The position numbers and the translations under genes were made by a program. From the IMG/VR virus record IMGVR_UViG_3300020442_000005, positions 124,001 to 188,000 of that record: a DNA stretch of 64,000 nucleotides; one strand, given 5' to 3'. Within the stretch, counting starts at the first letter, position 1. Every line of letters starts with the position of its first letter. The notes beneath the pieces are model-generated. The model was given only the letters and a program-made list of their open reading frames with translations, did no database searches and had not been told where the DNA came from. Positions 1 through 64,000 of the stretch are shown piece after piece.

Positions 1-572
1 AAGGTGGAGGTCTGTTTGCCGCAGACTATCCGTCAAACCAGAATTTGCTTGACGGCATGCCGGTAGAATATAGTGATACCATGGCTGAGTATGACGAAGT
101 GTCTGAGGAAGACCTAGATGAAATAGATCTTGAAAACATATCAGCAGAATATATCAAGCCATCACAGGTATCAAGTCGACAGAAAAACGTATTTGGAGAC
201 GATCTAATAAAGAAAAAAGATCGATCTGTGAAGAATGGATCACTTGAGACGCATATGCCGGATTTCTTAAAAATGACATCAACCGGTCGGGCAGGTAGAA
301 AACAGGATACTTTAAATAATCCATATGATACTGATTTCCTAAAAAATCCTTTTGGTAATCCGTTTACAGAGGGCAAAAAAAGTCTTGCAGATATAATTTT
401 AGGTGAACAAGAAGAACCTGATAATAATTATAATGGTTACAGACCAAGTTTAGATTATGCTATGCAAAGAACGTTGGAGTCAATGAATAAAAAGTTTGGA
501 AAGTTAAAGATACTAAAGGAAGATAAAGAATTAGAACTAGGCTTCGAATTGGAGGAAGACGATAATGACTAG
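1..572 (+). CDS. Partial CDS (5' end outside window); probably the acidic C-terminal extension of the portal protein (gp20-like)
   Basis: The frame is open from position 3 to the stop at 572. The sequence is acidic and low complexity. Identity is inferred only from its position upstream of the prohead protease and scaffold. Confidence 0.4.
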   Translation, partial: GGGLFAADYPSNQNLLDGMPVEYSDTMAEYDEVSEEDLDEIDLENISAEYIKPSQVSSRQKNVFGDDLIKKKDRSVKNGSLETHMPDFLKMTSTGRAGRKQDTLNNPYDTDFLKNPFGNPFTEGKKSLADIILGEQEEPDNNYNGYRPSLDYAMQRTLESMNKKFGKLKILKEDKELELGFELEEDDND

Positions 573-1407
573 AAAATCCCACAACAAAAAAAGAAATGTC
601 GGGATTATTTACGAGCAATTGATTTTGACTGTCTCGAAAGGAATTGTAAAAAATAATCCAAAGCTTGTTGAAAGCGCGAAAAGTATTATTAAAAAACATT
701 TTGTACCTGGCACCGAGCTATACAAAGAGCACAAACTCTTTCAAGCGCTTGTCAAACCACATATTGATAATGATTCGTTGGCAACATCAATTTTAGGCGA
801 GGCAAAAAAAGCAGCAAGAGCCCACGATTCGAATCGATTAGAACGTGAAAAATCACGACTCATAAGAGACATAAATCTAACTTTTGGAAAAGGCTTCTAT
901 GGTACACGTATCAAGGAATACAAGGAGTTTGCTACAGTACAGACGTTAATGAACGATTGGCGCCAAAATAGCACTAATATTCAGCGTATTGTTGAATATG
1001 AGCAAAAGGTACACAACATACTTACATCTGAAAAAACAGTAAAAACATTGTCTGAGCATAAATCACCTGATGCTGATAATCTTGTCGTAAAAATAATGAC
1101 AGAAAAATTTAATCAGAAATACGGTTCTAAACTTACTGATCAGCAAAGCATGCTTATAAAAAATTATGTAATGTCAGATAAGAAAATTAATTTTGAATCG
1201 ACACTCAATTCTATACGAGAAAACTGTATTAGAGAGTTAAATCGTTATTCAATCAACTGTGAATCATCAATAGTAAAAAGCAAAATAGATCCTGTCATTT
1301 TAGAACTAAAACAACTGGATACAGCAAATCTAAATGACGAAAACTTTAGCAAATTTATGACTTTGTGTCATTTGCAAAAAGAGCTTAAGGAGAGAACAAA
1401 TGGATAA
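565..1407 (+). CDS. Head-module protein, putative prohead core/assembly factor
   Basis: 280 aa helical ORF with an SD (GGAGG), overlapping both neighbours and lying between the putative portal and the protease. Confidence 0.5.
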   Translation: MTRKSHNKKRNVGIIYEQLILTVSKGIVKNNPKLVESAKSIIKKHFVPGTELYKEHKLFQALVKPHIDNDSLATSILGEAKKAARAHDSNRLEREKSRLIRDINLTFGKGFYGTRIKEYKEFATVQTLMNDWRQNSTNIQRIVEYEQKVHNILTSEKTVKTLSEHKSPDADNLVVKIMTEKFNQKYGSKLTDQQSMLIKNYVMSDKKINFESTLNSIRENCIRELNRYSINCESSIVKSKIDPVILELKQLDTANLNDENFSKFMTLCHLQKELKERTNG

Positions 1408-2011
1408 TGCCCTTAGATTATTACAGGAATGGAATGCTTTTTCATACGATAGAGAACAGATACTTGAGGAAAGAGCAACCAATGGCGGCCGGTATGTCAT
1501 GAGAGGCGTGCTGCAAAAATCCAACACGTTAAACCAAAACGGAAGAATATATCCGAAAGAAATATTAGAACGCGAAGTCCGAAATTATCAAAAGTTTATT
1601 GCAGAACGTAGAGCACTTGGTGAATTAGATCATCCAGAATCTTCAGTAGTTGAACTTAAAAACGCATCACACCTTGTAACTGAGGCTTACATGGAAGGGG
1701 ATATATGCTATGGAGTGGTTGAAATCCTTGATACACCGAGTGGAAAAATACTTAAATCACTTGTTGACGCAGGCGTTACTCTTGGTATTAGTTCTCGTGG
1801 TGTTGGGTCTACTCGACGTGAAGGTGACCACCAAGTGGTTCAAGATGATTTTCAGCTTATTTGTTGGGATTTTGTTAGTGAGCCATCTACTCCTGGGGCA
1901 TTCATGATGAAAGAAGGCCGTGAAATAAAAGAATCGGATTTAAAAAAATATTTTAATAAATCTGACAGAGTGGATAGAATACTTAACGATATTTTAGATT
2001 GGAGAAAATAA
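1400..2011 (+). CDS. Prohead core protease, T4 gp21-like
   Basis: Motifs NQNGRIYP, ALGELDHP, SHLVT, ILDTPSGKIL, GISSRGVGS and DFVSEPSTPGA; SD AAGGAG. Confidence 0.95.
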   Translation: MDNALRLLQEWNAFSYDREQILEERATNGGRYVMRGVLQKSNTLNQNGRIYPKEILEREVRNYQKFIAERRALGELDHPESSVVELKNASHLVTEAYMEGDICYGVVEILDTPSGKILKSLVDAGVTLGISSRGVGSTRREGDHQVVQDDFQLICWDFVSEPSTPGAFMMKEGREIKESDLKKYFNKSDRVDRILNDILDWRK

Positions 2012-2012
2012 A

Positions 2013-2381
2013 ATGGCTTATCAGGATATAGACCGAAGAAGGGAAGGCACAATTGGCTTTCCAAACGTTACTGGATCATTTGACCCAAACGCAATACCGT
2101 ATCAGTATGCGGGTACATACGGTTCTGAAACTCGTGTACAGTTTCCTTTTGAGTCCCAATGGATTCAGATTACTGCAATAACCTCCGATACTGTAAAGTA
2201 TGCTTTTCGTAATGGCGGTACAGGCGGCAGCAACTACGGAGCGGTTGGCGGTAATTCGACAACGCACATTATGTATATTAAAGCATCAGAAATATACGTT
2301 TTGAATGATGCAGCAATAACAGTGGGTATGTCACTTATTCCAAGCGGTACCAACACATACGATATGGACACAAGATACTAG
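2013..2381 (+). CDS. Hypothetical beta-rich virion protein
   Basis: 122 aa ORF with SD GGAG and a late-type motif ATACTTA at 1979. Confidence 0.55.
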   Translation: MAYQDIDRRREGTIGFPNVTGSFDPNAIPYQYAGTYGSETRVQFPFESQWIQITAITSDTVKYAFRNGGTGGSNYGAVGGNSTTHIMYIKASEIYVLNDAAITVGMSLIPSGTNTYDMDTRY

Positions 2382-2391
2382 GATGGAATAG

Positions 2392-2838
2392 ATGGCAAAA
2401 GTTAAACGTTCAGTTTTAAAACAGTTGATAAAAGAGTGTTTAGTTGAGATATTGGTTGAAGGAATTAGCGCTGACTCAAACATTGCTAATGCATTGGTCG
2501 AGGCGGCAACGCCTCGACCGTCTTCGAAAAATAACGATAATTATAAAAAGGAAGTCGAAAGAATTAATTCTCATCGCAAAAAGCTAGATGAAGTCAGGGT
2601 CAATGATCTGAACGAACAAATAATTAATAATGTTACGGAAGATCCAATGATGGCTGATATTTTTAGAGATACGGCCCAGACGACATTACAAGAACAAGGA
2701 ATGTCAAATAATGCCCGCGACGCTAGAAGGGTTCCAGCTGACGCTGCATCTCAGGCAGTTGCAAATAACGATCTAGAAGATTTGTTTGAGGGAGCTGGAA
2801 ACTGGGCGGCTCTAGCATTTAACAATAAGAGCAAGTAA
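2392..2838 (+). CDS. Putative internal head/prohead protein with a divergent leader (MAKVKRSVLKQLIKE...ILVE)
   Basis: The N-terminus resembles the shared MKITKRQLKRIIKE leader; the gene lies in the head module. Confidence 0.55.
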   Translation: MAKVKRSVLKQLIKECLVEILVEGISADSNIANALVEAATPRPSSKNNDNYKKEVERINSHRKKLDEVRVNDLNEQIINNVTEDPMMADIFRDTAQTTLQEQGMSNNARDARRVPADAASQAVANNDLEDLFEGAGNWAALAFNNKSK

Positions 2839-2897
2839 TAATCATTTTACGGCATACTTATTGTTGAGATTAATTTGCTAGTTTAGGAGATATTACC

Positions 2898-3173
2898 ATG
2901 GCAAGAAAAACAAAATCATTTGATCTAAAAGAGTTTATTTTACAAGAAGCCGCAAAACTTTCTGGCAAACCTACACCTGTCAGCAAAGTAAAGGCAAAAG
3001 AATATAAAGCTGGACAAGAAGCTTCTCAGCTTGAAAAGAATGTGAACCATGCCAAGCATCTTAAATTGAAAGAAGCTAAAATCAAGGCTGCTCACAAAAA
3101 ATTGGTACAAGAAATGAGACGTTTGCAAAAAAGAAAAGTTGCGTTAAAGAAAAAAATTATGAAGGACATATAA
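2898..3173 (+). CDS. Small Lys-rich coiled-coil head-module protein
   Basis: SD AGGAG; late-type motif at 2854; ILQE site near the N-terminus. Confidence 0.6.
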   Translation: MARKTKSFDLKEFILQEAAKLSGKPTPVSKVKAKEYKAGQEASQLEKNVNHAKHLKLKEAKIKAAHKKLVQEMRRLQKRKVALKKKIMKDI

Positions 3174-3199
3174 TTTAAATTGCAAACTGGAGAAAATAA

Positions 3200-3835
3200 A
3201 TGGGCGTCATAAACATAACAGATAAATCTCATCCGGAACAAGCCGGACGAGCACAGGAATCAATGCCATATCCAACTGGAATAGGAATAATTCCAGAGCC
3301 TTCTAATGTGTATGCGTTAGATATCAGGGGCAACGACATATCAGCCGTTGGTTCTGGAAACCAAGGCCGTAATCAGGATGTGTTAAATGCAGCATTCCCC
3401 GCTGAAACACTAGGCCTAAACACATATGATCCACTTGATTTATATAGAAAGCTCCTTGCCGGAGATCAGGCAATGGCTTTAGGTTCAAGTCCGGCGTTAG
3501 GCGCCGAAAAGTACATGGGCGCAAATTACGGCACGCATCACTTAACGCATGACCAGGCGCCAGATTTATCACAGGTTGCTATTGAAGATTTAAATATTCC
3601 TAACGCGTTTGTTCCAGATCTTGCCGCCGGCAAAGCTGGTACCAGTGCTAGTGATTACGCTGGTTCTCTTACGACAAACGGTATTAGAAATTCTTTTCCA
3701 CTTCCACAAAACGCTCAACCCACTGGCCTTGATTTAAATGCAGGAGACGGATCTTTGAATCCTGCTTCTACTCGAACAAGACTTGGTGATTGGACCAGGC
3801 CGACATTAGGAAGATGGAACAGCGATGATGATTAA
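3200..3835 (+). CDS. Hypothetical protein (head module)
   Basis: 211 aa ORF with SD GGAG. Confidence 0.6.
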   Translation: MGVINITDKSHPEQAGRAQESMPYPTGIGIIPEPSNVYALDIRGNDISAVGSGNQGRNQDVLNAAFPAETLGLNTYDPLDLYRKLLAGDQAMALGSSPALGAEKYMGANYGTHHLTHDQAPDLSQVAIEDLNIPNAFVPDLAAGKAGTSASDYAGSLTTNGIRNSFPLPQNAQPTGLDLNAGDGSLNPASTRTRLGDWTRPTLGRWNSDDD

Positions 3836-3849
3836 GGTCGTATAGTTAA

Positions 3850-4350
3850 ATGGCTTTTCCAAAAGATGCTAGATCGGATTTAGGTTTTGCAAGACTAGCA
3901 AAATCACCAATGCAGAGAGGAATGGTTGGCTCAAATAGCTGGCCATTCCTTGATGATTTTGAAGAACCTGAATATACCGACGATGAGTTAGAATTAAAGG
4001 ACATGATACAAAACAAAATGTTACCGCCTGTATCTGACTATGGCGACATGTCCGGACTTGACAGATCTGCGTATCACGATATTATAAAAGTAGAAGCTGT
4101 GGCTTCGGGGCTTTCACCCTTTCCTAACATGTATAAAAAAAGAGATGGCCATTTGGGTAGATCTAGCAAATCCATAGCCAGCACACATGCGCACGGTTTT
4201 AGAGTAGAAAAAGAGTTTTCTGGGCATAAGTATAGTAGTGAGCCTTTACCTGATGAAGATGAGCCTGTATACTCATTAAAAGATTTGGCTTTAAAGCAAT
4301 TAAGAGAATGTATAAAGAATATGATTTTGGATTATTATGAGCAAATTTAA
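3850..4350 (+). CDS. Hypothetical protein (head module)
   Basis: 166 aa ORF; the C-terminal LKQLRECIKNMIL resembles the shared leader helix. Confidence 0.55.
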   Translation: MAFPKDARSDLGFARLAKSPMQRGMVGSNSWPFLDDFEEPEYTDDELELKDMIQNKMLPPVSDYGDMSGLDRSAYHDIIKVEAVASGLSPFPNMYKKRDGHLGRSSKSIASTHAHGFRVEKEFSGHKYSSEPLPDEDEPVYSLKDLALKQLRECIKNMILDYYEQI

Positions 4351-4555
4351 TTTTCAAGTGAAAGCAAACCCGAAAGCGAAAGATCAATCGGTCGAGAGCC
4401 AAAAGGTAATTAGAAAGTTTTTGCAAAAGTGGAAAAAATCTGGACTCTTAAAAGAATTAAGAGACCGGCAATATCCAGTGACACGTGGACAAAAGGCTAG
4501 AAAGAAAAAAATGGCCGGGAAAAGACGTACTCAAAGAAGATTGAAAAAAAAGTAA
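4337..4555 (+). CDS. rpsU: Phage-encoded ribosomal protein bS21 homolog
   Basis: 72 aa, very basic. The segment ESQKVIRKFLQKWKKSGLLKELRDRQY...KARKKK matches the bS21 pattern (E-x-x-x-x-LRRFKR-x-x-x-x-G-I-L-x-E-x-R-x-R-x-Y), though divergent. Confidence 0.72.
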   Translation: MSKFNFQVKANPKAKDQSVESQKVIRKFLQKWKKSGLLKELRDRQYPVTRGQKARKKKMAGKRRTQRRLKKK

Positions 4556-4605
4556 TCCTTGCAAAATAACAACATAATTATGAAAAGATAACATGGAGAC
4601 AAATC

Positions 4606-6345
4606 ATGAGTGGTAATTTGTATGATCAAGCAATCGCAGACGCAAAAAAACTCAAAGAGTTGGCGGAAAAAAACGCTACCAATAAAATAATTGAGTCAAT
4701 CGCGCCAAAAATTAGATTGCTTATTGAGCAAGAAATCGACGATGAATTAGATTTAAGTGATTCTGATACCAGCGGTCTAGATGACGACATGGAAGATTTA
4801 GATGCAATGCTTGGTTCATCAACTGCTGCTGAATCACTAGGAATGACCGATATGGAGACTGCGGGTATGCCAATGCAGCCGGATCCGATCGAGCCTGTTC
4901 AGCAAATTAATTTAGAAGATGATGATGACGAAGACGAAAAAAACGTCACAGTAAATATTACAGTCGAGTCCAGACTTGACCGTAGAGCAAAAATGTTTAG
5001 AAAGAAAGCCGTAGACTTAGTAATTAAACTTAAGGAAGCAAAAAACACACGGCAAAAAAATAAAATCTTGCGTGAGTTATCAACAATAAAAGAAAGTTTA
5101 GTGCTTACAAATGAAGCTGATAAGAAACTCAACACAGAAATAAACGAAGTTCTTAAGGAGAGCAAAAAAATGTCAAAAAATAAAAAATCATGGATTAACG
5201 AAAACTCTTGGTGGTTGTTTGAAGCTGAAGAGGGTGAAGACGAATTAGATCTCGACCTTGGGGACGAAGACGAAGACGAGGAAGAAGGCGAAGAGGATAT
5301 CGACGTTGGCGCTATTAAGTCGGCTGTAGAAGATCTTGCTGGAGCTATCGGTCTTGAAGTTGCTGAGGGTGGCGAAGACGAAGAAGACGAAGACGAGGAT
5401 GAAGACGAAGAATTAGATCTTGATCTTGACGAAATGGATAAGATGTATGATGCTGATTATAACAATGAAGCTGATTATAACAACGAAGCTGATTATAACA
5501 ACGAAATGCATCACATGAAAGAAGCTGATAAAGATATGGATGAGGCTGATGACATGGATGAAGATGAAATGATTGAAATCAATGAATCTGCTATTCGTAG
5601 AGAACTTGCTCGCATGACTGGCGGCCGCTCTAATCGTCCAACTCGTAGATCACGTATGGCTGAATCACGTCGACGCCGTTTGGCAAGAAGACGCCGTCTT
5701 TCTGAAATGGGTGATCCATTATCAGCACAAGCAAACTTTGGTGGCTCAAGTGAAGTTATCGAAGTAGACGAAGAAACTTTAATTAATGCATTGGCAGAGG
5801 AACTCGGTAGTTCTGACGGTTTAGACCTCAATCCAGATGGAAGTGGAGATGCTTCAAAGATGGCTGGTCACTTTGGCGGAGGATCTGTTGGACGTCAACA
5901 AGTCTCCGAATCACGCCGTCGACGTCGTCAAAGAAGATTGTCTGAATCAAGACGACAACGCCAAGCTGATAATCAAAGAAGAGAACTCATGGAAGCTAAA
6001 AAAGCTGCAGCTGCAGCTAAGAAAGAACTCAATGAGTCAAATCTGTTCAATGCCAAATTACTTTACGTTAATAAGTTAATGCAACAACACGACTTGAACG
6101 CTAAGCAACAACGTGCAATTGTCGAGGCCCTAGATAATGCCAAGACGCAAAGAGAAGCTAAGCTATTATACACTAGCCTAACCGAAAGCCTTCGAAGAAG
6201 AGCTCAGTCTAAGACTGGAACTTCTAGTTTAAATGAAGGATTGGTACGCGGCGGTTCCGCAAGTAGCCCTGCCCGGTCATCAGCACCGGCTAAGTCAAGC
6301 ACGGGTTTGGATCGTTGGGCCACTTTGGCAGGTATCAAGAAGTAA
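4606..6345 (+). CDS. Prohead core scaffold protein (gp22-like)
   Basis: Directly upstream of the major capsid gene. It has AIADAKKLKELAE, long acidic tracts, many (L/I)-x-E sites, LNESNLFNAKLLYVNKL and a C-terminal RWATLAGI. Confidence 0.85.
   Translation: MSGNLYDQAIADAKKLKELAEKNATNKIIESIAPKIRLLIEQEIDDELDLSDSDTSGLDDDMEDLDAMLGSSTAAESLGMTDMETAGMPMQPDPIEPVQQINLEDDDDEDEKNVTVNITVESRLDRRAKMFRKKAVDLVIKLKEAKNTRQKNKILRELSTIKESLVLTNEADKKLNTEINEVLKESKKMSKNKKSWINENSWWLFEAEEGEDELDLDLGDEDEDEEEGEEDIDVGAIKSAVEDLAGAIGLEVAEGGEDEEDEDEDEDEELDLDLDEMDKMYDADYNNEADYNNEADYNNEMHHMKEADKDMDEADDMDEDEMIEINESAIRRELARMTGGRSNRPTRRSRMAESRRRRLARRRRLSEMGDPLSAQANFGGSSEVIEVDEETLINALAEELGSSDGLDLNPDGSGDASKMAGHFGGGSVGRQQVSESRRRRRQRRLSESRRQRQADNQRRELMEAKKAAAAAKKELNESNLFNAKLLYVNKLMQQHDLNAKQQRAIVEALDNAKTQREAKLLYTSLTESLRRRAQSKTGTSSLNEGLVRGGSASSPARSSAPAKSSTGLDRWATLAGIKK
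5452..5505 (+). repeat. Three 18-bp in-frame tandem repeats (GCTGATTATAACAAYGAA; ADYNNE x3) in the scaffold gene
   Basis: Read directly at 5452, 5470 and 5488. Confidence 0.95.
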
Positions 6346-6392
6346 TCAACTAATAATAAACAAGACAAATAAACTTTAAAGGAGTATTAATC

Positions 6393-8372
6393 ATGTCTTT
6401 TACATTAAATCAGTTGACCGAAGGTATCCGTCAGCGTCATATGGGCGCTCAACACCAACGGTTGACAGAAAAGTGGAACCGAACTGGTCTACTTAGAGGT
6501 CTTCAAGACCAATCACGCGAGAACATGGCTGTTCTTTTGGAAAACCAAGCCGCTCAAGTTCTTCGCGAAGCAAACACACTCGGTGGTACTACCAACGCAA
6601 CATCTGGAAACGCATCAGGTGATATCCGTGGATTCCAAAACATCGCATTTCCAATCGTTCGTCGTGTATTCGGTGGATTGGTTGCTAATGACCTTGTTTC
6701 TATCCAACCAATGTCTCTTCCAAGTGGACTTTTGTTCTACTTAGATTACACATACGGATCTTCAAACGGTGAAGTTGACACAGGCTCAGGTACTGATGCA
6801 GCTACTTATGCTGCAGGTCAATCGATCTACAACTCTCCAACTGGTAAATCAATCCAAGAAGGATCTTTTGCTGTTGGTGGTCAATACGATTTAGCTGGAT
6901 CTGGTTTCTCTCGTCGTCATGCTGAAGTTGAATTATCAGGTCACTCTGGTGAAACTACTGCTATTGAGTTTGGTATTATTAACCAGTCTGGTAAGTGGGA
7001 AAAAGGTAACATCATCACAGCTGTAGGATCATTGACCGGTGCTTCTGGTCGATTCATGCAGTTTGACCCACAGGTAACTACAGCTCTTGAAAACGGTACT
7101 ATCTCTCACGTACAATTTGCACGTGTTGATGTAGGCTACTTGTCAGGCTCTGGTTTCCAAGCTGATCTTACTCTTATCAAGGATGTAGCTCTTTCTATGG
7201 ATGACGCTTCGACTCTTGAAGAGGACGGTGTGGCTCCTGAAGTCGTACCTGCATCATTTCAAGCTGGAAACGGAATCCGTAACTTGCGTCGCTTGAATCA
7301 GTTGGTAACTATTCCATCTGCCACAAACGTTGTTTCTGCGGCTCCTTTAGCGACTACTAGCACATCAAATGCATTCGTTCTTATGACACTTATCGGTACA
7401 GGTTCTGCTTCTAGAACTGCAACTGGTGCTGGTGGTGCTCTTCACGGTGGTGACGCTGATGATGATTTGAACATATCATTTGTTCTTGGATCAAACCTTG
7501 ACGTTGATAACACAATCGGCGATGCACTTACTATCCCTGCTTTCGAGTCTAACTTGGCTGCAAACGGTGCTTCTGTATCTCCAGTTATTCCTGAAATCGA
7601 CATCAAGATTGAATCTTTGTCTGTAACTGCTGTAACTCGTAAGTTGCGTGCACGATGGTCTCCAGAGCTTGCTCAAGACTTGAACGCATACCACTCATTG
7701 GATGCAGAAGTTGAATTGACTCAGATCCTTTCTGAGCAAATCGCTCTTGAACTTGATCGCGAAATCTTGAACGACTTGTTGACACAAGCTAACGGTGCTA
7801 ACTTCTTCTGGTCACGTGCTCCTGGTAAGTTCGTAAACAAAGAAACTGGCGCTGCTGCTAACAAGGCTTCTTCATTGGCCGGCGGTCCTGCATTCACTGG
7901 TACAGTACGCGAATGGTACGAGACTTTGGTTGAAACCATCATCGACGCTTCTAACACAATCCATCGTAAGACTCTTCGTGGATCTGCTAACTTCATCGTG
8001 GTTGGACCTGATGTTGCTACAATCCTTGAAAGCTCTGTATTGTACAAGCCTGTTTACAGCCTTGACGGTGACGGACAAGTTGGTGCTGGAATGACTATCG
8101 GTGCTGAAAAAGTTGGTTCATTGTCTAACCGTTTCACAGTGTACAAAGATCCTTACTTCCCACGTAACAAGATTCTTATCGGTTACAAAGGTGGATCTTA
8201 CCTTGAAACTGGTTACGTCTATGCTCCATACGTACCTCTGATCGTAACTCCAACAATCTTTGCTCCTGAGGACTTCACTCCTCGTAAGGGTGTAATGACT
8301 CGTTACGGTAAGAAAATGGTTCGTTCGGACTTCTACGGAACTGTAACTTGTTTGGATATGAACATTATCTAA
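6393..8372 (+). CDS. Major capsid protein, T4 gp23-like, with a large central insertion
   Basis: Motifs LLENQ, FPIVRRVF, VSIQPMSLPSGLLFYL, RKLRARWSPELAQDLNAYH, LSEQIALELDREIL, YAPYVPL and PRKGVMTRYG. Confidence 0.97.
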   Translation: MSFTLNQLTEGIRQRHMGAQHQRLTEKWNRTGLLRGLQDQSRENMAVLLENQAAQVLREANTLGGTTNATSGNASGDIRGFQNIAFPIVRRVFGGLVANDLVSIQPMSLPSGLLFYLDYTYGSSNGEVDTGSGTDAATYAAGQSIYNSPTGKSIQEGSFAVGGQYDLAGSGFSRRHAEVELSGHSGETTAIEFGIINQSGKWEKGNIITAVGSLTGASGRFMQFDPQVTTALENGTISHVQFARVDVGYLSGSGFQADLTLIKDVALSMDDASTLEEDGVAPEVVPASFQAGNGIRNLRRLNQLVTIPSATNVVSAAPLATTSTSNAFVLMTLIGTGSASRTATGAGGALHGGDADDDLNISFVLGSNLDVDNTIGDALTIPAFESNLAANGASVSPVIPEIDIKIESLSVTAVTRKLRARWSPELAQDLNAYHSLDAEVELTQILSEQIALELDREILNDLLTQANGANFFWSRAPGKFVNKETGAAANKASSLAGGPAFTGTVREWYETLVETIIDASNTIHRKTLRGSANFIVVGPDVATILESSVLYKPVYSLDGDGQVGAGMTIGAEKVGSLSNRFTVYKDPYFPRNKILIGYKGGSYLETGYVYAPYVPLIVTPTIFAPEDFTPRKGVMTRYGKKMVRSDFYGTVTCLDMNII

Positions 8373-8397
8373 TCTGATTAGAGTGTTCTAAACAGCG

Positions 8398-8431
8398 GGG
8401 CGGCGTGTCTTTTGACCGCCGCCCTTTTTTA
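8398..8431 (+). terminator. Rho-independent terminator after the capsid gene
   Basis: GGGCGGCG-loop-CGCCGCCC followed by a T run. Confidence 0.9.
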
Positions 8432-8444
8432 TTAAAGGTGCAAA

Positions 8445-8753
8445 ATGAAAATATCAAAAAGACAACTTAAAAGAATTATTAGAGAAGAAAAGGCCCGAAT
8501 CCTTGAAGAAACCAAGTCCTTTGACCGATCGGACGCTCACTACGTTGGCGGCGTAAAAATGACTGGACCAGGCGCTGATACTATTTTTGGCACAAAAAAG
8601 CGTGACGATAGATCGATCGAAAACAAGATCATGAGTATGGGCCCAGAACAACACCGCGATCTGATTGCTTTTATCTTTGAAAAAGCGCAATATACCTTAG
8701 GGCTTGACGGATTAGAGGATGCGATTGCAGAAGCTATGGATAAATTACGATAA
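8445..8753 (+). CDS. Leader-family protein (MKISKRQLKRIIREEKARILEE), putative internal head protein
   Basis: Shared N-terminal leader; unique C-terminus. Confidence 0.75.
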   Translation: MKISKRQLKRIIREEKARILEETKSFDRSDAHYVGGVKMTGPGADTIFGTKKRDDRSIENKIMSMGPEQHRDLIAFIFEKAQYTLGLDGLEDAIAEAMDKLR

Positions 8754-8763
8754 GAGTTAGAAA

Positions 8764-9174
8764 GTGAAAATTACAAGAAAACAGTTACGGTATATTATCA
8801 AAGAAGCTACTCGAAAAGGAAAATCTAAAAAGAGAGGTTTCAAGATAAAATTTGATATGGGTGATAAACTGGTGTGTCCTCACAGCCCAGAATCAATGCC
8901 AGCTGGTTTCGCTCATCCTCAAGGTCTTTCTGGTGTTATAAAACGAAAAGAAGTCTCGCGGGGTAAAGGTATCATGTACTATAAGCTTATCATCGGTGGA
9001 AAGACTTTTGAGGGCGAGTTTAGTGGTTATGGATATGCTTCACGCGGTATTGACGATTTTGGTCCATTTTCCATGAGACTTAAACAAGAACACCGAAACA
9101 TTCCAATGCCGTTGCATGAACCTCAAATAGTATTCGCCTGGGCAAATGGTGATTTAAAAATTTTTGATGTATAG
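8764..9174 (+). CDS. Leader-family protein (MKITRKQLRYIIKEA) with a possible SH3/KOW-like cargo
   Basis: GTG start; shared leader; FDMGDKLV followed by beta-rich sequence. Confidence 0.7.
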   Translation: MKITRKQLRYIIKEATRKGKSKKRGFKIKFDMGDKLVCPHSPESMPAGFAHPQGLSGVIKRKEVSRGKGIMYYKLIIGGKTFEGEFSGYGYASRGIDDFGPFSMRLKQEHRNIPMPLHEPQIVFAWANGDLKIFDV

Positions 9175-9185
9175 TGAGAAAAATA

Positions 9186-9581
9186 ATGAAAATTACAAAA
9201 AGACAACTTAAAAAAATTATTAAAGAAGAATACTCGCGGTTAAAGCAACAGGGTCTGATTACAGAAACGAGGATGTCATCAGGCAGATTAATTGTTAGTC
9301 AAGTTAATCAGCTTAAGCAAGCATATTTTATTCTAGATCCTGAAAGAAATTACGATCGGCAGTCTATAATAGAACAACAAAAAGTAGTTGAAAGACTTAA
9401 ATCAGAAATGAATCCACGAGATTTTAAAATTGCATCACGGATGGCAGATATATATGTTGAATACTTAGGAACTGATTTTGGAGGCGGTGGCAGGATGACG
9501 CCATACGAAGAGGCGTTGTTTGACGAGGCCGAAGCGCTTGGATCTAAGATTGGTGTATCTGCTCAAGTATTATTCAGGTAA
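9186..9581 (+). CDS. Leader-family protein, long leader (MKITKRQLKKIIKEEYSRLKQQGLITE)
   Basis: Start reassigned from 9174 to the ATG at 9186, where the leader begins. Confidence 0.75.
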   Translation: MKITKRQLKKIIKEEYSRLKQQGLITETRMSSGRLIVSQVNQLKQAYFILDPERNYDRQSIIEQQKVVERLKSEMNPRDFKIASRMADIYVEYLGTDFGGGGRMTPYEEALFDEAEALGSKIGVSAQVLFR

Positions 9582-9591
9582 GGACACCAAA

Positions 9592-9816
9592 ATGAAAATT
9601 ACAAAAAGACAGTTAAGACAGATTATCAAAGAAGCTACAAGCAAGGACCGGCTTGATTACGAGGCAGGTATTGACATGGGTTTTTCTGATTACAATAGAG
9701 ATATTAGAGATCGTGATTTATCAAAGCATAGTGAATCATTTCGCAAAGGCTATAGATATGGCTATAGCCAAGCAATGCGAATGGCTCAAGACTTTGATGA
9801 TGGTAATCCGTACTAA
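9592..9816 (+). CDS. Leader-family protein (MKITKRQLRQIIKEA) with a short Y/G-x-x-x-G-repeat cargo
   Basis: Start reassigned to ATG 9592 (SD AAGGA); contains DYEAGIDMGF and FRKGYRYGY. Confidence 0.75.
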   Translation: MKITKRQLRQIIKEATSKDRLDYEAGIDMGFSDYNRDIRDRDLSKHSESFRKGYRYGYSQAMRMAQDFDDGNPY

Positions 9817-9825
9817 GAGACTTTC

Positions 9826-10386
9826 GTGAAAATTACAAGACGTCAGATTAGACATGTTATCATGGAAGCATTACAACCAAAAATGTTACCTGATGGTTGG
9901 AAAATGCAGATACATGCTGGTGATTCTCTAAGTGCTGAGGGTCATTCTTTACTAGTGGTCCTTCTAAACAGTAACGGAAGAACTATAGGAAAAGTCGGCG
10001 CTGATAGGCATTGGACCGATAACCGTTGTATTGCAGACGTGTTTGAGGTTACAGGATCTGAAGTTCGTGGTGGTTATGGACCAACACTATATGATGTTGC
10101 AATAGAGTGGGCAACACTGAATGGTCTTGGATTGGTAGCAGACCGCTCAGGTGTGTCTGCAGAAGCAGAAAGAGTATGGCAAAAATATCTTACAGCCAGG
10201 CCCGATGTATCAGCTCACCGGTTACCTGATGGATATTGTGTTGGGCCCGAGGCAGAGTATGGCGGCGGAGAATGGTATCTTCACAGATACACAAAAGAGG
10301 AAAACCTAATTCCTGCTATGGCTAGATTTGGTCAGCTAGAAATAATATATGACGATGAAATTGAGGACATGAATCTGTACATGTAG
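9826..10386 (+). CDS. Leader-family protein (MKITRRQIRHVIMEA) with a GNAT-like acetyltransferase cargo
   Basis: Acetyl-CoA-binding-like motif EVRGGYGPTLYDVAIEWA followed by VSAEAERVWQKY. Confidence 0.6.
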   Translation: MKITRRQIRHVIMEALQPKMLPDGWKMQIHAGDSLSAEGHSLLVVLLNSNGRTIGKVGADRHWTDNRCIADVFEVTGSEVRGGYGPTLYDVAIEWATLNGLGLVADRSGVSAEAERVWQKYLTARPDVSAHRLPDGYCVGPEAEYGGGEWYLHRYTKEENLIPAMARFGQLEIIYDDEIEDMNLYM

Positions 10387-10399
10387 TCCTTAAATTAAT

Positions 10400-10428
10400 T
10401 TATAAAAACAAAATATATTTGGTATAAT
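10400..10428 (+). promoter_or_regulatory. Sigma70-like promoter TTATAA-N17-TATAAT
   Basis: Exact 17-bp spacing; same class as the 12 other sites in the window. Confidence 0.6.
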
Positions 10429-10447
10429 GTCTGCGTAACCAATAATT

Positions 10448-10509
10448 ATGATTAAGCCCCTAGCATGGACATAAGGCGGACCCCACACGCTCGCTAGGGA
10501 ATCATGTGG
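10448..10509 (+). ncRNA. Candidate structured 5' leader RNA
   Basis: Nested stems ATGATT/AATCAT and CCCTAGC/GCTAGGG; the GC-rich loop contains CCACA, complementary to downstream TGTGG. Confidence 0.45.
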
Positions 10510-10545
10510 ACAAGTAATCTCAAACAAACTTTAAGGAGAAAAATT

Positions 10546-11049
10546 ATGCCAAAAGTAATCGTAACCGATACCAAGGGACTTCATCAAGTTACCGGTACAG
10601 GTGTTGAAGGCTTGGAAGCCATTAAATTTAGTAGCAAAATTGCAGTTGGAGTTACCCAAACAAATTATGATACAGCAGCAATTTCAATTCCTGCGAATGC
10701 TCTGATCACTGATTTGGGTTATATTTGTGTCGACGCGCTTGATGCAAATACATCCACAACATTGACTTTCTCATTTGGTACCGCAGCTGGAGGCGCTCAG
10801 TTAGTGACCGCAACACAGCTTAACCAAACAAATACTGATATCGCTGCAGGCGTTACACAGTCAATTCAGCTTGGAAACATACCTCACGCATCAGGTGCGG
10901 CGATTCCTTATAAGGCTGGTGCTGCATATTTTAGCGCAACTGCAAGAGACATATTCATGCGTGTAACCGTTGGTGGCGCTAACATGTCGAATGCCGGATC
11001 AGTTATTGCTTTTGTTAAATACTGTATAGTGCCAAGCGCATCATTGTAA
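10546..11049 (+). CDS. Putative capsid decoration/structural protein (beta-sandwich-like)
   Basis: Start reassigned to ATG 10546 (SD AAGGAG). Ala/Thr/Gly-rich with ISIPANALITD; lies between the capsid and neck genes. Confidence 0.55.
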   Translation: MPKVIVTDTKGLHQVTGTGVEGLEAIKFSSKIAVGVTQTNYDTAAISIPANALITDLGYICVDALDANTSTTLTFSFGTAAGGAQLVTATQLNQTNTDIAAGVTQSIQLGNIPHASGAAIPYKAGAAYFSATARDIFMRVTVGGANMSNAGSVIAFVKYCIVPSASL

Positions 11050-11071
11050 TAGAACAATAAAGTAACAACAT

Positions 11072-11104
11072 GCCACCCTTCCTTGATTGGTTGGGTGGTT
11101 TTTG
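11072..11104 (+). terminator. Probable rho-independent terminator
   Basis: GCCACCC...GGGTGGT followed by Ts. Confidence 0.7.
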
Positions 11105-11173
11105 TTAGATTTTATAAAAGTAAAACATACTTATAAAAGATAGCGTTTAATATACTCAGAACAGGAGAGAGAA

Positions 11174-11449
11174 ATGGCTACATCAAAAAAGACAACTAAG
11201 GCTGAGACCGTTGCTGCTCACGGACACGCTGAGCTCGAAGCAAAAGTCGCTGGATTAGAAAAGTTAGTTGCAGAACTTAAAAAAGAATTAAAAGAGCATT
11301 GCGCAAAATCCGAAAAAGAACATAAGGCTTTAGCTGACAAGTGTGATGCATGCTGCGAAGCAAAAGTTTCTGCTAGTGCTGCTGATCCGCGGGTTGATGC
11401 AATGTGGAAATGGCTGAGAAAAGACCGAATTTTCCGCTCAGAAAACTAA
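11174..11449 (+). CDS. Small coiled-coil protein with a Cys cluster (CDACC)
   Basis: SD AGGAG; late-type motif at 11127. Confidence 0.65.
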   Translation: MATSKKTTKAETVAAHGHAELEAKVAGLEKLVAELKKELKEHCAKSEKEHKALADKCDACCEAKVSASAADPRVDAMWKWLRKDRIFRSEN

Positions 11450-11482
11450 TAATAATCACCAGCCATGTGTAAACAATACAGG

Positions 11483-11522
11483 ATATCGGCCATAATGGCC
11501 GATATTTTTTTTTATTTTTTTT
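11483..11522 (+). terminator. Rho-independent terminator
   Basis: Perfect inverted repeat ATATCGGCCAT-A-ATGGCCGATAT followed by long T runs. Confidence 0.85.
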
Positions 11523-11646
11523 AATTTAGGTTAATGGCGTGTGGCGTGTAAGTTTTATTGGTGAAAGTTTATCCTAATAGAAACTAGTTCAAGGTTGTTT
11601 GGGTTTTATACACATAATTATAAACGAACATGAACGGAGATAAAGC

Positions 11647-12819
11647 GTGGCCACATTTACAAACACAGTAGATCCAACTCCTTTTGGGATATTTGATTCT
11701 GATACAGATTTTCAATCCGATGCAGATTCAATGATTACATTTGTAAAAAGAAAGCTAGGTGATGACGTCCTAAGCGTTGAGTTGACCTCCAAGCAAATAT
11801 GGATGTGTTTTGAGGAATCTGTTTTCGAATACAGCAAATACATAAACGAGTATATGACTAAGTCGCAGCTTGGTAATCTTATGGGAATGGCAACCGGCTC
11901 TCTTTCCGGTTCAGAAAATAAATTACCTCGAGAGACATTAGAGTTTCTTATGCGAAAAGCCGAACCGTATGCTTCGCACGCGGCACTCGGAGGGTCTCAC
12001 AACATAATCTCCGGATCTATTACGTTAACAGGATCCCAGCAAGACTATGATATCCATACAGATCTTCTTAATGGAGACGGCGATTCAATATATTCCGCAC
12101 AATCCGCTGGCTCAAAAACAAAACTTCGTATATTTGACATTTATCATTTTTCAGCTCAGGCAGCTTATAGATTTTTTGATACAACGTCTGCTATAAATTA
12201 CTTGAATAACGAGTTTTCTTTTGAGTCTTTTACTCCGGAAACTGTGTTCTATGTCCTGCCTGTATTTGAGGATGTATTACGACAACAGCAGATGGATACA
12301 TCTAACAGAGTGCGAAGATCACAGTATACCTACGAACTGATAGGCACAAAACTACGCATATTTCCAAAGCCAACTGCACGAGTTAATGGCCAAAAGCTTT
12401 GGGTGCGCGTAGGATATGCTATGGATGGTCTAAATCCAGCATATCAAGATGATACTATTTTTGGGGTATCGGGACCACAAAACGTACCATTTGGAAATAT
12501 TGAATATGCAAAAATTAATTCAATGGGCAAACAGTGGATCCGCCAGTTTACTTGCGCATTGGCAAAAGAAGTGCTAGGGCAGGTTAGAGGAAAATTCGGA
12601 TCTGTGCCAATACCCAATGGCGACGTATCGTTAAACGGTGGCGACCTAAAATCAGAGTCTTCAAGCGAACAAGAACGATTACGCACGGAGTTAAAAGAAA
12701 TGTTAGATGGTCTCACGTACGACAAGCTGCTTGAAGCACAAGCAAATGAAGCTGAGACATTGACAAGATTGTTAAAGTTAGTTCCTATTCCATTCGGTAA
12801 GTCAATAATGATAGGATAG
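11647..12819 (+). CDS. Neck/head-completion protein, gp13-like
   Basis: Motifs FVKRKLGDDVLSVELT and WIRQFTCALAKEVLGQVRGKFGSVPIPNGDVSLNG. Confidence 0.85.
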   Translation: MATFTNTVDPTPFGIFDSDTDFQSDADSMITFVKRKLGDDVLSVELTSKQIWMCFEESVFEYSKYINEYMTKSQLGNLMGMATGSLSGSENKLPRETLEFLMRKAEPYASHAALGGSHNIISGSITLTGSQQDYDIHTDLLNGDGDSIYSAQSAGSKTKLRIFDIYHFSAQAAYRFFDTTSAINYLNNEFSFESFTPETVFYVLPVFEDVLRQQQMDTSNRVRRSQYTYELIGTKLRIFPKPTARVNGQKLWVRVGYAMDGLNPAYQDDTIFGVSGPQNVPFGNIEYAKINSMGKQWIRQFTCALAKEVLGQVRGKFGSVPIPNGDVSLNGGDLKSESSSEQERLRTELKEMLDGLTYDKLLEAQANEAETLTRLLKLVPIPFGKSIMIG

Positions 12820-12829
12820 GAGACTATAC

Positions 12830-13474
12830 ATGGCAAGATTATTTATAACAGCAAGAGAAATCGATTTTATTTCTGACATAACAAAAGAACTTACAAAAGA
12901 TATAATCGGTCAAGTGATATACTACTACAAACCTCGTGTAGATTTATCAAATTCCAACAACGTATATGATGAAATGACGGAAAGGGTGTTTGATCCACCA
13001 GTAGAAATAGATTGTACGGTTCAATGGAATCCATCGGAAAAAACAACGGATCGATATGGCCACCAGTCGCTTTCATCAATTGAAATATATCTACACTATC
13101 GAGATTTATTAGACCGTGGACTAGTCGTTGAGGAGGGTGATTTCTTTCAATTCGGCGACACATTCTACGAAATGACGACCGTCAATCGTGATAAGATTAT
13201 GTTTGGACAAGTTGAACATATAACCGGTTACAAAATAGTTGCCAAGCAAGCAAGAAAAGGACTGATTGATAAACCTGTTAACGGACCAACCGGTGAGCAA
13301 TTTACAGATGCCGGATCCGTGCAAGATACATTCGCACAACAGCGCGGTGACGTATCTAAAGGTGACAAAAGACAACTGGTGTCTGATGGTGTACTAGATA
13401 GCCCGATCGGAAACGCTCAGACGGTACGAAAGGACGGTAGTGCAAAGTCTTCATTCTATGGAGATGAATCATGA
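12830..13474 (+). CDS. Neck/head-closure protein, gp14-like
   Basis: Follows gp13; motifs VYDE...FDPPVEI and VEEGDFFQFG. Confidence 0.75.
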   Translation: MARLFITAREIDFISDITKELTKDIIGQVIYYYKPRVDLSNSNNVYDEMTERVFDPPVEIDCTVQWNPSEKTTDRYGHQSLSSIEIYLHYRDLLDRGLVVEEGDFFQFGDTFYEMTTVNRDKIMFGQVEHITGYKIVAKQARKGLIDKPVNGPTGEQFTDAGSVQDTFAQQRGDVSKGDKRQLVSDGVLDSPIGNAQTVRKDGSAKSSFYGDES

Positions 13475-14631
13475 TATACAAGAATCAAAAAATAGACGCA
13501 GCATTATACAATGTCGAAGACTTTCAAGAACTTCCATCTTGTGGTGTTGAAGATCTAGATAAGGCCGTATACGATTTGTTTGCAAATAAGCTTCCATTTT
13601 ATTATCGAACAAAAGATACTCAGAAAAGAATGCCGGCAATATTTGCTTCTGGTGAACGTGCGGTCATGTTAAAAAAGAGGCGTGCACTAAGAGATAACAC
13701 AGGGGCTTTAATCTTACCGGTTATATCCGTGCTTAGAACAGGCTTAGAGCAGGATCCTGAGGGATACGGACTTACTCCAACCGGCGATGAAATTATTATT
13801 AAGAAAAAAATATATAAAAATAACGCTGAATATAAAAGAGAAAAAAACTTTGAGGGATTGCGAAACGCTGACTATACTATAAAAGAAGAGGTTTTAAACG
13901 GTCATTTTTCTAAAAGAGAATATTACCTTGGAGACAGTTATCCATCCATCAGAAAGAATACAAATAATATATGTGAATATTACACAATGCCTGTACCCAG
14001 GTTTTTTAAATGTACATACGAAATTACTTTCTGGTGTCAGTTTCAAACACAGTTGAACAATGCCTTAGAAGCTTTGATGGATTTCTATAACACTCCTGCA
14101 CGCGCATTTATGCTGGAGTCAGAAAAAGGATACAAGTTTACAGCAAACATCGATGGTGCGATAAGCCAAGATAACAATACCGACTCTTTGACTGACACAG
14201 AAAGAATTGTAAAAGCATCAATCACTCTCAACAGTTATGGGTACATAATTAATCCGGATTACCCAGGTTCTGTTTCTTCTATAAAGAGATACGTCACGCA
14301 GCCAAAAGTTGTTTTTGAGACAAATATAGGCACAGTACCCACTATTTTAAAATCTTCTGGGTTAACGAGCAATGATCCTAATAATTATGTAGAGGAAGAT
14401 TGGGCCAATGAATTTGACAATTTACCAGGCTCAGGACTAGGTACCACGGTTTTGAACACAGAAAATGAGGCGGATGTGACAATAGGAACCACTAATAAAT
14501 TAGTTACAAATCGATACGTGTTAGAAACAAAAGATCCAAATACAGGAAAAGTTACAACCGAAGAATATATTATCAAAGATGTTAATAAAAGAAACGGTGA
14601 AATTGTGTTAAGACAAATAAGGGTTTTATAG
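13471..14631 (+). CDS. Tail terminator/sheath stabiliser, gp15-like
   Basis: Lies before the sheath; motifs PAIFASGER, LILPVISVLR and YEITFW...QLN. Confidence 0.7.
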   Translation: MIYKNQKIDAALYNVEDFQELPSCGVEDLDKAVYDLFANKLPFYYRTKDTQKRMPAIFASGERAVMLKKRRALRDNTGALILPVISVLRTGLEQDPEGYGLTPTGDEIIIKKKIYKNNAEYKREKNFEGLRNADYTIKEEVLNGHFSKREYYLGDSYPSIRKNTNNICEYYTMPVPRFFKCTYEITFWCQFQTQLNNALEALMDFYNTPARAFMLESEKGYKFTANIDGAISQDNNTDSLTDTERIVKASITLNSYGYIINPDYPGSVSSIKRYVTQPKVVFETNIGTVPTILKSSGLTSNDPNNYVEEDWANEFDNLPGSGLGTTVLNTENEADVTIGTTNKLVTNRYVLETKDPNTGKVTTEEYIIKDVNKRNGEIVLRQIRVL

Positions 14632-14674
14632 TCCAGAAAACATATTTAATAAAGAACAATAGGAGATTATTCAA

Positions 14675-17600
14675 ATGGCTGAACAAACATTCAAAAGTGC
14701 AGGTTTTTTCGATTTCGAAACAGAAATAAGCCGGTCGACGTCAGCAGCATCAGGAGTTCCGCTCGCTGTTATCGGTACTGCAGAAAAAGGCCCTGCTTTC
14801 AACCCTGTTTATTTTGGTTTGCCCGCTGGCGCTTCAACAGTTGGAGAGCAGCTGCGCAACTTTACCGAAAAATTTGGAAGTATCAGTCCCACACAATTTG
14901 GTCCATATGCTGTTAAAGCTTGGTTCGAACAGGGAGTGAGTTTTTCAAACATTACTAAATCTTGTCAATACCTTCGTGTTCTTGGTGCCGGTGCTAACTC
15001 ACAGCCTGGCGACTTCACAAACACCGGAACATACGGAATAGTTAAGTCTGCCGGGTTTAAGGTTAATCACCCTAATCCTTTTGCGTTGCTCGACGGTGCA
15101 GGAGGGCCATCAGTTAGTGGCGATCACCGTATTACTCACGGTGGCCAAAGATCAGTTCCAGGTACAACATATTTCTTGGCAGCAAGACATGAAGTACCAG
15201 CTACATCGGACACAGCGCTTCCACACTTTACTGATAACGATTCATTTAAGGGCGTTTCGTCCTCTGGTGCAGATGACGTTAACCTCATTAGAGCAATGAT
15301 TTTCACGCCAACTGGATCTGCATTATTAGTGGCTGACTATGATTCCGTTAATATTGAAACTCCAACAAATGGTATTGGCGCAGGAATTTTTGCAGCTGGA
15401 CAAGCTGGTTTGGCTTCTGGATCGGTTTCAACTAAATCAACTAGTTTATTTAAGCTGCTTGTTTCATCATCTGACGGAGCTACATTTGCTACAACCGATG
15501 GAAATGCTGGAGTTAAAATATTTACATGCTCATTAAATCCAGATGAAGATGAATATATCGGAAACGTTTTGAATACGGATCCACTTCTCATGGCTTCTCA
15601 AGGACATTATCTATACATTGATTGGCCTGTAACAAACGTTGTTGCTCCGGTAAAAACTGATATCTCTACGATTGCTTTATTGTCAGGATCTTCAGAAGAT
15701 CCAGGTGTTGGACTGTCAGCAGCTGATGATGTACCGGCAACGTTGTTAAACCAGTATCAAAACATGTTTGGAAGATTTGATACAAGATACAGTACTGCAA
15801 AAACACCGTACATCATTTCACAACCATTTGGAAAAACAGAGCATAACTTGTTTTACTTTGAAAATCTTTCTGACGGTGCCGCTGGAAACACAAACTATTA
15901 TATATCGATAGAAAACGTAAAAGCATCAACAGACCCAGCCAATTTGTATGGAACGTTTGACGTTGTTCTTCACTCATTTCCCGATACTGCTGGAGCAACA
16001 TCAATTCTAGAACGTTACTCTAGAGTAAGCCTAAATCCGGATGCTAAAAACTATATCGGTAAAGCAATCGGCGATTTCAAATCAACATACAACTTTGATA
16101 CTACTGTAGATAAAAGAAGATTCTCTAACTCTGGTGCAAATCCATTAAAATCTAACAGAATCCGAGTTGTCGTTGCTGAGAGTGTAAAAAGAAAATTGAT
16201 TCCACCGATTGCATTGCCATTTGGTTTCCGTGGTATTCCTACAATTAAGACATCGCCATCCATAAGAGATTGTGGTTCAGCCTCAGACGCTGAAGCGGCT
16301 GTTACAGAAAACATCGCCTTGGGTGACGTACCAAGGCTTGCACCGTTCTTTACCGGTTCGATTGCTGATTTTGCTGCCAATGATATAAAGGTAAAAGCCG
16401 GTCTGACCGGTTCGATTGTGCCTCCATTGCCTTTCCGGTTTAAGCAAGCTAAAACAGGTGACCTTAAGTCATCTCCTTCGTTTATTGGTCAGCCTGGTCC
16501 TCAAACTGCGACAGATGCAACATTGAACTGGGGCGTGCAATTTGAAAACCAAAGATCTGAGACAAAACCTTGGGAAGCAGGCAGTGCTGACTTGGATCGA
16601 ACAAACGGTATTATCAAATCATATGCTAAGTTTCAGGGTATCTCAAAGCTAAACACCGTTTATACCGGATCAGCTGTAGATAAATTTAATAACAATAAGT
16701 TTACGTTAGCAAGAGTTGCGCTAGTAAATCAGTTAAATGCTACTAACCCGTTACAAGACATCACCGGTTCGGCTTCCGATCATATCAAAGATGCAGCATA
16801 CATTCGTAACGGCGTGGTCGATGGTGCTGACTATACTGTATATGATAGAGTGCTCGATGGTGATCGTATATCACTTGCAACGCTGTTAGCAAAAGATAAA
16901 AAGAAATACAACAAGTTTTCTTCATATGCCAAGTTCAATACTATATTTTATGGTGGATTTGATGGTTTAAATATTTTTGACCGCGACGCGTATGAAATGA
17001 ACGATAAAGCTAGCTCAACAGAGGCTGGCGGCTTTGCTCGTGACATTGTCGGAGGAACCGGAATCACAGGTTCTGATAACGGCACTCTTATGGGTAAGGG
17101 AATAAACAACAGTATTATTCAGTCATACCGTTCAGCAATCGATATTATTAATGATCGATATCAGTCAATACACCACATATTGAACATTCCAGGTATACGT
17201 GAACCATTAATCACCGATTACGCTTCTGAAAGAACAGAAGATTATCAAATGGCCATGTATGTAATGGATATTCCAAACTACGATGAATCTGGTAACCGAC
17301 TATTTATTGACAGTACCGTTGTTCCATCTGTTGTTAAAACTGTAAGCAAGTTTGAGGCAAGAGACTTAGACAATAGTTATACTGCGACATATTTCCCAGA
17401 TGTAATAATCGACGATCCAATTAACGGTAATCGAAGAACAGAAGTTCCGGCATCGATCGCCGCTGTGACTGCATACTCCTACAGTGATTCATCAAAAGGT
17501 GGCTCTGTATGGTTTGCACCAGCTGGTTTTGACAGAGGTTCTTTGAGCCCGGTTAAAAATACAACAGTACGCCTGACGACACTAGACCGTGACGATTTGT

Positions 17601-18022
17601 ATGAAGCAAAGATCAATCCAATCGCAAACTTCCCCGTTGTAAATCCAGGTTTTGTCGAGTATAAAATTTGGGGCCAAAAAACATTGCAACTTAGACAATC
17701 CGCGTTGGACAGAGTAAACGTGAGAAGAATGTTACTTGAAGTAAAAAGACAAATCCTTCAGATATCACGTCGACTCTTGTTTAAGCGCAACAACCCGCAG
17801 CTTCGCACAAGATTCATCAGTGCTCTTTCGCCAAAATTATCTTTTATACAATTGAATCAGGGAATTGAGTCGTTTAGAATAATTATGGATGATAGTAACA
17901 ATACTGCGTTAGACCAAAAAAATTACAAACTAAACGGAAAGGTAATCATTGTGCCAACAAGAACGATTGAATTTGTTAGTATTGATTTTATTATTGATCC
18001 AGACGGCGTAACATTTCAATAA
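14675..18022 (+). CDS. Tail sheath protein 1 (gp18-like, with large insertions)
   Basis: N-terminal AVIGTAEKGPAF; C-terminal WFAPAGFDRG, INPIANFP, WGQKTLQ, ALDRVNVRRML and IVPTRTIEFVSIDF. Confidence 0.93.
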   Translation: MAEQTFKSAGFFDFETEISRSTSAASGVPLAVIGTAEKGPAFNPVYFGLPAGASTVGEQLRNFTEKFGSISPTQFGPYAVKAWFEQGVSFSNITKSCQYLRVLGAGANSQPGDFTNTGTYGIVKSAGFKVNHPNPFALLDGAGGPSVSGDHRITHGGQRSVPGTTYFLAARHEVPATSDTALPHFTDNDSFKGVSSSGADDVNLIRAMIFTPTGSALLVADYDSVNIETPTNGIGAGIFAAGQAGLASGSVSTKSTSLFKLLVSSSDGATFATTDGNAGVKIFTCSLNPDEDEYIGNVLNTDPLLMASQGHYLYIDWPVTNVVAPVKTDISTIALLSGSSEDPGVGLSAADDVPATLLNQYQNMFGRFDTRYSTAKTPYIISQPFGKTEHNLFYFENLSDGAAGNTNYYISIENVKASTDPANLYGTFDVVLHSFPDTAGATSILERYSRVSLNPDAKNYIGKAIGDFKSTYNFDTTVDKRRFSNSGANPLKSNRIRVVVAESVKRKLIPPIALPFGFRGIPTIKTSPSIRDCGSASDAEAAVTENIALGDVPRLAPFFTGSIADFAANDIKVKAGLTGSIVPPLPFRFKQAKTGDLKSSPSFIGQPGPQTATDATLNWGVQFENQRSETKPWEAGSADLDRTNGIIKSYAKFQGISKLNTVYTGSAVDKFNNNKFTLARVALVNQLNATNPLQDITGSASDHIKDAAYIRNGVVDGADYTVYDRVLDGDRISLATLLAKDKKKYNKFSSYAKFNTIFYGGFDGLNIFDRDAYEMNDKASSTEAGGFARDIVGGTGITGSDNGTLMGKGINNSIIQSYRSAIDIINDRYQSIHHILNIPGIREPLITDYASERTEDYQMAMYVMDIPNYDESGNRLFIDSTVVPSVVKTVSKFEARDLDNSYTATYFPDVIIDDPINGNRRTEVPASIAAVTAYSYSDSSKGGSVWFAPAGFDRGSLSPVKNTTVRLTTLDRDDLYEAKINPIANFPVVNPGFVEYKIWGQKTLQLRQSALDRVNVRRMLLEVKRQILQISRRLLFKRNNPQLRTRFISALSPKLSFIQLNQGIESFRIIMDDSNNTALDQKNYKLNGKVIIVPTRTIEFVSIDFIIDPDGVTFQ

Positions 18023-18042
18023 GAATAACAGGAGAAACTTAA

Positions 18043-21000
18043 ATGCTTATTAACATTAATGAAGTTGATAATTCAAGTCCAACAGTCGTTGAGACGTTTG
18101 CTGGAATTCCGGCTGCAATTATAGGCACTTCACAAACTGGTCCGGCTTTTGTACCGCAGCTAGTTAATTCAGAAGAGACCTTCATCGAAACGTTTGGAAA
18201 CATTTCTTCGGAACATTTTGGCTCTGTTGCTGTAAGAGCTTGGTACAGTGAAGCTCAAGCAAATGCCGGCTTAGTGTATCTTCGCGTTCTTGGCGTTGGT
18301 GACGGAAAAAAACGTACAACAAACAGCCGAGTAGCAAATGCTGGATTCGTGGTTGGTGCAAACAATGTTCGAACCGAAGCTGAAAAAGCGCTATATTCAT
18401 CAGTGACAGTTGGATCTTTACAAAACAACCCATACGCTAACGAAACAGCCGCTTCTGACGGCGGTGCCGAAGCAACAGTCGTGCTTGCAGATCCTGTCTC
18501 ACCAGATACCCATAACCAAACACTTATAGTCACCGTTGGCGGATCTGTAGTATTGACGATCACTACTGATGATGGTACGCCATATACGGCAACTCCAACA
18601 CTATCTGGTGCGACCCACACGCTCGGTATTGCCGGAACGCAAAACGCAACATCCATATTTGCTGCTTTGGCACACTTACTCAACCAGCTGGATGGTTTCT
18701 CAGCTACAGCAAACGGAGCAACAGATGTTACTGTAACTGCAGACGCCAAAGCGGATCTTACTAGCGATATAACGCTGACTGGTACATATATTTCTGGTGG
18801 ACATTTTAGTTCTACATCAACTCTAGGTCGCCGAGCTCGCGTCGCACCTGCAGCGCCTGGTCGAATGTATTTCTTATCAACAATCATGTCTCAGTCTGAT
18901 GGCTCAACCTATCTTACTGATGCGGGCCTTACGGGGTATCGCGATCCTATTTTAAGAGCCGTGCTTCTTGTAGCATCAGGTGTGCAATTACAAGTGTCTG
19001 GTTGGCGCCCTGGAGACTCTGGCGAACAAGACCTTTCAGGATCTTCTGTCGCTCAGGACTTCCTTAGTGGTAATCTTGGGCAAGATGCTGGTAACTGGAT
19101 TGGCGCGTCTAGAGGCAACGGTGCTGTACAGCTTATTCTAAACGGTCTTAAAGACGTTGATTCAAGAGTTATTAACTTTAATTTAGACCCAGATACTTCG
19201 GGTTATTTAGATGGTATTAATACAGAGCCAGATCGATTTGATGAACTTGGCCATTATTTATACGCTCACTACCCTGTACCTAGTGCATTGGCTATAGCAG
19301 CAACCGCTTCTCTTGGCCCTAATACCGCTCATGGATCAATTCACAGCTTTGTTCAAGGTGGAGAAACATACTACCATAATGTTCTTTTGACGACTGGATC
19401 TGCAGCTCGTAACACATATGGAGAAAGTGGATATAAACCAAATTACGAAGGCTGGGAAGATAGATTTTCTACACCGTTTACACCATGGGTCATTTCACAA
19501 CCGGTTGGTGGTGTTGAAACAAAGTTGTTTAGATTACATGCGTTAGACGACGGTCAAGGAACAGAAGATCAGTTCTTTGCTGAAATAAGTAACATTATTT
19601 ATCCGGCAGACTCAGCTGACTATGCTACTTTTGATTTAACTGTTCGCGGCTATGGCGACAACGTATTGAACACTGACACTACTCAGGCTAGCCCTACTGA
19701 TAACAACAGATTTATACAGAGCTACCAGGGTCTGTCTCTCGATCCAAATGCTGACAACTATATTGCAAGAGAAATTGGTGACTATCATCGTTATTACAAT
19801 TTCGATGTAAATACCAATGAACAGAAATTAGTGTTAGCTGGAATGTACGAAAATCAGAATCGTTACTTTAGGGTAGAGGTTACTGACGATGTTGCAAATG
19901 GTAAGATTTCAAAATCTCTTGTACCTTTCGGATTCCAAGGAATGCATCACTTAGTGACGTCTGGATCTAATGCGATGCTTTCGGACATCGAACTTGGACA
20001 TACTTGGAATAATGCTTATACTCACACAACCGCTCTCGAGGGCGCAAATGCAATCGGGATTCTTTCTGGCAACATGGCTGGAATAGGAATGGGTATGATT
20101 GTTCCTCCGGTTCCGTTGAGAACAAAAAATAAAAATGACGCAAATTCCACAACAGTTTATCCATGGGGAGTTCGTTTCGATCGCCCGGGCAAAGGATTCT
20201 TATATACCGATACGGGAGACTCGGTGGCAAAGAGTTTAACAGGAAACACGCAGGGATCTGTTGCGGATCAATACGTAAACAACTCGAACAATCTTTGGGC
20301 TTCTGGTAAAAATCTGGACTTAGTAAGACAACTAAATAAATTCTATCCATCCTATTCAACTTCTCCAATGTGGGTTGGAGATAACGCCGGCGTTGCAAAC
20401 TCTTCTGAAGGAGCTGTATTGGATTCAAATGAATTTAATAGAAACAAGTTTACTCTTGGAAGAGTCTATGTAGCAACAAAAACAGTCAATTCAGTCGTCC
20501 AACCTGATGATACAAGATGGCACCAGGCGCATTACATTCGTGACGGAGTCGATCCATCAACGGCTGGATTTAGATTTTTAAAAGCCACTGATCTTAAAGA
20601 AACATTTGCAACACAAAATTATACATCGTTCGTGCTGCCGTTTCAGGGTGGATTTGATGGTTTAAATATATTCAGTGATAACAAATACAAAATGAATCAT
20701 TGGGCTGCGCACTTTGAGCAAAAGAATTCAAGCACTCAAGGCGGATTACTAGGATCAACTGTTGCTGCGTATAGAAAGGGTATTGAAATCATTGCAGAAA
20801 AAACTGATGTTGATATCAATGCATTGGCAATTCCTGGACAGAGATCAACATTTATTACAGATCATGCTGCAAACAAAATGGAAGAGCGTTTTGATGCGAT
20901 TTACCTTATGGATATTGAACTTTGTGATCAATATGGAAACGGCGATGATCAGATAATGTTCGATGGTAATCCAGGAGAGAGTCTAGATGTTTCTAGGGTT

Positions 21001-21741
21001 GTCAATACGCAAAGAACAATCGAGAGATTTTCGGGTCGTGGATTAAGCAACTCTTTTGCAGCTGCATATTATCCAAACGTTTCATTGGCATTTCCTGAGC
21101 AAGGAGCTTTTGGAGGGCCTGGTCCTGTTAACTCATATGATCAGATGCCGCCTTCCATTGCAGCATTAGCGGCTTTTGCAAGAACTGATAGACTTGAAGG
21201 TGCATGGGGTACTCCTGCAGGATATGACAACGGTCGACCTTCTGCGATTACAAATACACAGACCCAACTAGTTGCAAGTGACACAAAAGAGTTATCTGTT
21301 AACTCAATCAACCCAATCGTTATTTATAACGATCAGGTAGCTCCTGTACTTTTGTCACCAACTGATCTCGGCGTACAGGGAACAGCAATTATTGCCGGCC
21401 AAAGAACGTTGTTAAATAAAAATTCTGCATTGTCCAGGCTTGATGTACGAAAGTTGATGGTCTATATCAGACGAAAAACTCGAGACATTGCTTACAACTA
21501 CATATTTGAACCGAACCAAAGCTCTGTTCTTACTAAATTCTCTCAGGAAGTTGAAAGCTTGCTAGAGACTTTGGCAACAGCTGGTGCAGTTCAGCAGTTT
21601 AGAGTTGTGATTGATGAAACAACGACTTCACAAGCTGACATAGAAAACAATACAGTTCGTGGTAAAGTTTTTGTTCAACCTTATAAGAGTACTGAAATAA
21701 TTGCAATAGATCTTAACATAAATAATACCGATCAGGCATAA
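18043..21741 (+). CDS. Tail sheath protein 2 (gp18-like paralog)
   Basis: Motifs AIIGTSQTGPAFVP, GGFDGLNIF, INPIV, GQRTL, ALSRLDVRKL and VQPYKSTEII. Confidence 0.9.
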   Translation: MLININEVDNSSPTVVETFAGIPAAIIGTSQTGPAFVPQLVNSEETFIETFGNISSEHFGSVAVRAWYSEAQANAGLVYLRVLGVGDGKKRTTNSRVANAGFVVGANNVRTEAEKALYSSVTVGSLQNNPYANETAASDGGAEATVVLADPVSPDTHNQTLIVTVGGSVVLTITTDDGTPYTATPTLSGATHTLGIAGTQNATSIFAALAHLLNQLDGFSATANGATDVTVTADAKADLTSDITLTGTYISGGHFSSTSTLGRRARVAPAAPGRMYFLSTIMSQSDGSTYLTDAGLTGYRDPILRAVLLVASGVQLQVSGWRPGDSGEQDLSGSSVAQDFLSGNLGQDAGNWIGASRGNGAVQLILNGLKDVDSRVINFNLDPDTSGYLDGINTEPDRFDELGHYLYAHYPVPSALAIAATASLGPNTAHGSIHSFVQGGETYYHNVLLTTGSAARNTYGESGYKPNYEGWEDRFSTPFTPWVISQPVGGVETKLFRLHALDDGQGTEDQFFAEISNIIYPADSADYATFDLTVRGYGDNVLNTDTTQASPTDNNRFIQSYQGLSLDPNADNYIAREIGDYHRYYNFDVNTNEQKLVLAGMYENQNRYFRVEVTDDVANGKISKSLVPFGFQGMHHLVTSGSNAMLSDIELGHTWNNAYTHTTALEGANAIGILSGNMAGIGMGMIVPPVPLRTKNKNDANSTTVYPWGVRFDRPGKGFLYTDTGDSVAKSLTGNTQGSVADQYVNNSNNLWASGKNLDLVRQLNKFYPSYSTSPMWVGDNAGVANSSEGAVLDSNEFNRNKFTLGRVYVATKTVNSVVQPDDTRWHQAHYIRDGVDPSTAGFRFLKATDLKETFATQNYTSFVLPFQGGFDGLNIFSDNKYKMNHWAAHFEQKNSSTQGGLLGSTVAAYRKGIEIIAEKTDVDINALAIPGQRSTFITDHAANKMEERFDAIYLMDIELCDQYGNGDDQIMFDGNPGESLDVSRVVNTQRTIERFSGRGLSNSFAAAYYPNVSLAFPEQGAFGGPGPVNSYDQMPPSIAALAAFARTDRLEGAWGTPAGYDNGRPSAITNTQTQLVASDTKELSVNSINPIVIYNDQVAPVLLSPTDLGVQGTAIIAGQRTLLNKNSALSRLDVRKLMVYIRRKTRDIAYNYIFEPNQSSVLTKFSQEVESLLETLATAGAVQQFRVVIDETTTSQADIENNTVRGKVFVQPYKSTEIIAIDLNINNTDQA

Positions 21742-21775
21742 TTAGAAATATACCAAACACTTAGGAGAAAATCAA

Positions 21776-22264
21776 ATGGCTGAAACATTAGACGTCGCGA
21801 GCATGCTTCCCAGGAAGTTCGAGCCAAAATACAATAATAGATGGGTTTTTGCCCTCGAAGGAATAGACGCTTACCTTATAAAGTCTGCAAATAGACCTTC
21901 AATTTCAATTTCACCTGTCACTATTGACTATATCAATTCACAAAGACACGTTGCTGGAAAAGCAACTTTTGGTGATCTTTCTGTCACGCTTCATGATCCT
22001 ATCGCTCCATCTGGCGCACAACAGGTCATGGAATGGTGTCGGACACACTTTGAATCAGTTTCAGGTCGTGCCGGTTACGCAGATTTCTATAAGAGAGATG
22101 CTCAGCTTAAGCTTATCGATCCGATCGGTACCGTCATCGAACTATGGGACATGAAAGGATGTTTCTTGACATCTGCTGATTTTGGTGGTGTGAGCTATGG
22201 TGGTCAAGACCCAATGGAAATATCATTGAGTATGAAATTTGACAATTGTGTTTTACAATACTAA
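21776..22264 (+). CDS. Tail tube protein (gp19-like)
   Basis: Motifs FEPKYNNRW, LHDPIAPSGAQQVMEW, GRAGYADFYKRD and ELWDMKGCF. Confidence 0.92.
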   Translation: MAETLDVASMLPRKFEPKYNNRWVFALEGIDAYLIKSANRPSISISPVTIDYINSQRHVAGKATFGDLSVTLHDPIAPSGAQQVMEWCRTHFESVSGRAGYADFYKRDAQLKLIDPIGTVIELWDMKGCFLTSADFGGVSYGGQDPMEISLSMKFDNCVLQY

Positions 22265-22278
22265 TTTCCACTATTAAT

Positions 22279-22326
22279 TTATACAATATAGGCATTCCTT
22301 GTATTATATATCAGGGAATGTCCTAT
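22279..22326 (+). promoter_or_regulatory. Promoter TTATAC-N17-TATTAT with its -10 box inside a hairpin that could also terminate the tube transcript
   Basis: The inverted repeat ATAGG-CATTCCTTG / CAGGGAATG-T-CCTAT flanks TATTATATA. Confidence 0.5.
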
Positions 22327-22355
22327 AGACATGTAAACATATTAGTGAGGAAATA

Positions 22356-23216
22356 ATGAGTCAAAGAAAAGGTAACGATGTATTTGCTGGCCAAGGCGCT
22401 GACGGCAAAATAGGTCAAGGTTGGCAGGGCGAATCGCATGATATTTTAAAGGACACTTTTGGCCTTACGATTCCAACTGAGTTAGCTCCGCTTCCGTCCA
22501 AGGGCATTGTGTATCCCGAAGGTCATCCATTGCATATGAAAGAAGCAATTGAGATACGTGCTATGACAGCGCGAGAAGAAGATATTCTAACAAACCGTGC
22601 ATACATCAAACAGAAATCTGTTATCAATGAATTGATTAGGTCTTGCCTTATTGACAAACGTATAAATCCAGAGGATATGATTGCCGGTGATAGAAATGCT
22701 GTCATGACATCTCTAAGAATTACAGGGTACGGTCCCGATTACAGCGTTGAAGTCGATTGTCCTAACTGTGGTGAGAGATCAAAGCAAGAGTTTGATCTTT
22801 CCGGCTTACCAATCAAAAATTTCAACGAGCCGCCAATCGCCGTTGGTTCGAACGCGTTCGAATTTGAATTGCCCATTACGAAAGCGACTGTTAGATTTAA
22901 ATACTTGAACGGACACGAAGAGAAAGAGATAAGCATCACTGAGGAAAGATTAAAGAAAAAAGGTATCAACCGGAAAAACTTGGTGACACAAAAGTATCAA
23001 TATCAATGCGTCGCAATTAACAACATTGAAGATAAAGTAAAGGTACAAAAGTTTTGTCAGAATATGCCGGCAAGAGATTCACTAGCTTTAAGAAAGTTTA
23101 TGGATTCGAACGAGCCTGGTATTGAAATGAAATCACACATGGTTTGCCCTCATTGTTACGAGGAGTCGGAGGTGCGCCTTCCTATTGGCGCAAGCTTTTT
23201 TTGGCCTGACGCATAA
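22356..23216 (+). CDS. Baseplate hub/tail assembly chaperone (T4 gp26-like), two CxxC motifs
   Basis: Motifs LPSKGIVYP, IRAMTAREEDIL, LRITGYG, CPNCG and CPHC; ends in FFWPDA. Confidence 0.8.
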   Translation: MSQRKGNDVFAGQGADGKIGQGWQGESHDILKDTFGLTIPTELAPLPSKGIVYPEGHPLHMKEAIEIRAMTAREEDILTNRAYIKQKSVINELIRSCLIDKRINPEDMIAGDRNAVMTSLRITGYGPDYSVEVDCPNCGERSKQEFDLSGLPIKNFNEPPIAVGSNAFEFELPITKATVRFKYLNGHEEKEISITEERLKKKGINRKNLVTQKYQYQCVAINNIEDKVKVQKFCQNMPARDSLALRKFMDSNEPGIEMKSHMVCPHCYEESEVRLPIGASFFWPDA

Positions 23217-23445
23217 CGATAAAGAAATATATTTAGAGCCGATATTTTATTTGGTTTATTATATGGGTATGACCTATGGAGAAGCATACAATCTGCCTAT
23301 ATGGAAAAGAAATTGGTATTTAGAGAGAGTAGTAACAGAGATTAAAAAAGCTAATGGTGATTCAAAGAATACCTCAAATGAGCATCGTGGATTATCAAAT
23401 AAATTGCGTCCAGCAGGACCGCAGAGAACAAAAAGATTTACATAA
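23185..23445 (+). CDS. Chaperone extension ORF, probably expressed by frameshifting from the upstream gene
   Basis: Overlaps the upstream gene across a T7 run, and only a TTG start is available. Contains IFYLVYYMGMTYGEAYNLPIWKRNWYL. Confidence 0.65.
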   Translation: MAQAFFGLTHNDKEIYLEPIFYLVYYMGMTYGEAYNLPIWKRNWYLERVVTEIKKANGDSKNTSNEHRGLSNKLRPAGPQRTKRFT

Positions 23446-23603
23446 TTGATTATTAACTAGTTTGGAGTAAACTAACTAATTTTGTTTCCGGGTGTTAGTG
23501 TAATAAAGCATTTAACAAAAATTATATCTAAAAGGCCTAAGGTGAACAACGCGTATACCCGGAAGTCGCGTTTAGTAACCACTCTTTTTCTTGGCGGTAT
23601 ATC

Positions 23604-23891
23604 ATGAATAAAAATAACGAAGTGATCGAAGGGCTCGTGGTTTTGGAATATCTTAATATAGGCATAATGCCTTTCTATCCAGGTCAACCAGGTATAACAA
23701 CCGCCGACAGAAAGACTAAAAGAAAGTTTCGAAAAATGTGGCGAAAAGTTGCAACGCTATATAATTCAATCGAGTACTATTCTCTGTTAGAAGGCAAGAA
23801 ATATCCTTCCAAGTCTAAAATGTACAAAAGAAAAATGATTGTGCATACTTACATTACAACCCAAGTTAAAAAGAAATACGGTCTTTATTAA
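23604..23891 (+). CDS. Hypothetical basic protein
   Basis: 95 aa ORF containing KRKFRKMWRK. Confidence 0.5.
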   Translation: MNKNNEVIEGLVVLEYLNIGIMPFYPGQPGITTADRKTKRKFRKMWRKVATLYNSIEYYSLLEGKKYPSKSKMYKRKMIVHTYITTQVKKKYGLY

Positions 23892-23893
23892 TT

Positions 23894-23922
23894 TTGTAGT
23901 TTTCAAATTTTCTTACTATAAT
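23894..23922 (+). promoter_or_regulatory. Sigma70-like promoter TTGTAG-N17-TATAAT
   Basis: 17-bp spacing; immediately upstream of the SD of 23942. Confidence 0.7.
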
Positions 23923-23941
23923 GATATAGATAGGAGATTAT

Positions 23942-24175
23942 ATGAAGTACCAATGTAGATTTAAACCTGGTGATAGAATAGCTGTTTGGGTTACACACAG
24001 ACAAGATGTGTATGAGGGCGATTTCGGAACTGTTATTGAAACAATTCCACCTGTTACAAAAAACTCAAACGTTTGGCTAGTCACCGCAATTCTAGATACC
24101 GGAATAAAACTATCGGAATACCACGAAGGCGTATTTGTTCATGAACGAAATTACGATCCCAACATACCGTTCTAG
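23942..24175 (+). CDS. Small SH3/KOW-like protein
   Basis: FKPGDRIAV...GDFGTVIE; SD AGGAG. Confidence 0.6.
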   Translation: MKYQCRFKPGDRIAVWVTHRQDVYEGDFGTVIETIPPVTKNSNVWLVTAILDTGIKLSEYHEGVFVHERNYDPNIPF

Positions 24176-24183
24176 GAGTATCT

Positions 24184-24555
24184 ATGATTGATTCTATGGA
24201 AGCTTCCATCGATGATTGTTGTTACTACTTATTGCGCAATGAAAAGCGTCCTAGGTTTGGTACAATCGTCAGAGTAATAAAAAGGGAATCAGCTGTTGTT
24301 GTAGTCGATGCACACAGTGGCGGCACTTACGTAGTGTGGGAAAAAAATGCAGCCTGGGACGAGAAAGAATTAAAAGGGCAGAAATGGGAAAAGCCGCATA
24401 ATTATATTCGTGAAATACCTGAGGAGGAGCAAGATGAAAAAGAGCCTGCTAAAAGAGTCAGTAATGTTCGTGACGGGAAGAAGAAAACAACTAAACGTAA
24501 ACGGACCAAAAGAAAAGGTACAAGCGTTTCTAAACGTTCTAGTCGCAAGTCGTGA
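24184..24555 (+). CDS. Hypothetical protein; SH3-like N-terminus and basic tail
   Basis: SD AGGAG; 123 aa. Confidence 0.55.
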   Translation: MIDSMEASIDDCCYYLLRNEKRPRFGTIVRVIKRESAVVVVDAHSGGTYVVWEKNAAWDEKELKGQKWEKPHNYIREIPEEEQDEKEPAKRVSNVRDGKKKTTKRKRTKRKGTSVSKRSSRKS

Positions 24556-24676
24556 TCTGTATGAAGCATTACATCAGGAAAATATTACCTTGACAGAAAT
24601 AAAAGAGCTTTCCGCAAACAAGGATGAGCTAGCCAAAAGATATAAAGACCAAACAGGGAAAGTTTGGCCACTGTAA
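24434..24676 (+). CDS. Hypothetical late protein (MKKSLLKES...)
   Basis: Start reassigned to ATG 24434 (SD GAGGAG); late-type motif at 24398; overlaps the upstream gene. Confidence 0.6.
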   Translation: MKKSLLKESVMFVTGRRKQLNVNGPKEKVQAFLNVLVASRDLYEALHQENITLTEIKELSANKDELAKRYKDQTGKVWPL

Positions 24677-24727
24677 ATTTTATGTTTTAAGATACTTATA
24701 CTATATTAAAGTTGGAGTATCTAACGT

Positions 24728-27700
24728 ATGGCACTTACACCCGAAGAATTAGAATCGCAGATAGCCCTGCAAGATAGATTAAACGAATCTATCGCACGTA
24801 ACGTTGAGTTGAAGAGACAACTCAATGAAACAACAGAGACCCAGTCTGAAGTGCAGGCTAATTTTTTTGCAGCTTTCGAGGAAGGCTCTGAAAAAACAAC
24901 GAAGGCTGCAAGTAGCCAGGAAGATTTAGCCGGCGCGCTTGATGAAGTTGCCAACAAACAAAAAGACGTTGGCGATTCTACTAGTTTTATGGACAAGGCA
25001 ATGATGTTTTTAAATAAAACGGTAATGTCTGCCAAAGCCGGCTTTCGAAGCCTTATGGGTGTTTTAAAGCCATTGTATAGTTTCATAACACTTAATCCTG
25101 TTTTTGAAATACTAGGTAACAATCTGCAAAATGTATCAGCCGCTCAAACCGGCGCATTTGAAGCCGCTCAGCAATTTAAAGAGACTCTTGGCACGTTGCC
25201 GGCTACGATTGATAAATTTAATAAATTTGTAGAGGCATCGGGAAGAACGATAGCCAAAACGGGAAGATCACTTTCATCGATTGCTGGTATTGAATATGGT
25301 GATATTACCAAAAAGTTTCTTGGGTATGCCAGTGAAATGGGTATCGGGTTTGATCACTTTGTTGATCATGCCAAAAACGCAGCTGGTGAAATAATATTAT
25401 TCAAGGAAGGTCTTCAAATGTCAATTGACACTTTAGAAGATTTGACTTTTAGATTTGGAGAAGACTCTTTTGGAGATTTTGCAAAACAAATAGTTGGAGG
25501 ATCGGACAAACTCGGACTAAGTCTACAAAACGTGTCAAAGAACTTTCAGGCGGGTATTAAGGACGCAAGCAACTTTGGATATATGACAAGAAAAGAATTA
25601 TCTGCAACCTCATTGTTTGCAACAAAGCTTGGCATGGAAATGTCTGAACTTACCTCGTTTGCTGACGGATTTGATACTTTTGAAGGTGCTGCTGAAAAAG
25701 TAGGAAAATTAAGTGCGGCCTTCGGTATTCAGCTCGATACCATGGATTTAGTGATGGAAGATAATCCTGCTAAAAAGCTGGATATGGTACGTGAGGCTCT
25801 CGAGAAAAGTGGACAATCGATCGAGAACATTCTTGGGGATCGAAGACAAGCTAAATATCTAGCGGACACTTTAAATTTACCTATCGAACAACTAGAAAAG
25901 CTTTCATCAATATCAACTGATGAATTTGGATTTTCTGACGCGTTTGATGCTGCAGCCGAATCTCAAGAAGAACTAACTGAAATGGACGCGTTAAAGACGA
26001 TATCAGACCAAATGCGCGAACTAAACAATGCATTGAATCCAATGCAAAATTCCGCAAAAACGTTTTTTGGCTCCTTCATACAGGGTTTCACAACCGCAGC
26101 TGAAAAAGGTGGTATATTTAAAGAACTGACAGTGGCATTCAAGGAACCTCTCGATAAGTTCTTTGCGGTTGGATCTAAGGTTTATAATCTTATTTCTGAC
26201 CTGTTTAAAGCAGGTGATGAAGCTGGCGAAGGTGCAGGTCCATTAAGAGGTATGGTTGAGCCGTTTTTTACATATTTTAATCAAATGTCAGACGTGGCTG
26301 ATAAACTGATAGGAGATGACGAGAATCCTGGTATTCTTACAAAAGTTTTCGACAATATTAAAGCATTTTTGAGTGGCGACGACGAAGCATTTAAAGATGG
26401 AAATATATTTACTATGCTGTTTGAGCCTTTCAAAGAGGTCGATAAACCAACAATATTTACTGAGGGTATTCAAAAGGGTCTAATAAGATTAGCTGAATTG
26501 ACAATGGATTCACTGGCGCAGGCTTTTAGGTTTGTGGGATCACAATCAGTATCTTGGGTTTCTTCGCTTATAGACCGATCGACGGATGATGTTGCAGGCG
26601 GAAAAGGCGGTACAGAATCTTCGTTTATGAAGTTTGGCAAAGAGATTTTTTCTTCTATAGGAGATATGTTTACCGATCTCATGGAAGCCGGAGCGGGACT
26701 ATCTGCATATCTGGTGGGAGGAACTTTTCAGGGAAAAACCATTCCATATGAAGAGTCACTTATTGGAAAAATGTTTGGCGATACCACTGAGACTTTAGAC
26801 GAAGGTTCGCCATTTCAAGATTTGCTAGGTAGCTTGCTTGGTGGATTAATGAAAATGTTTGGCGACTCACAGTTAGGAGACGCATTCCAGGCTGGAGGCA
26901 CGGATCTATCTTCAAAGTTTGATCTTTTAATACTCAAGTTAAAAGCTGGTTTTTATGTTGCTATGGAATCTTTAAGTAGAGAACTTGCAAGCTTTGGTGA
27001 AGACGGCCTAGCGCAATTCGGAGATGTTGGCGTCATGGATGAGTTAAATCCGTCTGTGATATTGTATAAATCACTTGCCAAATTGGGTACCTCCCCGGCA
27101 TCGAAAGGACTAACGGGAATGTTAGCTAGAAAAGGAGCCCAGGCACGAAAGGAATTAAAAAAGGCTTACGCAGAGATAGAAAACGCCCAATCTATGTTTG
27201 ACGTTCTTGGAGACAAAGGAAAGTCTGGATTTTTTGTTTTAGATCCTTCAAAAGAGGATCCAACAAAAACATTATCATTTAACATGATGGAAGGTCTGAA
27301 AGAGGGTGTCGATGCCGGTACGCCACTGGTAGTGGGTGCCATGGAAGAAGCAATGGAAAAAACCAACCAAGCAGGTAAAGACACAGCTGGAGTCAAATCA
27401 CCGTCCGTGATTTACGAAGAAATGGGTCGACATATGGCCGATGGATTGATTGCTGGTTTCTTCGGCGACGAAACATTAATTCAAGGATCGGGACCAAAAG
27501 GTTTTGTTCGAAGATTCGAACAAAGAATGATTCAAGTACAACAAGATATTGAGAAGCAATATCAGGATATAAGCAACTCTGCGGTCATAGCAATTGAACA
27601 AAAACTTGGTCGGGTAGGTGAGATATTATCTGGTGAAAAACCATTGTCAGTTGTTGTTGATAATAAAAAGCTTCAAATTGCAATTGCTCTAGACGTTAAG

Positions 27701-27841
27701 ATGGATACTCATACTGTAGCGACTAGCATAGCCAAGGCCCCGGGCGGATCATATTTCTATGTTAACATGCAAAGAAAAGACGATGGATCAGACGCTTACC
27801 AAACCCTTGAATCTAACGGAGGATTTTTACCAACGCCATGA
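24728..27841 (+). CDS. Tape measure protein
   Basis: 1037 aa helical protein downstream of the tube and chaperones. Has FDTFEGAAEKVGKLSA and the GVKSPS...EMGRHMADGL motif typical of tape measure proteins. Confidence 0.8.
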   Translation: MALTPEELESQIALQDRLNESIARNVELKRQLNETTETQSEVQANFFAAFEEGSEKTTKAASSQEDLAGALDEVANKQKDVGDSTSFMDKAMMFLNKTVMSAKAGFRSLMGVLKPLYSFITLNPVFEILGNNLQNVSAAQTGAFEAAQQFKETLGTLPATIDKFNKFVEASGRTIAKTGRSLSSIAGIEYGDITKKFLGYASEMGIGFDHFVDHAKNAAGEIILFKEGLQMSIDTLEDLTFRFGEDSFGDFAKQIVGGSDKLGLSLQNVSKNFQAGIKDASNFGYMTRKELSATSLFATKLGMEMSELTSFADGFDTFEGAAEKVGKLSAAFGIQLDTMDLVMEDNPAKKLDMVREALEKSGQSIENILGDRRQAKYLADTLNLPIEQLEKLSSISTDEFGFSDAFDAAAESQEELTEMDALKTISDQMRELNNALNPMQNSAKTFFGSFIQGFTTAAEKGGIFKELTVAFKEPLDKFFAVGSKVYNLISDLFKAGDEAGEGAGPLRGMVEPFFTYFNQMSDVADKLIGDDENPGILTKVFDNIKAFLSGDDEAFKDGNIFTMLFEPFKEVDKPTIFTEGIQKGLIRLAELTMDSLAQAFRFVGSQSVSWVSSLIDRSTDDVAGGKGGTESSFMKFGKEIFSSIGDMFTDLMEAGAGLSAYLVGGTFQGKTIPYEESLIGKMFGDTTETLDEGSPFQDLLGSLLGGLMKMFGDSQLGDAFQAGGTDLSSKFDLLILKLKAGFYVAMESLSRELASFGEDGLAQFGDVGVMDELNPSVILYKSLAKLGTSPASKGLTGMLARKGAQARKELKKAYAEIENAQSMFDVLGDKGKSGFFVLDPSKEDPTKTLSFNMMEGLKEGVDAGTPLVVGAMEEAMEKTNQAGKDTAGVKSPSVIYEEMGRHMADGLIAGFFGDETLIQGSGPKGFVRRFEQRMIQVQQDIEKQYQDISNSAVIAIEQKLGRVGEILSGEKPLSVVVDNKKLQIAIALDVKMDTHTVATSIAKAPGGSYFYVNMQRKDDGSDAYQTLESNGGFLPTP

Positions 27842-28179
27842 GTGATAAAAAAATTAAAAATTCTGAAAAGACAGAAAAAACGTTTGAGGAAAAGGTTCTT
27901 GATAATTTTCCGGAAGATTTTAAGCCAGATTACAAACCACAGAGTTTTGATCCGCTCAATGATTCCGGAAAAAAAATAATTGAGCAAACCGGTGCCAAGG
28001 ATATATTTAAAAAATTAATGATCGAGGAAAGTGACAAAGTTGGATTTGATCTATTTTGGGATGCATTAGTAGACAAGAAAGCAAAAGACTTTGAAAGATT
28101 GCGTGAAACGCTGCTTGATGATAACATTCGGCGTGAGCTTTTAAAAAAAATCATAGAGGTAGCTAAACATGGCAAATAA
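27838..28179 (+). CDS. Hypothetical tail-module protein
   Basis: Translationally coupled to the tape measure gene by an ATGA overlap. Confidence 0.6.
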   Translation: MSDKKIKNSEKTEKTFEEKVLDNFPEDFKPDYKPQSFDPLNDSGKKIIEQTGAKDIFKKLMIEESDKVGFDLFWDALVDKKAKDFERLRETLLDDNIRRELLKKIIEVAKHGK

Positions 28180-31100
28180 AAATACATCAAGCCCAACACG
28201 CGACTCTACTGGAAAAGTTAAAATGCCAGGCGCAGATTTAAATCCCGAAAGAAAGCGTACCATTGGCGATTACCTAAAAAACCTAACTGCAGGTACTCCA
28301 GATCCAGAAAAGCCTAATTCGCAAACTATCGATACAAGTTTTAAAAACAATTTTCCTATCGATAACAATGCACAAACTCAAGAGGTTGATGCGGCGTTTG
28401 TTGATAACCTTCCAAATCAATCAAAATTTTTTGATAACTTATCTAATGAGGCAACTACTATTTACAACGATATTAGTTCCGGAGCGTTTTTTGATATCGA
28501 TCCAAACACGGGCGGAAACCAATTAGAAACAATTGCAGGTGAAATCGGCACAGATGGCATTGATCAACAAGGATTAAAAAATGACCAGGTTTTTGGACAC
28601 GAAATAGCAAAAGACCGCGTTGTGCGCACAATCTCTCAGCAGGTATCTAAGGTACTAACCAATAATAGATTTTCGCCTAGATTTTCTATCGAAGGCGAAC
28701 AAAGTGGCGCCGACCGCGATTTCGACCGAAACGTTGGAAGATTCAGAAGCACAGCGACAAACGAGACTCTCGAGGGATTTGAAGAAAGAAACGAAGAAAT
28801 AAAAGAGCAGGTGTATTTTTCAAACAGCAACATCGGTGGTATAGCAAGAAACTCAGACTCGCCACTAGACAACAGGGAACGTCTACAAAGACTTGGAGCA
28901 GAGGCTGTTATTGCAGCAAGTGGCTATGTCGGCAATCCTCCAGAGCCAGGTGCAAAACTTGATGCAGATGACAACGAAATTAGTACAGGGTTGCCGGGTA
29001 TATGGGCATCTACATTTGCCGCCTTTGACTTAGGGTCGCTTACTATTGAAAATGTTGGTGGTACTGGTTATGGTCTGAAAGCTGGTGTTAATGACGGTTT
29101 GACAGACGGAACAAGAAGAATTTCAGAACGATCTACAAACCCAACTAGAGAATGGCTCGAGCGACGCCGAGATCCAGACCGCAAGCCAGCAATAAATCTT
29201 GAGTATATTGATAGCCAAGGCAGACCTAGCCAAGCAGTTGATCAAGAACAGGGTAGTCTAGAAAACCATTCTTATACCGTTATGAACTCTATGATTGCTC
29301 AATTTATACAAAAGGGATTATTTTCAAATCCTCAATATATAAATAGTCTGACTTTTGCCGCGGCTATATTTGTCGAAAACTTACTACTTGCAGCAGTGTT
29401 CGATGCTTTATTGGCAGCTGAGTTTGCCGCACAAAGGGATCAAAGAAGAAATCTTAAAGCCCAATATAACAAAGACACACCGTTGTTGTCAAAAGGTAAA
29501 GCGCGAGGAAACGCTGTTGATCTCACCGAATTTCTTGGCGATGGTGCGCAAAAAACCGGCGATATATTGGAGCTTCTTGGGATTCCTAACGTACAAGATT
29601 TATTATCTGGTCCACGTTTGGTTGAATTTGTAATGAATTTTATGGGCATAAACAAACCAATACAGACAAAAACAAATTTCACAGTAAAAGACTTTAAGGT
29701 CGGGGATATAGTATCTTTTGTTCCATCATATCTCATTGGTTCTTTGCAGACAACTATTTCTGCTCTTAAAGATCCAATGTCTGCTGGGTTCTTTTTTAAT
29801 CTTTATCGACAGATAGCTCGAAAATCTGCCCTTTCTGCAGCTCCTGATCCAACCGGAGAAGGTGAACTAGCGTTCATAGAGTATTTTATGGAACTACGGC
29901 ACCAAGCTAACTTTAGGTTTTTTATTACTATGGTGAATCTTGGCGATAATGCAATTGGTCAGTTTACTATGAAAATGCAGCACTCCGGTGGACCTGCAAT
30001 ATTCAACAAAACTCGTGCTGAGTGGGGTGGTCTTTCGATGAATCCTGGCTCTGTGCGCTTTTCTCCATCCATGTTTTTGATTCCAAAGTCTTTTCGAAAT
30101 TTCCGAAAGCAAATTGGCGAGCCAGACGTGTTTATATCGGGCGTGTCCGAGACTGCAGCCGGTGGAGCAGATCAATTTCAAGGAGCAGATAGAAAACTAA
30201 CCAACGCACAAGCCGCACAAGTGGAGGCAGTGCTCGAGCAAGAATATATGCCGTTCTACATTAAAGATATGCGCACAAATGAAATTATCTCATTTCATGC
30301 GTTTCTTGATACATTAAGTGACGGCTTCACCGCGACTTACGGTTCTACCACCGGCCTAGGAAGAATCGAGCCGGTAAAAACATATGAGTCATCATCTAGA
30401 TCGATTGGTGTTTCTTTCACAATGATTGCGTTTTCTAAAGAAGATATGGATATGCTTTACTGGAAATTAAACAAGCTTGTTACTCTTATGTATCCACAGT
30501 TTTCCAAGGGTACCCAACTTATTAACGGTGAAGATAAATTTTATATGCCGTTTTCACAGATACAAACAGCGTCTCCAATGGTAAGAATGAGGATAGGTGA
30601 TATTCTTACTAACAACTATTCTAACGCCTCTGCGGCTAGATTGATAGGCGTTGGATTTGATGATGGGTTTGATATAAACGCAGATTCTAGTGCAGAAGCT
30701 GTAAAGACCAAACAAATCGATCCGACTTGGAGAGATACGTTGACCCCAACAGATGATGGTGGGTTTTCTAGACCAATGACTCTTTCCTTTCAAACAAACG
30801 CAGCTGTGTTATCCCAGGGAGATATTATAGAAATAAGCCCAGGTCGGATTTCTAGTTTTGGTAAAATCGCTACACCCGGAACAAAAGTTATTCCACCCAC
30901 GATAAAAAAGACAAAGCATATTATCGGCGTCCCGGCAAAACCTCAGTTTTTAAACCAGGAAGTCTTTACAACACGCTCGACAATTAGAGAAGATCGTGAA
31001 GAGGAAACTATAACAGATACTATCGTAACCGGTGATACATTTAAAATTATTGGATTCGAAGCCTCTGAAAAATGGCAAGAATCCGGAAAAATAAAAGTAA

Positions 31101-31654
31101 GTGGAGTACGTGTTTGGGTAGTCAAAGAAAGTATTGGTAATAGGATTTCATTCATGACCCTGAAGCAGGGTATTAACGATATGGGAGTATCGCGCAATAC
31201 TGGTACCACCAGTTCCATGGAGCTTCCTGATACAGAAGAAAGGCAAGCGACTAAAGAAAAATTACTAAAACCATCTAAAAATGCCCCCGGGGGGATATGT
31301 TTTGCCATAAGATTGTCTGAAATTGAAAAAATAGTAACAGCATCACCCGATGCACCGTTTGAAAAACTTGATTTTATAAAAGGCAACACTGTAACGCGTG
31401 CATTCCATAACAATTCTGGTGAAGGTATGGCCGGATTTATCGATAATCTGCAGATTGATTGGCAGTTAGGCACGTATAACTGGGATATTACTCCTGGATC
31501 ACGCGCGCCTATGGGATGCAAAATTACACTTGGTTTTAATCCAATACACGATATTACTCCTGGTATTGATGCTGATGGATTCAATCGTGCACCGGTATAT
31601 AAAGTAGGTAATCTTTCTCGATCTGTCCATGACGGCGGATTATTAGACGAATAA
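28169..31654 (+). CDS. Baseplate tube-initiator-like protein (gp48/gp54-type domain) with a long N-terminal extension
   Basis: Motifs PFYIKDMRTNEIISFHAFL...GRIEPVKTY...RSIGVSF...KLNKL...YP, SPMVRMRIGD and APMGCKITLGFNPIHD. Confidence 0.65.
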   Translation: MANKNTSSPTRDSTGKVKMPGADLNPERKRTIGDYLKNLTAGTPDPEKPNSQTIDTSFKNNFPIDNNAQTQEVDAAFVDNLPNQSKFFDNLSNEATTIYNDISSGAFFDIDPNTGGNQLETIAGEIGTDGIDQQGLKNDQVFGHEIAKDRVVRTISQQVSKVLTNNRFSPRFSIEGEQSGADRDFDRNVGRFRSTATNETLEGFEERNEEIKEQVYFSNSNIGGIARNSDSPLDNRERLQRLGAEAVIAASGYVGNPPEPGAKLDADDNEISTGLPGIWASTFAAFDLGSLTIENVGGTGYGLKAGVNDGLTDGTRRISERSTNPTREWLERRRDPDRKPAINLEYIDSQGRPSQAVDQEQGSLENHSYTVMNSMIAQFIQKGLFSNPQYINSLTFAAAIFVENLLLAAVFDALLAAEFAAQRDQRRNLKAQYNKDTPLLSKGKARGNAVDLTEFLGDGAQKTGDILELLGIPNVQDLLSGPRLVEFVMNFMGINKPIQTKTNFTVKDFKVGDIVSFVPSYLIGSLQTTISALKDPMSAGFFFNLYRQIARKSALSAAPDPTGEGELAFIEYFMELRHQANFRFFITMVNLGDNAIGQFTMKMQHSGGPAIFNKTRAEWGGLSMNPGSVRFSPSMFLIPKSFRNFRKQIGEPDVFISGVSETAAGGADQFQGADRKLTNAQAAQVEAVLEQEYMPFYIKDMRTNEIISFHAFLDTLSDGFTATYGSTTGLGRIEPVKTYESSSRSIGVSFTMIAFSKEDMDMLYWKLNKLVTLMYPQFSKGTQLINGEDKFYMPFSQIQTASPMVRMRIGDILTNNYSNASAARLIGVGFDDGFDINADSSAEAVKTKQIDPTWRDTLTPTDDGGFSRPMTLSFQTNAAVLSQGDIIEISPGRISSFGKIATPGTKVIPPTIKKTKHIIGVPAKPQFLNQEVFTTRSTIREDREEETITDTIVTGDTFKIIGFEASEKWQESGKIKVSGVRVWVVKESIGNRISFMTLKQGINDMGVSRNTGTTSSMELPDTEERQATKEKLLKPSKNAPGGICFAIRLSEIEKIVTASPDAPFEKLDFIKGNTVTRAFHNNSGEGMAGFIDNLQIDWQLGTYNWDITPGSRAPMGCKITLGFNPIHDITPGIDADGFNRAPVYKVGNLSRSVHDGGLLDE

Positions 31655-31667
31655 CTAGAGTTGTAAA

Positions 31668-31952
31668 ATGAGATATAGAAACGATAGAACAATCAAAGGC
31701 GGAAGCACAAAAGAGACAAACAAGGCCGCAATAAGACTTCGTCGTGCTTTTGATGAAGGCAGAATTTCAGTTCGGGTTATTGTCATTGGAAGTTCATTAC
31801 GGCTTGATCAAGTTGCTTTTCAATACATGGGTGAGCCTAGTTTATGGTGGGCAATAGCAGCATTGTCTGATATAGGTTGGGGAATGCAATTGCCAGAGGG
31901 GACAAGACTAGTTGTGCCGACTAATCTACAGCAAATCGAGGAGTTGTTTTAA
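31668..31952 (+). CDS. LysM-like baseplate wedge protein (gp53/tail X-like)
   Basis: Motif RLDQVAFQYMGEPSLWWAIA...LPEGTRLVVP. Confidence 0.8.
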   Translation: MRYRNDRTIKGGSTKETNKAAIRLRRAFDEGRISVRVIVIGSSLRLDQVAFQYMGEPSLWWAIAALSDIGWGMQLPEGTRLVVPTNLQQIEELF

Positions 31953-34939
31953 TGGCAAACAACAGAGATAAATTGATAGGCTTGATGAATAAAATTAGAA
32001 AATATCACGATCTGAATGATCGATCAAACATTCATAAGCTTATCATTGGAGAAGAAAATCTTCCGGACGATGATGCTCTTGAAGACATTGATCTTATTTA
32101 CGATAATATAGTTCAGCGTTCAGATGCTTTGTTGCCGTGGGCAAGTTATGCCAAAGAAGATGGTACAGCAGTTTCTGGTTATGCAATTAATTTAAATGAA
32201 AACTTACCTGACGACACGCCCGACCATATAAAAAATGCGTTTAAATATTGCGGCAATTGGACCGGTGATCGAGTAAAGCATGCAGATGTACCAAAGCTTT
32301 TAAATGGTGGGTTTTTATATAACAAGGCAGTAAGTTTACATTCAATTATTTATGGAGTGCATACTCCTGATGATCTTGAGAAAGATCAGATAGACTGCAA
32401 GGGACCAATTAGTAAGACAAACCCAGTCGTTAACATTGTAGAGGCTAAAGCAGAGTGGTTGCAACCAGGTGTAACCGACACGAATCTTGTCAAGTTTTTT
32501 GCGCAAGGTATACCATCAGTAGAAATGTCGCAAGCCGTACCGTATTTTGATTTAAAGATTATTGATATCACAAAAGACTCGGTCATTACCAGAGGCAACC
32601 AATCTTTTGCTGGCGAAGGAATGTCCGTGGTTAAATTCATTAAAGGGTTTGGCGCTATAAATAATGTTGATAAAAAGCTGCTAGAAGCTCAGTTACCGGT
32701 TGATGAAAACAAAAACCGAAATGAAAAAACTAAAGAAAATGACCCCTCGTTTACCCCATCTGTTGCGGGAATGGAACTGTTTTGCCTTCCACAGACATAT
32801 CAAGGCCCATCGGCTAGATATATTGACTCAAATCAAGCTGGACTTAGAGATCCAAACAGAAAAAATTCAATAATCGATCCTTTTCGGCCGTTGATGACGG
32901 TTCAAAGTTTTACCTACAATGTAGACACCACATATGTAACAATGCCAACAATTAGAGGATCGCTTCAAATCGTATTGCATGATCGATCCAGACTGCATGA
33001 AATAGCACCGTTGATTCGGCCAGACGCTAATGGCGATCAAGAATTTTTAATAGAATTTGGTTGGTCACACCCAAATAAAGATAGCGTATACGGACAGTTT
33101 TTAAATGCGTGTCGACAAACTAGAAAATTTATTGCATATTCATCATCTTATACCTTTGACACAAATGGTCATGTCAACATAGATCTCAAATTGATATCTA
33201 AGGGAGGAACAACTTTCGCAAACGAATTAGCATCTGCAGCACCGGGTAGCGGTGCGGTTGATATTTACAGAGAACTTGAATCATCAATTAAGGTTTTAAG
33301 AGAAAGATTAGCGAAGATAGAAAATAGAGACACCTTAGAAAGTTTAAATCAAAGATTTGCATTAGGAAAGTTTACTCAAGCCGGCGATACGGTAACCATA
33401 AGTCAAAAAGATTTGGATACTATTCAAGCAAGTATTACAAAATATAAAGCTGCAGCCCCAAATGCAAGTGAGGCGCTATCAGACGTCCTTACTGCTATTG
33501 ACGAAGCAACCAAAAAAGTCGAAAGCTATCGCGACAAAGTGGATGAAGCATTTGAAGATTTCAAAACACTAGTAAATGCAAAAATTACTAAGAGCTATGA
33601 TAAAGATTTTAAAAAAGGTTCCAGAGACGCACATGATCCATGGGCTGAATGTTGGCCAGAAGTTCTAAAAGATATCGGCGATGCAAAAGGCACTGCCAAA
33701 GTTGCCGGCTTCTCTACTGACGATCACATAAGTGTTGGTCGACTTTTGTCAATTGTATGTCTGCCCGTGTTAATGAAACAAAAAAAATGGGAGGCTATCG
33801 ATTTTGTTTATTATCCCTGCAATAAAGATTCCTATGGTTTCAGCAAATTTCCAACAATTGCATCCTTACCGGTAAAAAAAGCCGAGTTTTTAAAGCAATT
33901 TAAGCTATATAGGCAGACAACTGCAGCAAACCCACCGTTGTTGTCTGTAGTGAGCTTTATTTTAAAATTTGTTGTCGATTACAAAGCCAACGATAGCGGC
34001 TGGGGATTAGGAGGAGCGTTGTCTGCGACCGTTGATAAAAACGGAAAAGTAAGAACAAAATACGGAGGTAACGACAAAAAAGTATATACTGACAGAATGA
34101 CCGCAGCAGCCATGGCACTGTATGGTGAACCAAGAAAAGTAAAAGCTCCATCGTTCAAACTTGACGTGGAAACGGTTGCGTTTAAAGGTGATGAGACAAA
34201 ATCAATTCTTCGCATATCAATAACCGATGCGGCAAAAGACTGTTATAGAACATATACTGACTTAGTTAGGTCAATAACTAGTGACAGCGTAGGAATCATA
34301 TCCGCAGCTATCAAAGAATCAGAGAGTGAGGCTGGGAGAAGCCCTACAGAGATAACTGCCGTCAAAAACGCAATTGATAAGCTAGATAGTTTACAATTTA
34401 TTAAAAAAATTGAAAAAGTCAGTACTGCGACCGATGCCAACGCTTTGCTACTTAATGGAGACAGGTATGTTGTTACAGCCGGCGCTGGGCAGGTAAAACA
34501 TTTTCTTTCAACCATTATGCCGACATTTAAATTTGGTACTGAGTTTTCAATTATCAAATCAGTAGCCGTTTCATCAAATACCGATGCCGCATTAGGAATG
34601 ATTAACTTAAAACGCAGCATACAAGATGCTGATCGTCCCGAAGGAACAGATGGTGAAGGTGATGTGATATTTGAAGTGCTACCTAGCACCTTAGGTTTAC
34701 AGACAATTGGCTGTCCGTTCTATCGCCACATGCAGCAATATTTTTTCGACTACCAAACAAATACAACCATTGACAATGTATACATCGTTACAGGAGTTGA
34801 ACACAGTCTGTCACCGGGAAGCTATGAGTCGAGTTTAAAGCTAGCCAAAGTAGACTTTTATGGTACTTTCGAAAATCTTGCCACCAAGCTATCTGATTTG
34901 CAGCATGCCGCGCAAGCAGCAATAGATGCGAATAAATAA
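31952..34939 (+). CDS. Baseplate hub protein (gp27/GpD-like), large
   Basis: Follows the LysM gene; IEFGWS motif; C-terminal IGCPF...YIVTGVEHSLSPGSYESSLKL. Confidence 0.6.
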   Translation: MANNRDKLIGLMNKIRKYHDLNDRSNIHKLIIGEENLPDDDALEDIDLIYDNIVQRSDALLPWASYAKEDGTAVSGYAINLNENLPDDTPDHIKNAFKYCGNWTGDRVKHADVPKLLNGGFLYNKAVSLHSIIYGVHTPDDLEKDQIDCKGPISKTNPVVNIVEAKAEWLQPGVTDTNLVKFFAQGIPSVEMSQAVPYFDLKIIDITKDSVITRGNQSFAGEGMSVVKFIKGFGAINNVDKKLLEAQLPVDENKNRNEKTKENDPSFTPSVAGMELFCLPQTYQGPSARYIDSNQAGLRDPNRKNSIIDPFRPLMTVQSFTYNVDTTYVTMPTIRGSLQIVLHDRSRLHEIAPLIRPDANGDQEFLIEFGWSHPNKDSVYGQFLNACRQTRKFIAYSSSYTFDTNGHVNIDLKLISKGGTTFANELASAAPGSGAVDIYRELESSIKVLRERLAKIENRDTLESLNQRFALGKFTQAGDTVTISQKDLDTIQASITKYKAAAPNASEALSDVLTAIDEATKKVESYRDKVDEAFEDFKTLVNAKITKSYDKDFKKGSRDAHDPWAECWPEVLKDIGDAKGTAKVAGFSTDDHISVGRLLSIVCLPVLMKQKKWEAIDFVYYPCNKDSYGFSKFPTIASLPVKKAEFLKQFKLYRQTTAANPPLLSVVSFILKFVVDYKANDSGWGLGGALSATVDKNGKVRTKYGGNDKKVYTDRMTAAAMALYGEPRKVKAPSFKLDVETVAFKGDETKSILRISITDAAKDCYRTYTDLVRSITSDSVGIISAAIKESESEAGRSPTEITAVKNAIDKLDSLQFIKKIEKVSTATDANALLLNGDRYVVTAGAGQVKHFLSTIMPTFKFGTEFSIIKSVAVSSNTDAALGMINLKRSIQDADRPEGTDGEGDVIFEVLPSTLGLQTIGCPFYRHMQQYFFDYQTNTTIDNVYIVTGVEHSLSPGSYESSLKLAKVDFYGTFENLATKLSDLQHAAQAAIDANK

Positions 34940-34940
34940 A

Positions 34941-34969
34941 TTATAAAAAGCGCCTGAGCGGCATATTAT
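34941..34969 (+). promoter_or_regulatory. Sigma70-like promoter TTATAA-N17-TATTAT (the transcript may be leaderless)
   Basis: The -10 box ends 6 nt before ATG 34976, and there is no SD. Confidence 0.6.
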
Positions 34970-34975
34970 TACTAC

Positions 34976-36028
34976 ATGATAGTATTTACAAACAAATTAT
35001 TTGGGACAGCAAATCACTTGATATATCGCGATGGTTACGAGTGGATTGATGATATCCCCACCGGCGCATTCGTTTATGACGGTATGCATAAATATTCAGT
35101 TTCAGAGTGGTTTAGTATCACAGGTAGCGCAGTGCCACTACTGGTCGACGAAAAATATAAAAAAATGGCTGATGAGCTAAATTTAGAAAACCCATGTTGG
35201 CATAAACTTTTAGGCAACGCATTTAAGAACAGTTTAAAATCAGTATCTGAATCAACAGCTAGAATGATTGAAAATTGTAGTTATAAAGATTATGAACAAA
35301 CTTGGCGTGAGTGTCAAGATTTCATGTGGTCTATGAAGCCCGTAAAAATAAACAGGGCAAGATACGCATCATTAAAAGCGTTAAACGTTAACTTACCAGG
35401 ATTCAATCCTGTCACCGGTTCTCTTGATCCTGTACTGTATGACAGAAAAACAAAGACTGGACGTCTAAGAGTAATCCAGGGTCCTTCGGTTTTAACAATA
35501 AAGTCTGAACATCGAAACATAATAAAAGGATGTCGGCAGATAGATTTTAAAAACATGGAACCGCGATTGTTGTTGGCTTTTCTAGGTAAAGAGATAGAGG
35601 GTGACCTGTACAGCAAAATACAAAAGGATCTGAACCTGAAAGGTGATCGATCGTATGTAAAAGTATCAATTATTTCTTCTTTATATGGTTCTCGTGTAGT
35701 ACCTGAAATATCAAAATATTTTGCTATACCATTTTGGATAGAAGAGCTTGAAAAAGATATAAACGACGGTTGGATAAGAAATTACTTTGGTCGACCCATC
35801 AATGTCGAGAATGTAACTGGCCATCATCTTTTAGCTCTTTGGTTACAATCTTCGGCCGCTGACGCAGCACTATTAGCGTTCAGTAAATTTTTCAAATCAC
35901 GTCCGGACTTAACTCCCCATTGGCTTATTCACGATGCATGTATATTTAGTGGCGATGGCGATATACCAGAATACTTATATATAAACGACGATATAAAACT
36001 ACCAATTGATTGTACGGTGATAAAATGA
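34976..36028 (+). CDS. Minimal family A DNA polymerase-like protein
   Basis: TKTGRL, motif A IDFKNMEPR, motif B RSYVKVSIISSLYG, LQSSAAD and motif C IHDA; only 350 aa. Confidence 0.75.
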   Translation: MIVFTNKLFGTANHLIYRDGYEWIDDIPTGAFVYDGMHKYSVSEWFSITGSAVPLLVDEKYKKMADELNLENPCWHKLLGNAFKNSLKSVSESTARMIENCSYKDYEQTWRECQDFMWSMKPVKINRARYASLKALNVNLPGFNPVTGSLDPVLYDRKTKTGRLRVIQGPSVLTIKSEHRNIIKGCRQIDFKNMEPRLLLAFLGKEIEGDLYSKIQKDLNLKGDRSYVKVSIISSLYGSRVVPEISKYFAIPFWIEELEKDINDGWIRNYFGRPINVENVTGHHLLALWLQSSAADAALLAFSKFFKSRPDLTPHWLIHDACIFSGDGDIPEYLYINDDIKLPIDCTVIK

Positions 36029-36579
36029 CACTTCTTGATTTACTAGTTGAAAAAAGTTCAAAGAAAAAAGACGGCTATCGAGTTGTCCCGGGCCCGGCAA
36101 GGGCACTATTAGCAGGTCGGCCAAGTAAAAACATTAAAGATTTAAAGTTGCGTGTTGCATCAGACCCAAGTGGACTGCTAGACGATTTAGGAATCGAACC
36201 CAACTCTATAAGTGAAAACGACGATTCAATTTTATTTTTACATGAAGCGTTTGAGCAAATGATATCAAATGCGACCGGTAACGAAAAAGCACGGCTACTG
36301 CAAGATTTATTTGATCAGCCGGAATTAGTTCAGTCTCGGCTTACGGGAAGAAAAGCAATTTTAATAAAGTTATCGGGTGAAGGCATCAGGTTAGCGCAAG
36401 CTGATGCACGTCGTTTTTTGCGGACATACGCCTTCTGGTTTTCTTCTACGACAGAAGCACTTCAAATTACAAATAGCCAGCTAAATCTTAATCTTACTGT
36501 TAACGTAAAATTCCAATACATAGAGGGCGAAAACGCTATCTTAGTATTTAAATCACGAAGAGCGTGGACCAGCTTGTAA
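36025..36579 (+). CDS. Hypothetical late protein (MTLLDLLVE...)
   Basis: Start reassigned to the ATGA overlap at 36025; late-type motif at 35971. Confidence 0.55.
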   Translation: MTLLDLLVEKSSKKKDGYRVVPGPARALLAGRPSKNIKDLKLRVASDPSGLLDDLGIEPNSISENDDSILFLHEAFEQMISNATGNEKARLLQDLFDQPELVQSRLTGRKAILIKLSGEGIRLAQADARRFLRTYAFWFSSTTEALQITNSQLNLNLTVNVKFQYIEGENAILVFKSRRAWTSL

Positions 36580-36602
36580 ATAATATTACGTCGGGATATA
36601 AT
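36574..36602 (+). promoter_or_regulatory. Sigma70-like promoter TTGTAA-N17-TATAAT
   Basis: 17-bp spacing; upstream of SD AAGGAGGT. Confidence 0.75.
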
Positions 36603-36623
36603 ACAAATACATAAGGAGGTATT

Positions 36624-37160
36624 ATGTCTGATATTGAAATATTACAAAAAAACTACGAAACATTTACAACAGTACTACAAAAACTTGAGAACAAAGGCTT
36701 GATCGATTTTGTTGAAGAACTTGGCGATGACTTGGTCATGTCTCCGGCTGCAGCCCAAAAAGATGAATATGGATGTTTTTCCGGCGGCATCATCGATATG
36801 GCGCTTAAACTTTCGCAAAGTATGCGAAAATTAGATATGGTTGCCGGATACAATGCCAATGTTGAAAGCATTTATAAAGTTGCGTTTTTGAGAGCAATTG
36901 CAGAGTGTGGCGATTCAAAAGAAAGAATGTTTGAACCACATGACTCAGATTGGCATATTGAGAAACTTGGTCTTTTATATAAAAGAAACCCAAAGTTGAA
37001 CGGTACAACGTGGACAACAAGAGCAATTGAAATTGCAACAGTCAAACAAATCAACCTAAATAGTGAAGAAGTTATGGCACTACTAACGGCTGCCAATGAG
37101 CATCCATACAATGATTTGGCAAGATTATTAAAATCTGCAAATACTTTACTGGTTAAGTAG
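36624..37160 (+). CDS. Degenerate HD-domain-like protein
   Basis: SPAAA...GCFSGGIID and DSDWHIEKLG..Y..NP resemble phage HD hydrolases, but the HD dyad position reads LRAIAE. Confidence 0.5.
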   Translation: MSDIEILQKNYETFTTVLQKLENKGLIDFVEELGDDLVMSPAAAQKDEYGCFSGGIIDMALKLSQSMRKLDMVAGYNANVESIYKVAFLRAIAECGDSKERMFEPHDSDWHIEKLGLLYKRNPKLNGTTWTTRAIEIATVKQINLNSEEVMALLTAANEHPYNDLARLLKSANTLLVK

Positions 37161-37204
37161 CATAATTATAACTGATAAACTGTAGTAAGATCAAGGAGAA
37201 ACTA

Positions 37205-37546
37205 ATGTTGCTAACAGAATCCAGTTTAAGAAGAATCATTCGCCGTGCATTGATTGAAGCCAAAGATCAAAACTCCGATGGAAAAAACGATTTTAGAGAC
37301 GTCAAGATTGCTCGAATGAAAGCATCAGGAATGTCACAAAAACAAATCAAGGCAAAGCATGCTGATTTGTATGAAGACGAAGAAGAAGTCGATTTAGAAG
37401 ACGATGCTTTATTAGTTGAACCGGACATGACATCTGAAGATGAGCGTAATCAAGAGGTTGATGAAATGTCAACGTTGGCTGGTGGTGCAATCAGAGGTTT
37501 TCAAGCTCCTCTTGGTTACGACAACAAAAAAATGAAAGGTTATTAG
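37205..37546 (+). CDS. Leader-family variant (MLLTESSLRRIIRRALIEA), acidic, with a DxNxDG loop
   Basis: Late-type motif at 37162; SD AAGGAG; contains DQNSDGKNDFRD. Confidence 0.65.
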   Translation: MLLTESSLRRIIRRALIEAKDQNSDGKNDFRDVKIARMKASGMSQKQIKAKHADLYEDEEEVDLEDDALLVEPDMTSEDERNQEVDEMSTLAGGAIRGFQAPLGYDNKKMKGY

Positions 37547-37629
37547 TTTACAAAAATTTAAAAGACTGATAATTTTTAATACGTCAATAAAGACGTAACA
37601 CACAACTCATTACACACAGGAGAAAAACA

Positions 37630-37857
37630 ATGAGTAACAATCCATATTCATTACGCGCGGGCTTACTGAAACAAGCTGAGGGTATTCTTATGCAAAGATG
37701 GCAGACTGAAAACGACAGAGTTCGTGAATCTTTGCATTTAAAGAGAGATGCAGATCCATCTTTCAATATTGACACAGTTACTTTCCCCAAGTTTCCAACA
37801 ACTGATGAAATTATTGCAGAGGCAGAAAAGCTATATAGTTTTGTCCAAAAGAAATAA
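37630..37857 (+). CDS. Small conserved-type phage protein (NPYSLR...FPTTDEIIAEAEKLYSFV)
   Basis: SD AGGAG; possible promoter TTTACA-N17-TAATTT at 37547-37575. Confidence 0.7.
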   Translation: MSNNPYSLRAGLLKQAEGILMQRWQTENDRVRESLHLKRDADPSFNIDTVTFPKFPTTDEIIAEAEKLYSFVQKK

Positions 37858-37861
37858 ATGT

Positions 37862-37890
37862 TTGTACATTTTGATTAATCGATGTAGATT
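37862..37890 (+). promoter_or_regulatory. Promoter TTGTAC-N17-TAGATT
   Basis: 17-bp spacing; upstream of the gp32-like gene. Confidence 0.6.
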
Positions 37891-37955
37891 AACAGTGTTG
37901 GCAACCTGCCGACAAAAATCAATAATAAAACATTTAAACATTTGGAGTAATAATC

Positions 37956-38759
37956 ATGGCTATTGATTTTGATGCAATTCGCAAAAAACTAAACGCTCTT
38001 TCCGGCGCTAACTCGAAACGACGAGTAATGTGGCGTCCACCAGAAGGAGAAACTGTCAACGTACGTATTATCGGATTTACAGATAATGACGGTAATCCTT
38101 TTAAGGAACGTTGGTTTTACTACAACATCGGCAATAATCCAGGTCTTCTTACTCCTCACCAATTTGGCAAGCCAGATCCTATTCAAGAGTTGATTCAAAA
38201 CTTGAAATCAGAAGGCACCAAGGAATCTTACGAAATGGCTAAAAAGCTGTATCCTAAGATGCGTACATATGCTGCAGTTATTGTACGCGGAGAGGAAAGT
38301 GAAGGAGTTCGACTTTGGGCATTCGGTAAAACTGTTTATCAGTCATTACTAAATATCATGCTCGATCCGGATTATGGCGATATTACAGATATCCATGAAG
38401 GTCACGATATTAAGGTAACATGTACAAAGCAACCTGGAAAAATGTTTGCAATGACTGACGTAATGCCGAGACCAAAGGCAACTGCGTTAGGTACAAAAGA
38501 TCAAATCAAAAATTGGACTTCTGATATTCCAAACTTAGATGACATCTACAGCCTTAAAACATACGAGCAACTTGAAAACATTATTAACGCCTGGTTAAAT
38601 GGCGACAATGAAGAAGATGGCGACGACGAACCAACTCAACGAGAGCAGGTAAAAACTTCAACGCCACCTAAATCAAAAACTCGTGGGCCAACAAACAAGA
38701 GCTACGGAGATAATATCGACGATGCTTTTGCAGATCTAGATCAAGACCTAGGCTTCTAA
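37956..38759 (+). CDS. Single-stranded DNA-binding protein, gp32-like
   Basis: Motifs WRP...VRII...NPFKE, GVRLWAFGKTVYQ and DYGDITDIHEGHDI; acidic C-terminal tail. Confidence 0.85.
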   Translation: MAIDFDAIRKKLNALSGANSKRRVMWRPPEGETVNVRIIGFTDNDGNPFKERWFYYNIGNNPGLLTPHQFGKPDPIQELIQNLKSEGTKESYEMAKKLYPKMRTYAAVIVRGEESEGVRLWAFGKTVYQSLLNIMLDPDYGDITDIHEGHDIKVTCTKQPGKMFAMTDVMPRPKATALGTKDQIKNWTSDIPNLDDIYSLKTYEQLENIINAWLNGDNEEDGDDEPTQREQVKTSTPPKSKTRGPTNKSYGDNIDDAFADLDQDLGF

Positions 38760-38783
38760 GATCAAAGGCTATAGTGACCGCAT

Positions 38784-38811
38784 GAAAGGGAGATTTATTC
38801 TCCCTTTCTTT
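38784..38811 (+). terminator. Terminator hairpin GAAAGGGAGA-TTTAT-TCTCCCTTTC
   Basis: Perfect 10-bp stem followed by Ts. Confidence 0.8.
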
Positions 38812-38838
38812 GTAAATAGAGCTTTGTATGAGTAATAT
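38810..38838 (+). promoter_or_regulatory. Promoter TTGTAA-N17-TAATAT
   Basis: 17-bp spacing; upstream of the recombinase. Confidence 0.7.
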
Positions 38839-38871
38839 AGTTATACTAAAATTAGATTAAGGAGATTAGTT

Positions 38872-40068
38872 ATGGCAAAAAAGAACAAGGAACAAGATTT
38901 TACTTCGGACCTTATTAAATCTTTGAATAAAGACCACGGCGCACGCGTTGCATACAATTTATCTGTTGATGATTCGCCAACACATGTTGATCGATGGGTA
39001 TCGACAGGTTGTCATCAGCTTGACTACATTGTTTCTGGTCGACCAAACGGTGGATTGCCAGTAGGTAGAATTGTTGAAATCTTTGGTCCACCATCAATTG
39101 GAAAATCACACATCGCAATACAAATTGCAAAACACACGCAGGAAATGGGCGGGATCGTAGTATATATTGATACTGAAAACGCAACATCAGTCGATAATTT
39201 GGCGTTGTTAGGAGTTGATATTTCGAAGAGATTCGTATACGTCGACACCCATTGTACGGAAGAGGTACTAAGCATTGCAGAAAAAACTATTGTGAAAGCA
39301 AAAGCACTGCAAAAAGATGTACCTATTACGATTATTTGGGACTCCGTTGCTGCTACATCACCAAAAGATGAGTTGTTAGGAGACTACGACAAGCAAACTA
39401 TAGGACTGAATGCCCGCGTTATCTCAAAAGGAATGAGAAAAATTACAGGAATCATTGCAAATGAAAAAGTTTTATTTATTTGCTTAAATCAAATCAGAAC
39501 TAAAGTTGGAGTTATGTATGGAGATCCTACTACTACACCCGGGGGTAAGGCAATCCCTTTTCACTCGTCTGTACGAATCAAATTGGGAGCAGGACAACAA
39601 ATCAAAGACAAAAAGGGTAACATTATTGGGATTAATGTTTCGGCGAAAACGATAAAAAATAAAGTAGCTCCTCCGTTTCGTACTGTTAATTTCGAAATTC
39701 ATTTCGGAAAAGGCGTATATGAACACGAGCAAGCCTTTGATGTTCTTCGTAGATTCTGTAAAGACAATGGGCCAGTTTCCTTTGGTCCATATCAAATCAC
39801 TGTTGAAGGAACTGGAGCTTGGAAGACATTAATTGTCGTAGAAGAAAAGACCGGTGAAACCAAAATAGAGAAAAAGTTTTATAAGACTGATTTTGGCGAA
39901 GTATGGCAAGACGATCAGTATAAGCCTTATGTAAACGCAGTATTTTGCGCCGCATATGCAGATATAGTCGGAGATTCATTTAAATCTGCGGATATTAGTG
40001 CTGATTCGTACGAAGAAATGCGACAGATATCAATGGATCTTGGCGATGACTTTGTAGATCCGGAATAA
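38872..40068 (+). CDS. recA: RecA/UvsX recombinase
   Basis: Motifs GGLPVGRIVEIFGPPSIGKS, YIDTE, IIWDSVAA and NQIRTKVGVMYGDPTTTPGGKAIPFHSSVR. Confidence 0.95.
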   Translation: MAKKNKEQDFTSDLIKSLNKDHGARVAYNLSVDDSPTHVDRWVSTGCHQLDYIVSGRPNGGLPVGRIVEIFGPPSIGKSHIAIQIAKHTQEMGGIVVYIDTENATSVDNLALLGVDISKRFVYVDTHCTEEVLSIAEKTIVKAKALQKDVPITIIWDSVAATSPKDELLGDYDKQTIGLNARVISKGMRKITGIIANEKVLFICLNQIRTKVGVMYGDPTTTPGGKAIPFHSSVRIKLGAGQQIKDKKGNIIGINVSAKTIKNKVAPPFRTVNFEIHFGKGVYEHEQAFDVLRRFCKDNGPVSFGPYQITVEGTGAWKTLIVVEEKTGETKIEKKFYKTDFGEVWQDDQYKPYVNAVFCAAYADIVGDSFKSADISADSYEEMRQISMDLGDDFVDPE

Positions 40069-40092
40069 AGCAAATTTATAATTCACATTACT

Positions 40093-40121
40093 GTGTGAAT
40101 CCATAAAAAACTTATTAAATT
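40093..40121 (+). promoter_or_regulatory. Promoter GTGTGA-N17-TAAATT
   Basis: The same two hexamers and spacing recur at 58101. Confidence 0.55.
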
Positions 40122-40149
40122 ATAATATAACTAGTTTCCTGGGGGGAAA

Positions 40150-41115
40150 ATGACTGATGGACCTATTCTTTTAATCGATGCTTACAATGTTTTTGCACGC
40201 GCGTACTGTGTTGTGCCACTGATGTCGTCACACGGGCATCATTTGGGCGGAACAATTGGATTTATGAAATCATTATCAATGTATATTGAAAAATTTAAGC
40301 CTTCTCGCGTAATTGTGTGTTGGGAAGGAGGCGGTTCAGCCAGAAGAAGACAAATTCTTCCAGAATACAAACTGAATCGTAAACCCATTAAGTTAAACCG
40401 ATCGGATATCTATGAGGATATACCAGATACGGCCGAAAATTTTAATTATCAAGTTGCTTTACTCACGAATCTGTTAAAACACATTCCAGTTCAACAAGTT
40501 TACGTCGGAGAATGTGAAGCTGATGATATTATCGGATATATTTGCCGATATGAGGTACCAGACCAAGAAAAGATCATTGTTTCTATGGATCAAGATCTTC
40601 ATCAGCTGTTATCTCACAACGTTGTGCAATATTCTCCGGCATCTAAAAAAATGTTAGACCAGAATTATGTTCTAGAAAGATATGGAGTAAGTACAGAAAA
40701 TTTTATTACTGCAAGATGCTTTATTGGTGATAGTTCTGACGGTATATCAGGCATAAAAGGTTGTGGTTTTAAGTCATTAGTAAAACGTTTTCCAGAACTA
40801 AAAAGTCCGGAGTTTGTTAGCGTCGACGACATAATTAAATTGTGCGAAACAAGAAACGAACAGAAAAGCTACAGTATGTTTCGAAACATTCTTGCTCAAC
40901 CTGACATACCTAGAAGAAACTGGAAACTCATGTACTTAGACAATTCGAATCTATCAGCAGAACATGTAAAAAAACTTAAATATTCTGTACAAAACTATGA
41001 ATTGAGTAAAAATAAGTTTAATCTTATAAAGGATCTAGTTTCTGAAGGTCTAGACATGCCACGCGGATTTGACGTGGACAGACTATATCTTCGCATTAAT
41101 TCTTGTATCAAATAA
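40150..41115 (+). CDS. 5'-3' exonuclease/flap endonuclease (T4 RNase H / PolI N-terminal type)
   Basis: Motifs LLIDAYN, PEYKLNR, EADDIIG, SMDQDLHQL and GDSSDGISGIKGCG. Confidence 0.93.
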   Translation: MTDGPILLIDAYNVFARAYCVVPLMSSHGHHLGGTIGFMKSLSMYIEKFKPSRVIVCWEGGGSARRRQILPEYKLNRKPIKLNRSDIYEDIPDTAENFNYQVALLTNLLKHIPVQQVYVGECEADDIIGYICRYEVPDQEKIIVSMDQDLHQLLSHNVVQYSPASKKMLDQNYVLERYGVSTENFITARCFIGDSSDGISGIKGCGFKSLVKRFPELKSPEFVSVDDIIKLCETRNEQKSYSMFRNILAQPDIPRRNWKLMYLDNSNLSAEHVKKLKYSVQNYELSKNKFNLIKDLVSEGLDMPRGFDVDRLYLRINSCIK

Positions 41116-41127
41116 CCAGAGGTAAAA

Positions 41128-42549
41128 ATGGGTAGTGTAAAAGTTGCTGCAGCAGTGGCAAATACCAACTTTAGTATGATCGGCTATGGAAAGGCCTTTC
41201 AAGAAAAAATATTTCAAGGCATGGCAACAGATAAAGAATGGGCTCAGCAAATGCATGAGGTGATGAGTCCGGAATATTTTGATTTAAAATATCTGCAATA
41301 TCTAACTAGTCATTATTTCAAGTATTTCGATGATTACAGATGTTTTCCCACCATGCAGCTTCTTATTCAGATAGTAAGGGACGAACTTGCCAGCGATACG
41401 GCTGATCAAATGCTCAAAGATCAGATCGTTGCTTTCCTTCAAAGAATGAGAATGAATCAGCATCCGGAAGATCTGCCTTATGTAAAAGAAAAATCTTTAC
41501 AGTTTTGCAAAAGACAAGCTTTTAAAGAAGCGTTAACTAATGCTGTTGAGCTAGTCCAGGGAGAACAGTTCGAGGAAGTAGTCGATTTGATGCGAACCGC
41601 TGTTTCTGTTGGAATGCCTCAGTCGATCGGTCACGAGTTCTTTAACGATGTTGAAGCTAGATTCCAGGAGATAACAAGGATCACAACGCCAACTGGAATC
41701 CCGGAGCTAGATCAGAAAGATGTCCTAGATGGTGGCCTTGGCCGCGGAGAGCTTGGTGTAGTAGTTGCACCAACCGGTGTTGGGAAATCACACTGGCTTG
41801 TAAATATGGGAGCCGAAGCATTGCGTCGAGGAAAGACTGTTGTTCATTATACTTTTGAACTCTCAGAAACACTAACCGGTAAAAGATATGATGCTAACAT
41901 TACTGACATTCCAGTCTCTGACTTGATTGACAAAAAAGAAGAAGTTCTTAGGCACTATGAAGATAACGAATATGGAAATTTGATTATCAAGTATTATCCT
42001 TGCAGATCTGCAAGCGTCAATACAATTAGAAACCACCTAGAAAAACTAAAATTGCGAAACTACACTCCTTCAGTCGTAATAATCGATTATGCCGACGTCA
42101 TGAAATCAACAAAGTCTTACGATGCTTTGCGATTAGAATTACAACTTATCTATGAAGAGTTAAGACAACTGGCGGCTGATTTTAACGTACCTGTTTGGAC
42201 AGCTTCTCAATCTAATCGATCAGGCGCTAACGCAGACATGGTTGGTTTAGAAAACATGGGAGAGTCTTATGGTAAAGCGCAAGTGTCAGACGTCGTGCTT
42301 GGATTGAGCAGAAAACCTGAGGAAAAAGCGACTGGCTATGCAAGACTTTTTGTTGCCAAAAATAGAGCTGGAATGGATGGCATTAATATGGTCATCAAAA
42401 TCGACACAGCGAAGTCAACCTTTAAGACCGTCTCGGCAGACGAAAAAGAAGAATATGATATATTGACGAATCCAAAAGAAAAAATGAAACAAATATGGAA
42501 TAAAGTCCAGACAGCAAAAAAGGAGTTAAACAATGGCCAGACGACGTGA
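41128..42549 (+). CDS. Replicative DnaB-family helicase (gp41-like)
   Basis: Walker A APTGVGKS; IIDYAD; WTASQSNR; KNRAG. Confidence 0.93.
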   Translation: MGSVKVAAAVANTNFSMIGYGKAFQEKIFQGMATDKEWAQQMHEVMSPEYFDLKYLQYLTSHYFKYFDDYRCFPTMQLLIQIVRDELASDTADQMLKDQIVAFLQRMRMNQHPEDLPYVKEKSLQFCKRQAFKEALTNAVELVQGEQFEEVVDLMRTAVSVGMPQSIGHEFFNDVEARFQEITRITTPTGIPELDQKDVLDGGLGRGELGVVVAPTGVGKSHWLVNMGAEALRRGKTVVHYTFELSETLTGKRYDANITDIPVSDLIDKKEEVLRHYEDNEYGNLIIKYYPCRSASVNTIRNHLEKLKLRNYTPSVVIIDYADVMKSTKSYDALRLELQLIYEELRQLAADFNVPVWTASQSNRSGANADMVGLENMGESYGKAQVSDVVLGLSRKPEEKATGYARLFVAKNRAGMDGINMVIKIDTAKSTFKTVSADEKEEYDILTNPKEKMKQIWNKVQTAKKELNNGQTT

Positions 42550-45040
42550 TGAATACACGCACGATGATGTATATGCAGCAACACTTGATTATTTCAATGG
42601 TGACACCCTAGCTACAAGCGTTTTTGTAAACAAGTACGCGTTGCAAGATGAAGACGGAAATTTTAAAGAATTATCACCAAATGACATGCATAAACGTTTG
42701 GCAACCGAATTTGCAAGGATTGAATCCAAATATCCTAATTCAATGTCTAGACATGAAATATTTGGATTGTTTAAAGATTTTAAATATGTAGTGCCGCAAG
42801 GTTCACCCATGAGCGGAATTGGAAATGAAGCAAAAATACAATCTTTATCGAACTGCTTTGTTGTTGAATCCCCCGCTGATTCTTACGCGGGAATTCTTAA
42901 GACAGATCAAGAGCAAGTTCAAATTATGAAACGTAGAGGCGGTGTTGGATTTGACATTTCCACCATCCGTCCTAAAGGCATGCCAACCTCAAATGCTGCC
43001 AAAACTACCGATGGCATCGAAGTATTTATGGATCGATTCTCTAACTCTTGCCGTGAGGTTGCGCAAGGAGGTCGTAGAGGAGCTTTGATGCTTTCCATAT
43101 CAGTTCATCATCCTCAAGTTATGGACTTCATTAGGATTAAAAGAGATCTTAAAAAAGTGACAGGCGCAAATATATCCGTTCGAGTTTCTGATGAGTTCAT
43201 GAATGCTGTAAAGAACAACGAGTCATATGTACAACGATGGCCTGTTGATTCTAAAGATCCTGAAATTAAGAGCACTGCTGATGCCACCGAAGTTTGGAAC
43301 GAACTAATTGAAGGCGCACATGCATCAGCGGAGCCGGGTGTTCTTTTTTGGGACACTGCGACACGTATGACTCCATCAGACGCATATACTGATGACGGAT
43401 TTGGTTCTGTGTCGACCAATCCCTGTGGAGAGATTATTCTTTCTCCATACGACAGCTGTCGACTAATGTTGGTAAATCTTACTTCGTTTGTAAAAGATCC
43501 ATGGACTGAAAATGCCGAGTTTGATTATGGGCATTTTCGATCAATTGCCAGAAAGGCTCAGCGTCTTATGGATGATATGATCGATTTAGAGGTTGAGCAA
43601 ATCGATAAAATCCTGGCAAAAATTGATAAGGACCCTGAGACTGATGAAGTAAAGTATTACGAAAGAAGTTTGTGGCACCAGATTAGACAAGTTGCTTTAA
43701 AGGGAAGAAGAACAGGTCTAGGAGTTACGGGCCTTGGTGATGCCATTGCAATGCTTGGTGAAACCTATGGAGATGAGAAAAGTATTAAAACTACAGAGCA
43801 AATCTACAAATGGCTTTCTCTTGCTTCATATGAAGAGTCAATCCAGCTTGCAAAAGAACGCGGCGCGTTTGAGATATTTGATCATGAAAAAGAGATTGGT
43901 CACGAATTTTTAACTCGGGTTATTGATGAATTGACTCCAGAGGTACAAGACGATTATCGTGTATATGGTCGACGCAACATTGCGAACACAACAACAGCTC
44001 CTGCAGGTTCAGTCTCCTGCCTCACTCAAACAACATCTGGAATTGAGCCGGCTTTTATGCTTCATTACACGCGTCGTAAGAAAGTGCAGAACGATGAAGA
44101 AGTAATGTTTGTTGATGACTTGGGTGATGAGTGGACAGAGTTTACTGTTTATCACCATGGATTTAAACAATGGATAGACGCCTCGGAAGATCCTAATATT
44201 GAACAGATCAGTACTGAAAACTTGGTACAGATGAGCCCTTATGCAGGTGCTACAGCCAATGAAATAGATTGGCGAGCAAAAGTAAAACTGCAGTCAGTTG
44301 CACAAAAGTGGATCTGTCATGCCATCTCAAACACTACAAATCTTCCAAGTGACATTGACGTAGACACAGTGAAAGATATCTACATGATGGGTTGGGAGTT
44401 AGGCTGTAAAGGAGTGACGGTTTATCGCGATGGGTCTAGATCTGGAGTTCTTATTTCGGACGACGATAAAAAAGAACAAAAGCCTAAACTTGAGGATGGT
44501 AGACACGCGCCAAAAAGGCCTGAGACTCTAGAGTGTGAAATACATAACACATCAGTAAAAGGCGAACGTTGGGTGATTTTAGTCGGGTTATTAGATGGTA
44601 AGCCATATGAAGTGATTGGCGGACAAGCAGATATGATCGAAATACCAAAAAAATACACAAGCGGTAAACTAACAAAGAGGTGTTTTAAAACTCAGCCAAA
44701 CAAATACGATTTAGCATTTGGAGAAGAGGGAGACGAAGTAATTGTTAAGGACGTAGTTTCAGTTTTTGATAATCCAAATTATGCAGGATACACACGCACC
44801 ATATCTCTAGCGTTACGCCATGGGGTTCAAGTCCAATACTTGGTAGAGCAAATGCAAAAGGATAAAGAAATGGATATGTTTTCATTTTCAAAATCTATTG
44901 CGCGTTGTCTTAAAAAATACATTGCCGACGGTTCAAAAGCAACGGTAAGTGTTTGTACAAACTGCGGTGCAGAGAATACAATAATATACCAAGAAGGTTG
45001 CCAAACTTGCACTTCATGCGGCTTTGGCGTTTGCGGATAA
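42533..45040 (+). CDS. nrdJ: Class II (adenosylcobalamin-dependent) ribonucleotide reductase
   Basis: Motifs SNCFV, RRGALM, TNPCGEI and APAGSVS; C-terminal CTNCG...EGCQTCTSCG; no small subunit gene in the window. Confidence 0.88.
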   Translation: MARRRDEYTHDDVYAATLDYFNGDTLATSVFVNKYALQDEDGNFKELSPNDMHKRLATEFARIESKYPNSMSRHEIFGLFKDFKYVVPQGSPMSGIGNEAKIQSLSNCFVVESPADSYAGILKTDQEQVQIMKRRGGVGFDISTIRPKGMPTSNAAKTTDGIEVFMDRFSNSCREVAQGGRRGALMLSISVHHPQVMDFIRIKRDLKKVTGANISVRVSDEFMNAVKNNESYVQRWPVDSKDPEIKSTADATEVWNELIEGAHASAEPGVLFWDTATRMTPSDAYTDDGFGSVSTNPCGEIILSPYDSCRLMLVNLTSFVKDPWTENAEFDYGHFRSIARKAQRLMDDMIDLEVEQIDKILAKIDKDPETDEVKYYERSLWHQIRQVALKGRRTGLGVTGLGDAIAMLGETYGDEKSIKTTEQIYKWLSLASYEESIQLAKERGAFEIFDHEKEIGHEFLTRVIDELTPEVQDDYRVYGRRNIANTTTAPAGSVSCLTQTTSGIEPAFMLHYTRRKKVQNDEEVMFVDDLGDEWTEFTVYHHGFKQWIDASEDPNIEQISTENLVQMSPYAGATANEIDWRAKVKLQSVAQKWICHAISNTTNLPSDIDVDTVKDIYMMGWELGCKGVTVYRDGSRSGVLISDDDKKEQKPKLEDGRHAPKRPETLECEIHNTSVKGERWVILVGLLDGKPYEVIGGQADMIEIPKKYTSGKLTKRCFKTQPNKYDLAFGEEGDEVIVKDVVSVFDNPNYAGYTRTISLALRHGVQVQYLVEQMQKDKEMDMFSFSKSIARCLKKYIADGSKATVSVCTNCGAENTIIYQEGCQTCTSCGFGVCG

Positions 45041-45062
45041 TCAATAAACAAAGGATATAAAA

Positions 45063-45683
45063 ATGCATTGGACAACCAACATCGATCCAAAAGTAAGAGA
45101 ACTAGAATTACGACACAACCCTGTGATGATACGAGTTAATAAATTCACAGAGGAAAGCGCCGCTGAATTTGCAACAAAAATGGCTATGGCACATAACACT
45201 GGACAATCTGTTATCCCGGTCGTTATTGATTCATATGGCGGACAGGTATACAGTCTTATGAGTATGATAAGTTCTATAAATGCCTCAGAAATCCCGGTAG
45301 CAACTATTGTAGAAGGAAAAGCAATGTCCTGTGGAGTAATATTGTTTTCATGCGGCCACGAAGGATTAAGATTTGTCACTCCAGAAGCTACTTTGATGAT
45401 TCACGATGTATCTTCGGGTGCGTTCGGAAAAAACGAGGAAATTCAAGCATCCGCAAAAGAAACAAACCGACTCAATAAAATGATTTATACTATTCTTGCT
45501 GATAACTGCAAAAAACCACGTGATTATTTTACGAAAGAAGTAAAAAGAAGAGGCCGCGCGGATTGGTATGTAACTCCAAACAAAGCTGTGAAAATGGGTT
45601 TAGCAGATCACGTGGGGCTTCCTAAACTTCAAATTGACGTCGACGTACAAATTAATTTAGCAATCCCAGATAAAGATGCATAA
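45063..45683 (+). CDS. clpP: ClpP-family protease
   Basis: Motifs IDSYGG, AMSCG (catalytic Ser), LMIHD (His) and DWY...AVKMGLAD. Confidence 0.88.
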   Translation: MHWTTNIDPKVRELELRHNPVMIRVNKFTEESAAEFATKMAMAHNTGQSVIPVVIDSYGGQVYSLMSMISSINASEIPVATIVEGKAMSCGVILFSCGHEGLRFVTPEATLMIHDVSSGAFGKNEEIQASAKETNRLNKMIYTILADNCKKPRDYFTKEVKRRGRADWYVTPNKAVKMGLADHVGLPKLQIDVDVQINLAIPDKDA

Positions 45684-45706
45684 TTAATAACAATGGAGTT
45701 ATTCGT

Positions 45707-46171
45707 ATGTCGACATCAATTTTAAAATGGGTTCACATGCACAAAGCATACGTGGAGTGGTTTCACTCCGCGCACTTGTTATCAAAGGGATCAAGTTTTG
45801 CTGGTGACCATGTAAATCTTTATGGAAAAATATACCAAGAAGCTTTTGAGCAATACGACGGTATTATAGAACGTGTGATTGGTATTACAAACAACGAAGA
45901 TTGCGCCTGTCCATCTAGTATCAATATGGGTGCATTGGGTATTTTACAAAAGTACCCATCTCCATCAAACGTTCCTGCCTTGAATATTGCTACGTCTGCA
46001 TTGCAGCTCAACAAAGACTATTGTCATTTTTTGAATGACCTTGTTTTAAATCTTAGGCAATCAGGAAAAATTACTTTGGGAACAGAAGATTTAATCGCTG
46101 GAACATGTAATACTATTGAAGGGTATACTTATTTGTTGCAGCAACGCGTCAAAGAATCAATTGGAGTTTAA
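45707..46171 (+). CDS. Dps/ferritin-like protein
   Basis: HSAHLLSKGSSFAGDH...Y...YDGIIER matches the Dps ferroxidase signature; late-type motif at 45680. Confidence 0.75.
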   Translation: MSTSILKWVHMHKAYVEWFHSAHLLSKGSSFAGDHVNLYGKIYQEAFEQYDGIIERVIGITNNEDCACPSSINMGALGILQKYPSPSNVPALNIATSALQLNKDYCHFLNDLVLNLRQSGKITLGTEDLIAGTCNTIEGYTYLLQQRVKESIGV

Positions 46172-46172
46172 A

Positions 46173-46574
46173 ATGAAAATATCAAAAAGACAACTTAAGA
46201 GAATCATCAGAGAAGAATACTCACGCCTCAAGAGTCAAGGACTTATCAACGAAATGTCGGGTGTTGCATTTCCAGATCCGGAATTAGAGCAAGATACTCC
46301 GTATGATCGACTTATGGATGGTGCAGAAAATGAACCATACGATGGATACGTAGAAAAAATGGCACTTGCCCATGTTGAGAGCCAAGCTGGTAGATTAAAC
46401 TTTGATGAATATGCAGACTTTGCTTGGGATTATGGATACCGAACTGATGACGACTTAGATCAACTTGAAGAATGGTGGGAAGCAGCAATCGAGGAAAGTC
46501 GTGGTTATTCCTTCCGCGATTCTTTTGGCGATGGATATGGCCCTGGAGAGCGAAGACCGACAAGGCGAAGATAA
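46173..46574 (+). CDS. Leader-family protein, long leader (MKISKRQLKRIIREEYSRLKSQGLINE), acidic cargo
   Basis: Start reassigned to ATG 46173 (SD GGAG); late-type motif at 46125. Confidence 0.75.
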   Translation: MKISKRQLKRIIREEYSRLKSQGLINEMSGVAFPDPELEQDTPYDRLMDGAENEPYDGYVEKMALAHVESQAGRLNFDEYADFAWDYGYRTDDDLDQLEEWWEAAIEESRGYSFRDSFGDGYGPGERRPTRRR

Positions 46575-46951
46575 TGAAAATTACAAGAAGAAAATTAAAG
46601 CAGATTATCGAATCCGTTATGAACGAAGCTGTTCAAGATCCAGAATATGACAGAGAATATGACCTTGTTCAAAATAACATTAAAACACAACGTGGTTTTC
46701 TAGGATTTGCAATGCGAAGTTTGGAATCTAGTTATGGAAATCGATTTTATAATCATGGAAGGGGCAACATTGGAATATATCTTACACTTATAGGACAACA
46801 CGTAAGAGATGGACAAGACTCAAGAGGTGGCACCGTCGAAGGTCATATCGCATCAATAGAAGGCAAGCTCGCAGAATATCCCGATCTTCTCACACCAGCA
46901 GGGCGAGGACGACTGGATGCGTTGCTGGACCACTTAAAACAAAACTATTAA
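46574..46951 (+). CDS. Leader-family protein (MKITRRKLKQIIESVMNEA)
   Basis: Start reassigned to the TAATG overlap at 46574. Confidence 0.75.
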   Translation: MKITRRKLKQIIESVMNEAVQDPEYDREYDLVQNNIKTQRGFLGFAMRSLESSYGNRFYNHGRGNIGIYLTLIGQHVRDGQDSRGGTVEGHIASIEGKLAEYPDLLTPAGRGRLDALLDHLKQNY

Positions 46952-46965
46952 TCAGGGGAAAACGA

Positions 46966-47232
46966 ATGAAAATTACAAGAGCAAAATTAAAGCGGATTAT
47001 TCGTGAAGAAAAAGCACGCATTTTCGAGATGCATCACGGGCGTCCTCATGGAGATTTGGATAGTCTCGTTGAAGACACTCTTGAATATATTTCAGATGGT
47101 GCCTTTTCTAATGGTATGCAGATAGTACAATATGTTCGAGATGCAGGTCGCGATTATGGCCTTTCTGCAAGTGATCAGGATAAAGCAATTGCAAGAATTA
47201 TTAACGGTATGATGGCTGGCCCAAGATTTTAG
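46966..47232 (+). CDS. Leader-family protein (MKITRAKLKRIIREEKARIFE)
   Basis: Shared leader; small helical cargo. Confidence 0.75.
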   Translation: MKITRAKLKRIIREEKARIFEMHHGRPHGDLDSLVEDTLEYISDGAFSNGMQIVQYVRDAGRDYGLSASDQDKAIARIINGMMAGPRF

Positions 47233-47241
47233 GAAAATAAA

Positions 47242-47757
47242 ATGAAAATATCAAAAAGACAGCTTAAGAAGATAATACAAGAAGAATACATCGCCTTGAA
47301 AAGACAGGGTTTAATTACTGAATACGGTCTTGGCGATGAGTTTGACGGAATGCGCAATCCAGGCAGACGTGCACAAGATAGATCTATACCCGGAAGTATT
47401 GCTCGGGTTGATTGGATTAAACTCCACCATGACCCTTATTATGATAATAACCCACCAGAATGGCTCGGAAACCCAAAAGAAGAGTTGGATGCATTCCTTG
47501 ACTTAATAATTTCTGCCGAGCTTGAGAATGTACTGGATGGCTTAGGAATGTCAGAACTATATAGACCAGCGATGGATGAGATCGACTACGAAGGAATTTT
47601 CCACGGCGGCAAAACAATCATGAAAATACTTGAAAATGTTTTTCCTTATTCTGATGGTTCATATTTATACAGAGCCTTAGAAAGATGGGCTGCTGAGCAT
47701 ACAAGTTCAGGAAAAATACATTCTGGCGAAATCCGGTATACCCAGCCGCAGAGATGA
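47242..47757 (+). CDS. Leader-family protein, long leader (MKISKRQLKKIIQEEYIALKRQGLITE)
   Basis: Shared leader; unique cargo. Confidence 0.75.
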   Translation: MKISKRQLKKIIQEEYIALKRQGLITEYGLGDEFDGMRNPGRRAQDRSIPGSIARVDWIKLHHDPYYDNNPPEWLGNPKEELDAFLDLIISAELENVLDGLGMSELYRPAMDEIDYEGIFHGGKTIMKILENVFPYSDGSYLYRALERWAAEHTSSGKIHSGEIRYTQPQR

Positions 47758-48161
47758 TAAACGTAATGAGCAAGATATTAACAAAAGCCTTTTGGGATTC
47801 TGTATGGAATTGGTGTAAGATCAACTGGAAATTTCTTGTTGGTTTTGCAATACCCTGTATTTTGCTGATTGCGGTTAATAGACGTAAGGCATTCAAGTTG
47901 CTTGAAAAAGGCATTGAGTTCCGTAATCAACAGTTAGATGTAGCACAGAGAGCTTCGGATCTCGAGTCCGATGGGAAGGTCAAGAACGCTAAGGAATTTG
48001 CTGATCGTGTAGAGGAGGTGACAACCAGACACGAGGAGGCTCTTCGCAAGCTTGGTGAAAACGTCCAAGACCGGCGTGAAGAATTGGGTGGGTCTGATGC
48101 TGCTGTTGTAACGGACGCTTTGGCGGATCGCTTTAATTTGAAGAATGGAGACAACAAGTGA
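47754..48161 (+). CDS. Membrane-anchored coiled-coil protein, possible i-spanin
   Basis: N-terminal TM segment (FLVGFAIPCILLIAV) followed by a coiled coil; near the endolysin. Confidence 0.45.
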   Translation: MINVMSKILTKAFWDSVWNWCKINWKFLVGFAIPCILLIAVNRRKAFKLLEKGIEFRNQQLDVAQRASDLESDGKVKNAKEFADRVEEVTTRHEEALRKLGENVQDRREELGGSDAAVVTDALADRFNLKNGDNK

Positions 48162-48835
48162 ATGCTAAAAAACTAAGAAAAATTATCGCTGAAGAGTTAG
48201 CGGTTATCTCAAAATCAGCAATTGACGACACTGTAATGAATATTCTAAGTGATGAAGGTGGCGCAGCTGGACTCGATCCAATCGAAAAAGCTTTAAAAGA
48301 TTTAGAAAACGATCAGATGGAACTTCCGGAAGAAAGTATCGAAGAATTAATATCAAGTGTTGCAGGCGTTAAACGCCATCGCGATGGTGACTATATAGAC
48401 ACAACTCAACTTGAAGGAAAAGCATATTTTACAAAACGCAGATTAAATCAGATAGTCAAAGAAGAATACAAACGCTTAAAGGATGAGGGACTAATATCAG
48501 AAACCTTTAAAAGTAAGTCAACTTTTGGCGGCAGATCCCCAGAATATAAAATGCGAATGCCTAAGTTGTACGGTACACAAATGCAAGATGCAAGACGGGG
48601 TAACCGACTACCACCAGAAAGTTCAAATTGGTTTAGATTTGCAAAACATTTGGATATCGGTATACTAGATCTAGATGAAGTAGCACATGAACTTCGTTTT
48701 AAAAATTTTGAACACATGGACGCAGCTGTGTCACCACGTGGTCTAAATCAATCAGAAGCTGATCGAGTTGCTGATATAATGTATGATTTATACATGATTG
48801 AAGATATCGATGTATACGACGCTTTGGAGAAATAA
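48158..48835 (+). CDS. Leader-family protein with two leader copies
   Basis: N-terminal MNAKKLRKIIAEE and internal FTKRRLNQIVKEEYKRLKDEGLISE. Confidence 0.7.
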   Translation: MNAKKLRKIIAEELAVISKSAIDDTVMNILSDEGGAAGLDPIEKALKDLENDQMELPEESIEELISSVAGVKRHRDGDYIDTTQLEGKAYFTKRRLNQIVKEEYKRLKDEGLISETFKSKSTFGGRSPEYKMRMPKLYGTQMQDARRGNRLPPESSNWFRFAKHLDIGILDLDEVAHELRFKNFEHMDAAVSPRGLNQSEADRVADIMYDLYMIEDIDVYDALEK

Positions 48836-48838
48836 AAA

Positions 48839-49366
48839 ATGAGTATATCAAAAAGAGAAATCAGGCGAATAGTAGAAAAATCATCTTGTGGTCGGCGCCG
48901 TGTACGAGAAATGGACGATGCGGCACCTGGAATCGGTACGTCATACGAAGACGTTCGTGAACTAGCCAAGTATCACGCTCTTAATGGCGACAAAGACCAA
49001 ATGCTTTATCGCGATAACCCTGATTACAAAGATGCATATGATGAAATGACAATGAAGGAATCTAAAATAAATTTACGACTTAGAACAAAAATTAGACGTC
49101 TTACCGAATCGATGAAAAACCTTTACGGTGACATACAGAATGAAATACTGTATATTGGCCAAGAGCAGGGCGGTGAAATAGTTGTGCAAGATGTCGTTGA
49201 TTATTTGCAAAATTATGCAAATGACCCATTGGGAGATCCGCGAGCTGATTATGTTAGTAGCATGCCATATGAAGAAGTACGGCAAATAATGTTTGATATG
49301 GTTGACGCCGGAATGCTTACCGATGGCTATGAAGATTTCTTCTATGTCCATCCGGACTACATGTAA
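48839..49366 (+). CDS. Leader-family protein (MSISKREIRRIVE) with an internal leader-like segment and a winged-helix-like C-domain
   Basis: Internal LRTKIRRLTES; C-domain IQNEILYIGQEQGGEIVVQDVVDYL. Confidence 0.65.
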   Translation: MSISKREIRRIVEKSSCGRRRVREMDDAAPGIGTSYEDVRELAKYHALNGDKDQMLYRDNPDYKDAYDEMTMKESKINLRLRTKIRRLTESMKNLYGDIQNEILYIGQEQGGEIVVQDVVDYLQNYANDPLGDPRADYVSSMPYEEVRQIMFDMVDAGMLTDGYEDFFYVHPDYM

Positions 49367-49416
49367 TATGCGGCTGCAGGCCCGTTAGAGACTGCAAAAT
49401 ATAAAAGGAAATAAAA

Positions 49417-50313
49417 ATGGCTGTTGACAAAGAGTTTTATAACGAAGCATCGGCTTCAAAGCTTGGCTGGGAACCTGAATGGTTTATTCCCGGCCATAAT
49501 CTTTTTGATAAAAAATTAACAAAAGCTATCAAAGAATGGCAAACCACACGTGGTCTGTATGCTGACGGCATGTGCGGACCTGGTACGTTTCGACATATCA
49601 ATGCTGAAATAGAATCACAGCGTGAGCTAGACGCTTTAGGTTGGGTATCAGATTCTTCAGATGTAATTTGGTGGGGAGATAAGCCCATAAAGATCGACTG
49701 GCCTTCTAACAAGGTACACACGTTTAAGGATGAAGGTTTTCCTTATCCTATTAGCAAGGGCGTTACAAAAAACTCTCGTAAAAGAAAGATTAATTCTTTC
49801 GTGACGCATTGGGACGTATGCCTTAGTTCCATGAGCTGCGCAAAAGTTCTAGCCAAGCGTAATGTATCCGTGCATTTCTGTATTGACAACGATGGCACGA
49901 TCATTCAGCTTCACGATCTTAATGACTCTTGTTGGCATGCTGGCAACAGCAAAGTAAACCGTACAAGTGTCGGCGTTGAGATTTCAAACGCATATTATCA
50001 AAAATATCAAGGATGGTATAAAAAGAACGTAGGTAAGGAAAGACCAATCATGTCTGGTGCGTTAGCACAGAATAAACCTCTTAAAGACTTTACTTGGTTC
50101 TACCCAGAACAGATTGAGGCTCTTAAAGCCTTATACAAAGCAATCCACGAGGGATGTGATGTGCCTCTTCAGTCTCCGGCAAATAAGTGGGCTTTCGATA
50201 GCTCGGCAGCTGGTGGAAGCTGGAAAGGTTTTATGAATCACTTTCACTGTTCAAAAAAGAAGATTGACTGTGGTGGATTAGATATTGAAAAACTTTTAGA
50301 AGAAATTAAATGA
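49417..50313 (+). CDS. Endolysin: peptidoglycan-binding domain plus N-acetylmuramoyl-L-alanine amidase (Amidase_2)
   Basis: Motifs AIKEWQTTRGLYADGMCGPGT, THWD, SVHFCIDNDGTIIQ, CWHAG, SVGVEI and NHFH...KIDCG. Confidence 0.88.
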   Translation: MAVDKEFYNEASASKLGWEPEWFIPGHNLFDKKLTKAIKEWQTTRGLYADGMCGPGTFRHINAEIESQRELDALGWVSDSSDVIWWGDKPIKIDWPSNKVHTFKDEGFPYPISKGVTKNSRKRKINSFVTHWDVCLSSMSCAKVLAKRNVSVHFCIDNDGTIIQLHDLNDSCWHAGNSKVNRTSVGVEISNAYYQKYQGWYKKNVGKERPIMSGALAQNKPLKDFTWFYPEQIEALKALYKAIHEGCDVPLQSPANKWAFDSSAAGGSWKGFMNHFHCSKKKIDCGGLDIEKLLEEIK

Positions 50314-50885
50314 AAATTACAAGAAGACAACTAAGAAGAATTATCAAAGAAGCAAGTGCTTCGTACGGTGAAAGATTGTATCGCGATATTGTTGGACACG
50401 AATTCCAACCGGATTATGTGTATCGACCGGTCCAACAGATGATGGGCCAGGCCCAACCTCAAAATCTAATAAAGTATCGTTCAGTCAACGAGGTAATGAA
50501 AGCAATTGCAAATTACTATCGTAAGAAATATGGACCAGATGATGCAAAAGCTTACATTCGTGCTAATCCAACCATTATAGATTTTTTAGAAAATGATTCT
50601 GAAGCTTTAAAAAGTATGCATCCCAGACGTTTTGGAGGAGATTCGTTTGGAAGACCTGGAATCTTATATTACAGCCCCTCTGAAATTAGCCTTTCATGGG
50701 GTAACGTGGATGCAGTTGCTGAGGCTGGTCAAGATTTCCAACGGCTCCCGGGAGACCTTGCACAGATTGCAGAACAATTATACAATGAAGATCGATTACT
50801 TCCCGCGTTTTTACACTTGATCACCGGTACACAGCCAAGAAATCATGTCAATCGCGCCAATGGTTACGGAAGTATTTCAAACTAA
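50310..50885 (+). CDS. Leader-family protein (MKITRRQLRRIIKEA)
   Basis: ATGA-type overlap with the endolysin stop; shared leader. Confidence 0.75.
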   Translation: MKITRRQLRRIIKEASASYGERLYRDIVGHEFQPDYVYRPVQQMMGQAQPQNLIKYRSVNEVMKAIANYYRKKYGPDDAKAYIRANPTIIDFLENDSEALKSMHPRRFGGDSFGRPGILYYSPSEISLSWGNVDAVAEAGQDFQRLPGDLAQIAEQLYNEDRLLPAFLHLITGTQPRNHVNRANGYGSISN

Positions 50886-50902
50886 TAAGGAAGATAAACA
50901 AA

Positions 50903-51760
50903 ATGAAAGCAAACTCTGCGCGCAAGTTAAGACATTTGGTTCGTCGTATCATCGTAGAATCACAAAGCTTGGATAATCAGATTCTCAGTAGATCTGATTA
51001 TATGCGTGGATTGATGTTATTTATTGAAAATAACCCGGGAACTACTACAGACGAAATGTTTGATTCTCCGGTTGCAAATGCAATTATTCCAATTGGTATA
51101 AGAGAAAGAGCAATATTGCTTTGGGTAAAGAAGCTAATCAAGGATGGTTTTATTATTTCAAAAAGATATAGGCTTTATTCAACTGGCAAAGCAGATTATG
51201 TAAATCACAATGTTGTTTTAGAAAACGTTATTATGGAAAGCGCCAAGTTCTCAAGTTATGATGCTTTCACAAGACAGGAAAATCTTGACCTTCGAATGAT
51301 GGAACATGATAAAGGTCATATCGATCTAGAAAACAATTCTGCAATTGCGAAAGCTTTTCAAGTATATTCGGAAACAACAACAGTTTCTTTGTTTCGCGGA
51401 ATATACAACACCGAAACACGGATGCTTTCAAATATGCAGCCAGGCGACACATTCCAATTTGGTCGTGTAACTTCACTATCAGAAAACTTTGAAATTGCAA
51501 AAAAGTTTGCAATAAATAAAAAAATCGTTGAGCTAGTACCAGGCACGAAAGGTTGTTTTAGTTTTGTCGATTTTCTGGTCGACTACTATGATGGATGGAA
51601 GCGAAAGGATCCTATGGACTACGAAATGCAGGATGGTGAATGGCGCAAAGGATCGGCGGAAAGAGAGGCCGAATGGTTCGTATCCGGGGATACACAATTT
51701 CAGCTTTTAGACGTTGCAGAAAGAGATGGAATGACCGTGTACAAGATCAAAACTCTTTAA
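50903..51760 (+). CDS. Leader-family variant carrying a winged-helix-like domain and an ADP-ribosyltransferase domain
   Basis: Leader RKLRHLVRRIIVES. R-S-E ART motifs: LFRG, VTSLSEN..IAKKFA and EREAEW. Confidence 0.65.
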   Translation: MKANSARKLRHLVRRIIVESQSLDNQILSRSDYMRGLMLFIENNPGTTTDEMFDSPVANAIIPIGIRERAILLWVKKLIKDGFIISKRYRLYSTGKADYVNHNVVLENVIMESAKFSSYDAFTRQENLDLRMMEHDKGHIDLENNSAIAKAFQVYSETTTVSLFRGIYNTETRMLSNMQPGDTFQFGRVTSLSENFEIAKKFAINKKIVELVPGTKGCFSFVDFLVDYYDGWKRKDPMDYEMQDGEWRKGSAEREAEWFVSGDTQFQLLDVAERDGMTVYKIKTL

Positions 51761-51768
51761 AATAATAC

Positions 51769-51797
51769 GTATAAATACTCTTACTAATGGTTATAAT
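51769..51797 (+). promoter_or_regulatory. Promoter GTATAA-N17-TATAAT
   Basis: 17-bp spacing; upstream of the methyltransferase. Confidence 0.65.
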
Positions 51798-51820
51798 AGA
51801 GAAAATCATTAGGAGTTTTT

Positions 51821-52786
51821 ATGATCAATTATCTTTATCGGCCAACAAACCTGCAAGTCTCCAGTAAAATCGTTCATCAAGGCGATAGGGTGCCATTTAA
51901 GTGGGCCGGCGCTAAAAATAGGATGTTTAAAAAATACATTTCAACTGGATTCTTTCCGGCAAAGCAACCAAAAATATTTGTTGACATGTTTGCAGGTACT
52001 GGTGCGGTTGGACGTTGGATAGCTCAAAATTATCCAAATACGACGGTAGTTCTAAACGAAACTTGTGGTGAATTAGTTGGTATGTATAAACAGCTTAAGA
52101 CCAAGAATTATAATGCGTTCATTGCAGCATATAGTAAGCATGTTAAAGCATATGCAAGTTATTCTACTGTTGAAGATCGTAAAAAATATTATTACGGTGT
52201 TAGAAACCAATACGCGTTATCCTATCAAAACATGACTCCAGCAGAAGAAGCTGCAGCTCTTTTCTATATGCTACAAACGGGCTTCAATGGAATATGGCAG
52301 ACATCAGACAACTTTAACAATAGATACGCGTCGCCCGCTGGACTAATGACTTGGAAGCCTTCTGGCGATCTATTTGATATTAATAGAATAAAAAAATATT
52401 CAGAGTTTATTGATCGCTGTGTATTACTTAATGATGACTTTGAAGCAACTTCGTGCTTTATGGGTTCCGATACCTGGTTTTATGCTGATCCACCATATCG
52501 TGTTTCAAAAGCAAAATATGCATCAGCAGGTGATTTTACAAACAACGATCAAATTAGATTATGTAATTTTCTTAATGATGCACACAAGGCAAATGATATG
52601 TGTTCAATGAGCAACAGAGAAGATTCAGATAAGCAAATTGGAAAAGAAGTTGGTACAATAACTAAGGGTTGGTTTGCTGATAAATTTAACGATGACTGGA
52701 ATGTTTCGTATTATGATGTTAAATACACAGCTGGCCGACACAACTTAGGTCAAAAAGGAAAAGAAGTTCTTATTAAAAATTATTAA
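51821..52786 (+). CDS. DNA adenine methyltransferase, Dam/D12 class
   Basis: Motifs PFKWAGAK, DMFAGTG, GFNG and YADPPY. Confidence 0.92.
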   Translation: MINYLYRPTNLQVSSKIVHQGDRVPFKWAGAKNRMFKKYISTGFFPAKQPKIFVDMFAGTGAVGRWIAQNYPNTTVVLNETCGELVGMYKQLKTKNYNAFIAAYSKHVKAYASYSTVEDRKKYYYGVRNQYALSYQNMTPAEEAAALFYMLQTGFNGIWQTSDNFNNRYASPAGLMTWKPSGDLFDINRIKKYSEFIDRCVLLNDDFEATSCFMGSDTWFYADPPYRVSKAKYASAGDFTNNDQIRLCNFLNDAHKANDMCSMSNREDSDKQIGKEVGTITKGWFADKFNDDWNVSYYDVKYTAGRHNLGQKGKEVLIKNY

Positions 52787-52797
52787 ATGGAGTCAAA

Positions 52798-53550
52798 GTG
52801 ATATTTGATCTTTACGGTGATGGAATAGGCACAGTAGAATACGTACAACACATGGGCGAAGACATAACTATTGTGAACAGCGCAAGAGTTAGCTTTGGAA
52901 AACACAAGGAGACGATGGATGAAAAAGACAGAAAACTTATCAGATATCTCATCAAGCACAGACACACATCAACCCTCGAACACAATATTGCTACGTTTAG
53001 GTTTGTGGTACCTCTGTATGTGCGTAGCCAGCACCATCGTCATAGAACTTGGTCTTATAACGAAATTAGTCGTCGATATACTGCAGAAAATTTGAGATTT
53101 TATGAGCCACAAAAATTTAGAACACAACACAAATCAAACCGACAAGCCTCCAATCATGATGAGTTGGATCCGATTATGGGATACTTTGAAGATGGCGGAC
53201 CTAACTACGCAAGCGCATCTATTAGAAGTCATCATCGCAACAGTGTATGTTTATACAACTCATTAATGGAAAAGGGCGTATGCAGGGAACAGGCAAGAGG
53301 CGTTTTGCCACAGAACATGTACACCGAATATTATGGAACAGCTAACTTAAATAATCTTCTAAAATTTTGCGGGTTGCGTCTTCATGATGGTGCGCAGCTT
53401 GAAATACAAAAAGTTGCTGAGGGTATAATTGGCATATGCAAAAATCTTTGGCCTATCACAATCGAAGCATACATTGCTAGTTTGGAAGACCGAGCACTAG
53501 CTGAAAGGCTAGAAAATATCGAGATTATTAAGGCCAAACCGCATAATTAG
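52798..53550 (+). CDS. thyX: Flavin-dependent thymidylate synthase
   Basis: Motifs IVNSARVSF, HTSTLEH, RHRTWSYNEISRRY, EQARGVLP and AQLEI. Confidence 0.95.
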   Translation: MIFDLYGDGIGTVEYVQHMGEDITIVNSARVSFGKHKETMDEKDRKLIRYLIKHRHTSTLEHNIATFRFVVPLYVRSQHHRHRTWSYNEISRRYTAENLRFYEPQKFRTQHKSNRQASNHDELDPIMGYFEDGGPNYASASIRSHHRNSVCLYNSLMEKGVCREQARGVLPQNMYTEYYGTANLNNLLKFCGLRLHDGAQLEIQKVAEGIIGICKNLWPITIEAYIASLEDRALAERLENIEIIKAKPHN

Positions 53551-53608
53551 AAATAGAGTTTTCTTTTGTTGTGCGTTGCGTATCTACATTTATTTTAGGG
53601 GATATCCT

Positions 53609-53932
53609 ATGACCGGTGATAATAATGGATGGAATGAATATTCACGTATGGTTTTAAAAGAGCTCGAAGTATTGGCCGCTGGAATCAATGGCTTAAAAAC
53701 AGAAATCGAAGGTTTAAAACGTGAGATTACAGAGATGAGAGCAAGAGAAGACAAAGTTTCAGAATTGGTTGATTGGAAAAAAAGAGTCGATGAAGTCGCG
53801 TCACCATCTCAATTGAGAGACTTACAGGACCAAGTATCAGCTCTTCAAGACTTTAAAATAAAGGCAACCACAGCATTTATTGCAGCCCAGATGGTCGTTG
53901 CAGGTGCTTTTACATTGTTAAAGCTAATCTGA
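53609..53932 (+). CDS. Coiled-coil protein with a C-terminal TM segment (possible lysis/holin-like)
   Basis: Start reassigned to ATG 53609; C-terminal hydrophobic AFIAAQMVVAGAFTLL; late-type motif at 53543. Confidence 0.5.
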   Translation: MTGDNNGWNEYSRMVLKELEVLAAGINGLKTEIEGLKREITEMRAREDKVSELVDWKKRVDEVASPSQLRDLQDQVSALQDFKIKATTAFIAAQMVVAGAFTLLKLI

Positions 53933-53982
53933 CACATACTTATATACTGAAATGCTAAATCGATATTTTTAAAGGAGCTATC

Positions 53983-54279
53983 ATGAGAATATCAAAAAGA
54001 CGCTTACGCATGATTATTAAAGAAGAATATACAAAACTTAAAAGACAAGGGTTGTTGAGTGAATCTAGATTCAGCAGCAGAGGATCTTCGTCTAGATTAA
54101 CAGTATCTCAGCTCAGAAGACTGATCAGAGAAGCGCTCGATGAAGAAGATGATTCTGAAGAGGAAGATGATAAACCAGGTCCGGGTGAGGACGCTGAGGG
54201 CCGAATGGGTGCTGGTGATCCTAAAAACGCAAAGAAAAACCCAAGAAAGAAAAAACCCAAAGCGCAAGACATGAGATAA
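53983..54279 (+). CDS. Leader-family protein with a tandem double leader
   Basis: MRISKRRLRMIIKEEYTKLKRQGLLSE followed by RLTVSQLRRLIREALDEE; late-type motif at 53936. Confidence 0.75.
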   Translation: MRISKRRLRMIIKEEYTKLKRQGLLSESRFSSRGSSSRLTVSQLRRLIREALDEEDDSEEEDDKPGPGEDAEGRMGAGDPKNAKKNPRKKKPKAQDMR

Positions 54280-54301
54280 ATCCTTCAATCCGGAGAAACC
54301 A

Positions 54302-54652
54302 ATGAGAATATCAAAAAGACATCTTAAAAGAATCATCAAAGAAGAATATACAAAATTAAAACGCCAAGGACTTATTAGTGAAGGTTTTCGCGATATGCGC
54401 GGTGGCCATGGCCGTCAAATGAGCTTGCAAGATTACGAAGAGCAAGACCCAAACATGATGGAAGACAATTATGACGCTGCAGTGGAAGAGTGTATGGCTG
54501 CTATTCCAGGAATGATGAAAAAGATTATTTCAATGGGAATGGGACACACTGTAATGAATGACATTTATCATATCTGCGCGCCAATCTGCAAAAGCTACGG
54601 CGTTGATGCTGACGAAGTTTCAGAAGAAATTATGGAAAGACTTGGATACTAA
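54302..54652 (+). CDS. Leader-family protein, long leader (MRISKRHLKRIIKEEYTKLKRQGLISE)
   Basis: Shared leader; SD GGAG. Confidence 0.75.
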   Translation: MRISKRHLKRIIKEEYTKLKRQGLISEGFRDMRGGHGRQMSLQDYEEQDPNMMEDNYDAAVEECMAAIPGMMKKIISMGMGHTVMNDIYHICAPICKSYGVDADEVSEEIMERLGY

Positions 54653-54654
54653 AG

Positions 54655-54960
54655 ATGAAAGTGACCAAGAGACAGATAAAGCGTATTATTCGTGAAGAAT
54701 ACAATAAGATGCGTAGAGAACAGCGTATTGTTACTGAAAGCTATTTTAAAAACCTTTTAGTAGAAATAGAGGATCATCTTTTGTATTTGGCTGACATGCA
54801 TGCCGGTAGTGTACCTATTGAAAAGGTTGTACGGCCATTAAAAAGAAAGTTTAAGCATTTCTCTGGAATGACAAGGGCTACAGTTTTTGCAGAGCTTATG
54901 GAAATGCAGCCCTATTTTAGCGTGATACGGATTGATGGTGACAACATAATTTCTTACTAA
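54655..54960 (+). CDS. Leader-family protein (MKVTKRQIKRIIREEYNKMRREQRIVTE) with a winged-helix-like cargo
   Basis: Shared leader; helix-G-strand-helix-helix-hairpin pattern in the cargo. Confidence 0.72.
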   Translation: MKVTKRQIKRIIREEYNKMRREQRIVTESYFKNLLVEIEDHLLYLADMHAGSVPIEKVVRPLKRKFKHFSGMTRATVFAELMEMQPYFSVIRIDGDNIISY

Positions 54961-54967
54961 AAACTTT

Positions 54968-54996
54968 CTATAAAACGCAAATGACTCCTGTATAAT
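54968..54996 (+). promoter_or_regulatory. Promoter CTATAA-N17-TATAAT (with extended TG)
   Basis: 17-bp spacing; upstream of the Fpg/Nei gene. Confidence 0.65.
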
Positions 54997-55026
54997 CTAA
55001 TACAACTGATTATATAGGAGTTTTTT

Positions 55027-55833
55027 ATGCCTGAAGGACCTGAAGTCAAACGGATTGGTGAAGGATTAGCCCGAGCCATTTCTGGTAAAACACTTATAGA
55101 AGCCAACATATTGTCTGGCAGATATGCAAAAAAACCACCATCCGGGTGGGAACACATCAACGCTTCAATTCCGCTGCGCGTTATTGGCGCTGGTGTACAC
55201 GGAAAGTTTTTGTATTGGTTGTGCGATAATGAAACCTTCTTTTATTCAACTCTTGGAATGACTGGTTCTTGGAATAAAAAAGCAAAGAAGAATGCACGAT
55301 TGGAGTTCAAATTTTCTGATGGAAGTTCAGTGTATTATAACGACACTAGAAATTTCGGTACATTCAAGGTCGTTAAAGGAAAGCAAAACCTTATTGACAA
55401 ACTTACTGGTCTAGGTCCAGATATGTTAGCTGAGGATGTAACCGACCAAAAGTTTACCGAACGCCTAAGAAAAAAATCTAACTGGGGTATAACAAAAGCA
55501 CTCATGGACCAGTCAGTAATTTGTGGTGTTGGAAATTATATAAAAGCTGATTCGCTTTGGCTAGCCAAGATTAATCCTCACAAAACAGTGTCCGAATTAA
55601 CGGATGGTGAGTTGTCTATATTAAATCGTTCAATCAAAAAAATCATTAGAGAATCTTATGAATCTGGTGGTGCAACGATTAAGTCATACTCTGGTTTTGA
55701 TGACGAGGATGGCGAGTATGGTAGACGTTTTTTGGTTTACGGCCAGGACACCGACCCTGATGGAAATGAAGTTATCAGGGAAGAAACAGCTGATAAAAGA
55801 AATACTCATTGGGTCCCGGTAGTACAAAAATGA
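55027..55833 (+). CDS. Fpg/Nei-family DNA glycosylase/AP lyase with a zincless finger
   Basis: N-terminal MPEGPEV, HGKF, LGMTG, DTRNFG and H2TH LMDQSVICGVGNY; the C-terminus lacks the four Cys. Confidence 0.92.
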   Translation: MPEGPEVKRIGEGLARAISGKTLIEANILSGRYAKKPPSGWEHINASIPLRVIGAGVHGKFLYWLCDNETFFYSTLGMTGSWNKKAKKNARLEFKFSDGSSVYYNDTRNFGTFKVVKGKQNLIDKLTGLGPDMLAEDVTDQKFTERLRKKSNWGITKALMDQSVICGVGNYIKADSLWLAKINPHKTVSELTDGELSILNRSIKKIIRESYESGGATIKSYSGFDDEDGEYGRRFLVYGQDTDPDGNEVIREETADKRNTHWVPVVQK

Positions 55834-55994
55834 AAATTGGCGATCTGGTAAGAGTTGTGGAGTCTCATATTAGCGCGGGTGACTCCGGAGTGGTAGTTGA
55901 ATGCACAAATAAGGCAGTAAACGTTTATTGGGCAGCTGCAGATGCAACATACTGGATAGAAAAAATATATCTCGAGGTCATACATGAAAATTAA
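55830..55994 (+). CDS. Small KOW/SH3-like protein (MKIGDLVRV)
   Basis: Start reassigned to the ATGA overlap at 55830. Confidence 0.6.
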   Translation: MKIGDLVRVVESHISAGDSGVVVECTNKAVNVYWAAADATYWIEKIYLEVIHEN

Positions 55995-56580
55995 AACTAT
56001 CTTAGCGGATCCACCATGGAAACTTTGTACCGGCGGGTCAAAGTCGCTAGCCGTGCATACACATTATCCAGTCCAGAAAAAAGACGAAATAATTCAAACA
56101 ATGAAAGATTGGCTTGACCAATACGATATTGCAGACGAAGCTCATCTATATCTATGGACCGTCAATTCATATTCTGCTGGTTACAGTCGAGGCATATTGG
56201 ATGCTGTTGATGTATGTAATGCGCTAGGATTTAAGCCGATAACAAATATAGTATGGACTAAGCCTCAATCAAATCCAACCCCATATGGTCAAAGAGCTGT
56301 TGAGCTATGTTTATTTGGAGCGCGTTGGAGAAAAGGTATGCATAGGGAAGTGATGTACAAGGGGACTCAAAACCCCGAATGTGTTGCAAATCCTGGATTA
56401 GTCAAGAGTGTCGATTGGTTTACGGCAGATAGACGTGACCACTCGCGAAAACCCGACGAGTTCTATAATTATATTATGAACCGTTCACAAGGACCCTATC
56501 TAGAGCTCTACAGTCGAACCACTCATCCAGGCTGGAATGTAGTAGGAAATCAAACTGATAAATTTAAAATAGGAAATTAA
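55984..56580 (+). CDS. MT-A70-family N6-adenine methyltransferase
   Basis: Motifs ILADPPW, HLYLWT, IVWTK, HSRKPDEFY and YLELYSR. Confidence 0.88.
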   Translation: MKIKTILADPPWKLCTGGSKSLAVHTHYPVQKKDEIIQTMKDWLDQYDIADEAHLYLWTVNSYSAGYSRGILDAVDVCNALGFKPITNIVWTKPQSNPTPYGQRAVELCLFGARWRKGMHREVMYKGTQNPECVANPGLVKSVDWFTADRRDHSRKPDEFYNYIMNRSQGPYLELYSRTTHPGWNVVGNQTDKFKIGN

Positions 56581-56581
56581 T

Positions 56582-56746
56582 ATGAAGTCAAAAGACGAAC
56601 TTTCACGTGATTTTGTAAAAATTAATCGATTGCACCGTGACTTGAAGTGGATGGTTTATGATCCAGAATATGATAAGCAAGAATTAAAAGATGCCGTCAA
56701 AGTACTGGCAGAAATTAAAGAAATCATTAGAAAAAAACTGGAATAG
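56582..56746 (+). CDS. Small hypothetical protein (54 aa; not in ORF track)
   Basis: MKSKDELSRDFVK...KKLE exactly fills the gap between the MTase and ClpS; SD AGGA. Confidence 0.6.
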   Translation: MKSKDELSRDFVKINRLHRDLKWMVYDPEYDKQELKDAVKVLAEIKEIIRKKLE

Positions 56747-56748
56747 AT

Positions 56749-57087
56749 ATGTCACAAAAAAAGAGAAAAGACGCAGATGGATCTTCTGGCGTAGATCTAT
56801 TGGATAAGGATAAAGCTAAGAACAAGGTTAGGCCACCTAGTAAATATAAAGTCGTGTATCACAATGATAACTTTACGCCAATGGATTTAGTTGTCTTGTC
56901 ATTAATACATTTTTTTAAGCGAGAACCTACCGCTGCTTTTCAAATCATGATGCATGTACACGAAAAGGGAAGAGGTGTCGCTCAAGGAGGACTATCGCGA
57001 GAAATTGCTGAAACAAAATGCGATCGCGTGGTACAATGGTTTAAGTCACAAGGATATCCCTTGTTGGCAACTTTCGAAAAGGAATAG
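56749..57087 (+). CDS. clpS: ClpS N-end-rule adaptor
   Basis: Motifs PPSKYKVVYHNDNFTPMDLVV, MMHVHEKG, REIAETK and GYPL. Confidence 0.92.
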   Translation: MSQKKRKDADGSSGVDLLDKDKAKNKVRPPSKYKVVYHNDNFTPMDLVVLSLIHFFKREPTAAFQIMMHVHEKGRGVAQGGLSREIAETKCDRVVQWFKSQGYPLLATFEKE

Positions 57088-57097
57088 GAGAGAAAAA

Positions 57098-57364
57098 ATG
57101 GCTAATACATCATTAACTTTAGACGATAAAACTATCGGACAAATCGCAAAATGCGTGCAAGTTGCAATTTTAACTGGTACAGACGTTGTAGATCATTTAC
57201 GTCAGTTACAGCTTACTGTAAATACAGAAACATCAAGTATTACTGTTACTGATGAATATTTATCTGTATTCAATGCAAATATTGAAAAAATGTTACAAGA
57301 GGCTGCAGAAAAGGCAACGGAACAGGCGCAAAATGAACCACAACAACTAAGTTTATTTGAGTAA
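57098..57364 (+). CDS. Hypothetical protein
   Basis: Start reassigned to ATG 57098 (SD AGGAG); ends in QQLSLFE. Confidence 0.65.
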   Translation: MANTSLTLDDKTIGQIAKCVQVAILTGTDVVDHLRQLQLTVNTETSSITVTDEYLSVFNANIEKMLQEAAEKATEQAQNEPQQLSLFE

Positions 57365-57370
57365 ATAATA

Positions 57371-58090
57371 GTGAAGGCTAGGCAGAAAAAGAGAATTAAG
57401 GATACCGCAGCATTAGTAAAAAACGTAAAGGAAATGCATGATGATATGCATTCCTTGTATATCGAATATGATTTGGACCTTAAGGATTTCTTTTTAAGCC
57501 TGGCTGGAGCTGATAACAATAAACAACAACCCAAGCCAAAAACAGGTCAAGAAAGCGAAACGTTTGAATCTCATGATATATCGGTGTCTAAAGAAAATCA
57601 GACATATGATGAACAGCCGGGCGAAACATCAAAATCAAAGAAAGCTCCCCCAAAATCAAAGGGACGTCCACCAAAGCGAAAAATTAAAGAAGTCTATAGA
57701 GCAATAATGAAATTGTGCCATCCGGACAAAATGAAAATGGAAGATCTGGAAGAAAGAGAGTATTATCGACGAAAGGCAGCTCTCAAAATATGTTCAGATG
57801 CTTATCCAAAGAATGATTATGAAGCCCTGATATTTGCGGCCGCATTGGTTGAAATATATGTACCTGGAGTTTCAGAAAAAGAATACATCGATAACCTTAA
57901 TAGCCTTTACTCAAAATACAACCAAAACATATCCAGGATTCAGACTAGTGTAGAATGGGCTTGGGGAACAAACTGGGATACTCTTGAATCAAGATATAAA
58001 ATTATCTCAATGCTTTGCGCAGCAAGAGGTATTCCATTGCCTGAAAAGATACAGGTTATTGAAAAATTAATCGAACATGAAACAAAATAA
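57371..58090 (+). CDS. J-domain (DnaJ-like) protein
   Basis: IKEVYRAIMKLCHPDK contains the HPD motif. Confidence 0.75.
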   Translation: MKARQKKRIKDTAALVKNVKEMHDDMHSLYIEYDLDLKDFFLSLAGADNNKQQPKPKTGQESETFESHDISVSKENQTYDEQPGETSKSKKAPPKSKGRPPKRKIKEVYRAIMKLCHPDKMKMEDLEEREYYRRKAALKICSDAYPKNDYEALIFAAALVEIYVPGVSEKEYIDNLNSLYSKYNQNISRIQTSVEWAWGTNWDTLESRYKIISMLCAARGIPLPEKIQVIEKLIEHETK

Positions 58091-58100
58091 ATAAAAATCC

Positions 58101-58129
58101 GTGTGAACCCTTGCAGAATGGGGTAAATT
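58101..58129 (+). promoter_or_regulatory. Promoter GTGTGA-N17-TAAATT with an upstream A-tract
   Basis: Same hexamers as 40093; heads a cluster of small genes. Confidence 0.6.
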
Positions 58130-58172
58130 ATATATGTAAGGAGAAACCTTGCAGGTTCATCATGGAGTAATT

Positions 58173-58538
58173 ATGACCAAAAAACTGACAATGTTTGACC
58201 GCGCTAAGCGCACCTCTTTGGGTAGCCTTTGGCGCACCGGCTTCGTTACGGAGTACGGCGCAGAAGACAAGTTTGCAGCTGCTGTGGCTGCTCATGACAG
58301 CGCTTGGCTCGAGCACAAGGAACTTTGCGCCGAGCAAAAGATTAAGCGTTTAGAGGATAAAGGCGTGACAGCAGATCAAAAGCTGCTTTCAAAAGAACTT
58401 GAACAGCTTGAAAAAAGCATCGCCCACTCAGCATACCGTAACGACGGTTGGCTGAATGCAAGACAGCTTGAGCTCAGTCAATACGGAATGGTGATTGACA
58501 TCATCGCGTACCGCGCCCTTTGTAAACTTCAAAAGTAG
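58173..58538 (+). CDS. Hypothetical protein
   Basis: Start reassigned to ATG 58173 (SD GGAG). Confidence 0.6.
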   Translation: MTKKLTMFDRAKRTSLGSLWRTGFVTEYGAEDKFAAAVAAHDSAWLEHKELCAEQKIKRLEDKGVTADQKLLSKELEQLEKSIAHSAYRNDGWLNARQLELSQYGMVIDIIAYRALCKLQK

Positions 58539-58548
58539 GAGAAAGAAT

Positions 58549-58890
58549 ATGTATCGCACACACGAAGAAATATACGGTATCACGGAAGAACAAATGAATG
58601 AAAGACATGCAAAAAACGAATTGCTTGGTCAAATTGAACAACAATCCAAAGTTGCTGGCAGTCATGACCGCCTCCATAAACAACATCTACCAACATGGAC
58701 AATCAAACACGCTCAAGAGGCTTACAAGCGATCAGCCAGGGTACTTGACTTGATCTCAAGTGTAGAAACCTCTCCAGAACTCACTGAAGGAAACAAGCTG
58801 TGGATTCAGACACGCTTTGAGTTAGCTCAGCAGCTCATGGAAAAATATTCTTGGGTAGCAACAAGACTTGACGAACCTTATAAATCATAA
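58549..58890 (+). CDS. Hypothetical protein
   Basis: Start reassigned to ATG 58549 (SD AGGAG). Confidence 0.6.
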   Translation: MYRTHEEIYGITEEQMNERHAKNELLGQIEQQSKVAGSHDRLHKQHLPTWTIKHAQEAYKRSARVLDLISSVETSPELTEGNKLWIQTRFELAQQLMEKYSWVATRLDEPYKS

Positions 58891-58906
58891 TCATCGAGGA
58901 GAAAAA

Positions 58907-59146
58907 ATGACAGAAAAACAATTTCAGAAAAAAGCACTTGCAGTCATCAAGGCAACACCCGGGCTTACACGAATGGAATGGTTCGAAGCAACCTGTGAAA
59001 AGGATAATCAAAACTGTTTGACATGGCATCAGTTTAAGTTCCAGGTGGCATTGCAGCTTATTCTCGGCGGCCATGTGAAGGCTGAAGGAGACAAGTTCTT
59101 TCATGTATTACATAAACAAACACCAGATACAAAGGATGCAAAATGA
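58907..59146 (+). CDS. Small winged-helix-like protein
   Basis: Start reassigned to ATG 58907 (SD GAGGAG); ALAVIKATPGLTRMEW...LILGGHVKAEGDKFF. Confidence 0.55.
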   Translation: MTEKQFQKKALAVIKATPGLTRMEWFEATCEKDNQNCLTWHQFKFQVALQLILGGHVKAEGDKFFHVLHKQTPDTKDAK

Positions 59147-59616
59147 AACGCGTATTATTTGCTCACGGAAAAGAGGGTAGCCCTAATGGGACAAAAGCAA
59201 TGATGCTAAAAGACAAATTTGACGTCACTATTCCTAAACTTACAAACAGCTATGAGATGGTTGATTTTCTTGAAGATTTAGACATTATCGAAAATATCGG
59301 CAAAGAAGTTGACGTCATGATTGGAAGTAGTCGCGGTGGAGCACTAGTGGCTCAGGCCAGAAATGACGTGCGCAAAATTTTGATATGTCCTGCATGGAAA
59401 AAATTCAAAACACTTTTGCTTCCGTATCTCACCGCGGACGATATCATTATTCACAGTAAGGCCGATGATTTAGTGCCTTTTGAGGATAGCGTCCTCTTAC
59501 GAGACACTTACGGATGTACACTGATAGAAGCCGGTTATGATCACCGCATGGGCGATGATGAAACACTCGCATTGATCGAAGAAACAGTTAGAAAAGTACT
59601 TGAAGGAGAATTATAA
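59143..59616 (+). CDS. Alpha/beta hydrolase (YqiA-like esterase)
   Basis: Motifs FAHGKEGSP, nucleophile GSSRGG, IIHSKADDLVP and DHRM. Confidence 0.85.
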   Translation: MKRVLFAHGKEGSPNGTKAMMLKDKFDVTIPKLTNSYEMVDFLEDLDIIENIGKEVDVMIGSSRGGALVAQARNDVRKILICPAWKKFKTLLLPYLTADDIIIHSKADDLVPFEDSVLLRDTYGCTLIEAGYDHRMGDDETLALIEETVRKVLEGEL

Positions 59617-59789
59617 TGACACAACCATGGGATCCAGAATACAGAAGACCTCGAAAAAGAAAACGTACAAGTTTACGCTACAGAGTTAAGAGAAAAATAA
59701 AAACAGGATTGTTTGCTTTAGGGCTTGTCTCTGTCTGCTATATGGCAGTAGCAAAGCACACAATTGCGGCAGCTAATTCTGTAAAATAA
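59616..59789 (+). CDS. Small basic membrane protein (57 aa; not in ORF track)
   Basis: TAATG overlap; SD AAGGAG; Arg/Lys-rich N-terminus followed by a hydrophobic segment. Confidence 0.55.
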   Translation: MTQPWDPEYRRPRKRKRTSLRYRVKRKIKTGLFALGLVSVCYMAVAKHTIAAANSVK

Positions 59790-59807
59790 CGCAGCAGCAT
59801 GTAGAAT
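59779..59807 (+). promoter_or_regulatory. Promoter CTGTAA-N17-TAGAAT
   Basis: 17-bp spacing; upstream of dnaE. Confidence 0.65.
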
Positions 59808-59842
59808 GACATGTCTGTTTAAATTAAATTTAGGAGTAATTT

Positions 59843-62800
59843 ATGAGTAGAACCCCGAAAAACTTTGTTGGTCTTCACGCCCATGATGGCTTTAGTACCT
59901 TCGATGGATTAGATTATCCGCAAGATCATATTGATTTCGTGATTGAGAATGGCATGAATGCGTTGGCAATCACAAACCATGGCCACATGAATTCATTTGC
60001 ACATGCATATTTGCATTCTCAAAAAGTAAATAAATCTGGAACGCCTTTTAAGTTCATTCCAGGGTGCGAAATGTACGTACATCCTGATTTGCAGGTTTGG
60101 CAGGCTCAATATGATTTGGCTCGTGCGAACAAGAAAGGTGACGATGTTGAAATCGCCAGATTAAAGGATCTTTTAAAAGAGCTGGATGCGCTAGCGTCTT
60201 CTGACGACAACGTTGCTGAAAGCGATACAGACGATGCTGGACTTACGGTTGAAAACGAAGAGGAAACAAAGTCAGGTAAGTTTTACGATCCAGTAAAAAG
60301 ACGGCACCACTTGGTTGTTTTGCCAAAGACCTCTGTCGGCTTGCAACGGCTTTTCCATTTGGTTTCTAGAGGGTATAAAGAGGGATTCTATCGCTTTCCA
60401 CGAGTCGATTATAATATGATCCGTGAAGCTGCAGAAGGCGGCCACATTATATTATCTACAGCATGCTTGGGCGGTCCGCTGTCGTATGAAGTATTCAGAC
60501 ACTTTCAAGACAAAGAGTTTGATGATTTAGTTCCAGAGTTGCTTGATGATTCTGCAACTATGGACAAAGTGATGGCGAGTGTAGAGACCGGCTACAATCA
60601 GCTGGTTGCATCTGTCGGTCCGGACAATCTTTACCTTGAATTGCAGTTTAACAGACTGAACGCACAGCATTTAGTTAATCGTGCACTCATTACTTTTGCG
60701 AAACAAAATAATCTAGAACACATGTTAATCGTGACTTGTGACTCTCATTATTCTCGCCCGGGACACTGGAAAGAAAGAGAGTTATACAAAAAACTAGGTT
60801 GGCTTGGCCACAAGAGTTTCGATCCATCCCAACTTCCACAGTCAATTGATGAGCTCAAGTGTGAGCTGTATCCTAAGAACGCAGAGCAGGTCTGGGACAC
60901 TTACAGAAAAACAACTGTAAACTATGAATGGTATAACGATGAAATCGTCTGTGACGCGATAGAGAGAACCCATCAAATTGCTTTTGATGTGATCGAGGAT
61001 ATTCATCCTAATACAGACATGAAGCTGCCGTCTTATACAATACCGAAGGGTAAAGATGCGAACACAGCAATGATAGAAGCGTGTAAAGCTGGTCTTATTA
61101 AAAAAGGCTTGCATCGTGACAGAAAATACGTTGATCAACTTAAGCATGAATTGAGAGTAATCTTTGACAAAGAGTTTGCAGAATATTTTATCACAACAAA
61201 AGCGATTATTGACCTTGCCAAAAAGCATATGTTTGTCGGACCGGGCCGCGGCTCTGGTGCTGGATCTCTAGTAAATTATGTTCTTGGAATTACAGATGTA
61301 GATCCTCTAAAATATGGTCTACTATTCTCGAGATTCATGGATCCTAACAGATCAGATTATCCGGATATTGACACGGACATTGGTGACCGCGATAAACTTC
61401 TTCACTTGATGCGTGATAAGTTCGGCCATGACAACATTGTACCCATTTCAAATTATAACAGGTTTCAGCTGAAGTCATTAGTAAAAGACATTTCAAGATT
61501 TTATGGACTTGATTTCTCATACGTGAACAAGGCACTAGCTCCACTTGAGCGTGATATAAAACAGGGACTACGTAACGATGGTGTAGAGCTAAATGGTCCA
61601 GTTCAGCCAACGTTCGAATGGGCTATGAAGTATTCTCCAGCTTTCCAAGAACTAATCGATAATCACCCTGAGATTGCTGAACCGATCGGAGTATTGTTTA
61701 AACAGAACAAGGCGCTCGGTCGACATGCTGGCGGTGTCATCGTCTCAGAAAACATTGCTGAGAGAATGCCGCTTATTATGGCAAAAGGTGAACTACAAAC
61801 ACCGTGGGTAGAAGGCGCGTCATACAAACACTTAGAGCATTTTGGTTGGGTTAAGTTTGATCTGCTTGGCTTAGAAACTCTTCGTATCATGGAACGCACT
61901 ATCGAACTTATTCTCAAACGTAAGAAAGGTTACACCGATGTTACATTCGGACAAATCAAATACTGGTTTGATCACAACATGGGTAACGATGTGATCGATT
62001 GGGATGACCAAGAAGTGTACAAGGTCTATGAAGAAGGTCGTTGGGCTGGCATCTTCCAGTGTACTAACAACGGCGCGCAAAGATTGTTTCAACGAGCAAA
62101 GCCAAAATCCATCCTTGATATTGCTGCTTTGACTTCAATCTATCGTCCTGGTCCGCTTGCTATGAGCATTGACAAGAAATACGTTAAGGCCAAAAACAAT
62201 CCGGAAGATATCAAATATGATCATCCCATTCTTGAGGAAATACTTTCAGAAACCTATGGAATGCTAGTGTTTCAGGAACAGACAATGGCCATCGTAAATA
62301 GGCTTGGCCAAATACCTTTGGATGAGTGTAACTCAATTCGTAAAATGATGAAACCACAGCAGTCCTCTGCAGAAGCAACGCGTAAAGCGAAAGCACTCAA
62401 AAGCCGTATTGTTGATGGGTTTATGGCATCCGGACTAGATCCATATCAGGCTGACAAGCTATACGCAAACATTATGAAGTTTACGGCGTATTCTTTCAAC
62501 AAGTCTCATGCTGTGGCATACGCTATGGACTCTTACTATTGTGCATGGCTGATGACATACTATGAAGAGGAGTGGCTCTGTGCATATCTAGAATCCATGG
62601 AAAAGAATGCAGACAAGCGTAACAAAGCATTCAGTGAAGTAAAAGCCCTGGGGTATGAAATCGTTCCAATCGATATTAATTATGCAACCGATTCTTGGGC
62701 TATCTTAGATGGAAAGAAGTTTATGCCTTCGTTCTCGTCTTGTAAAGGTATTGGAGATGCTGCCATTCATGAGATAATTGCTTTGCGTAATAAGCAGAAG

Positions 62801-63448
62801 GGCAAGCGTTTTTCTACCATCGAGTCTATCATGTACGACAAAGATATGGTTTGGCAGCTTTCCAAGTTTAATAAGAAGGCAATGGAGGCTCTGGTGAATA
62901 TTAAGGCCTTCGATTCTATGAATATAGTTGGCTTATCAAGTCGATTTGAGAATTACAATCATATGCGTGAGGCACTCATCCCGGGATGGCAAAAGTGGAA
63001 AAAGCGCCTGAAGAGTGATCCAAAGAGAGGCTATAACGATATGTTAGCGTCAATTGAGTCGACCGCAGGAACACCGGCGTTTACCAGGAAAGAAATCATC
63101 CAGAATGAAATGAATCATTTAGGATCTGTATCTATCGAAACATTGATACCGCCAAGATATATTGCACGATTCAACGAGGAACAATGGTCTCCAGTTGACG
63201 AGTTTGATAACCCTAACAAGCCCTATTGGTTCGTTGTTGTTCAGGCTGTAAAGAAAAAGACAAAGACTGGAAGAAATTATCTTCGATTGAAAATCATGGG
63301 ATCAAACGGAAAACAGTACTGGTGTAATTGCTGGGGCTGGAACGGTGTCGACACTGTGGATCCATACACGGTTTGTGTAGGTTACATTAGTGAAAACTCT
63401 TTTGGTAAGTCTACAAAATGGTCAAAAATGGAAATATTCCTTGGTTGA
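59843..63448 (+). CDS. dnaE: DNA polymerase III alpha subunit (family C)
   Basis: PHP domain LHAHDGFSTFDG/AITNHG; GRGSGAGSL; catalytic PDIDTD; HAGGV; KFDLLGL; FNKSHA; C-terminal OB fold. Confidence 0.95.
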   Translation: MSRTPKNFVGLHAHDGFSTFDGLDYPQDHIDFVIENGMNALAITNHGHMNSFAHAYLHSQKVNKSGTPFKFIPGCEMYVHPDLQVWQAQYDLARANKKGDDVEIARLKDLLKELDALASSDDNVAESDTDDAGLTVENEEETKSGKFYDPVKRRHHLVVLPKTSVGLQRLFHLVSRGYKEGFYRFPRVDYNMIREAAEGGHIILSTACLGGPLSYEVFRHFQDKEFDDLVPELLDDSATMDKVMASVETGYNQLVASVGPDNLYLELQFNRLNAQHLVNRALITFAKQNNLEHMLIVTCDSHYSRPGHWKERELYKKLGWLGHKSFDPSQLPQSIDELKCELYPKNAEQVWDTYRKTTVNYEWYNDEIVCDAIERTHQIAFDVIEDIHPNTDMKLPSYTIPKGKDANTAMIEACKAGLIKKGLHRDRKYVDQLKHELRVIFDKEFAEYFITTKAIIDLAKKHMFVGPGRGSGAGSLVNYVLGITDVDPLKYGLLFSRFMDPNRSDYPDIDTDIGDRDKLLHLMRDKFGHDNIVPISNYNRFQLKSLVKDISRFYGLDFSYVNKALAPLERDIKQGLRNDGVELNGPVQPTFEWAMKYSPAFQELIDNHPEIAEPIGVLFKQNKALGRHAGGVIVSENIAERMPLIMAKGELQTPWVEGASYKHLEHFGWVKFDLLGLETLRIMERTIELILKRKKGYTDVTFGQIKYWFDHNMGNDVIDWDDQEVYKVYEEGRWAGIFQCTNNGAQRLFQRAKPKSILDIAALTSIYRPGPLAMSIDKKYVKAKNNPEDIKYDHPILEEILSETYGMLVFQEQTMAIVNRLGQIPLDECNSIRKMMKPQQSSAEATRKAKALKSRIVDGFMASGLDPYQADKLYANIMKFTAYSFNKSHAVAYAMDSYYCAWLMTYYEEEWLCAYLESMEKNADKRNKAFSEVKALGYEIVPIDINYATDSWAILDGKKFMPSFSSCKGIGDAAIHEIIALRNKQKGKRFSTIESIMYDKDMVWQLSKFNKKAMEALVNIKAFDSMNIVGLSSRFENYNHMREALIPGWQKWKKRLKSDPKRGYNDMLASIESTAGTPAFTRKEIIQNEMNHLGSVSIETLIPPRYIARFNEEQWSPVDEFDNPNKPYWFVVVQAVKKKTKTGRNYLRLKIMGSNGKQYWCNCWGWNGVDTVDPYTVCVGYISENSFGKSTKWSKMEIFLG

Positions 63449-63452
63449 AAAA

Positions 63453-63481
63453 TTATAAACTTATGATTTTTTGATTATAAT
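63453..63481 (+). promoter_or_regulatory. Promoter TTATAA-N17-TATAAT
   Basis: 17-bp spacing; upstream of 63508. Confidence 0.7.
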
Positions 63482-63507
63482 GTAGCAAAGATCTGAAGGG
63501 AGAATTG

Positions 63508-64000
63508 ATGAAAACAGTATCTGATGTACGCAATATGTTTGCGCAAAAATACCTCAACAATGAATTTGTTGTCGACAAGTCTGGTTGCAAAATGCTTGAA
63601 GTGCTTGGTGTATCTTTCATTGCTGATGATGAAACCATATTTGGAAAAGTAAACTATGCGTACATTAAGAAAGAACTAGACTGGTATTTAAGTCAATCTC
63701 TCAATGTTTATAACATACCTGATACCCCTACAATCTGGAAGCAAGTTGCGACAGCTGAAGGCCAGATTAATTCCAACTACGGATATCTTATATTTTCTGA
63801 CGTCAATGGCCATCAATACGATTATGCCTTGAAGGCTTTGCTAGCTGATGAAAACACACGTCGTGCTTGCATGATTTACACTCGGCCTTCTATTCAAACT
63901 GAATACAACACGGCTGACATGTCAGATTTTATTTGCACCAATGCGGTAACTTACTTCATAAGAGATAATCGATTGAGCTGTGTTGTGCAGATGCGTTCGA
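63508..64000 (+). CDS. dCMP hydroxymethylase (T4 gp42-like, thymidylate synthase fold), partial; not in ORF track
   Basis: My translation FVVDKSG..LEVLGVSFIADDETIFG..YIKKELDWY..TPTIWKQVA..GQINSNYG..RRACMIYTRPS..MSDFICTN..VVQMRS tracks T4 gp42 motif by motif. Confidence 0.85.
   Translation, partial: MKTVSDVRNMFAQKYLNNEFVVDKSGCKMLEVLGVSFIADDETIFGKVNYAYIKKELDWYLSQSLNVYNIPDTPTIWKQVATAEGQINSNYGYLIFSDVNGHQYDYALKALLADENTRRACMIYTRPSIQTEYNTADMSDFICTNAVTYFIRDNRLSCVVQMRS

What the first reader, a model, noticed from the sequence alone, without database searches (positions are those of the whole stretch)
48158..49366. Internal leader copies suggest self-processing polyproteins
Seen: 48158 has a full long leader in mid-protein (QLE-GKAYFTKRRLNQIVKEEYKRLKDEGLISE). 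48839 has an internal LRTKIRRLTES. 53983 has two leaders in tandem followed only by an acidic/basic tail. Inference: adjacent cassettes have fused, and gp21 would cut them into separate cargoes. This supports a role for the motif as a binding and cleavage module independent of translation start.
Basis: partly seen in the sequence, partly recalled or inferred. Interest (0 to 1): 0.6.

Follow-up and report, generated by a model that had tools for sequence, protein, structure and literature searches.

The report
Fused leader-tagged cargo genes, jumbo phage
An uncultured marine T4-related jumbo phage puts the same short N-terminal tag on 30 or more unrelated small proteins, and three genes here are in-frame fusions of such tagged units, which suggests the tag is a capsid-loading and cutting signal like that of T4's injected internal proteins.

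Summary
All three observations are in the sequence. The window lies in a 273-kb marine virus record with a T4-type capsid protein and a gp21-family (Peptidase_S77) prohead protease.

- **Leader family:** at least 26 genes in the record start with one 15-28-residue basic helical leader.
- **ORF 48158-48835:** the mid-protein leader scores 34.7 bits (E 3e-9).
- **ORF 53983-54279:** the second leader scores 23 bits on a position matrix (under 0.05 expected per shuffled proteome). It evolves under purifying selection while the tail diverges.
- **ORF 48839-49366:** the internal LRTKIRRLTES is not above background by score. About 50 stand-alone homologues of the downstream domain carry a normal N-terminal leader at exactly that place.

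Both halves of ORF 48158 exist elsewhere as separate leader-bearing genes. Close relatives and an independent metagenome carry the second half alone at the same locus. Fusion of leader cassettes is therefore well supported, and the motif works without a start codon.

Capsid targeting and cutting are inferred, not shown. The supporting facts are that every leader class ends in [LIVM]-x-E, and that the capsid protein keeps L-x-E|A aligned with T4's maturation site. "Self-processing" is not supported, because these ORFs have no protease domain. This is a new variant of the T4 capsid-targeting-sequence system.

The parts
48158..48196 (+). Shortened N-terminal leader (aa 1-13) of ORF 48158-48835, GTG start overlapping the stop of the upstream gene
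   Evidence: Matrix score 15.5 bits, 0.2 expected per shuffled proteome, at an N-terminus. It aligns with the canonical leader of other module-A proteins. Predicted helix 3-14.
48197..48421 (+). Module A (aa 14-88): acidic folded domain, net charge about -11, single copy in this genome
   Evidence: pLDDT about 90, three helices plus a beta hairpin. Found in 115 of 120 word-search clusters and 101 representative clusters. Stands alone with its own leader in P0289 and P0253. Single copy in the record. Charge.
48422..48502 (+). Internal long leader (aa 89-115), no start codon (GCA at the Met position), ends G-L-I-S-E
   Evidence: 34.7 bits, E 3e-9 against the long-leader HMM. Stand-alone homologues P0004-P0007 start with Met exactly here. 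An RBS-like GAAGGA remains just upstream. Helix 93-109 flanked by low-confidence linkers at 87-91 and 116-137.
48503..48835 (+). Module B cargo (aa 116-225 plus stop): disordered linker, then a helical domain of unknown function
   Evidence: pLDDT above 90 for aa 138-225. Occurs as a separate gene at the syntenic place in L001 and L002. No Pfam, PHROG, NCBIfam or fold match.
48839..48877 (+). Weak N-terminal leader (aa 1-13) of ORF 48839-49366
   Evidence: 10.8 bits, about 2 expected per proteome but only about 0.008 at N-termini.
48878..49066 (+). N-module of ORF 48839 (aa 14-76)
   Evidence: Shared with L001 (171 aa) and L002 (354 aa). In L002 it is followed by different downstream modules.
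49067..49111 (+). Internal degenerate leader (aa 77-91), ends L-T-E-S directly before the cargo
   Evidence: Not above background by score. It is the positional homologue of the 15-29-residue N-terminal leaders of about 50 stand-alone cargo clusters, and closest to the 19-residue class.
49112..49366 (+). Cargo domain of ORF 48839 (aa 92-175 plus stop), acidic (about -14)
   Evidence: 61 homologous clusters; 50 carry only an N-terminal leader, 7 a longer N-part, 3 none. Charge.
53983..54063 (+). Long leader (aa 1-27) of ORF 53983-54279
   Evidence: 56.2 bits.
54091..54135 (+). Second, Met-less leader (aa 37-51; TCT at the Met position) after a 9-residue Ser/Arg linker
   Evidence: 21.8-23.3 bits, under 0.05 expected. 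Six synonymous against two non-synonymous changes versus L006. Conserved in P0145-P0147. RBS-like GAGGA upstream.
54136..54279 (+). Acidic-then-basic low-complexity tail (aa 52-98 plus stop)
   Evidence: Fast-evolving: over aa 59-98 there are 5 synonymous against 18 non-synonymous changes versus L006.
1400..2011 (+). gp21-family prohead serine protease, the candidate processing enzyme
   Evidence: Pfam Peptidase_S77 8.4e-27. phrog_207 1.7e-49. 32% identity to T4 gp21, E 8e-24.
6393..8372 (+). gp23-like major capsid protein; L57-R58-E59|A60 (nt 6561-6572) aligns with the T4 gp23 maturation site
   Evidence: Pfam Gp23 7.9e-76. MAFFT aligns it with T4 L63-T64-E65|A66. The 65-residue T4 propeptide is from PMC5694885.
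8445..10386 (+). Five consecutive leader-bearing genes directly downstream of the capsid gene (8445-8753, 8764-9174, 9186-9581, 9592-9816, 9826-10386)
46173..47757 (+). Four consecutive leader-bearing genes upstream of the finding (46173-46574, 46574-46951, 46966-47232, 47242-47757)
50310..50885 (+). Leader-bearing gene (191 aa) that is absent from the syntenic relative L001
50903..51760 (+). ADP-ribosyltransferase-like protein (Alt/Mod-like C-domain) with a weak leader-like N-terminus ending I-V-E-S
   Evidence: phrog_832 2.9e-8. Precomputed Pfam hit Mod_ADP_RT, weak. Leader score only 8.5 bits.
54302..54960 (+). Two further leader-bearing genes (54302-54652, 54655-54960)

Best explanation
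The leader is a portable N-terminal propeptide that works like the capsid-targeting sequence of T4 internal proteins. It is a basic amphipathic helix of 15-28 residues. It would dock otherwise unrelated small proteins into the prohead core. The phage's gp21-family (S77) protease would then cut it off after the Glu of a terminal [LIVM]-x-E.

The leader-coding DNA is repeated dozens of times per genome, so recombination at or next to leaders shuffles units in frame. This produces ORFs with two to four leaders. ORF 48158 is leader + module A + leader + module B. ORF 48839 is leader + N-module + decayed leader + cargo. ORF 53983 is leader + leader + charged tail. Internal leaders keep working as peptides and sit between folded domains in flexible linkers. 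In the prohead such a fusion would therefore be cut in trans into separate pieces.

Shown: the leader family, the internal copies, the fused and unfused forms, purifying selection on internal leaders, presence of the protease, and the conserved capsid-protein site. Inferred: capsid loading, cleavage, and recombination at leaders as the cause of the fusions.
For: **Leader family.** 18 strict and at least 26 HMM-supported N-terminal copies occur in the 273-kb record. More than 117 stretches carry the motif in IMG/VR, and 551 leader ORFs were found in 908 kb of fetched loci.

**Internal copies.** They are significant by score or by homology.

**Fused and unfused forms.**
- Module B alone: P0004-P0007, and the syntenic loci L001 and L002.
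- Population polymorphism: an 88-codon difference in run X4, while X2 and X9 carry the fused form.
- Module A alone: P0289 and P0253.
- A second independent pair: P0054 (fused) against P0130 (unfused).
- The fused forms make one clade nested among unfused ones (support 80/92).

**Leader - A - leader architecture.** In 53 clusters the second leader lies at a fixed offset after module A.

**Selection at the peptide level.** The second leader of ORF 53983 shows 6 synonymous against 2 non-synonymous changes. Its tail shows 5 against 18.

**One cargo, many leaders.** The cargo family of ORF 48839 carries five leader length classes. All 57 sequences with an N-terminal extension have [LIVM]-x-E within 2 residues of the junction.

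**Protease and capsid site.**
- Peptidase_S77 in the head module.
- It is present in 16 of 22 leader-bearing records, including all 4 that are at least 90% complete. The six without it are at most 50% complete.
- The capsid protein's L-R-E|A aligns with T4's L-T-E|A.

**T4 comparison.** T4 leaders end I-A-E|A, I-T-E|A and L-R-E|S. T4 internal proteins share only their leader (PMC3012670, PMC12373910). gp21 removes 10-20-residue targeting propeptides (PMC5694885).

**Location of leader genes.** Five lie directly after the capsid gene. A leader-like N-terminus sits on the ORF two genes after the protease, and another on an Alt-like ADP-ribosyltransferase.

**Fold.** Two confident domains, each preceded by a helix, with low-confidence linkers at 87-91 and 116-137.
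Against: - There is no proteomic, structural or biochemical evidence that any leader protein is in virions or is cut.
- [LIVM]-x-E is a low-information motif that is common in helices.
- The leader has no detectable sequence homology to the T4 targeting sequence beyond the M-K start and the I-x-E end. It is also longer and far more basic.
- Many leader genes lie among nucleotide-metabolism and replication genes rather than in the head module.
- Co-occurrence with the S77 protease may simply reflect one phage clade.
- The protease-leader complex prediction gave no verdict.
- No cultured phage carries the family, so nothing can be transferred from experiments.
- In other contigs 14 of 24 internal leaders keep ATG or GTG. 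Some 'fusions' there could instead also be expressed from internal starts.
Confidence: 0.55

Rival explanations
1. The leader is a functional helix that is neither cleaved nor a capsid signal. It could be a shared docking, oligomerisation or nucleic-acid-binding helix. On this view multi-leader ORFs are ordinary multidomain proteins in which the internal helix is a second binding site or a linker.
For: The leader is a strongly basic amphipathic helix (pI 9.3-12; helices). Internal copies are under purifying selection, which any peptide-level function would explain. There is no direct evidence of cleavage. Many leader genes lie outside the head module.
Against: This view does not explain three things. 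Conservation stops sharply at a hydrophobic-x-Glu in every length class placed in front of one cargo. The leader is interchangeable and almost always exactly N-terminal (544 of 551 first leaders begin at a start codon). The family is confined, as far as seen, to phages with a gp21-type protease.
Confidence: 0.2
2. Internal leaders are neutral scars of recent gene fusions and have no function of their own. Only the first leader of each ORF matters.
For: The internal copy in ORF 48839 has decayed to background score. The Met codon is lost in all three window cases. The residue at the Met position of second leaders is often one mutation from ATG (I, V or L in 23 of 53 clusters; ATA in 5 of 24 cases).
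Against: The second leader of ORF 53983 is near-invariant while its tail diverges (6 synonymous: 2 non-synonymous against 5: 18). The leader after module A is kept at a fixed offset in 53 diverged clusters. The long internal leader of ORF 48158 keeps all conserved positions through G-L-I-S-E.
Confidence: 0.12
3. The leader is a tag for the phage's ClpP-like protease and ClpS adaptor (timed degradation or processing in the cytoplasm), not for the S77 prohead protease.
For: A ClpP-family gene (45063-45683; Pfam CLP_protease 1.5e-27) lies directly upstream of the leader-gene cluster here and in L001 and L002. A ClpS-like gene is called in the syntenic relative (L006). Its probable counterpart in the window is ORF 56749-57087, read from the translation but not scanned. 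PHROGs lists ClpP-like proteins of phages as head maturation proteases.
Against: No link beyond gene proximity. ClpS reads bulky hydrophobic N-terminal residues (established knowledge), which the leaders do not expose. The S77 enzyme sits in the head module, and the capsid protein keeps a T4-type site.
Confidence: 0.06
4. The internal leaders mark separate genes (internal initiation or mis-called ORFs), or the motif is conserved for mRNA or translation-initiation reasons rather than as a peptide.
For: Leader DNA is A-rich and sits at start codons in 544 of 551 cases. In other contigs 14 of 24 internal leaders keep ATG or GTG. RBS-like remnants lie upstream of the two strong internal leaders, in ORF 48158 and ORF 53983.
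Against: In the window the Met positions are GCA and TCT. There is no in-frame ATG, GTG or TTG between codons 55 and 131 of ORF 48158. The fused frame is conserved in independent assemblies. Synonymous changes are frequent within leaders.
Confidence: 0.04

Closest known systems
T-even phage internal proteins (IPI, IPII, IPIII, Alt) with their capsid-targeting sequence, processed by gp21
   Same: Many otherwise unrelated small proteins share only a short N-terminal leader that starts M-K and ends hydrophobic-x-Glu. The phage has a gp21-family protease and a gp23-type capsid protein with a conserved L-x-E|A site. The loci are plastic, with cassettes gained and lost between close relatives (PMC3012670, PMC12373910, PMC5694885).
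   Different: The leader is 15-28 rather than 10-19 residues, strongly basic, and not detectably homologous to the T4 leader. There are about 30 carriers per genome, against 3 in T4 and about 10 known across T-evens. Leaders also occur inside ORFs, which I do not know to have been described for T4 internal proteins (my knowledge). Packaging and cleavage are untested here.
Head and inner-body proteins of giant phages phiKZ, 201phi2-1 and SPN3US, cut at several sites by a gp21-related prohead protease
   Same: These are jumbo phages in which many internal head or ejection proteins are processed after Glu, sometimes at several sites within one protein. Paralogues can share a conserved N-terminus (PMC5694885).
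   Different: Those propeptides are mostly long (over 100 residues) and protein-specific, and the motif is A/S/G-x-E. There is no genome-wide shared leader and no evidence of fused leader cassettes. The window's phage is on the T4 side by capsid-protein similarity.
Encapsulin cargo-loading peptides
   Same: A short portable peptide directs diverse cargo into an HK97-fold shell. A relative (L005) even puts the leader on a homologue of the window's protein 45707-46171. From its sequence that protein looks ferritin/Dps-like to me, but Pfam and NCBIfam gave no hit, so this is unverified.
   Different: Encapsulin peptides are usually C-terminal, are not cleaved, and are unrelated in sequence (established knowledge, not tested here).
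Viral polyproteins
   Same: One ORF encodes several independently folding units that exist as separate genes elsewhere, joined by candidate protease sites.
   Different: There is no protease domain inside these ORFs. Fusions are a minority state: 22 of 551 leader ORFs, or 4%. They are polymorphic, not the fixed expression strategy of the genome.

Membership tests
T4-type capsid-targeting-sequence / internal-protein system | A short N-terminal leader shared by otherwise unrelated small proteins of one phage | tested here: met
   At least 26 N-terminal copies by HMM in the record. The cargoes are unrelated to each other and have no Pfam or PHROG family.
T4-type capsid-targeting-sequence / internal-protein system | The leader ends at the gp21 cleavage motif (Leu/Ile-x-Glu) | tested here: met
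   Short leaders end I-[KR]-E and long leaders G-[LI]-[LI]-x-E. All 57 N-terminally extended members of one cargo family have [LIVM]-x-E within 2 residues of the junction. T4 leaders read for comparison. This is a sequence motif only, not cleavage.
T4-type capsid-targeting-sequence / internal-protein system | The phage encodes a gp21-family prohead protease and a gp23-type capsid protein with a matching maturation site | tested here: met
   Peptidase_S77 8.4e-27. 32% identity to T4 gp21. Gp23 7.9e-76. L-R-E59|A60 aligned with T4 L-T-E65|A66.
T4-type capsid-targeting-sequence / internal-protein system | Sequence homology of the leader to the T4 targeting sequence | tested here: not met
   Only the M-K start and the I-x-E end are shared. 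No hit to any cultured phage. The comparison with T4 gp67 was empty.
T4-type capsid-targeting-sequence / internal-protein system | Leader proteins are packaged in the head and the leader is removed during maturation | not testable with these tools
   This needs virion proteomics or biochemistry. The complex prediction gave no verdict.
Self-processing polyprotein | One ORF made of units that exist as separate genes elsewhere | tested here: met
   Module A alone (P0289, P0253). Module B alone (P0004-P0007, L001, L002). Cargo of ORF 48839 alone in about 50 clusters.
Self-processing polyprotein | A protease domain within the polyprotein that cuts it | tested here: not met
   No protease family or fold in ORFs 48158, 48839 or 53983.
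Self-processing polyprotein | Demonstrated cleavage between the units | not testable with these tools
   Only candidate sites in low-confidence linkers are seen.
phiKZ/SPN3US-type processed inner head proteins | Cleavage motif A/S/G-x-E and long protein-specific propeptides | tested here: not met
   The leaders are short, shared, and end in a hydrophobic P3 residue. The motif for those phages is taken from PMC5694885.

The most novel reading that the evidence does not exclude
The leader-coding sequence serves two purposes. As a peptide it loads cargo into the prohead and marks where the S77 protease cuts. As a DNA repeat it is the recombination handle that lets any cargo gene be added, swapped or stacked in frame. 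Together this would be a cassette system for the injected proteome of a whole clade of roughly 290-kb marine jumbo phages. In it, multi-leader ORFs are working polyprotein cargoes, and module A (leader - acidic domain - leader) is a dedicated mobile carrier unit.
Probability: 0.3. Interest if true: 0.75.

Novelty: new variant of a known kind. Interest (0 to 1): 0.6.

Why it matters
If the leader is a capsid-loading and cleavage signal, the packaged and probably injected proteome of an abundant, uncultured clade of marine jumbo phages can be read from sequence alone. That is about 30 proteins per genome and hundreds of cargo families across metagenomes. In T4 the three internal proteins each block a specific host restriction enzyme (PMC12373910), so this would be a large catalogue of candidate counter-defence proteins.

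The fused forms would show that phage head cargo can be delivered as in-trans-processed polyproteins, and that a targeting peptide still works when it is internal. That is of practical interest for protein encapsidation in T4-type capsids.

The fused/unfused polymorphism gives a clean natural experiment with exact predicted neo-N-termini. The question is therefore directly testable by mass spectrometry.

Tried and rejected
- **Family scans.** Pfam, PHROGs and NCBIfam scans of the leader proteins found nothing meaningful.
- **Cultured phages.** megablast and tblastn against cultured phages found no relatives of the leader proteins.
- **IMG/VR.** The search for related loci with the 225-aa protein found none.
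- **Literature.** Six leader strings appear in no paper.
- **ESM Atlas and fold searches.** The Atlas gave only unnamed viral clusters. Foldseek against PDB and BFVD gave no match at E <= 0.001. Weak winged-helix-like rows for module A are not used as evidence.
- **Complex prediction.** Complex prediction of the S77 protease with a 45-residue leader fragment returned 'no answer'. It is not evidence either way.
- **T4 gp67.** Compared with ORF 53983 on a hunch (helical N-part plus acidic tail): no similarity.
- **T4 late promoter.** TATAAATA is not enriched in the window (7 found, 5 expected), so it says nothing about timing.
- **Solved structures.** The sequence search for the ADP-ribosyltransferase-like protein was empty.
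- **RNA runs.** No RNA run holds the stretch, so expression could not be examined.
- The leaders were then taken from the genome by pattern.
- **Settings and notes.** No other genetic code was used.
Full report
**Setting**

The window is bases 124001-188000 of a 273,025-bp linear IMG/VR virus record that CheckV rates 82% complete. Almost all genes are on the + strand. It is a distant T4-type jumbo myovirus.
- It has a gp23-family capsid protein at 6393-8372 (Pfam Gp23 7.9e-76).
- Its best cultured relatives by capsid protein are Flavobacterium phage immuto, Microcystis phage Mel-JY01 and Rhodothermus phage RM378, at 42-48% identity.
- It has a gp21-family prohead protease at 1400-2011 (phrog_207 1.7e-49; Peptidase_S77 8.4e-27; 32% identity to T4 gp21).
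- It also has two very large sheath-like proteins and a DnaE-type polymerase.
- The same DNA, or parts of it, stands in marine metagenomes from about ten studies.

**The leader family**

A strict pattern finds 18 ORFs in the record that begin with the same motif, M-K-I-T/S-K-R-Q-L-+-+-I-I-+-E. HMMs built from copies extracted from the genome find at least 26 N-terminal copies at E below 0.1. A position matrix adds several weaker ones.

Eight copies are 'long' (27 residues) and end G-[LI]-[LI]-x-E. A second extended class ends in a hydrophobic-x-Glu at about residue 23. The carriers are small (74-295 aa), unrelated to one another, and have no Pfam, PHROG or NCBIfam family.

They lie in clusters. 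One cluster of five lies directly downstream of the capsid gene (8445-10386). Others lie at 46173-50885 and 53983-54960.

The family is widespread. In the 908 kb fetched there are 551 ORFs with a leader of 12 bits or more. No cultured phage and no paper in the library carries the motif.

**Checking the three observations**

(1) ORF 48158-48835. Residues 89-115 (nt 48422-48502) are a complete long leader lacking only the first residues, with A-Y-F in place of M-K-I.
- It scores 34.7 bits (E 3e-9). It is the only strong hit in the six-frame scan that is not at an N-terminus.
- The codon at the Met position is GCA, and a GAAGGA like the ribosome-binding sites of real leader genes remains just upstream.
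- The N-terminus of the ORF is itself a leader shortened by two residues (15.5 bits).

(2) ORF 53983-54279. A long leader is followed, after nine Ser/Arg-rich residues, by a second 15-residue leader (nt 54091-54135; TCT at the Met position).
- The local HMM is marginal. The ungapped matrix gives 21.8-23.3 bits, with fewer than 0.05 expected in a shuffled proteome.
- Three homologues at 71-87% identity keep both leaders almost unchanged while the charged tail diverges.
- Against the relative L006 the second leader shows 6 synonymous and 2 non-synonymous codon changes. Tail residues 59-98 show 5 and 18.

(3) ORF 48839-49366. The string LRTKIRRLTES is there, but its score is at background. Homology rescues it.
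- The downstream domain (aa 92-175) has 61 homologous clusters. In 50 of them it is preceded only by a normal N-terminal leader.
- Those leaders fall into five length classes (15, 19, 23, 24 and 28-29 residues), all ending hydrophobic-x-Glu one to three residues before the domain.
- The window's internal stretch is the positional counterpart of the 19-residue class.

**What the ORFs are**

ORF 48158 consists of a leader, module A (aa 14-88, acidic, net charge about -11), a second leader and module B.

AlphaFold2 on a 55-sequence alignment gives two confident domains (pLDDT about 90). Each is preceded by a helix (3-14 and 93-109), and low-confidence linkers lie at 87-91 and 116-137.

Both halves exist as separate leader-bearing genes.
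- Module B alone starts with Met exactly at the internal leader in P0004-P0007.
- In two syntenic relatives (L001, L002) module B sits directly after the same upstream gene, with no module A.
- A contig from an independent study joins 48151 to 48494 with 78 other letters. That is the module-B-alone form, 88 codons shorter. Contigs from two further studies bridge the fused junction.
- The fused forms (window, P0002, P0003) make one clade nested among unfused ones (support 80/92, midpoint root). This favours gain of module A.

Module A is a widespread domain, found in 101 representative clusters in an exhaustive search.
- It stands alone with its own leader (P0289, P0253).
- It occurs flanked by two leaders with no cargo (P0220).
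- It is embedded in large proteins.
- Most often it is followed, at a fixed offset of 11-14 residues, by a second leader and a variable cargo. This holds in 53 of 115 clusters. The residue at the Met position is M in 20, I/V/L in 23 and another residue in 10.
- A second independent fused/unfused pair is P0054 against P0130.

Across the fetched loci 22 of 551 leader ORFs (4%) hold two or more leaders, and one holds four. At the Met position of internal copies the codons are ATG in 8, GTG in 6, ATA in 5 and other codons in 5.

Leader cassettes also come and go as whole genes. The gene at 50310-50885 is missing from L001. L001 has a leader gene (3049-3369) that is missing from the window.

**How it most likely works**

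The closest known system is the capsid-targeting sequence of T4.
- T4 internal proteins share nothing but a leader that directs them into the prohead core (PMC3012670, PMC12373910).
- gp21 then removes these 10-20-residue propeptides, always after a Glu (PMC5694885).
- Read from the T4 record, the leaders end I-A-E|A (IPII, IPIII), I-T-E|A (IPI) and L-R-E|S (gp24). gp23 is cut at L-T-E65|A.

Here every leader class ends in the same kind of motif. The phage has the protease family. MAFFT aligns the capsid protein's V-L-R-E59|A60 with T4's F-L-T-E65|A66. So a T4-like specificity is plausible.

Three further facts fit. A leader-like N-terminus sits on the ORF two genes after the protease (2392-2838). 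Another sits on an ADP-ribosyltransferase-like protein, recalling T4 Alt, although both scores are weak. The protease is present in 16 of 22 leader-bearing records, including all four that are at least 90% complete.

I therefore read the leader as a loading-and-cutting module. I read the multi-leader ORFs as in-frame fusions that would be cut in trans into separate pieces. Recombination at the repeated leader DNA is the likely cause of the fusions, but that is inference.

**What is not shown**

Packaging and cleavage are not shown. The motif is short and helix-like. The leader is not homologous to T4's. The protease co-occurrence may reflect one clade. The single complex prediction gave no verdict. 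'Self-processing' fails, because no protease domain lies in these ORFs.

The rivals are:
- a non-cleaved binding helix;
- neutral fusion scars;
- a tag for the neighbouring ClpP-like/ClpS pair;
- internal initiation or an mRNA-level signal.

The last rival is excluded for the window's own three cases by the codons and the conserved frame.

**Verdict**

This is a new, much expanded and internally reusable variant of the T4 capsid-targeting-sequence idea, in an uncultured marine jumbo-phage clade. Interest 0.6.

Noticed in passing
L005:1237-4953: A 5-kb Tara scaffold carries 12 consecutive genes that each begin with a leader or a recognisable variant of it. One 372-aa protein has module A and a second leader inside it. 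Another puts the leader on a homologue of the window's leaderless protein 45707-46171, which looks ferritin/Dps-like to me but has no Pfam or NCBIfam hit.
   Followed up: partly
window 45063-45683 and 56749-57087: The phage encodes a ClpP-family protease directly upstream of the leader-gene cluster. It also has a probable ClpS-like adaptor, by synteny with a PF02617 gene in L006; the window ORF itself was not scanned. It therefore has two candidate protease systems (S77 and ClpP-like).
   Followed up: partly
window 14675-18022 and 18043-21741: Two adjacent very large proteins (1115 and 1232 aa) each end in a tail-sheath C-terminal domain (Pfam Phage_sheath_1C 3.3e-4, below the curated cut-off, and 8.8e-9). 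A duplicated giant sheath is unusual.
   Followed up: no
window 50310-50885; L001:3049-3369: Whole leader-bearing genes are present or absent between the window and its close syntenic relative. A 191-aa gene is only in the window, and a 106-aa gene is only in L001.
   Followed up: partly
window 50903-51760: A 285-aa protein has an ADP-ribosyltransferase-like C-domain (phrog_832 2.9e-8; 25-29% identity to jumbo Erwinia and Klebsiella phage proteins). Its N-terminus is leader-like and ends I-V-E-S, which recalls T4 Alt, a packaged and gp21-cut enzyme.
   Followed up: partly
window 55027-55833, aa 197-210: The Fpg/Nei-type DNA glycosylase has an internal stretch scoring 14.2 bits on the leader matrix (0.15 expected). 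It lies inside a conserved enzyme and is probably a chance helix.
   Followed up: no
window 2392-2838: The ORF two genes downstream of the prohead protease starts with a leader-like peptide. It holds several hydrophobic-x-Glu sites in its first 40 residues, making it a candidate scaffold or core protein.
   Followed up: no
window 51821-52786, 52798-53550, 55984-56580, 59843-63448: A Dam-type methyltransferase homologue (PF02086 on its L001 counterpart), a probable ThyX (my reading of the sequence, not scanned), an MT-A70 methyltransferase homologue (PF05063 on its L006 counterpart) and a DnaE-type Pol III alpha with a PHP domain (Pfam). This is a large replication and modification set for a T4-type phage.
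   Followed up: no
P0249 (658 aa) and P0247 (476 aa): Module A also occurs deep inside large, otherwise unrelated metagenomic proteins. It is therefore a general small domain, not only a phage-head cassette.
   Followed up: no

Follow-up and report, generated by a model that had tools for sequence, protein, structure and literature searches.

What kind of ADP-ribosyltransferase (ART) is encoded at positions 50903..51760 of the 64,000 nucleotide stretch of DNA analysed here (the window), and how would it reach proteins of the host? A sequence-only reading of this open reading frame had described a leader-tagged ART, possibly a compact analogue of T4 Alt that is injected and may be cut into separate DNA-binding and ART products. 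We find that this description mostly holds for function but names the wrong family. ARTs that are packaged in the head have been described before, both T4 Alt and domains of the Alt/VIP2 or N4 type fused to MuF. What is new is a predicted member of the ModA/ModB family of early enzymes that carries a leader of the capsid-targeting type and is joined to a winged helix via a relic leader.

The gene is from a marine far-T4 jumbo phage with a genome of 273 kb. It lies on the + strand, has an ATG start and consists of 285 codons and a stop codon; its product is here named P0001. A ribosome-binding site, AAGGAAG, is seen in the sequence at 50887..50893 (+ strand), 9 nt 5' of the ATG, and the start Met is also that of the orthologs P0002 and P0003. 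A TARA Oceans contig carries an ortholog with 93% identity and a dN/dS of 0.12, and both domains of P0001 are under purifying selection. All strings quoted previously were found in P0001 when residue positions were checked, namely RRIIVES (14-20), LMLFIENNPG (37-46), LIKDGFIISKRYRLY (78-92), VVLE (104-107), VIMES (109-113), LFRG (163-166), TSLS (190-193) and EREAEW (253-258).

From its sequence, P0001 is a predicted precursor made up of a leader, a winged-helix module and a Mod-type ART. Its features exceed chance, as judged by the enrichment of the leader, the matches to phrog_832 and to the ModB profile, and the 93% identical ortholog. A Pfam scan of the P0001 sequence returned no matches, with ART models found only below threshold, and no related loci were found when IMG/VR was scanned with P0001 and with the close-family alignment. 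The P0001 family has no annotation in public data.

Family of the ART domain

The Mod-family ART domain was placed at residues 113-285 (51239..51757, + strand) by profile and fold matches. The region matched phrog_832, 'RNA polymerase ADP-ribosylase' (E 2.9e-8), and in hhalign comparisons the P0001 family profile matched T4 ModB (97.8%, E 9e-13, 162 columns) and T4 ModA (92.5%, E 5e-7). When P0001 was used as a tblastn query, ModA/ModB-type ARTs of Klebsiella, Erwinia and E. coli phages were matched, and PF26816 (Mod_ADP_RT) is recorded for the stand-alone relatives P0004-P0021 and, weakly, for the 93% identical ortholog P0002. A Foldseek search of BFVD with the ART model returned phage ModA/ModB-like proteins (E 2.6e-11, TM 0.73). 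The ART fold expected by the sequence-only reading was also predicted when the P0001 model was compared with the PDB in Foldseek (E 2e-6, probability 1.0), with VIP2 and C3 among the matches. VIA-align of model residues 113-285 gave Z scores of about 8.7-10.8 against Tre1, Vis, ExoS, iota Ia, C2-I, CDTa, VIP2 and C3. A single-sequence search of PDB sequences with P0001 found nothing, and a profile search with the ART family found only Vis, weakly, with the R, STS and ExE motifs aligned. These solved R-S-E ARTs, ExoT included, have the same ART fold at identities of 9-19%, but they are bacterial toxins that act via T6SS, T3SS or as binary toxins and are not head proteins.

The suggested kinship with T4 Alt did not survive, as hhalign of the P0001 family profile against Alt gave a probability of only 0.06% (E 0.75). 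The large N-terminal region characteristic of the Alt family is also absent. While T4 Alt has 682 residues, P0001 has 285 in total, and a leader and a winged helix of 80 residues stand where that region would be. We conclude that the predicted catalytic domain of P0001 is of the ModA/ModB (Mod) family and not of the Alt family. Because there is no profile match to T4 Alt, 'Alt-like' fits P0001 only in its proposed route of delivery. P0001 is the sole ART of its type in the genome.

The catalytic domains of P0001 and of T4 ModB and ModA are homologous end to end and share R, S-x-S(T) and E-x-E motifs. They are of similar size (approximately 170-200 residues), and an N-terminal helical part that includes an HDK-type segment can also be aligned. 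Identity is approximately 20%, and the T4 enzymes have neither a leader nor an extra domain, whereas the ART of P0001 follows a leader and a winged helix. Instead of being packaged, ModA and ModB are synthesised in the infected cell, where they modify ribosomal protein S1, EF-Tu and the alpha subunit of RNA polymerase. That these nearest characterised relatives are made after infection was counted against packaging of P0001.

Leader family and head protease

As a leader, a winged helix and a Mod-type ART are joined in one protein, P0001 would probably be pre-loaded, cut and injected. By analogy with T4 proteins, we give about an even chance to a three-part precursor that is packaged and cut by the head protease, and whose ART enters the host with the DNA and modifies proteins there. 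For P0001 we infer its packaging, the two cuts, its exit from the head, its catalysis and its substrate. The 19 residue leader, which is basic and amphipathic, would probably steer P0001 into the prohead core in the manner of T4 IPII, IPIII and Alt, and a protease of the gp21 type would probably remove it after I-V-E19.

The leader of P0001 (residues 1-19, 50903..50959, + strand) ends in I-V-E19, which is followed by S20, and is a putative capsid-targeting propeptide with a candidate first protease site. It is of the type-2 pattern, L-R-x-x-[IV]-R-x-I-[IL]-x-E-[SA], which was found in nine genes in this genome, and it resembles the leaders of stand-alone ARTs. The leader noticed in the sequence-only reading proved to be common property, carried by approximately 40 of the approximately 320 genes of this phage (~12%). 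Across the genome, 79 occurrences of the leader motif were found in open reading frames, compared to 3.0 +/- 2.0 in 200 shuffles (~26-fold). The leaders are strongly basic, are approximately 15-19 residues long and fall into two subtypes, with ends such as I-I-K-E before E or A and I-I-V-E before S. One array of leader genes is located directly 3' of the capsid gene, at 8445-10386, and leaders were also found internally, between modules. In a 265 kb relative, the stand-alone ART lies within a series of 13 or more genes with leaders. Flavobacterium phage immuto, a relative that is in culture, also has at least one gene of the leader type. Leader genes are absent near the capsid gene of Microcystis phage Mel-JY01, and a full-text search of the literature did not find the leader strings. 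An apparent internal leader in the open reading frame at 55027..55833 was set aside as a chance match; that frame encodes an Fpg/Nei glycosylase.

The presumed processing enzyme is a prohead protease of the T4 gp21 type (Peptidase_S77), encoded at 1400..2011 on the + strand. It matches PF03420 with an E value of 1.3e-27, a match that passes the curated cut-off, and phrog_207 with an E value of 1.7e-49, and is 32% identical to T4 gp21. The end of the P0001 leader fits the [IL]-x-E pattern of this type of protease. The major capsid protein (gene 6393..8372) has L57-R58-E59 (6561..6569, + strand) at the position of the gp23 maturation site, L-T-E65 with cleavage before A. BLAST aligned capsid residues 67-123 with gp23 residues 77-133, and just upstream of the aligned segment both proteins have [L]-x-E and then A..GG..NAT. 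We infer from these sequences that the specificity of the gp21-type protease is conserved in this phage.

T4 Alt is a head-packaged ART that is processed by gp21 and injected with the DNA (PMC9958956, PMC9503650). P0001 resembles it in having a putative propeptide with [IL]-x-E at its end, an R-S-ExE ART, a protease of the gp21 type in the same phage and a putative delivery ahead of phage gene expression; for Alt the packaging has been demonstrated, whereas for P0001 it is proposed. The likeness to T4 IPII and IPIII, the leaders of which have an established role in targeting and cleavage (PMC9958956, PMC5694885), lies in a short N-terminal leader shared by several genes and ending in a hydrophobic residue, any residue and Glu ahead of a small residue. 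In IPII and IPIII that end is I-A-E before A (...F-I-A-E), and in both phages leader genes adjoin the endolysin gene. The T4 leader differs in sequence and is confined to a handful of genes, whereas approximately 40 genes have the leader here and internal copies are present. Other packaged ARTs, fused to MuF or portal proteins or part of polyvalent proteins, travel into the host in the phage head, attached to a carrier that is conserved (Iyer et al. 2017, 2022; PMC9503650). Those fused to MuF or portal proteins are Alt/VIP2 or N4-type domains, while P0001 has a Mod-family ART on a short leader and a winged helix. No MuF, portal or polyvalent-protein domain was found on P0001 using Pfam and PHROG, where the ART was the sole match.

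It is less probable, and in our judgement unlikely, that P0001 is an ordinary Mod-type ART that is made in the infected cell and never packaged, as are T4 ModA and ModB. The N-terminal motif would then have a role other than head targeting, perhaps in translation or folding, in localisation, or in recognition by a ClpP-family protease for timed turnover. The membership of the catalytic domain in the ModA/ModB family rather than the Alt family is consistent with this, as is the presence of replication and nucleotide-metabolism genes nearby. A gene for a ClpP-family protease (45063..45683) is located just upstream of the leader array that neighbours the P0001 gene, and this order is kept in a TARA contig; the ClpP-family protease could be what recognises the leader. 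Expression signals did not place the gene in any class, which also suits an unpackaged enzyme. The T4 late promoter TATAAATA was found 7 times, compared to 5.05 expected, and thus is not enriched, so the copy at 51770-51777, 3' of the P0001 gene, is not meaningful. A scan of 46-56 kb for sigma-70 promoters and terminators found no excess over shuffles. The neighbours of the gene are a mixture that includes an endolysin amidase, Dam, ThyX, RNR, DnaB and UvsX, and therefore late co-expression cannot be inferred. However, the T4 IP and alt genes are likewise found among non-structural genes. The [IL]-x-E end of the leader, the retention of this pattern at the gp23 maturation position of the capsid protein and the leader array directly 3' of the capsid gene all argue against an unpackaged enzyme. 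Internal leaders between modules also suit cleavage cassettes and not an N-terminal translation signal.

Winged helix and linker

Between the leader and the ART is a winged-helix module ('module A'; residues 20-101, 50960..51205, + strand), identified with AF2, VIA-align and Foldseek. These agree with the winged-helix-like segment that had been proposed from sequence, and the fold spans residues 27-101. AF2 of the isolated module gave a pLDDT of 83, and above 90 across approximately 70 residues. VIA-align returned Z scores of 8-9.4 with Fur, MarR, MecI, E2F-DP, Z-alpha, H1/H5 and other winged-helix domains, and the best Foldseek matches were winged-helix domains throughout. In Pfam, the module did not fall in a curated wHTH family, and HTH_24 and MarR were matched only below threshold, in 6-8 of the 16 members of the module family. 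A PDB profile search with this family returned zero matches, and an ESM Atlas feature search with the module returned no usable match. The family is small and found only in phages, with a mean column identity of 63%. Its pI is approximately 6-9, which is not notably basic, and thus its composition gives no sign of DNA binding.

The module is present in a single copy in this genome. In P0027-P0031 and P0034, it is linked to other cargos via full internal leaders, and in P0034 the leader at the junction equivalent to that in P0001 is KLRRIIIES. The module is better conserved than its cargos, and the C-terminal partners are unrelated between phages. Pfam identified nothing in the alternative cargos except DUF5661 in P0032. 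In several relatives, the protein begins with the module itself, and the leader comes after it.

In P0001, the two domains are joined by an 11 residue linker, H-N-V-V-L-E107-N-V-I-M-E112 (residues 102-112, 51206..51238, + strand), that has candidate sites after E107 and E112. Residues 99-120 have a pLDDT below 50 and are predicted to be disordered. The linker aligns residue for residue with the leader of 185 residue stand-alone ARTs, which ends ...ILLE before A. A leader is found at the start of 19 of the 20 close stand-alone ARTs, and its Glu aligns with E112. The V-x-E and I-M-E of the linker are kept in both orthologs, and the basic residues of the leaders are missing from it. The linker would thus be a degenerate copy of the leader borne by stand-alone ARTs of related phages. 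Chance alone would produce the minimal internal site pattern approximately 0.18 times in a protein of this size, and the weight of the internal site comes from homology and conservation and not from the pattern. Because the disordered linker aligns with the leaders of stand-alone ARTs, a cut after E112 is plausible. The earlier suggestion of two separate products, made by a putative cleavage, has gained comparative support, from the alignment of the stand-alone ART leader with VIMES, from the linkage of the module to other cargos via full leaders elsewhere, and from the disordered junction. The second cut would probably be made inside the head, after E112 and/or E107, and would release a winged-helix protein of approximately 10 kDa and an ART of approximately 20 kDa.

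The conserved winged helix fused to unrelated C-terminal regions is the pattern expected of a carrier domain, and P0001 might instead be packaged with its first 112 residues acting as one long assembly propeptide. The winged helix would dock variable cargo to the prohead core and then be degraded or expelled, leaving the ART as the only injected effector. Propeptides of more than 100 residues with multiple sites are documented for head proteins of the giant phages SPN3US and phiKZ (PMC5694885), and this precedent of several internal sites, together with a module that is not strongly basic, is in keeping with a long propeptide. We nevertheless regard it as improbable. The winged helix is compact, with the high pLDDT described above, unlike a disposable peptide; several relatives have it ahead of the leader, at the extreme N-terminus; and it is single-copy, while approximately 40 genes would be targeted by the short leader alone. 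In the favoured reading, with two cuts and two retained products, both fragments would exit the head together with the DNA at infection.

Active site and wider reading

The putative catalytic Arg165 (51395..51397, + strand), in L-F-R-G, is invariant in the family and corresponds to R73 of ModB and R72 of ModA. R73 of ModB is needed for catalysis (PMC10468400). The S-x-S motif is S191-L-S193 (51473..51481, + strand), which is invariant (columns S79 and S81 of the family alignment) and aligns with S-A-S in ModA, S-F-T in ModB and S-T-S in Alt. The ExE motif, E255-A-E257 (51665..51673, + strand), is followed by W258. Both Glu residues are invariant in 27 sequences that include T4 ModA, ModB and Alt, and the motif also aligns with the E-A-E of Vis. 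The string EREAEW, proposed as an ART motif, is present and does contain the ExE, but conservation falls on E255 and E257 (EAEW), and E-R-E was rejected. We conclude that residues 113-285 are an R-S-ExE ART with an intact predicted active site. Indeed, the ART claim of the sequence-only reading was borne out by phrog_832, Foldseek, VIA-align and alignment together.

It is very unlikely that the domain is a dead or repurposed ART, a pseudoenzyme or binding module in a structural internal protein, as the sub-threshold Pfam matches might suggest. Against this, R165, G166, S191, S193, E255, E257 and W258 vary little or not at all among 24-27 members of the family, T4 ModA and ModB among them, dN/dS is 0.09 within the domain, and active ARTs are matched in fold along its whole length. 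In the packaged reading, this part would act as an arginine-type mono-ADP-ribosyltransferase, using host NAD+ on host proteins before phage genes are expressed. If so, host-takeover chemistry would have been shifted from synthesis after entry to co-delivery with the DNA by the addition of a short tag.

More tentatively, and rather short of an even chance, P0001 may be one piece of an undescribed cargo-loading system of marine far-T4 jumbo/huge phages, in which the leader packs dozens of proteins. The same guarded estimate applies to the view that a leader on approximately 12% of genes is reused internally as a cleavable joint, with modules shuffled as polyproteins. The cargo would then include a conserved winged-helix protein and a Mod-family ART of a type made only after infection in T4, and their fusion in P0001 would capture one moment in the exchange of modules at the junctions formed by leaders. 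Enzymes of the Mod type, which may have RNAylation activity like that of ModB, would begin to act as soon as infection starts. If the packaged reading of P0001 holds, uncultured marine jumbo phages would bear an unusually large set of tagged cargo that can be read from sequence alone, and the leader might be put to use as a transferable tag for packaging, as the T4 CTS already has been.

A Mod-family ADP-ribosyltransferase domain

P0001 is encoded by a 285-codon ORF (window 50903..51760, + strand) that begins with ATG, preceded by an AAGGAAG ribosome-binding site, in a virus record of 273,025 bp with a G+C content of 39.9% and an estimated completeness of 82%. Two full-length orthologs, 93% and 89% identical, are present in marine metagenomes, and comparison with the TARA ortholog gave a dN/dS of 0.12 overall, 0.11 for the N-terminal domain and 0.09 for the C-terminal domain. 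We therefore conclude that the gene is real and is under purifying selection throughout. An earlier sequence-only reading had proposed a leader-tagged, compact Alt-like injected ADP-ribosyltransferase (ART), and a string check placed all of the segments on which it relied where it had put them, namely RRIIVES (residues 14–20), a winged-helix-like segment (37–92), VVLE (104–107), VIMES (109–113), LFRG (163–166), TSLS (190–193) and EREAEW (253–258).

The C-terminal domain of P0001 is an ART of the Mod family, and no other ART of this kind was found in the genome. PHROG 832, annotated 'RNA polymerase ADP-ribosylase', matches residues 112–273 (E 2.9e-8), and tblastn returned ModA/ModB-type ARTs of Klebsiella, Erwinia and E. 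coli phages (25–33% identity). When a family profile of 24 relatives was compared with T4 ModB, ModA and Alt using hhalign, it aligned end to end with ModB (97.8%, E 9e-13, 162 columns) and ModA (92.5%, E 5e-7) but failed to align with Alt (probability 0.06%). Thus, the kinship with Alt that had been proposed is replaced by membership of the Mod family, which forms a separate R-S-E family in a survey of phage ARTs (PMC9503650). PF26816 (Mod_ADP_RT) is a precomputed Pfam match on relatives of P0001; a direct Pfam scan of P0001 was empty because PF26816 is absent from the set scanned.

The AlphaFold2 model of P0001 has a mean pLDDT of 74.9, with most of the ART core at 84–94, and its best matches are phage Mod-like models (E 2.6e-11, TM 0.73). 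Among solved structures, residues 113–285 match the R-S-E ARTs Tre1, Vis, ExoS/T, iota Ia, C2-I, CDTa, VIP2 and C3 (Z 8.7–10.8). The ART fold of the sequence-only reading, which had named VIP2, C3, Alt and ModA for comparison, is therefore upheld by these matches, by PHROG 832 and by the conserved R, S-x-S and ExE residues. R165-G166, S191, S193, E255, E257 and W258 are fully or almost fully conserved in the family, and the three motifs align with R73, S99-x-T101 and E171-x-E173 of ModB and with R72, S96-x-S98 and E163-x-E165 of ModA. E-R-E was considered as the ExE pair and rejected, as the conserved pair is E-A-E (E255, E257). Within the R-S-E clade, enzymes that act on arginine are recognised by an ExE motif. 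R73 of ModB is needed for catalysis (PMC10468400). Of the nearest characterised enzymes, ModA targets RNA polymerase alpha, while ModB targets S1, EF-Tu and trigger factor and attaches NAD-capped RNA (PMC9503650, PMC10468400).

The winged-helix module

The N-terminal domain is a winged helix belonging to a small phage-only family. Residues 18–112, modelled alone with 16 homologs, gave a pLDDT of 83 (>90 over approximately 70 residues) and the topology H-(beta)-H-H-H-beta-beta. In an exhaustive structural comparison, the top matches were all winged-helix domains (Z 8–9.4), drawn from Fur/Nur, MarR, MecI, E2F-DP, Z-alpha, H1/H5, cullin WHB, RPA32C and the T4 MotA N-domain, and Foldseek searches of PDB and AFDB had the same outcome. 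The winged-helix-like segment recognised from sequence is thus borne out, and these matches support the fold class, not a specific family; Pfam matches to HTH_24 and MarR were sub-threshold. The module is not markedly basic, and DNA binding by it would be a guess. It occurs as a single copy in the genome and in only about a dozen clusters among the 1.8 billion representatives searched, and it is strongly conserved, with a mean column identity of 63% in the family alignment. On a 110-kb marine contig from a related phage (L003), the gene for this module adjoins a DUF444 (YeaH-like), SpoVR and PrkA trio (L003:1025-5507), a bacterial stress-kinase operon within a phage context.

Leaders, head protease and the interdomain junction

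P0001 starts with M-K-A-N-S-A-R-K-L-R-H-L-V-R-R-I-I-V-E|S, which is one of a family of basic leaders. Approximately 26 ORFs of the genome start with a strict form, type 1 (M-K-I-[ST]-K-R-Q-L-[KR]-R-I-I-[KR]-E-[EA]), and nine, including P0001, with a type 2 form (L-R-x-x-[IV]-R-x-I-[IL]-x-E-[SA]). Together they account for about 40 crude gene calls out of approximately 320 (12%), nearly all small proteins of unknown function, and the motif was counted 79 times versus 3.0 +/- 2.0 in shuffles, which confirms the leader noted previously. Leader-gene arrays lie directly after the capsid gene (window 8445-10386), at 46116-48835 and at 53983-54960, with a further block near the genome end (genome C1, about 249,500-264,000). 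In LR756508.1, a 484-kb uncultured huge phage, a similar array flanks the capsid gene, with the pattern in 13 ORFs within 20 kb, in most cases at the N-terminus as a basic leader of the same type, so distant huge-phage lineages have the tag in common. The cultured Flavobacterium phage immuto also has a leader-type gene. A full-text search found no papers containing the leader strings.

The phage belongs, distantly, to the T4 head lineage. The major capsid protein (window 6393-8372, +) shares 44–47% identity with its counterparts in immuto, Microcystis phage Mel-JY01 and LR756508 and 32% with T4 gp23. It has 659 residues; relative to gp23, approximately 160 extra residues are inserted after the N-arm region, ahead of the conserved C-terminal two-thirds. 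The phage also encodes a gp21-type Peptidase_S77 (window 1400..2011, +; PF03420 E 1.3e-27; 32% identity to T4 gp21). In T4, gp21 cuts short N-terminal propeptides off IPI-III, Alt, gp23 and gp24, and the capsid-targeting sequence of IPII/IPIII, about 10 residues, is enough to get foreign proteins packaged in the head (PMC9958956, PMC5694885). IPII and IPIII begin M-K-T-Y-Q-E-F-I-A-E|A; the leader here is T4-style but distinct in sequence.

T4 gp23 is cleaved after L-T-E65 (PMC9958956), and the matching position in the capsid protein of this phage reads L-R-E59|A-N-T-L-G-G. Hence the [IL]-x-E specificity of the S77 protease is probably conserved, judging from the sequences. An alternative is that the leaders are read by a ClpP-family protease (window 45063-45683, +; PF00574 E 1.5e-27), whose gene is directly upstream of the leader-gene array near P0001, an order kept in TARA contig L009. 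However, every leader ends exactly in [IL]-x-E, as at the capsid position, and ClpP is kept as a second candidate beside the S77 head protease.

Residues 99–120, the sole long low-confidence stretch of the P0001 model (pLDDT <50), include H-N-V-V-L-E107-N-V-I-M-E112-S. Related phages encode 185-residue stand-alone ARTs with a domain 50–62% identical, which start M-K-L-L-R-x-T-I-R-R-I-L-L-E-[AS]; this leader, present in 19 of 20, aligns precisely onto N-V-I-M-E-S of P0001, anchored by the S-Y-D motif that follows. On a 265-kb contig (L002:2484-12361), one of them is among at least 13 genes in a row that each start with the type 2 leader M-K-x-L-R-x-x-I-R-K-x-x-L-x-E. In other phages the winged-helix module is joined to unrelated C-terminal regions, which in P0027-P0031 happens through a complete type 1 leader (…H-N-V-I-T-K-E-N-K-M-K-L-S-K-R-Q-L-K-R-I-I-R-E-E…). 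P0034, on a 569-bp contig (L015:97-549), has a divergent module, a full type 2 leader and then the first 40 or so ART residues; its frame stops early, 20 nt before the contig end, which reflects either truncation of the gene or an error of assembly. Further ORFs of this genome have two leaders. Two such small ORFs (53983-54279 and 48158-48835, +) each carry an N-terminal and an internal leader-like cassette, which suggests mini-polyproteins.

These arrangements are most simply read as leaders acting as cleavable cassettes where modules are swapped; P0001 would then consist of a leader, a winged helix, a degenerate leader and an ART. In the internal relic the basic residues are gone, but all three orthologs retain V-x-E and I-M-E. 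As about 0.18 minimal sites are expected by chance in a protein of this length, an internal cut in the linker is plausible rather than established, and we put it forward tentatively. The earlier proposal of processing is supported as likely for P0001 in general and as plausible for the internal site.

We propose that the leader would carry the P0001 precursor into the prohead, where the S77 protease would trim it after E19 and plausibly also after E112 or E107. The product or products would stay inside the head until expelled together with the DNA, and the 20-kDa ART would then modify host-protein arginines at time zero with NAD+ as donor. The winged helix would be a co-injected protein, or else a carrier or assembly domain.

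Novelty and gene context

T4 Mod-family enzymes are made after entry. Packaged ARTs are a recognised theme, represented by T4 Alt and by MuF- or portal-fused ARTs of the Alt/VIP2 and N4 types, and approximately 44% of phage ARTs have a gene context that points to packaging (PMC9503650). The novelty of P0001 is that a Mod-family domain carries a putative targeting leader, T4-style but distinct in sequence, and is fused to a winged-helix module via a relic leader; also new is its setting in a phage with an unusually large set of leader-tagged genes. Relatives of P0001 in public data all lack an assigned name.

The ART gene has an endolysin-type amidase gene and a leader gene upstream and Dam and ThyX genes downstream, with RNR, DnaB and UvsX a few kb away; these neighbours are mixed, so expression timing is not readable from context. 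Nearby genes, all on the + strand, encode an endolysin-type protein with Amidase_2 and PG_binding_1 domains (49417-50313), a Dam-class N6-adenine methyltransferase (51821-52786), ThyX (52798-53550), an Fpg/Nei DNA glycosylase (55027-55833) and a second DNA methyltransferase (55984-56580). Promoter motif scans yielded no promoter class for the ART gene, and the T4 late motif TATAAATA was not enriched when intergenic regions of the whole genome were scanned. By contrast, upstream intergenic regions across the genome are enriched in the octamer ATAATTAT and the neighbouring TATAATTA and CATACTTATA (16 regions versus 1.3 expected), and this group may represent promoter elements.
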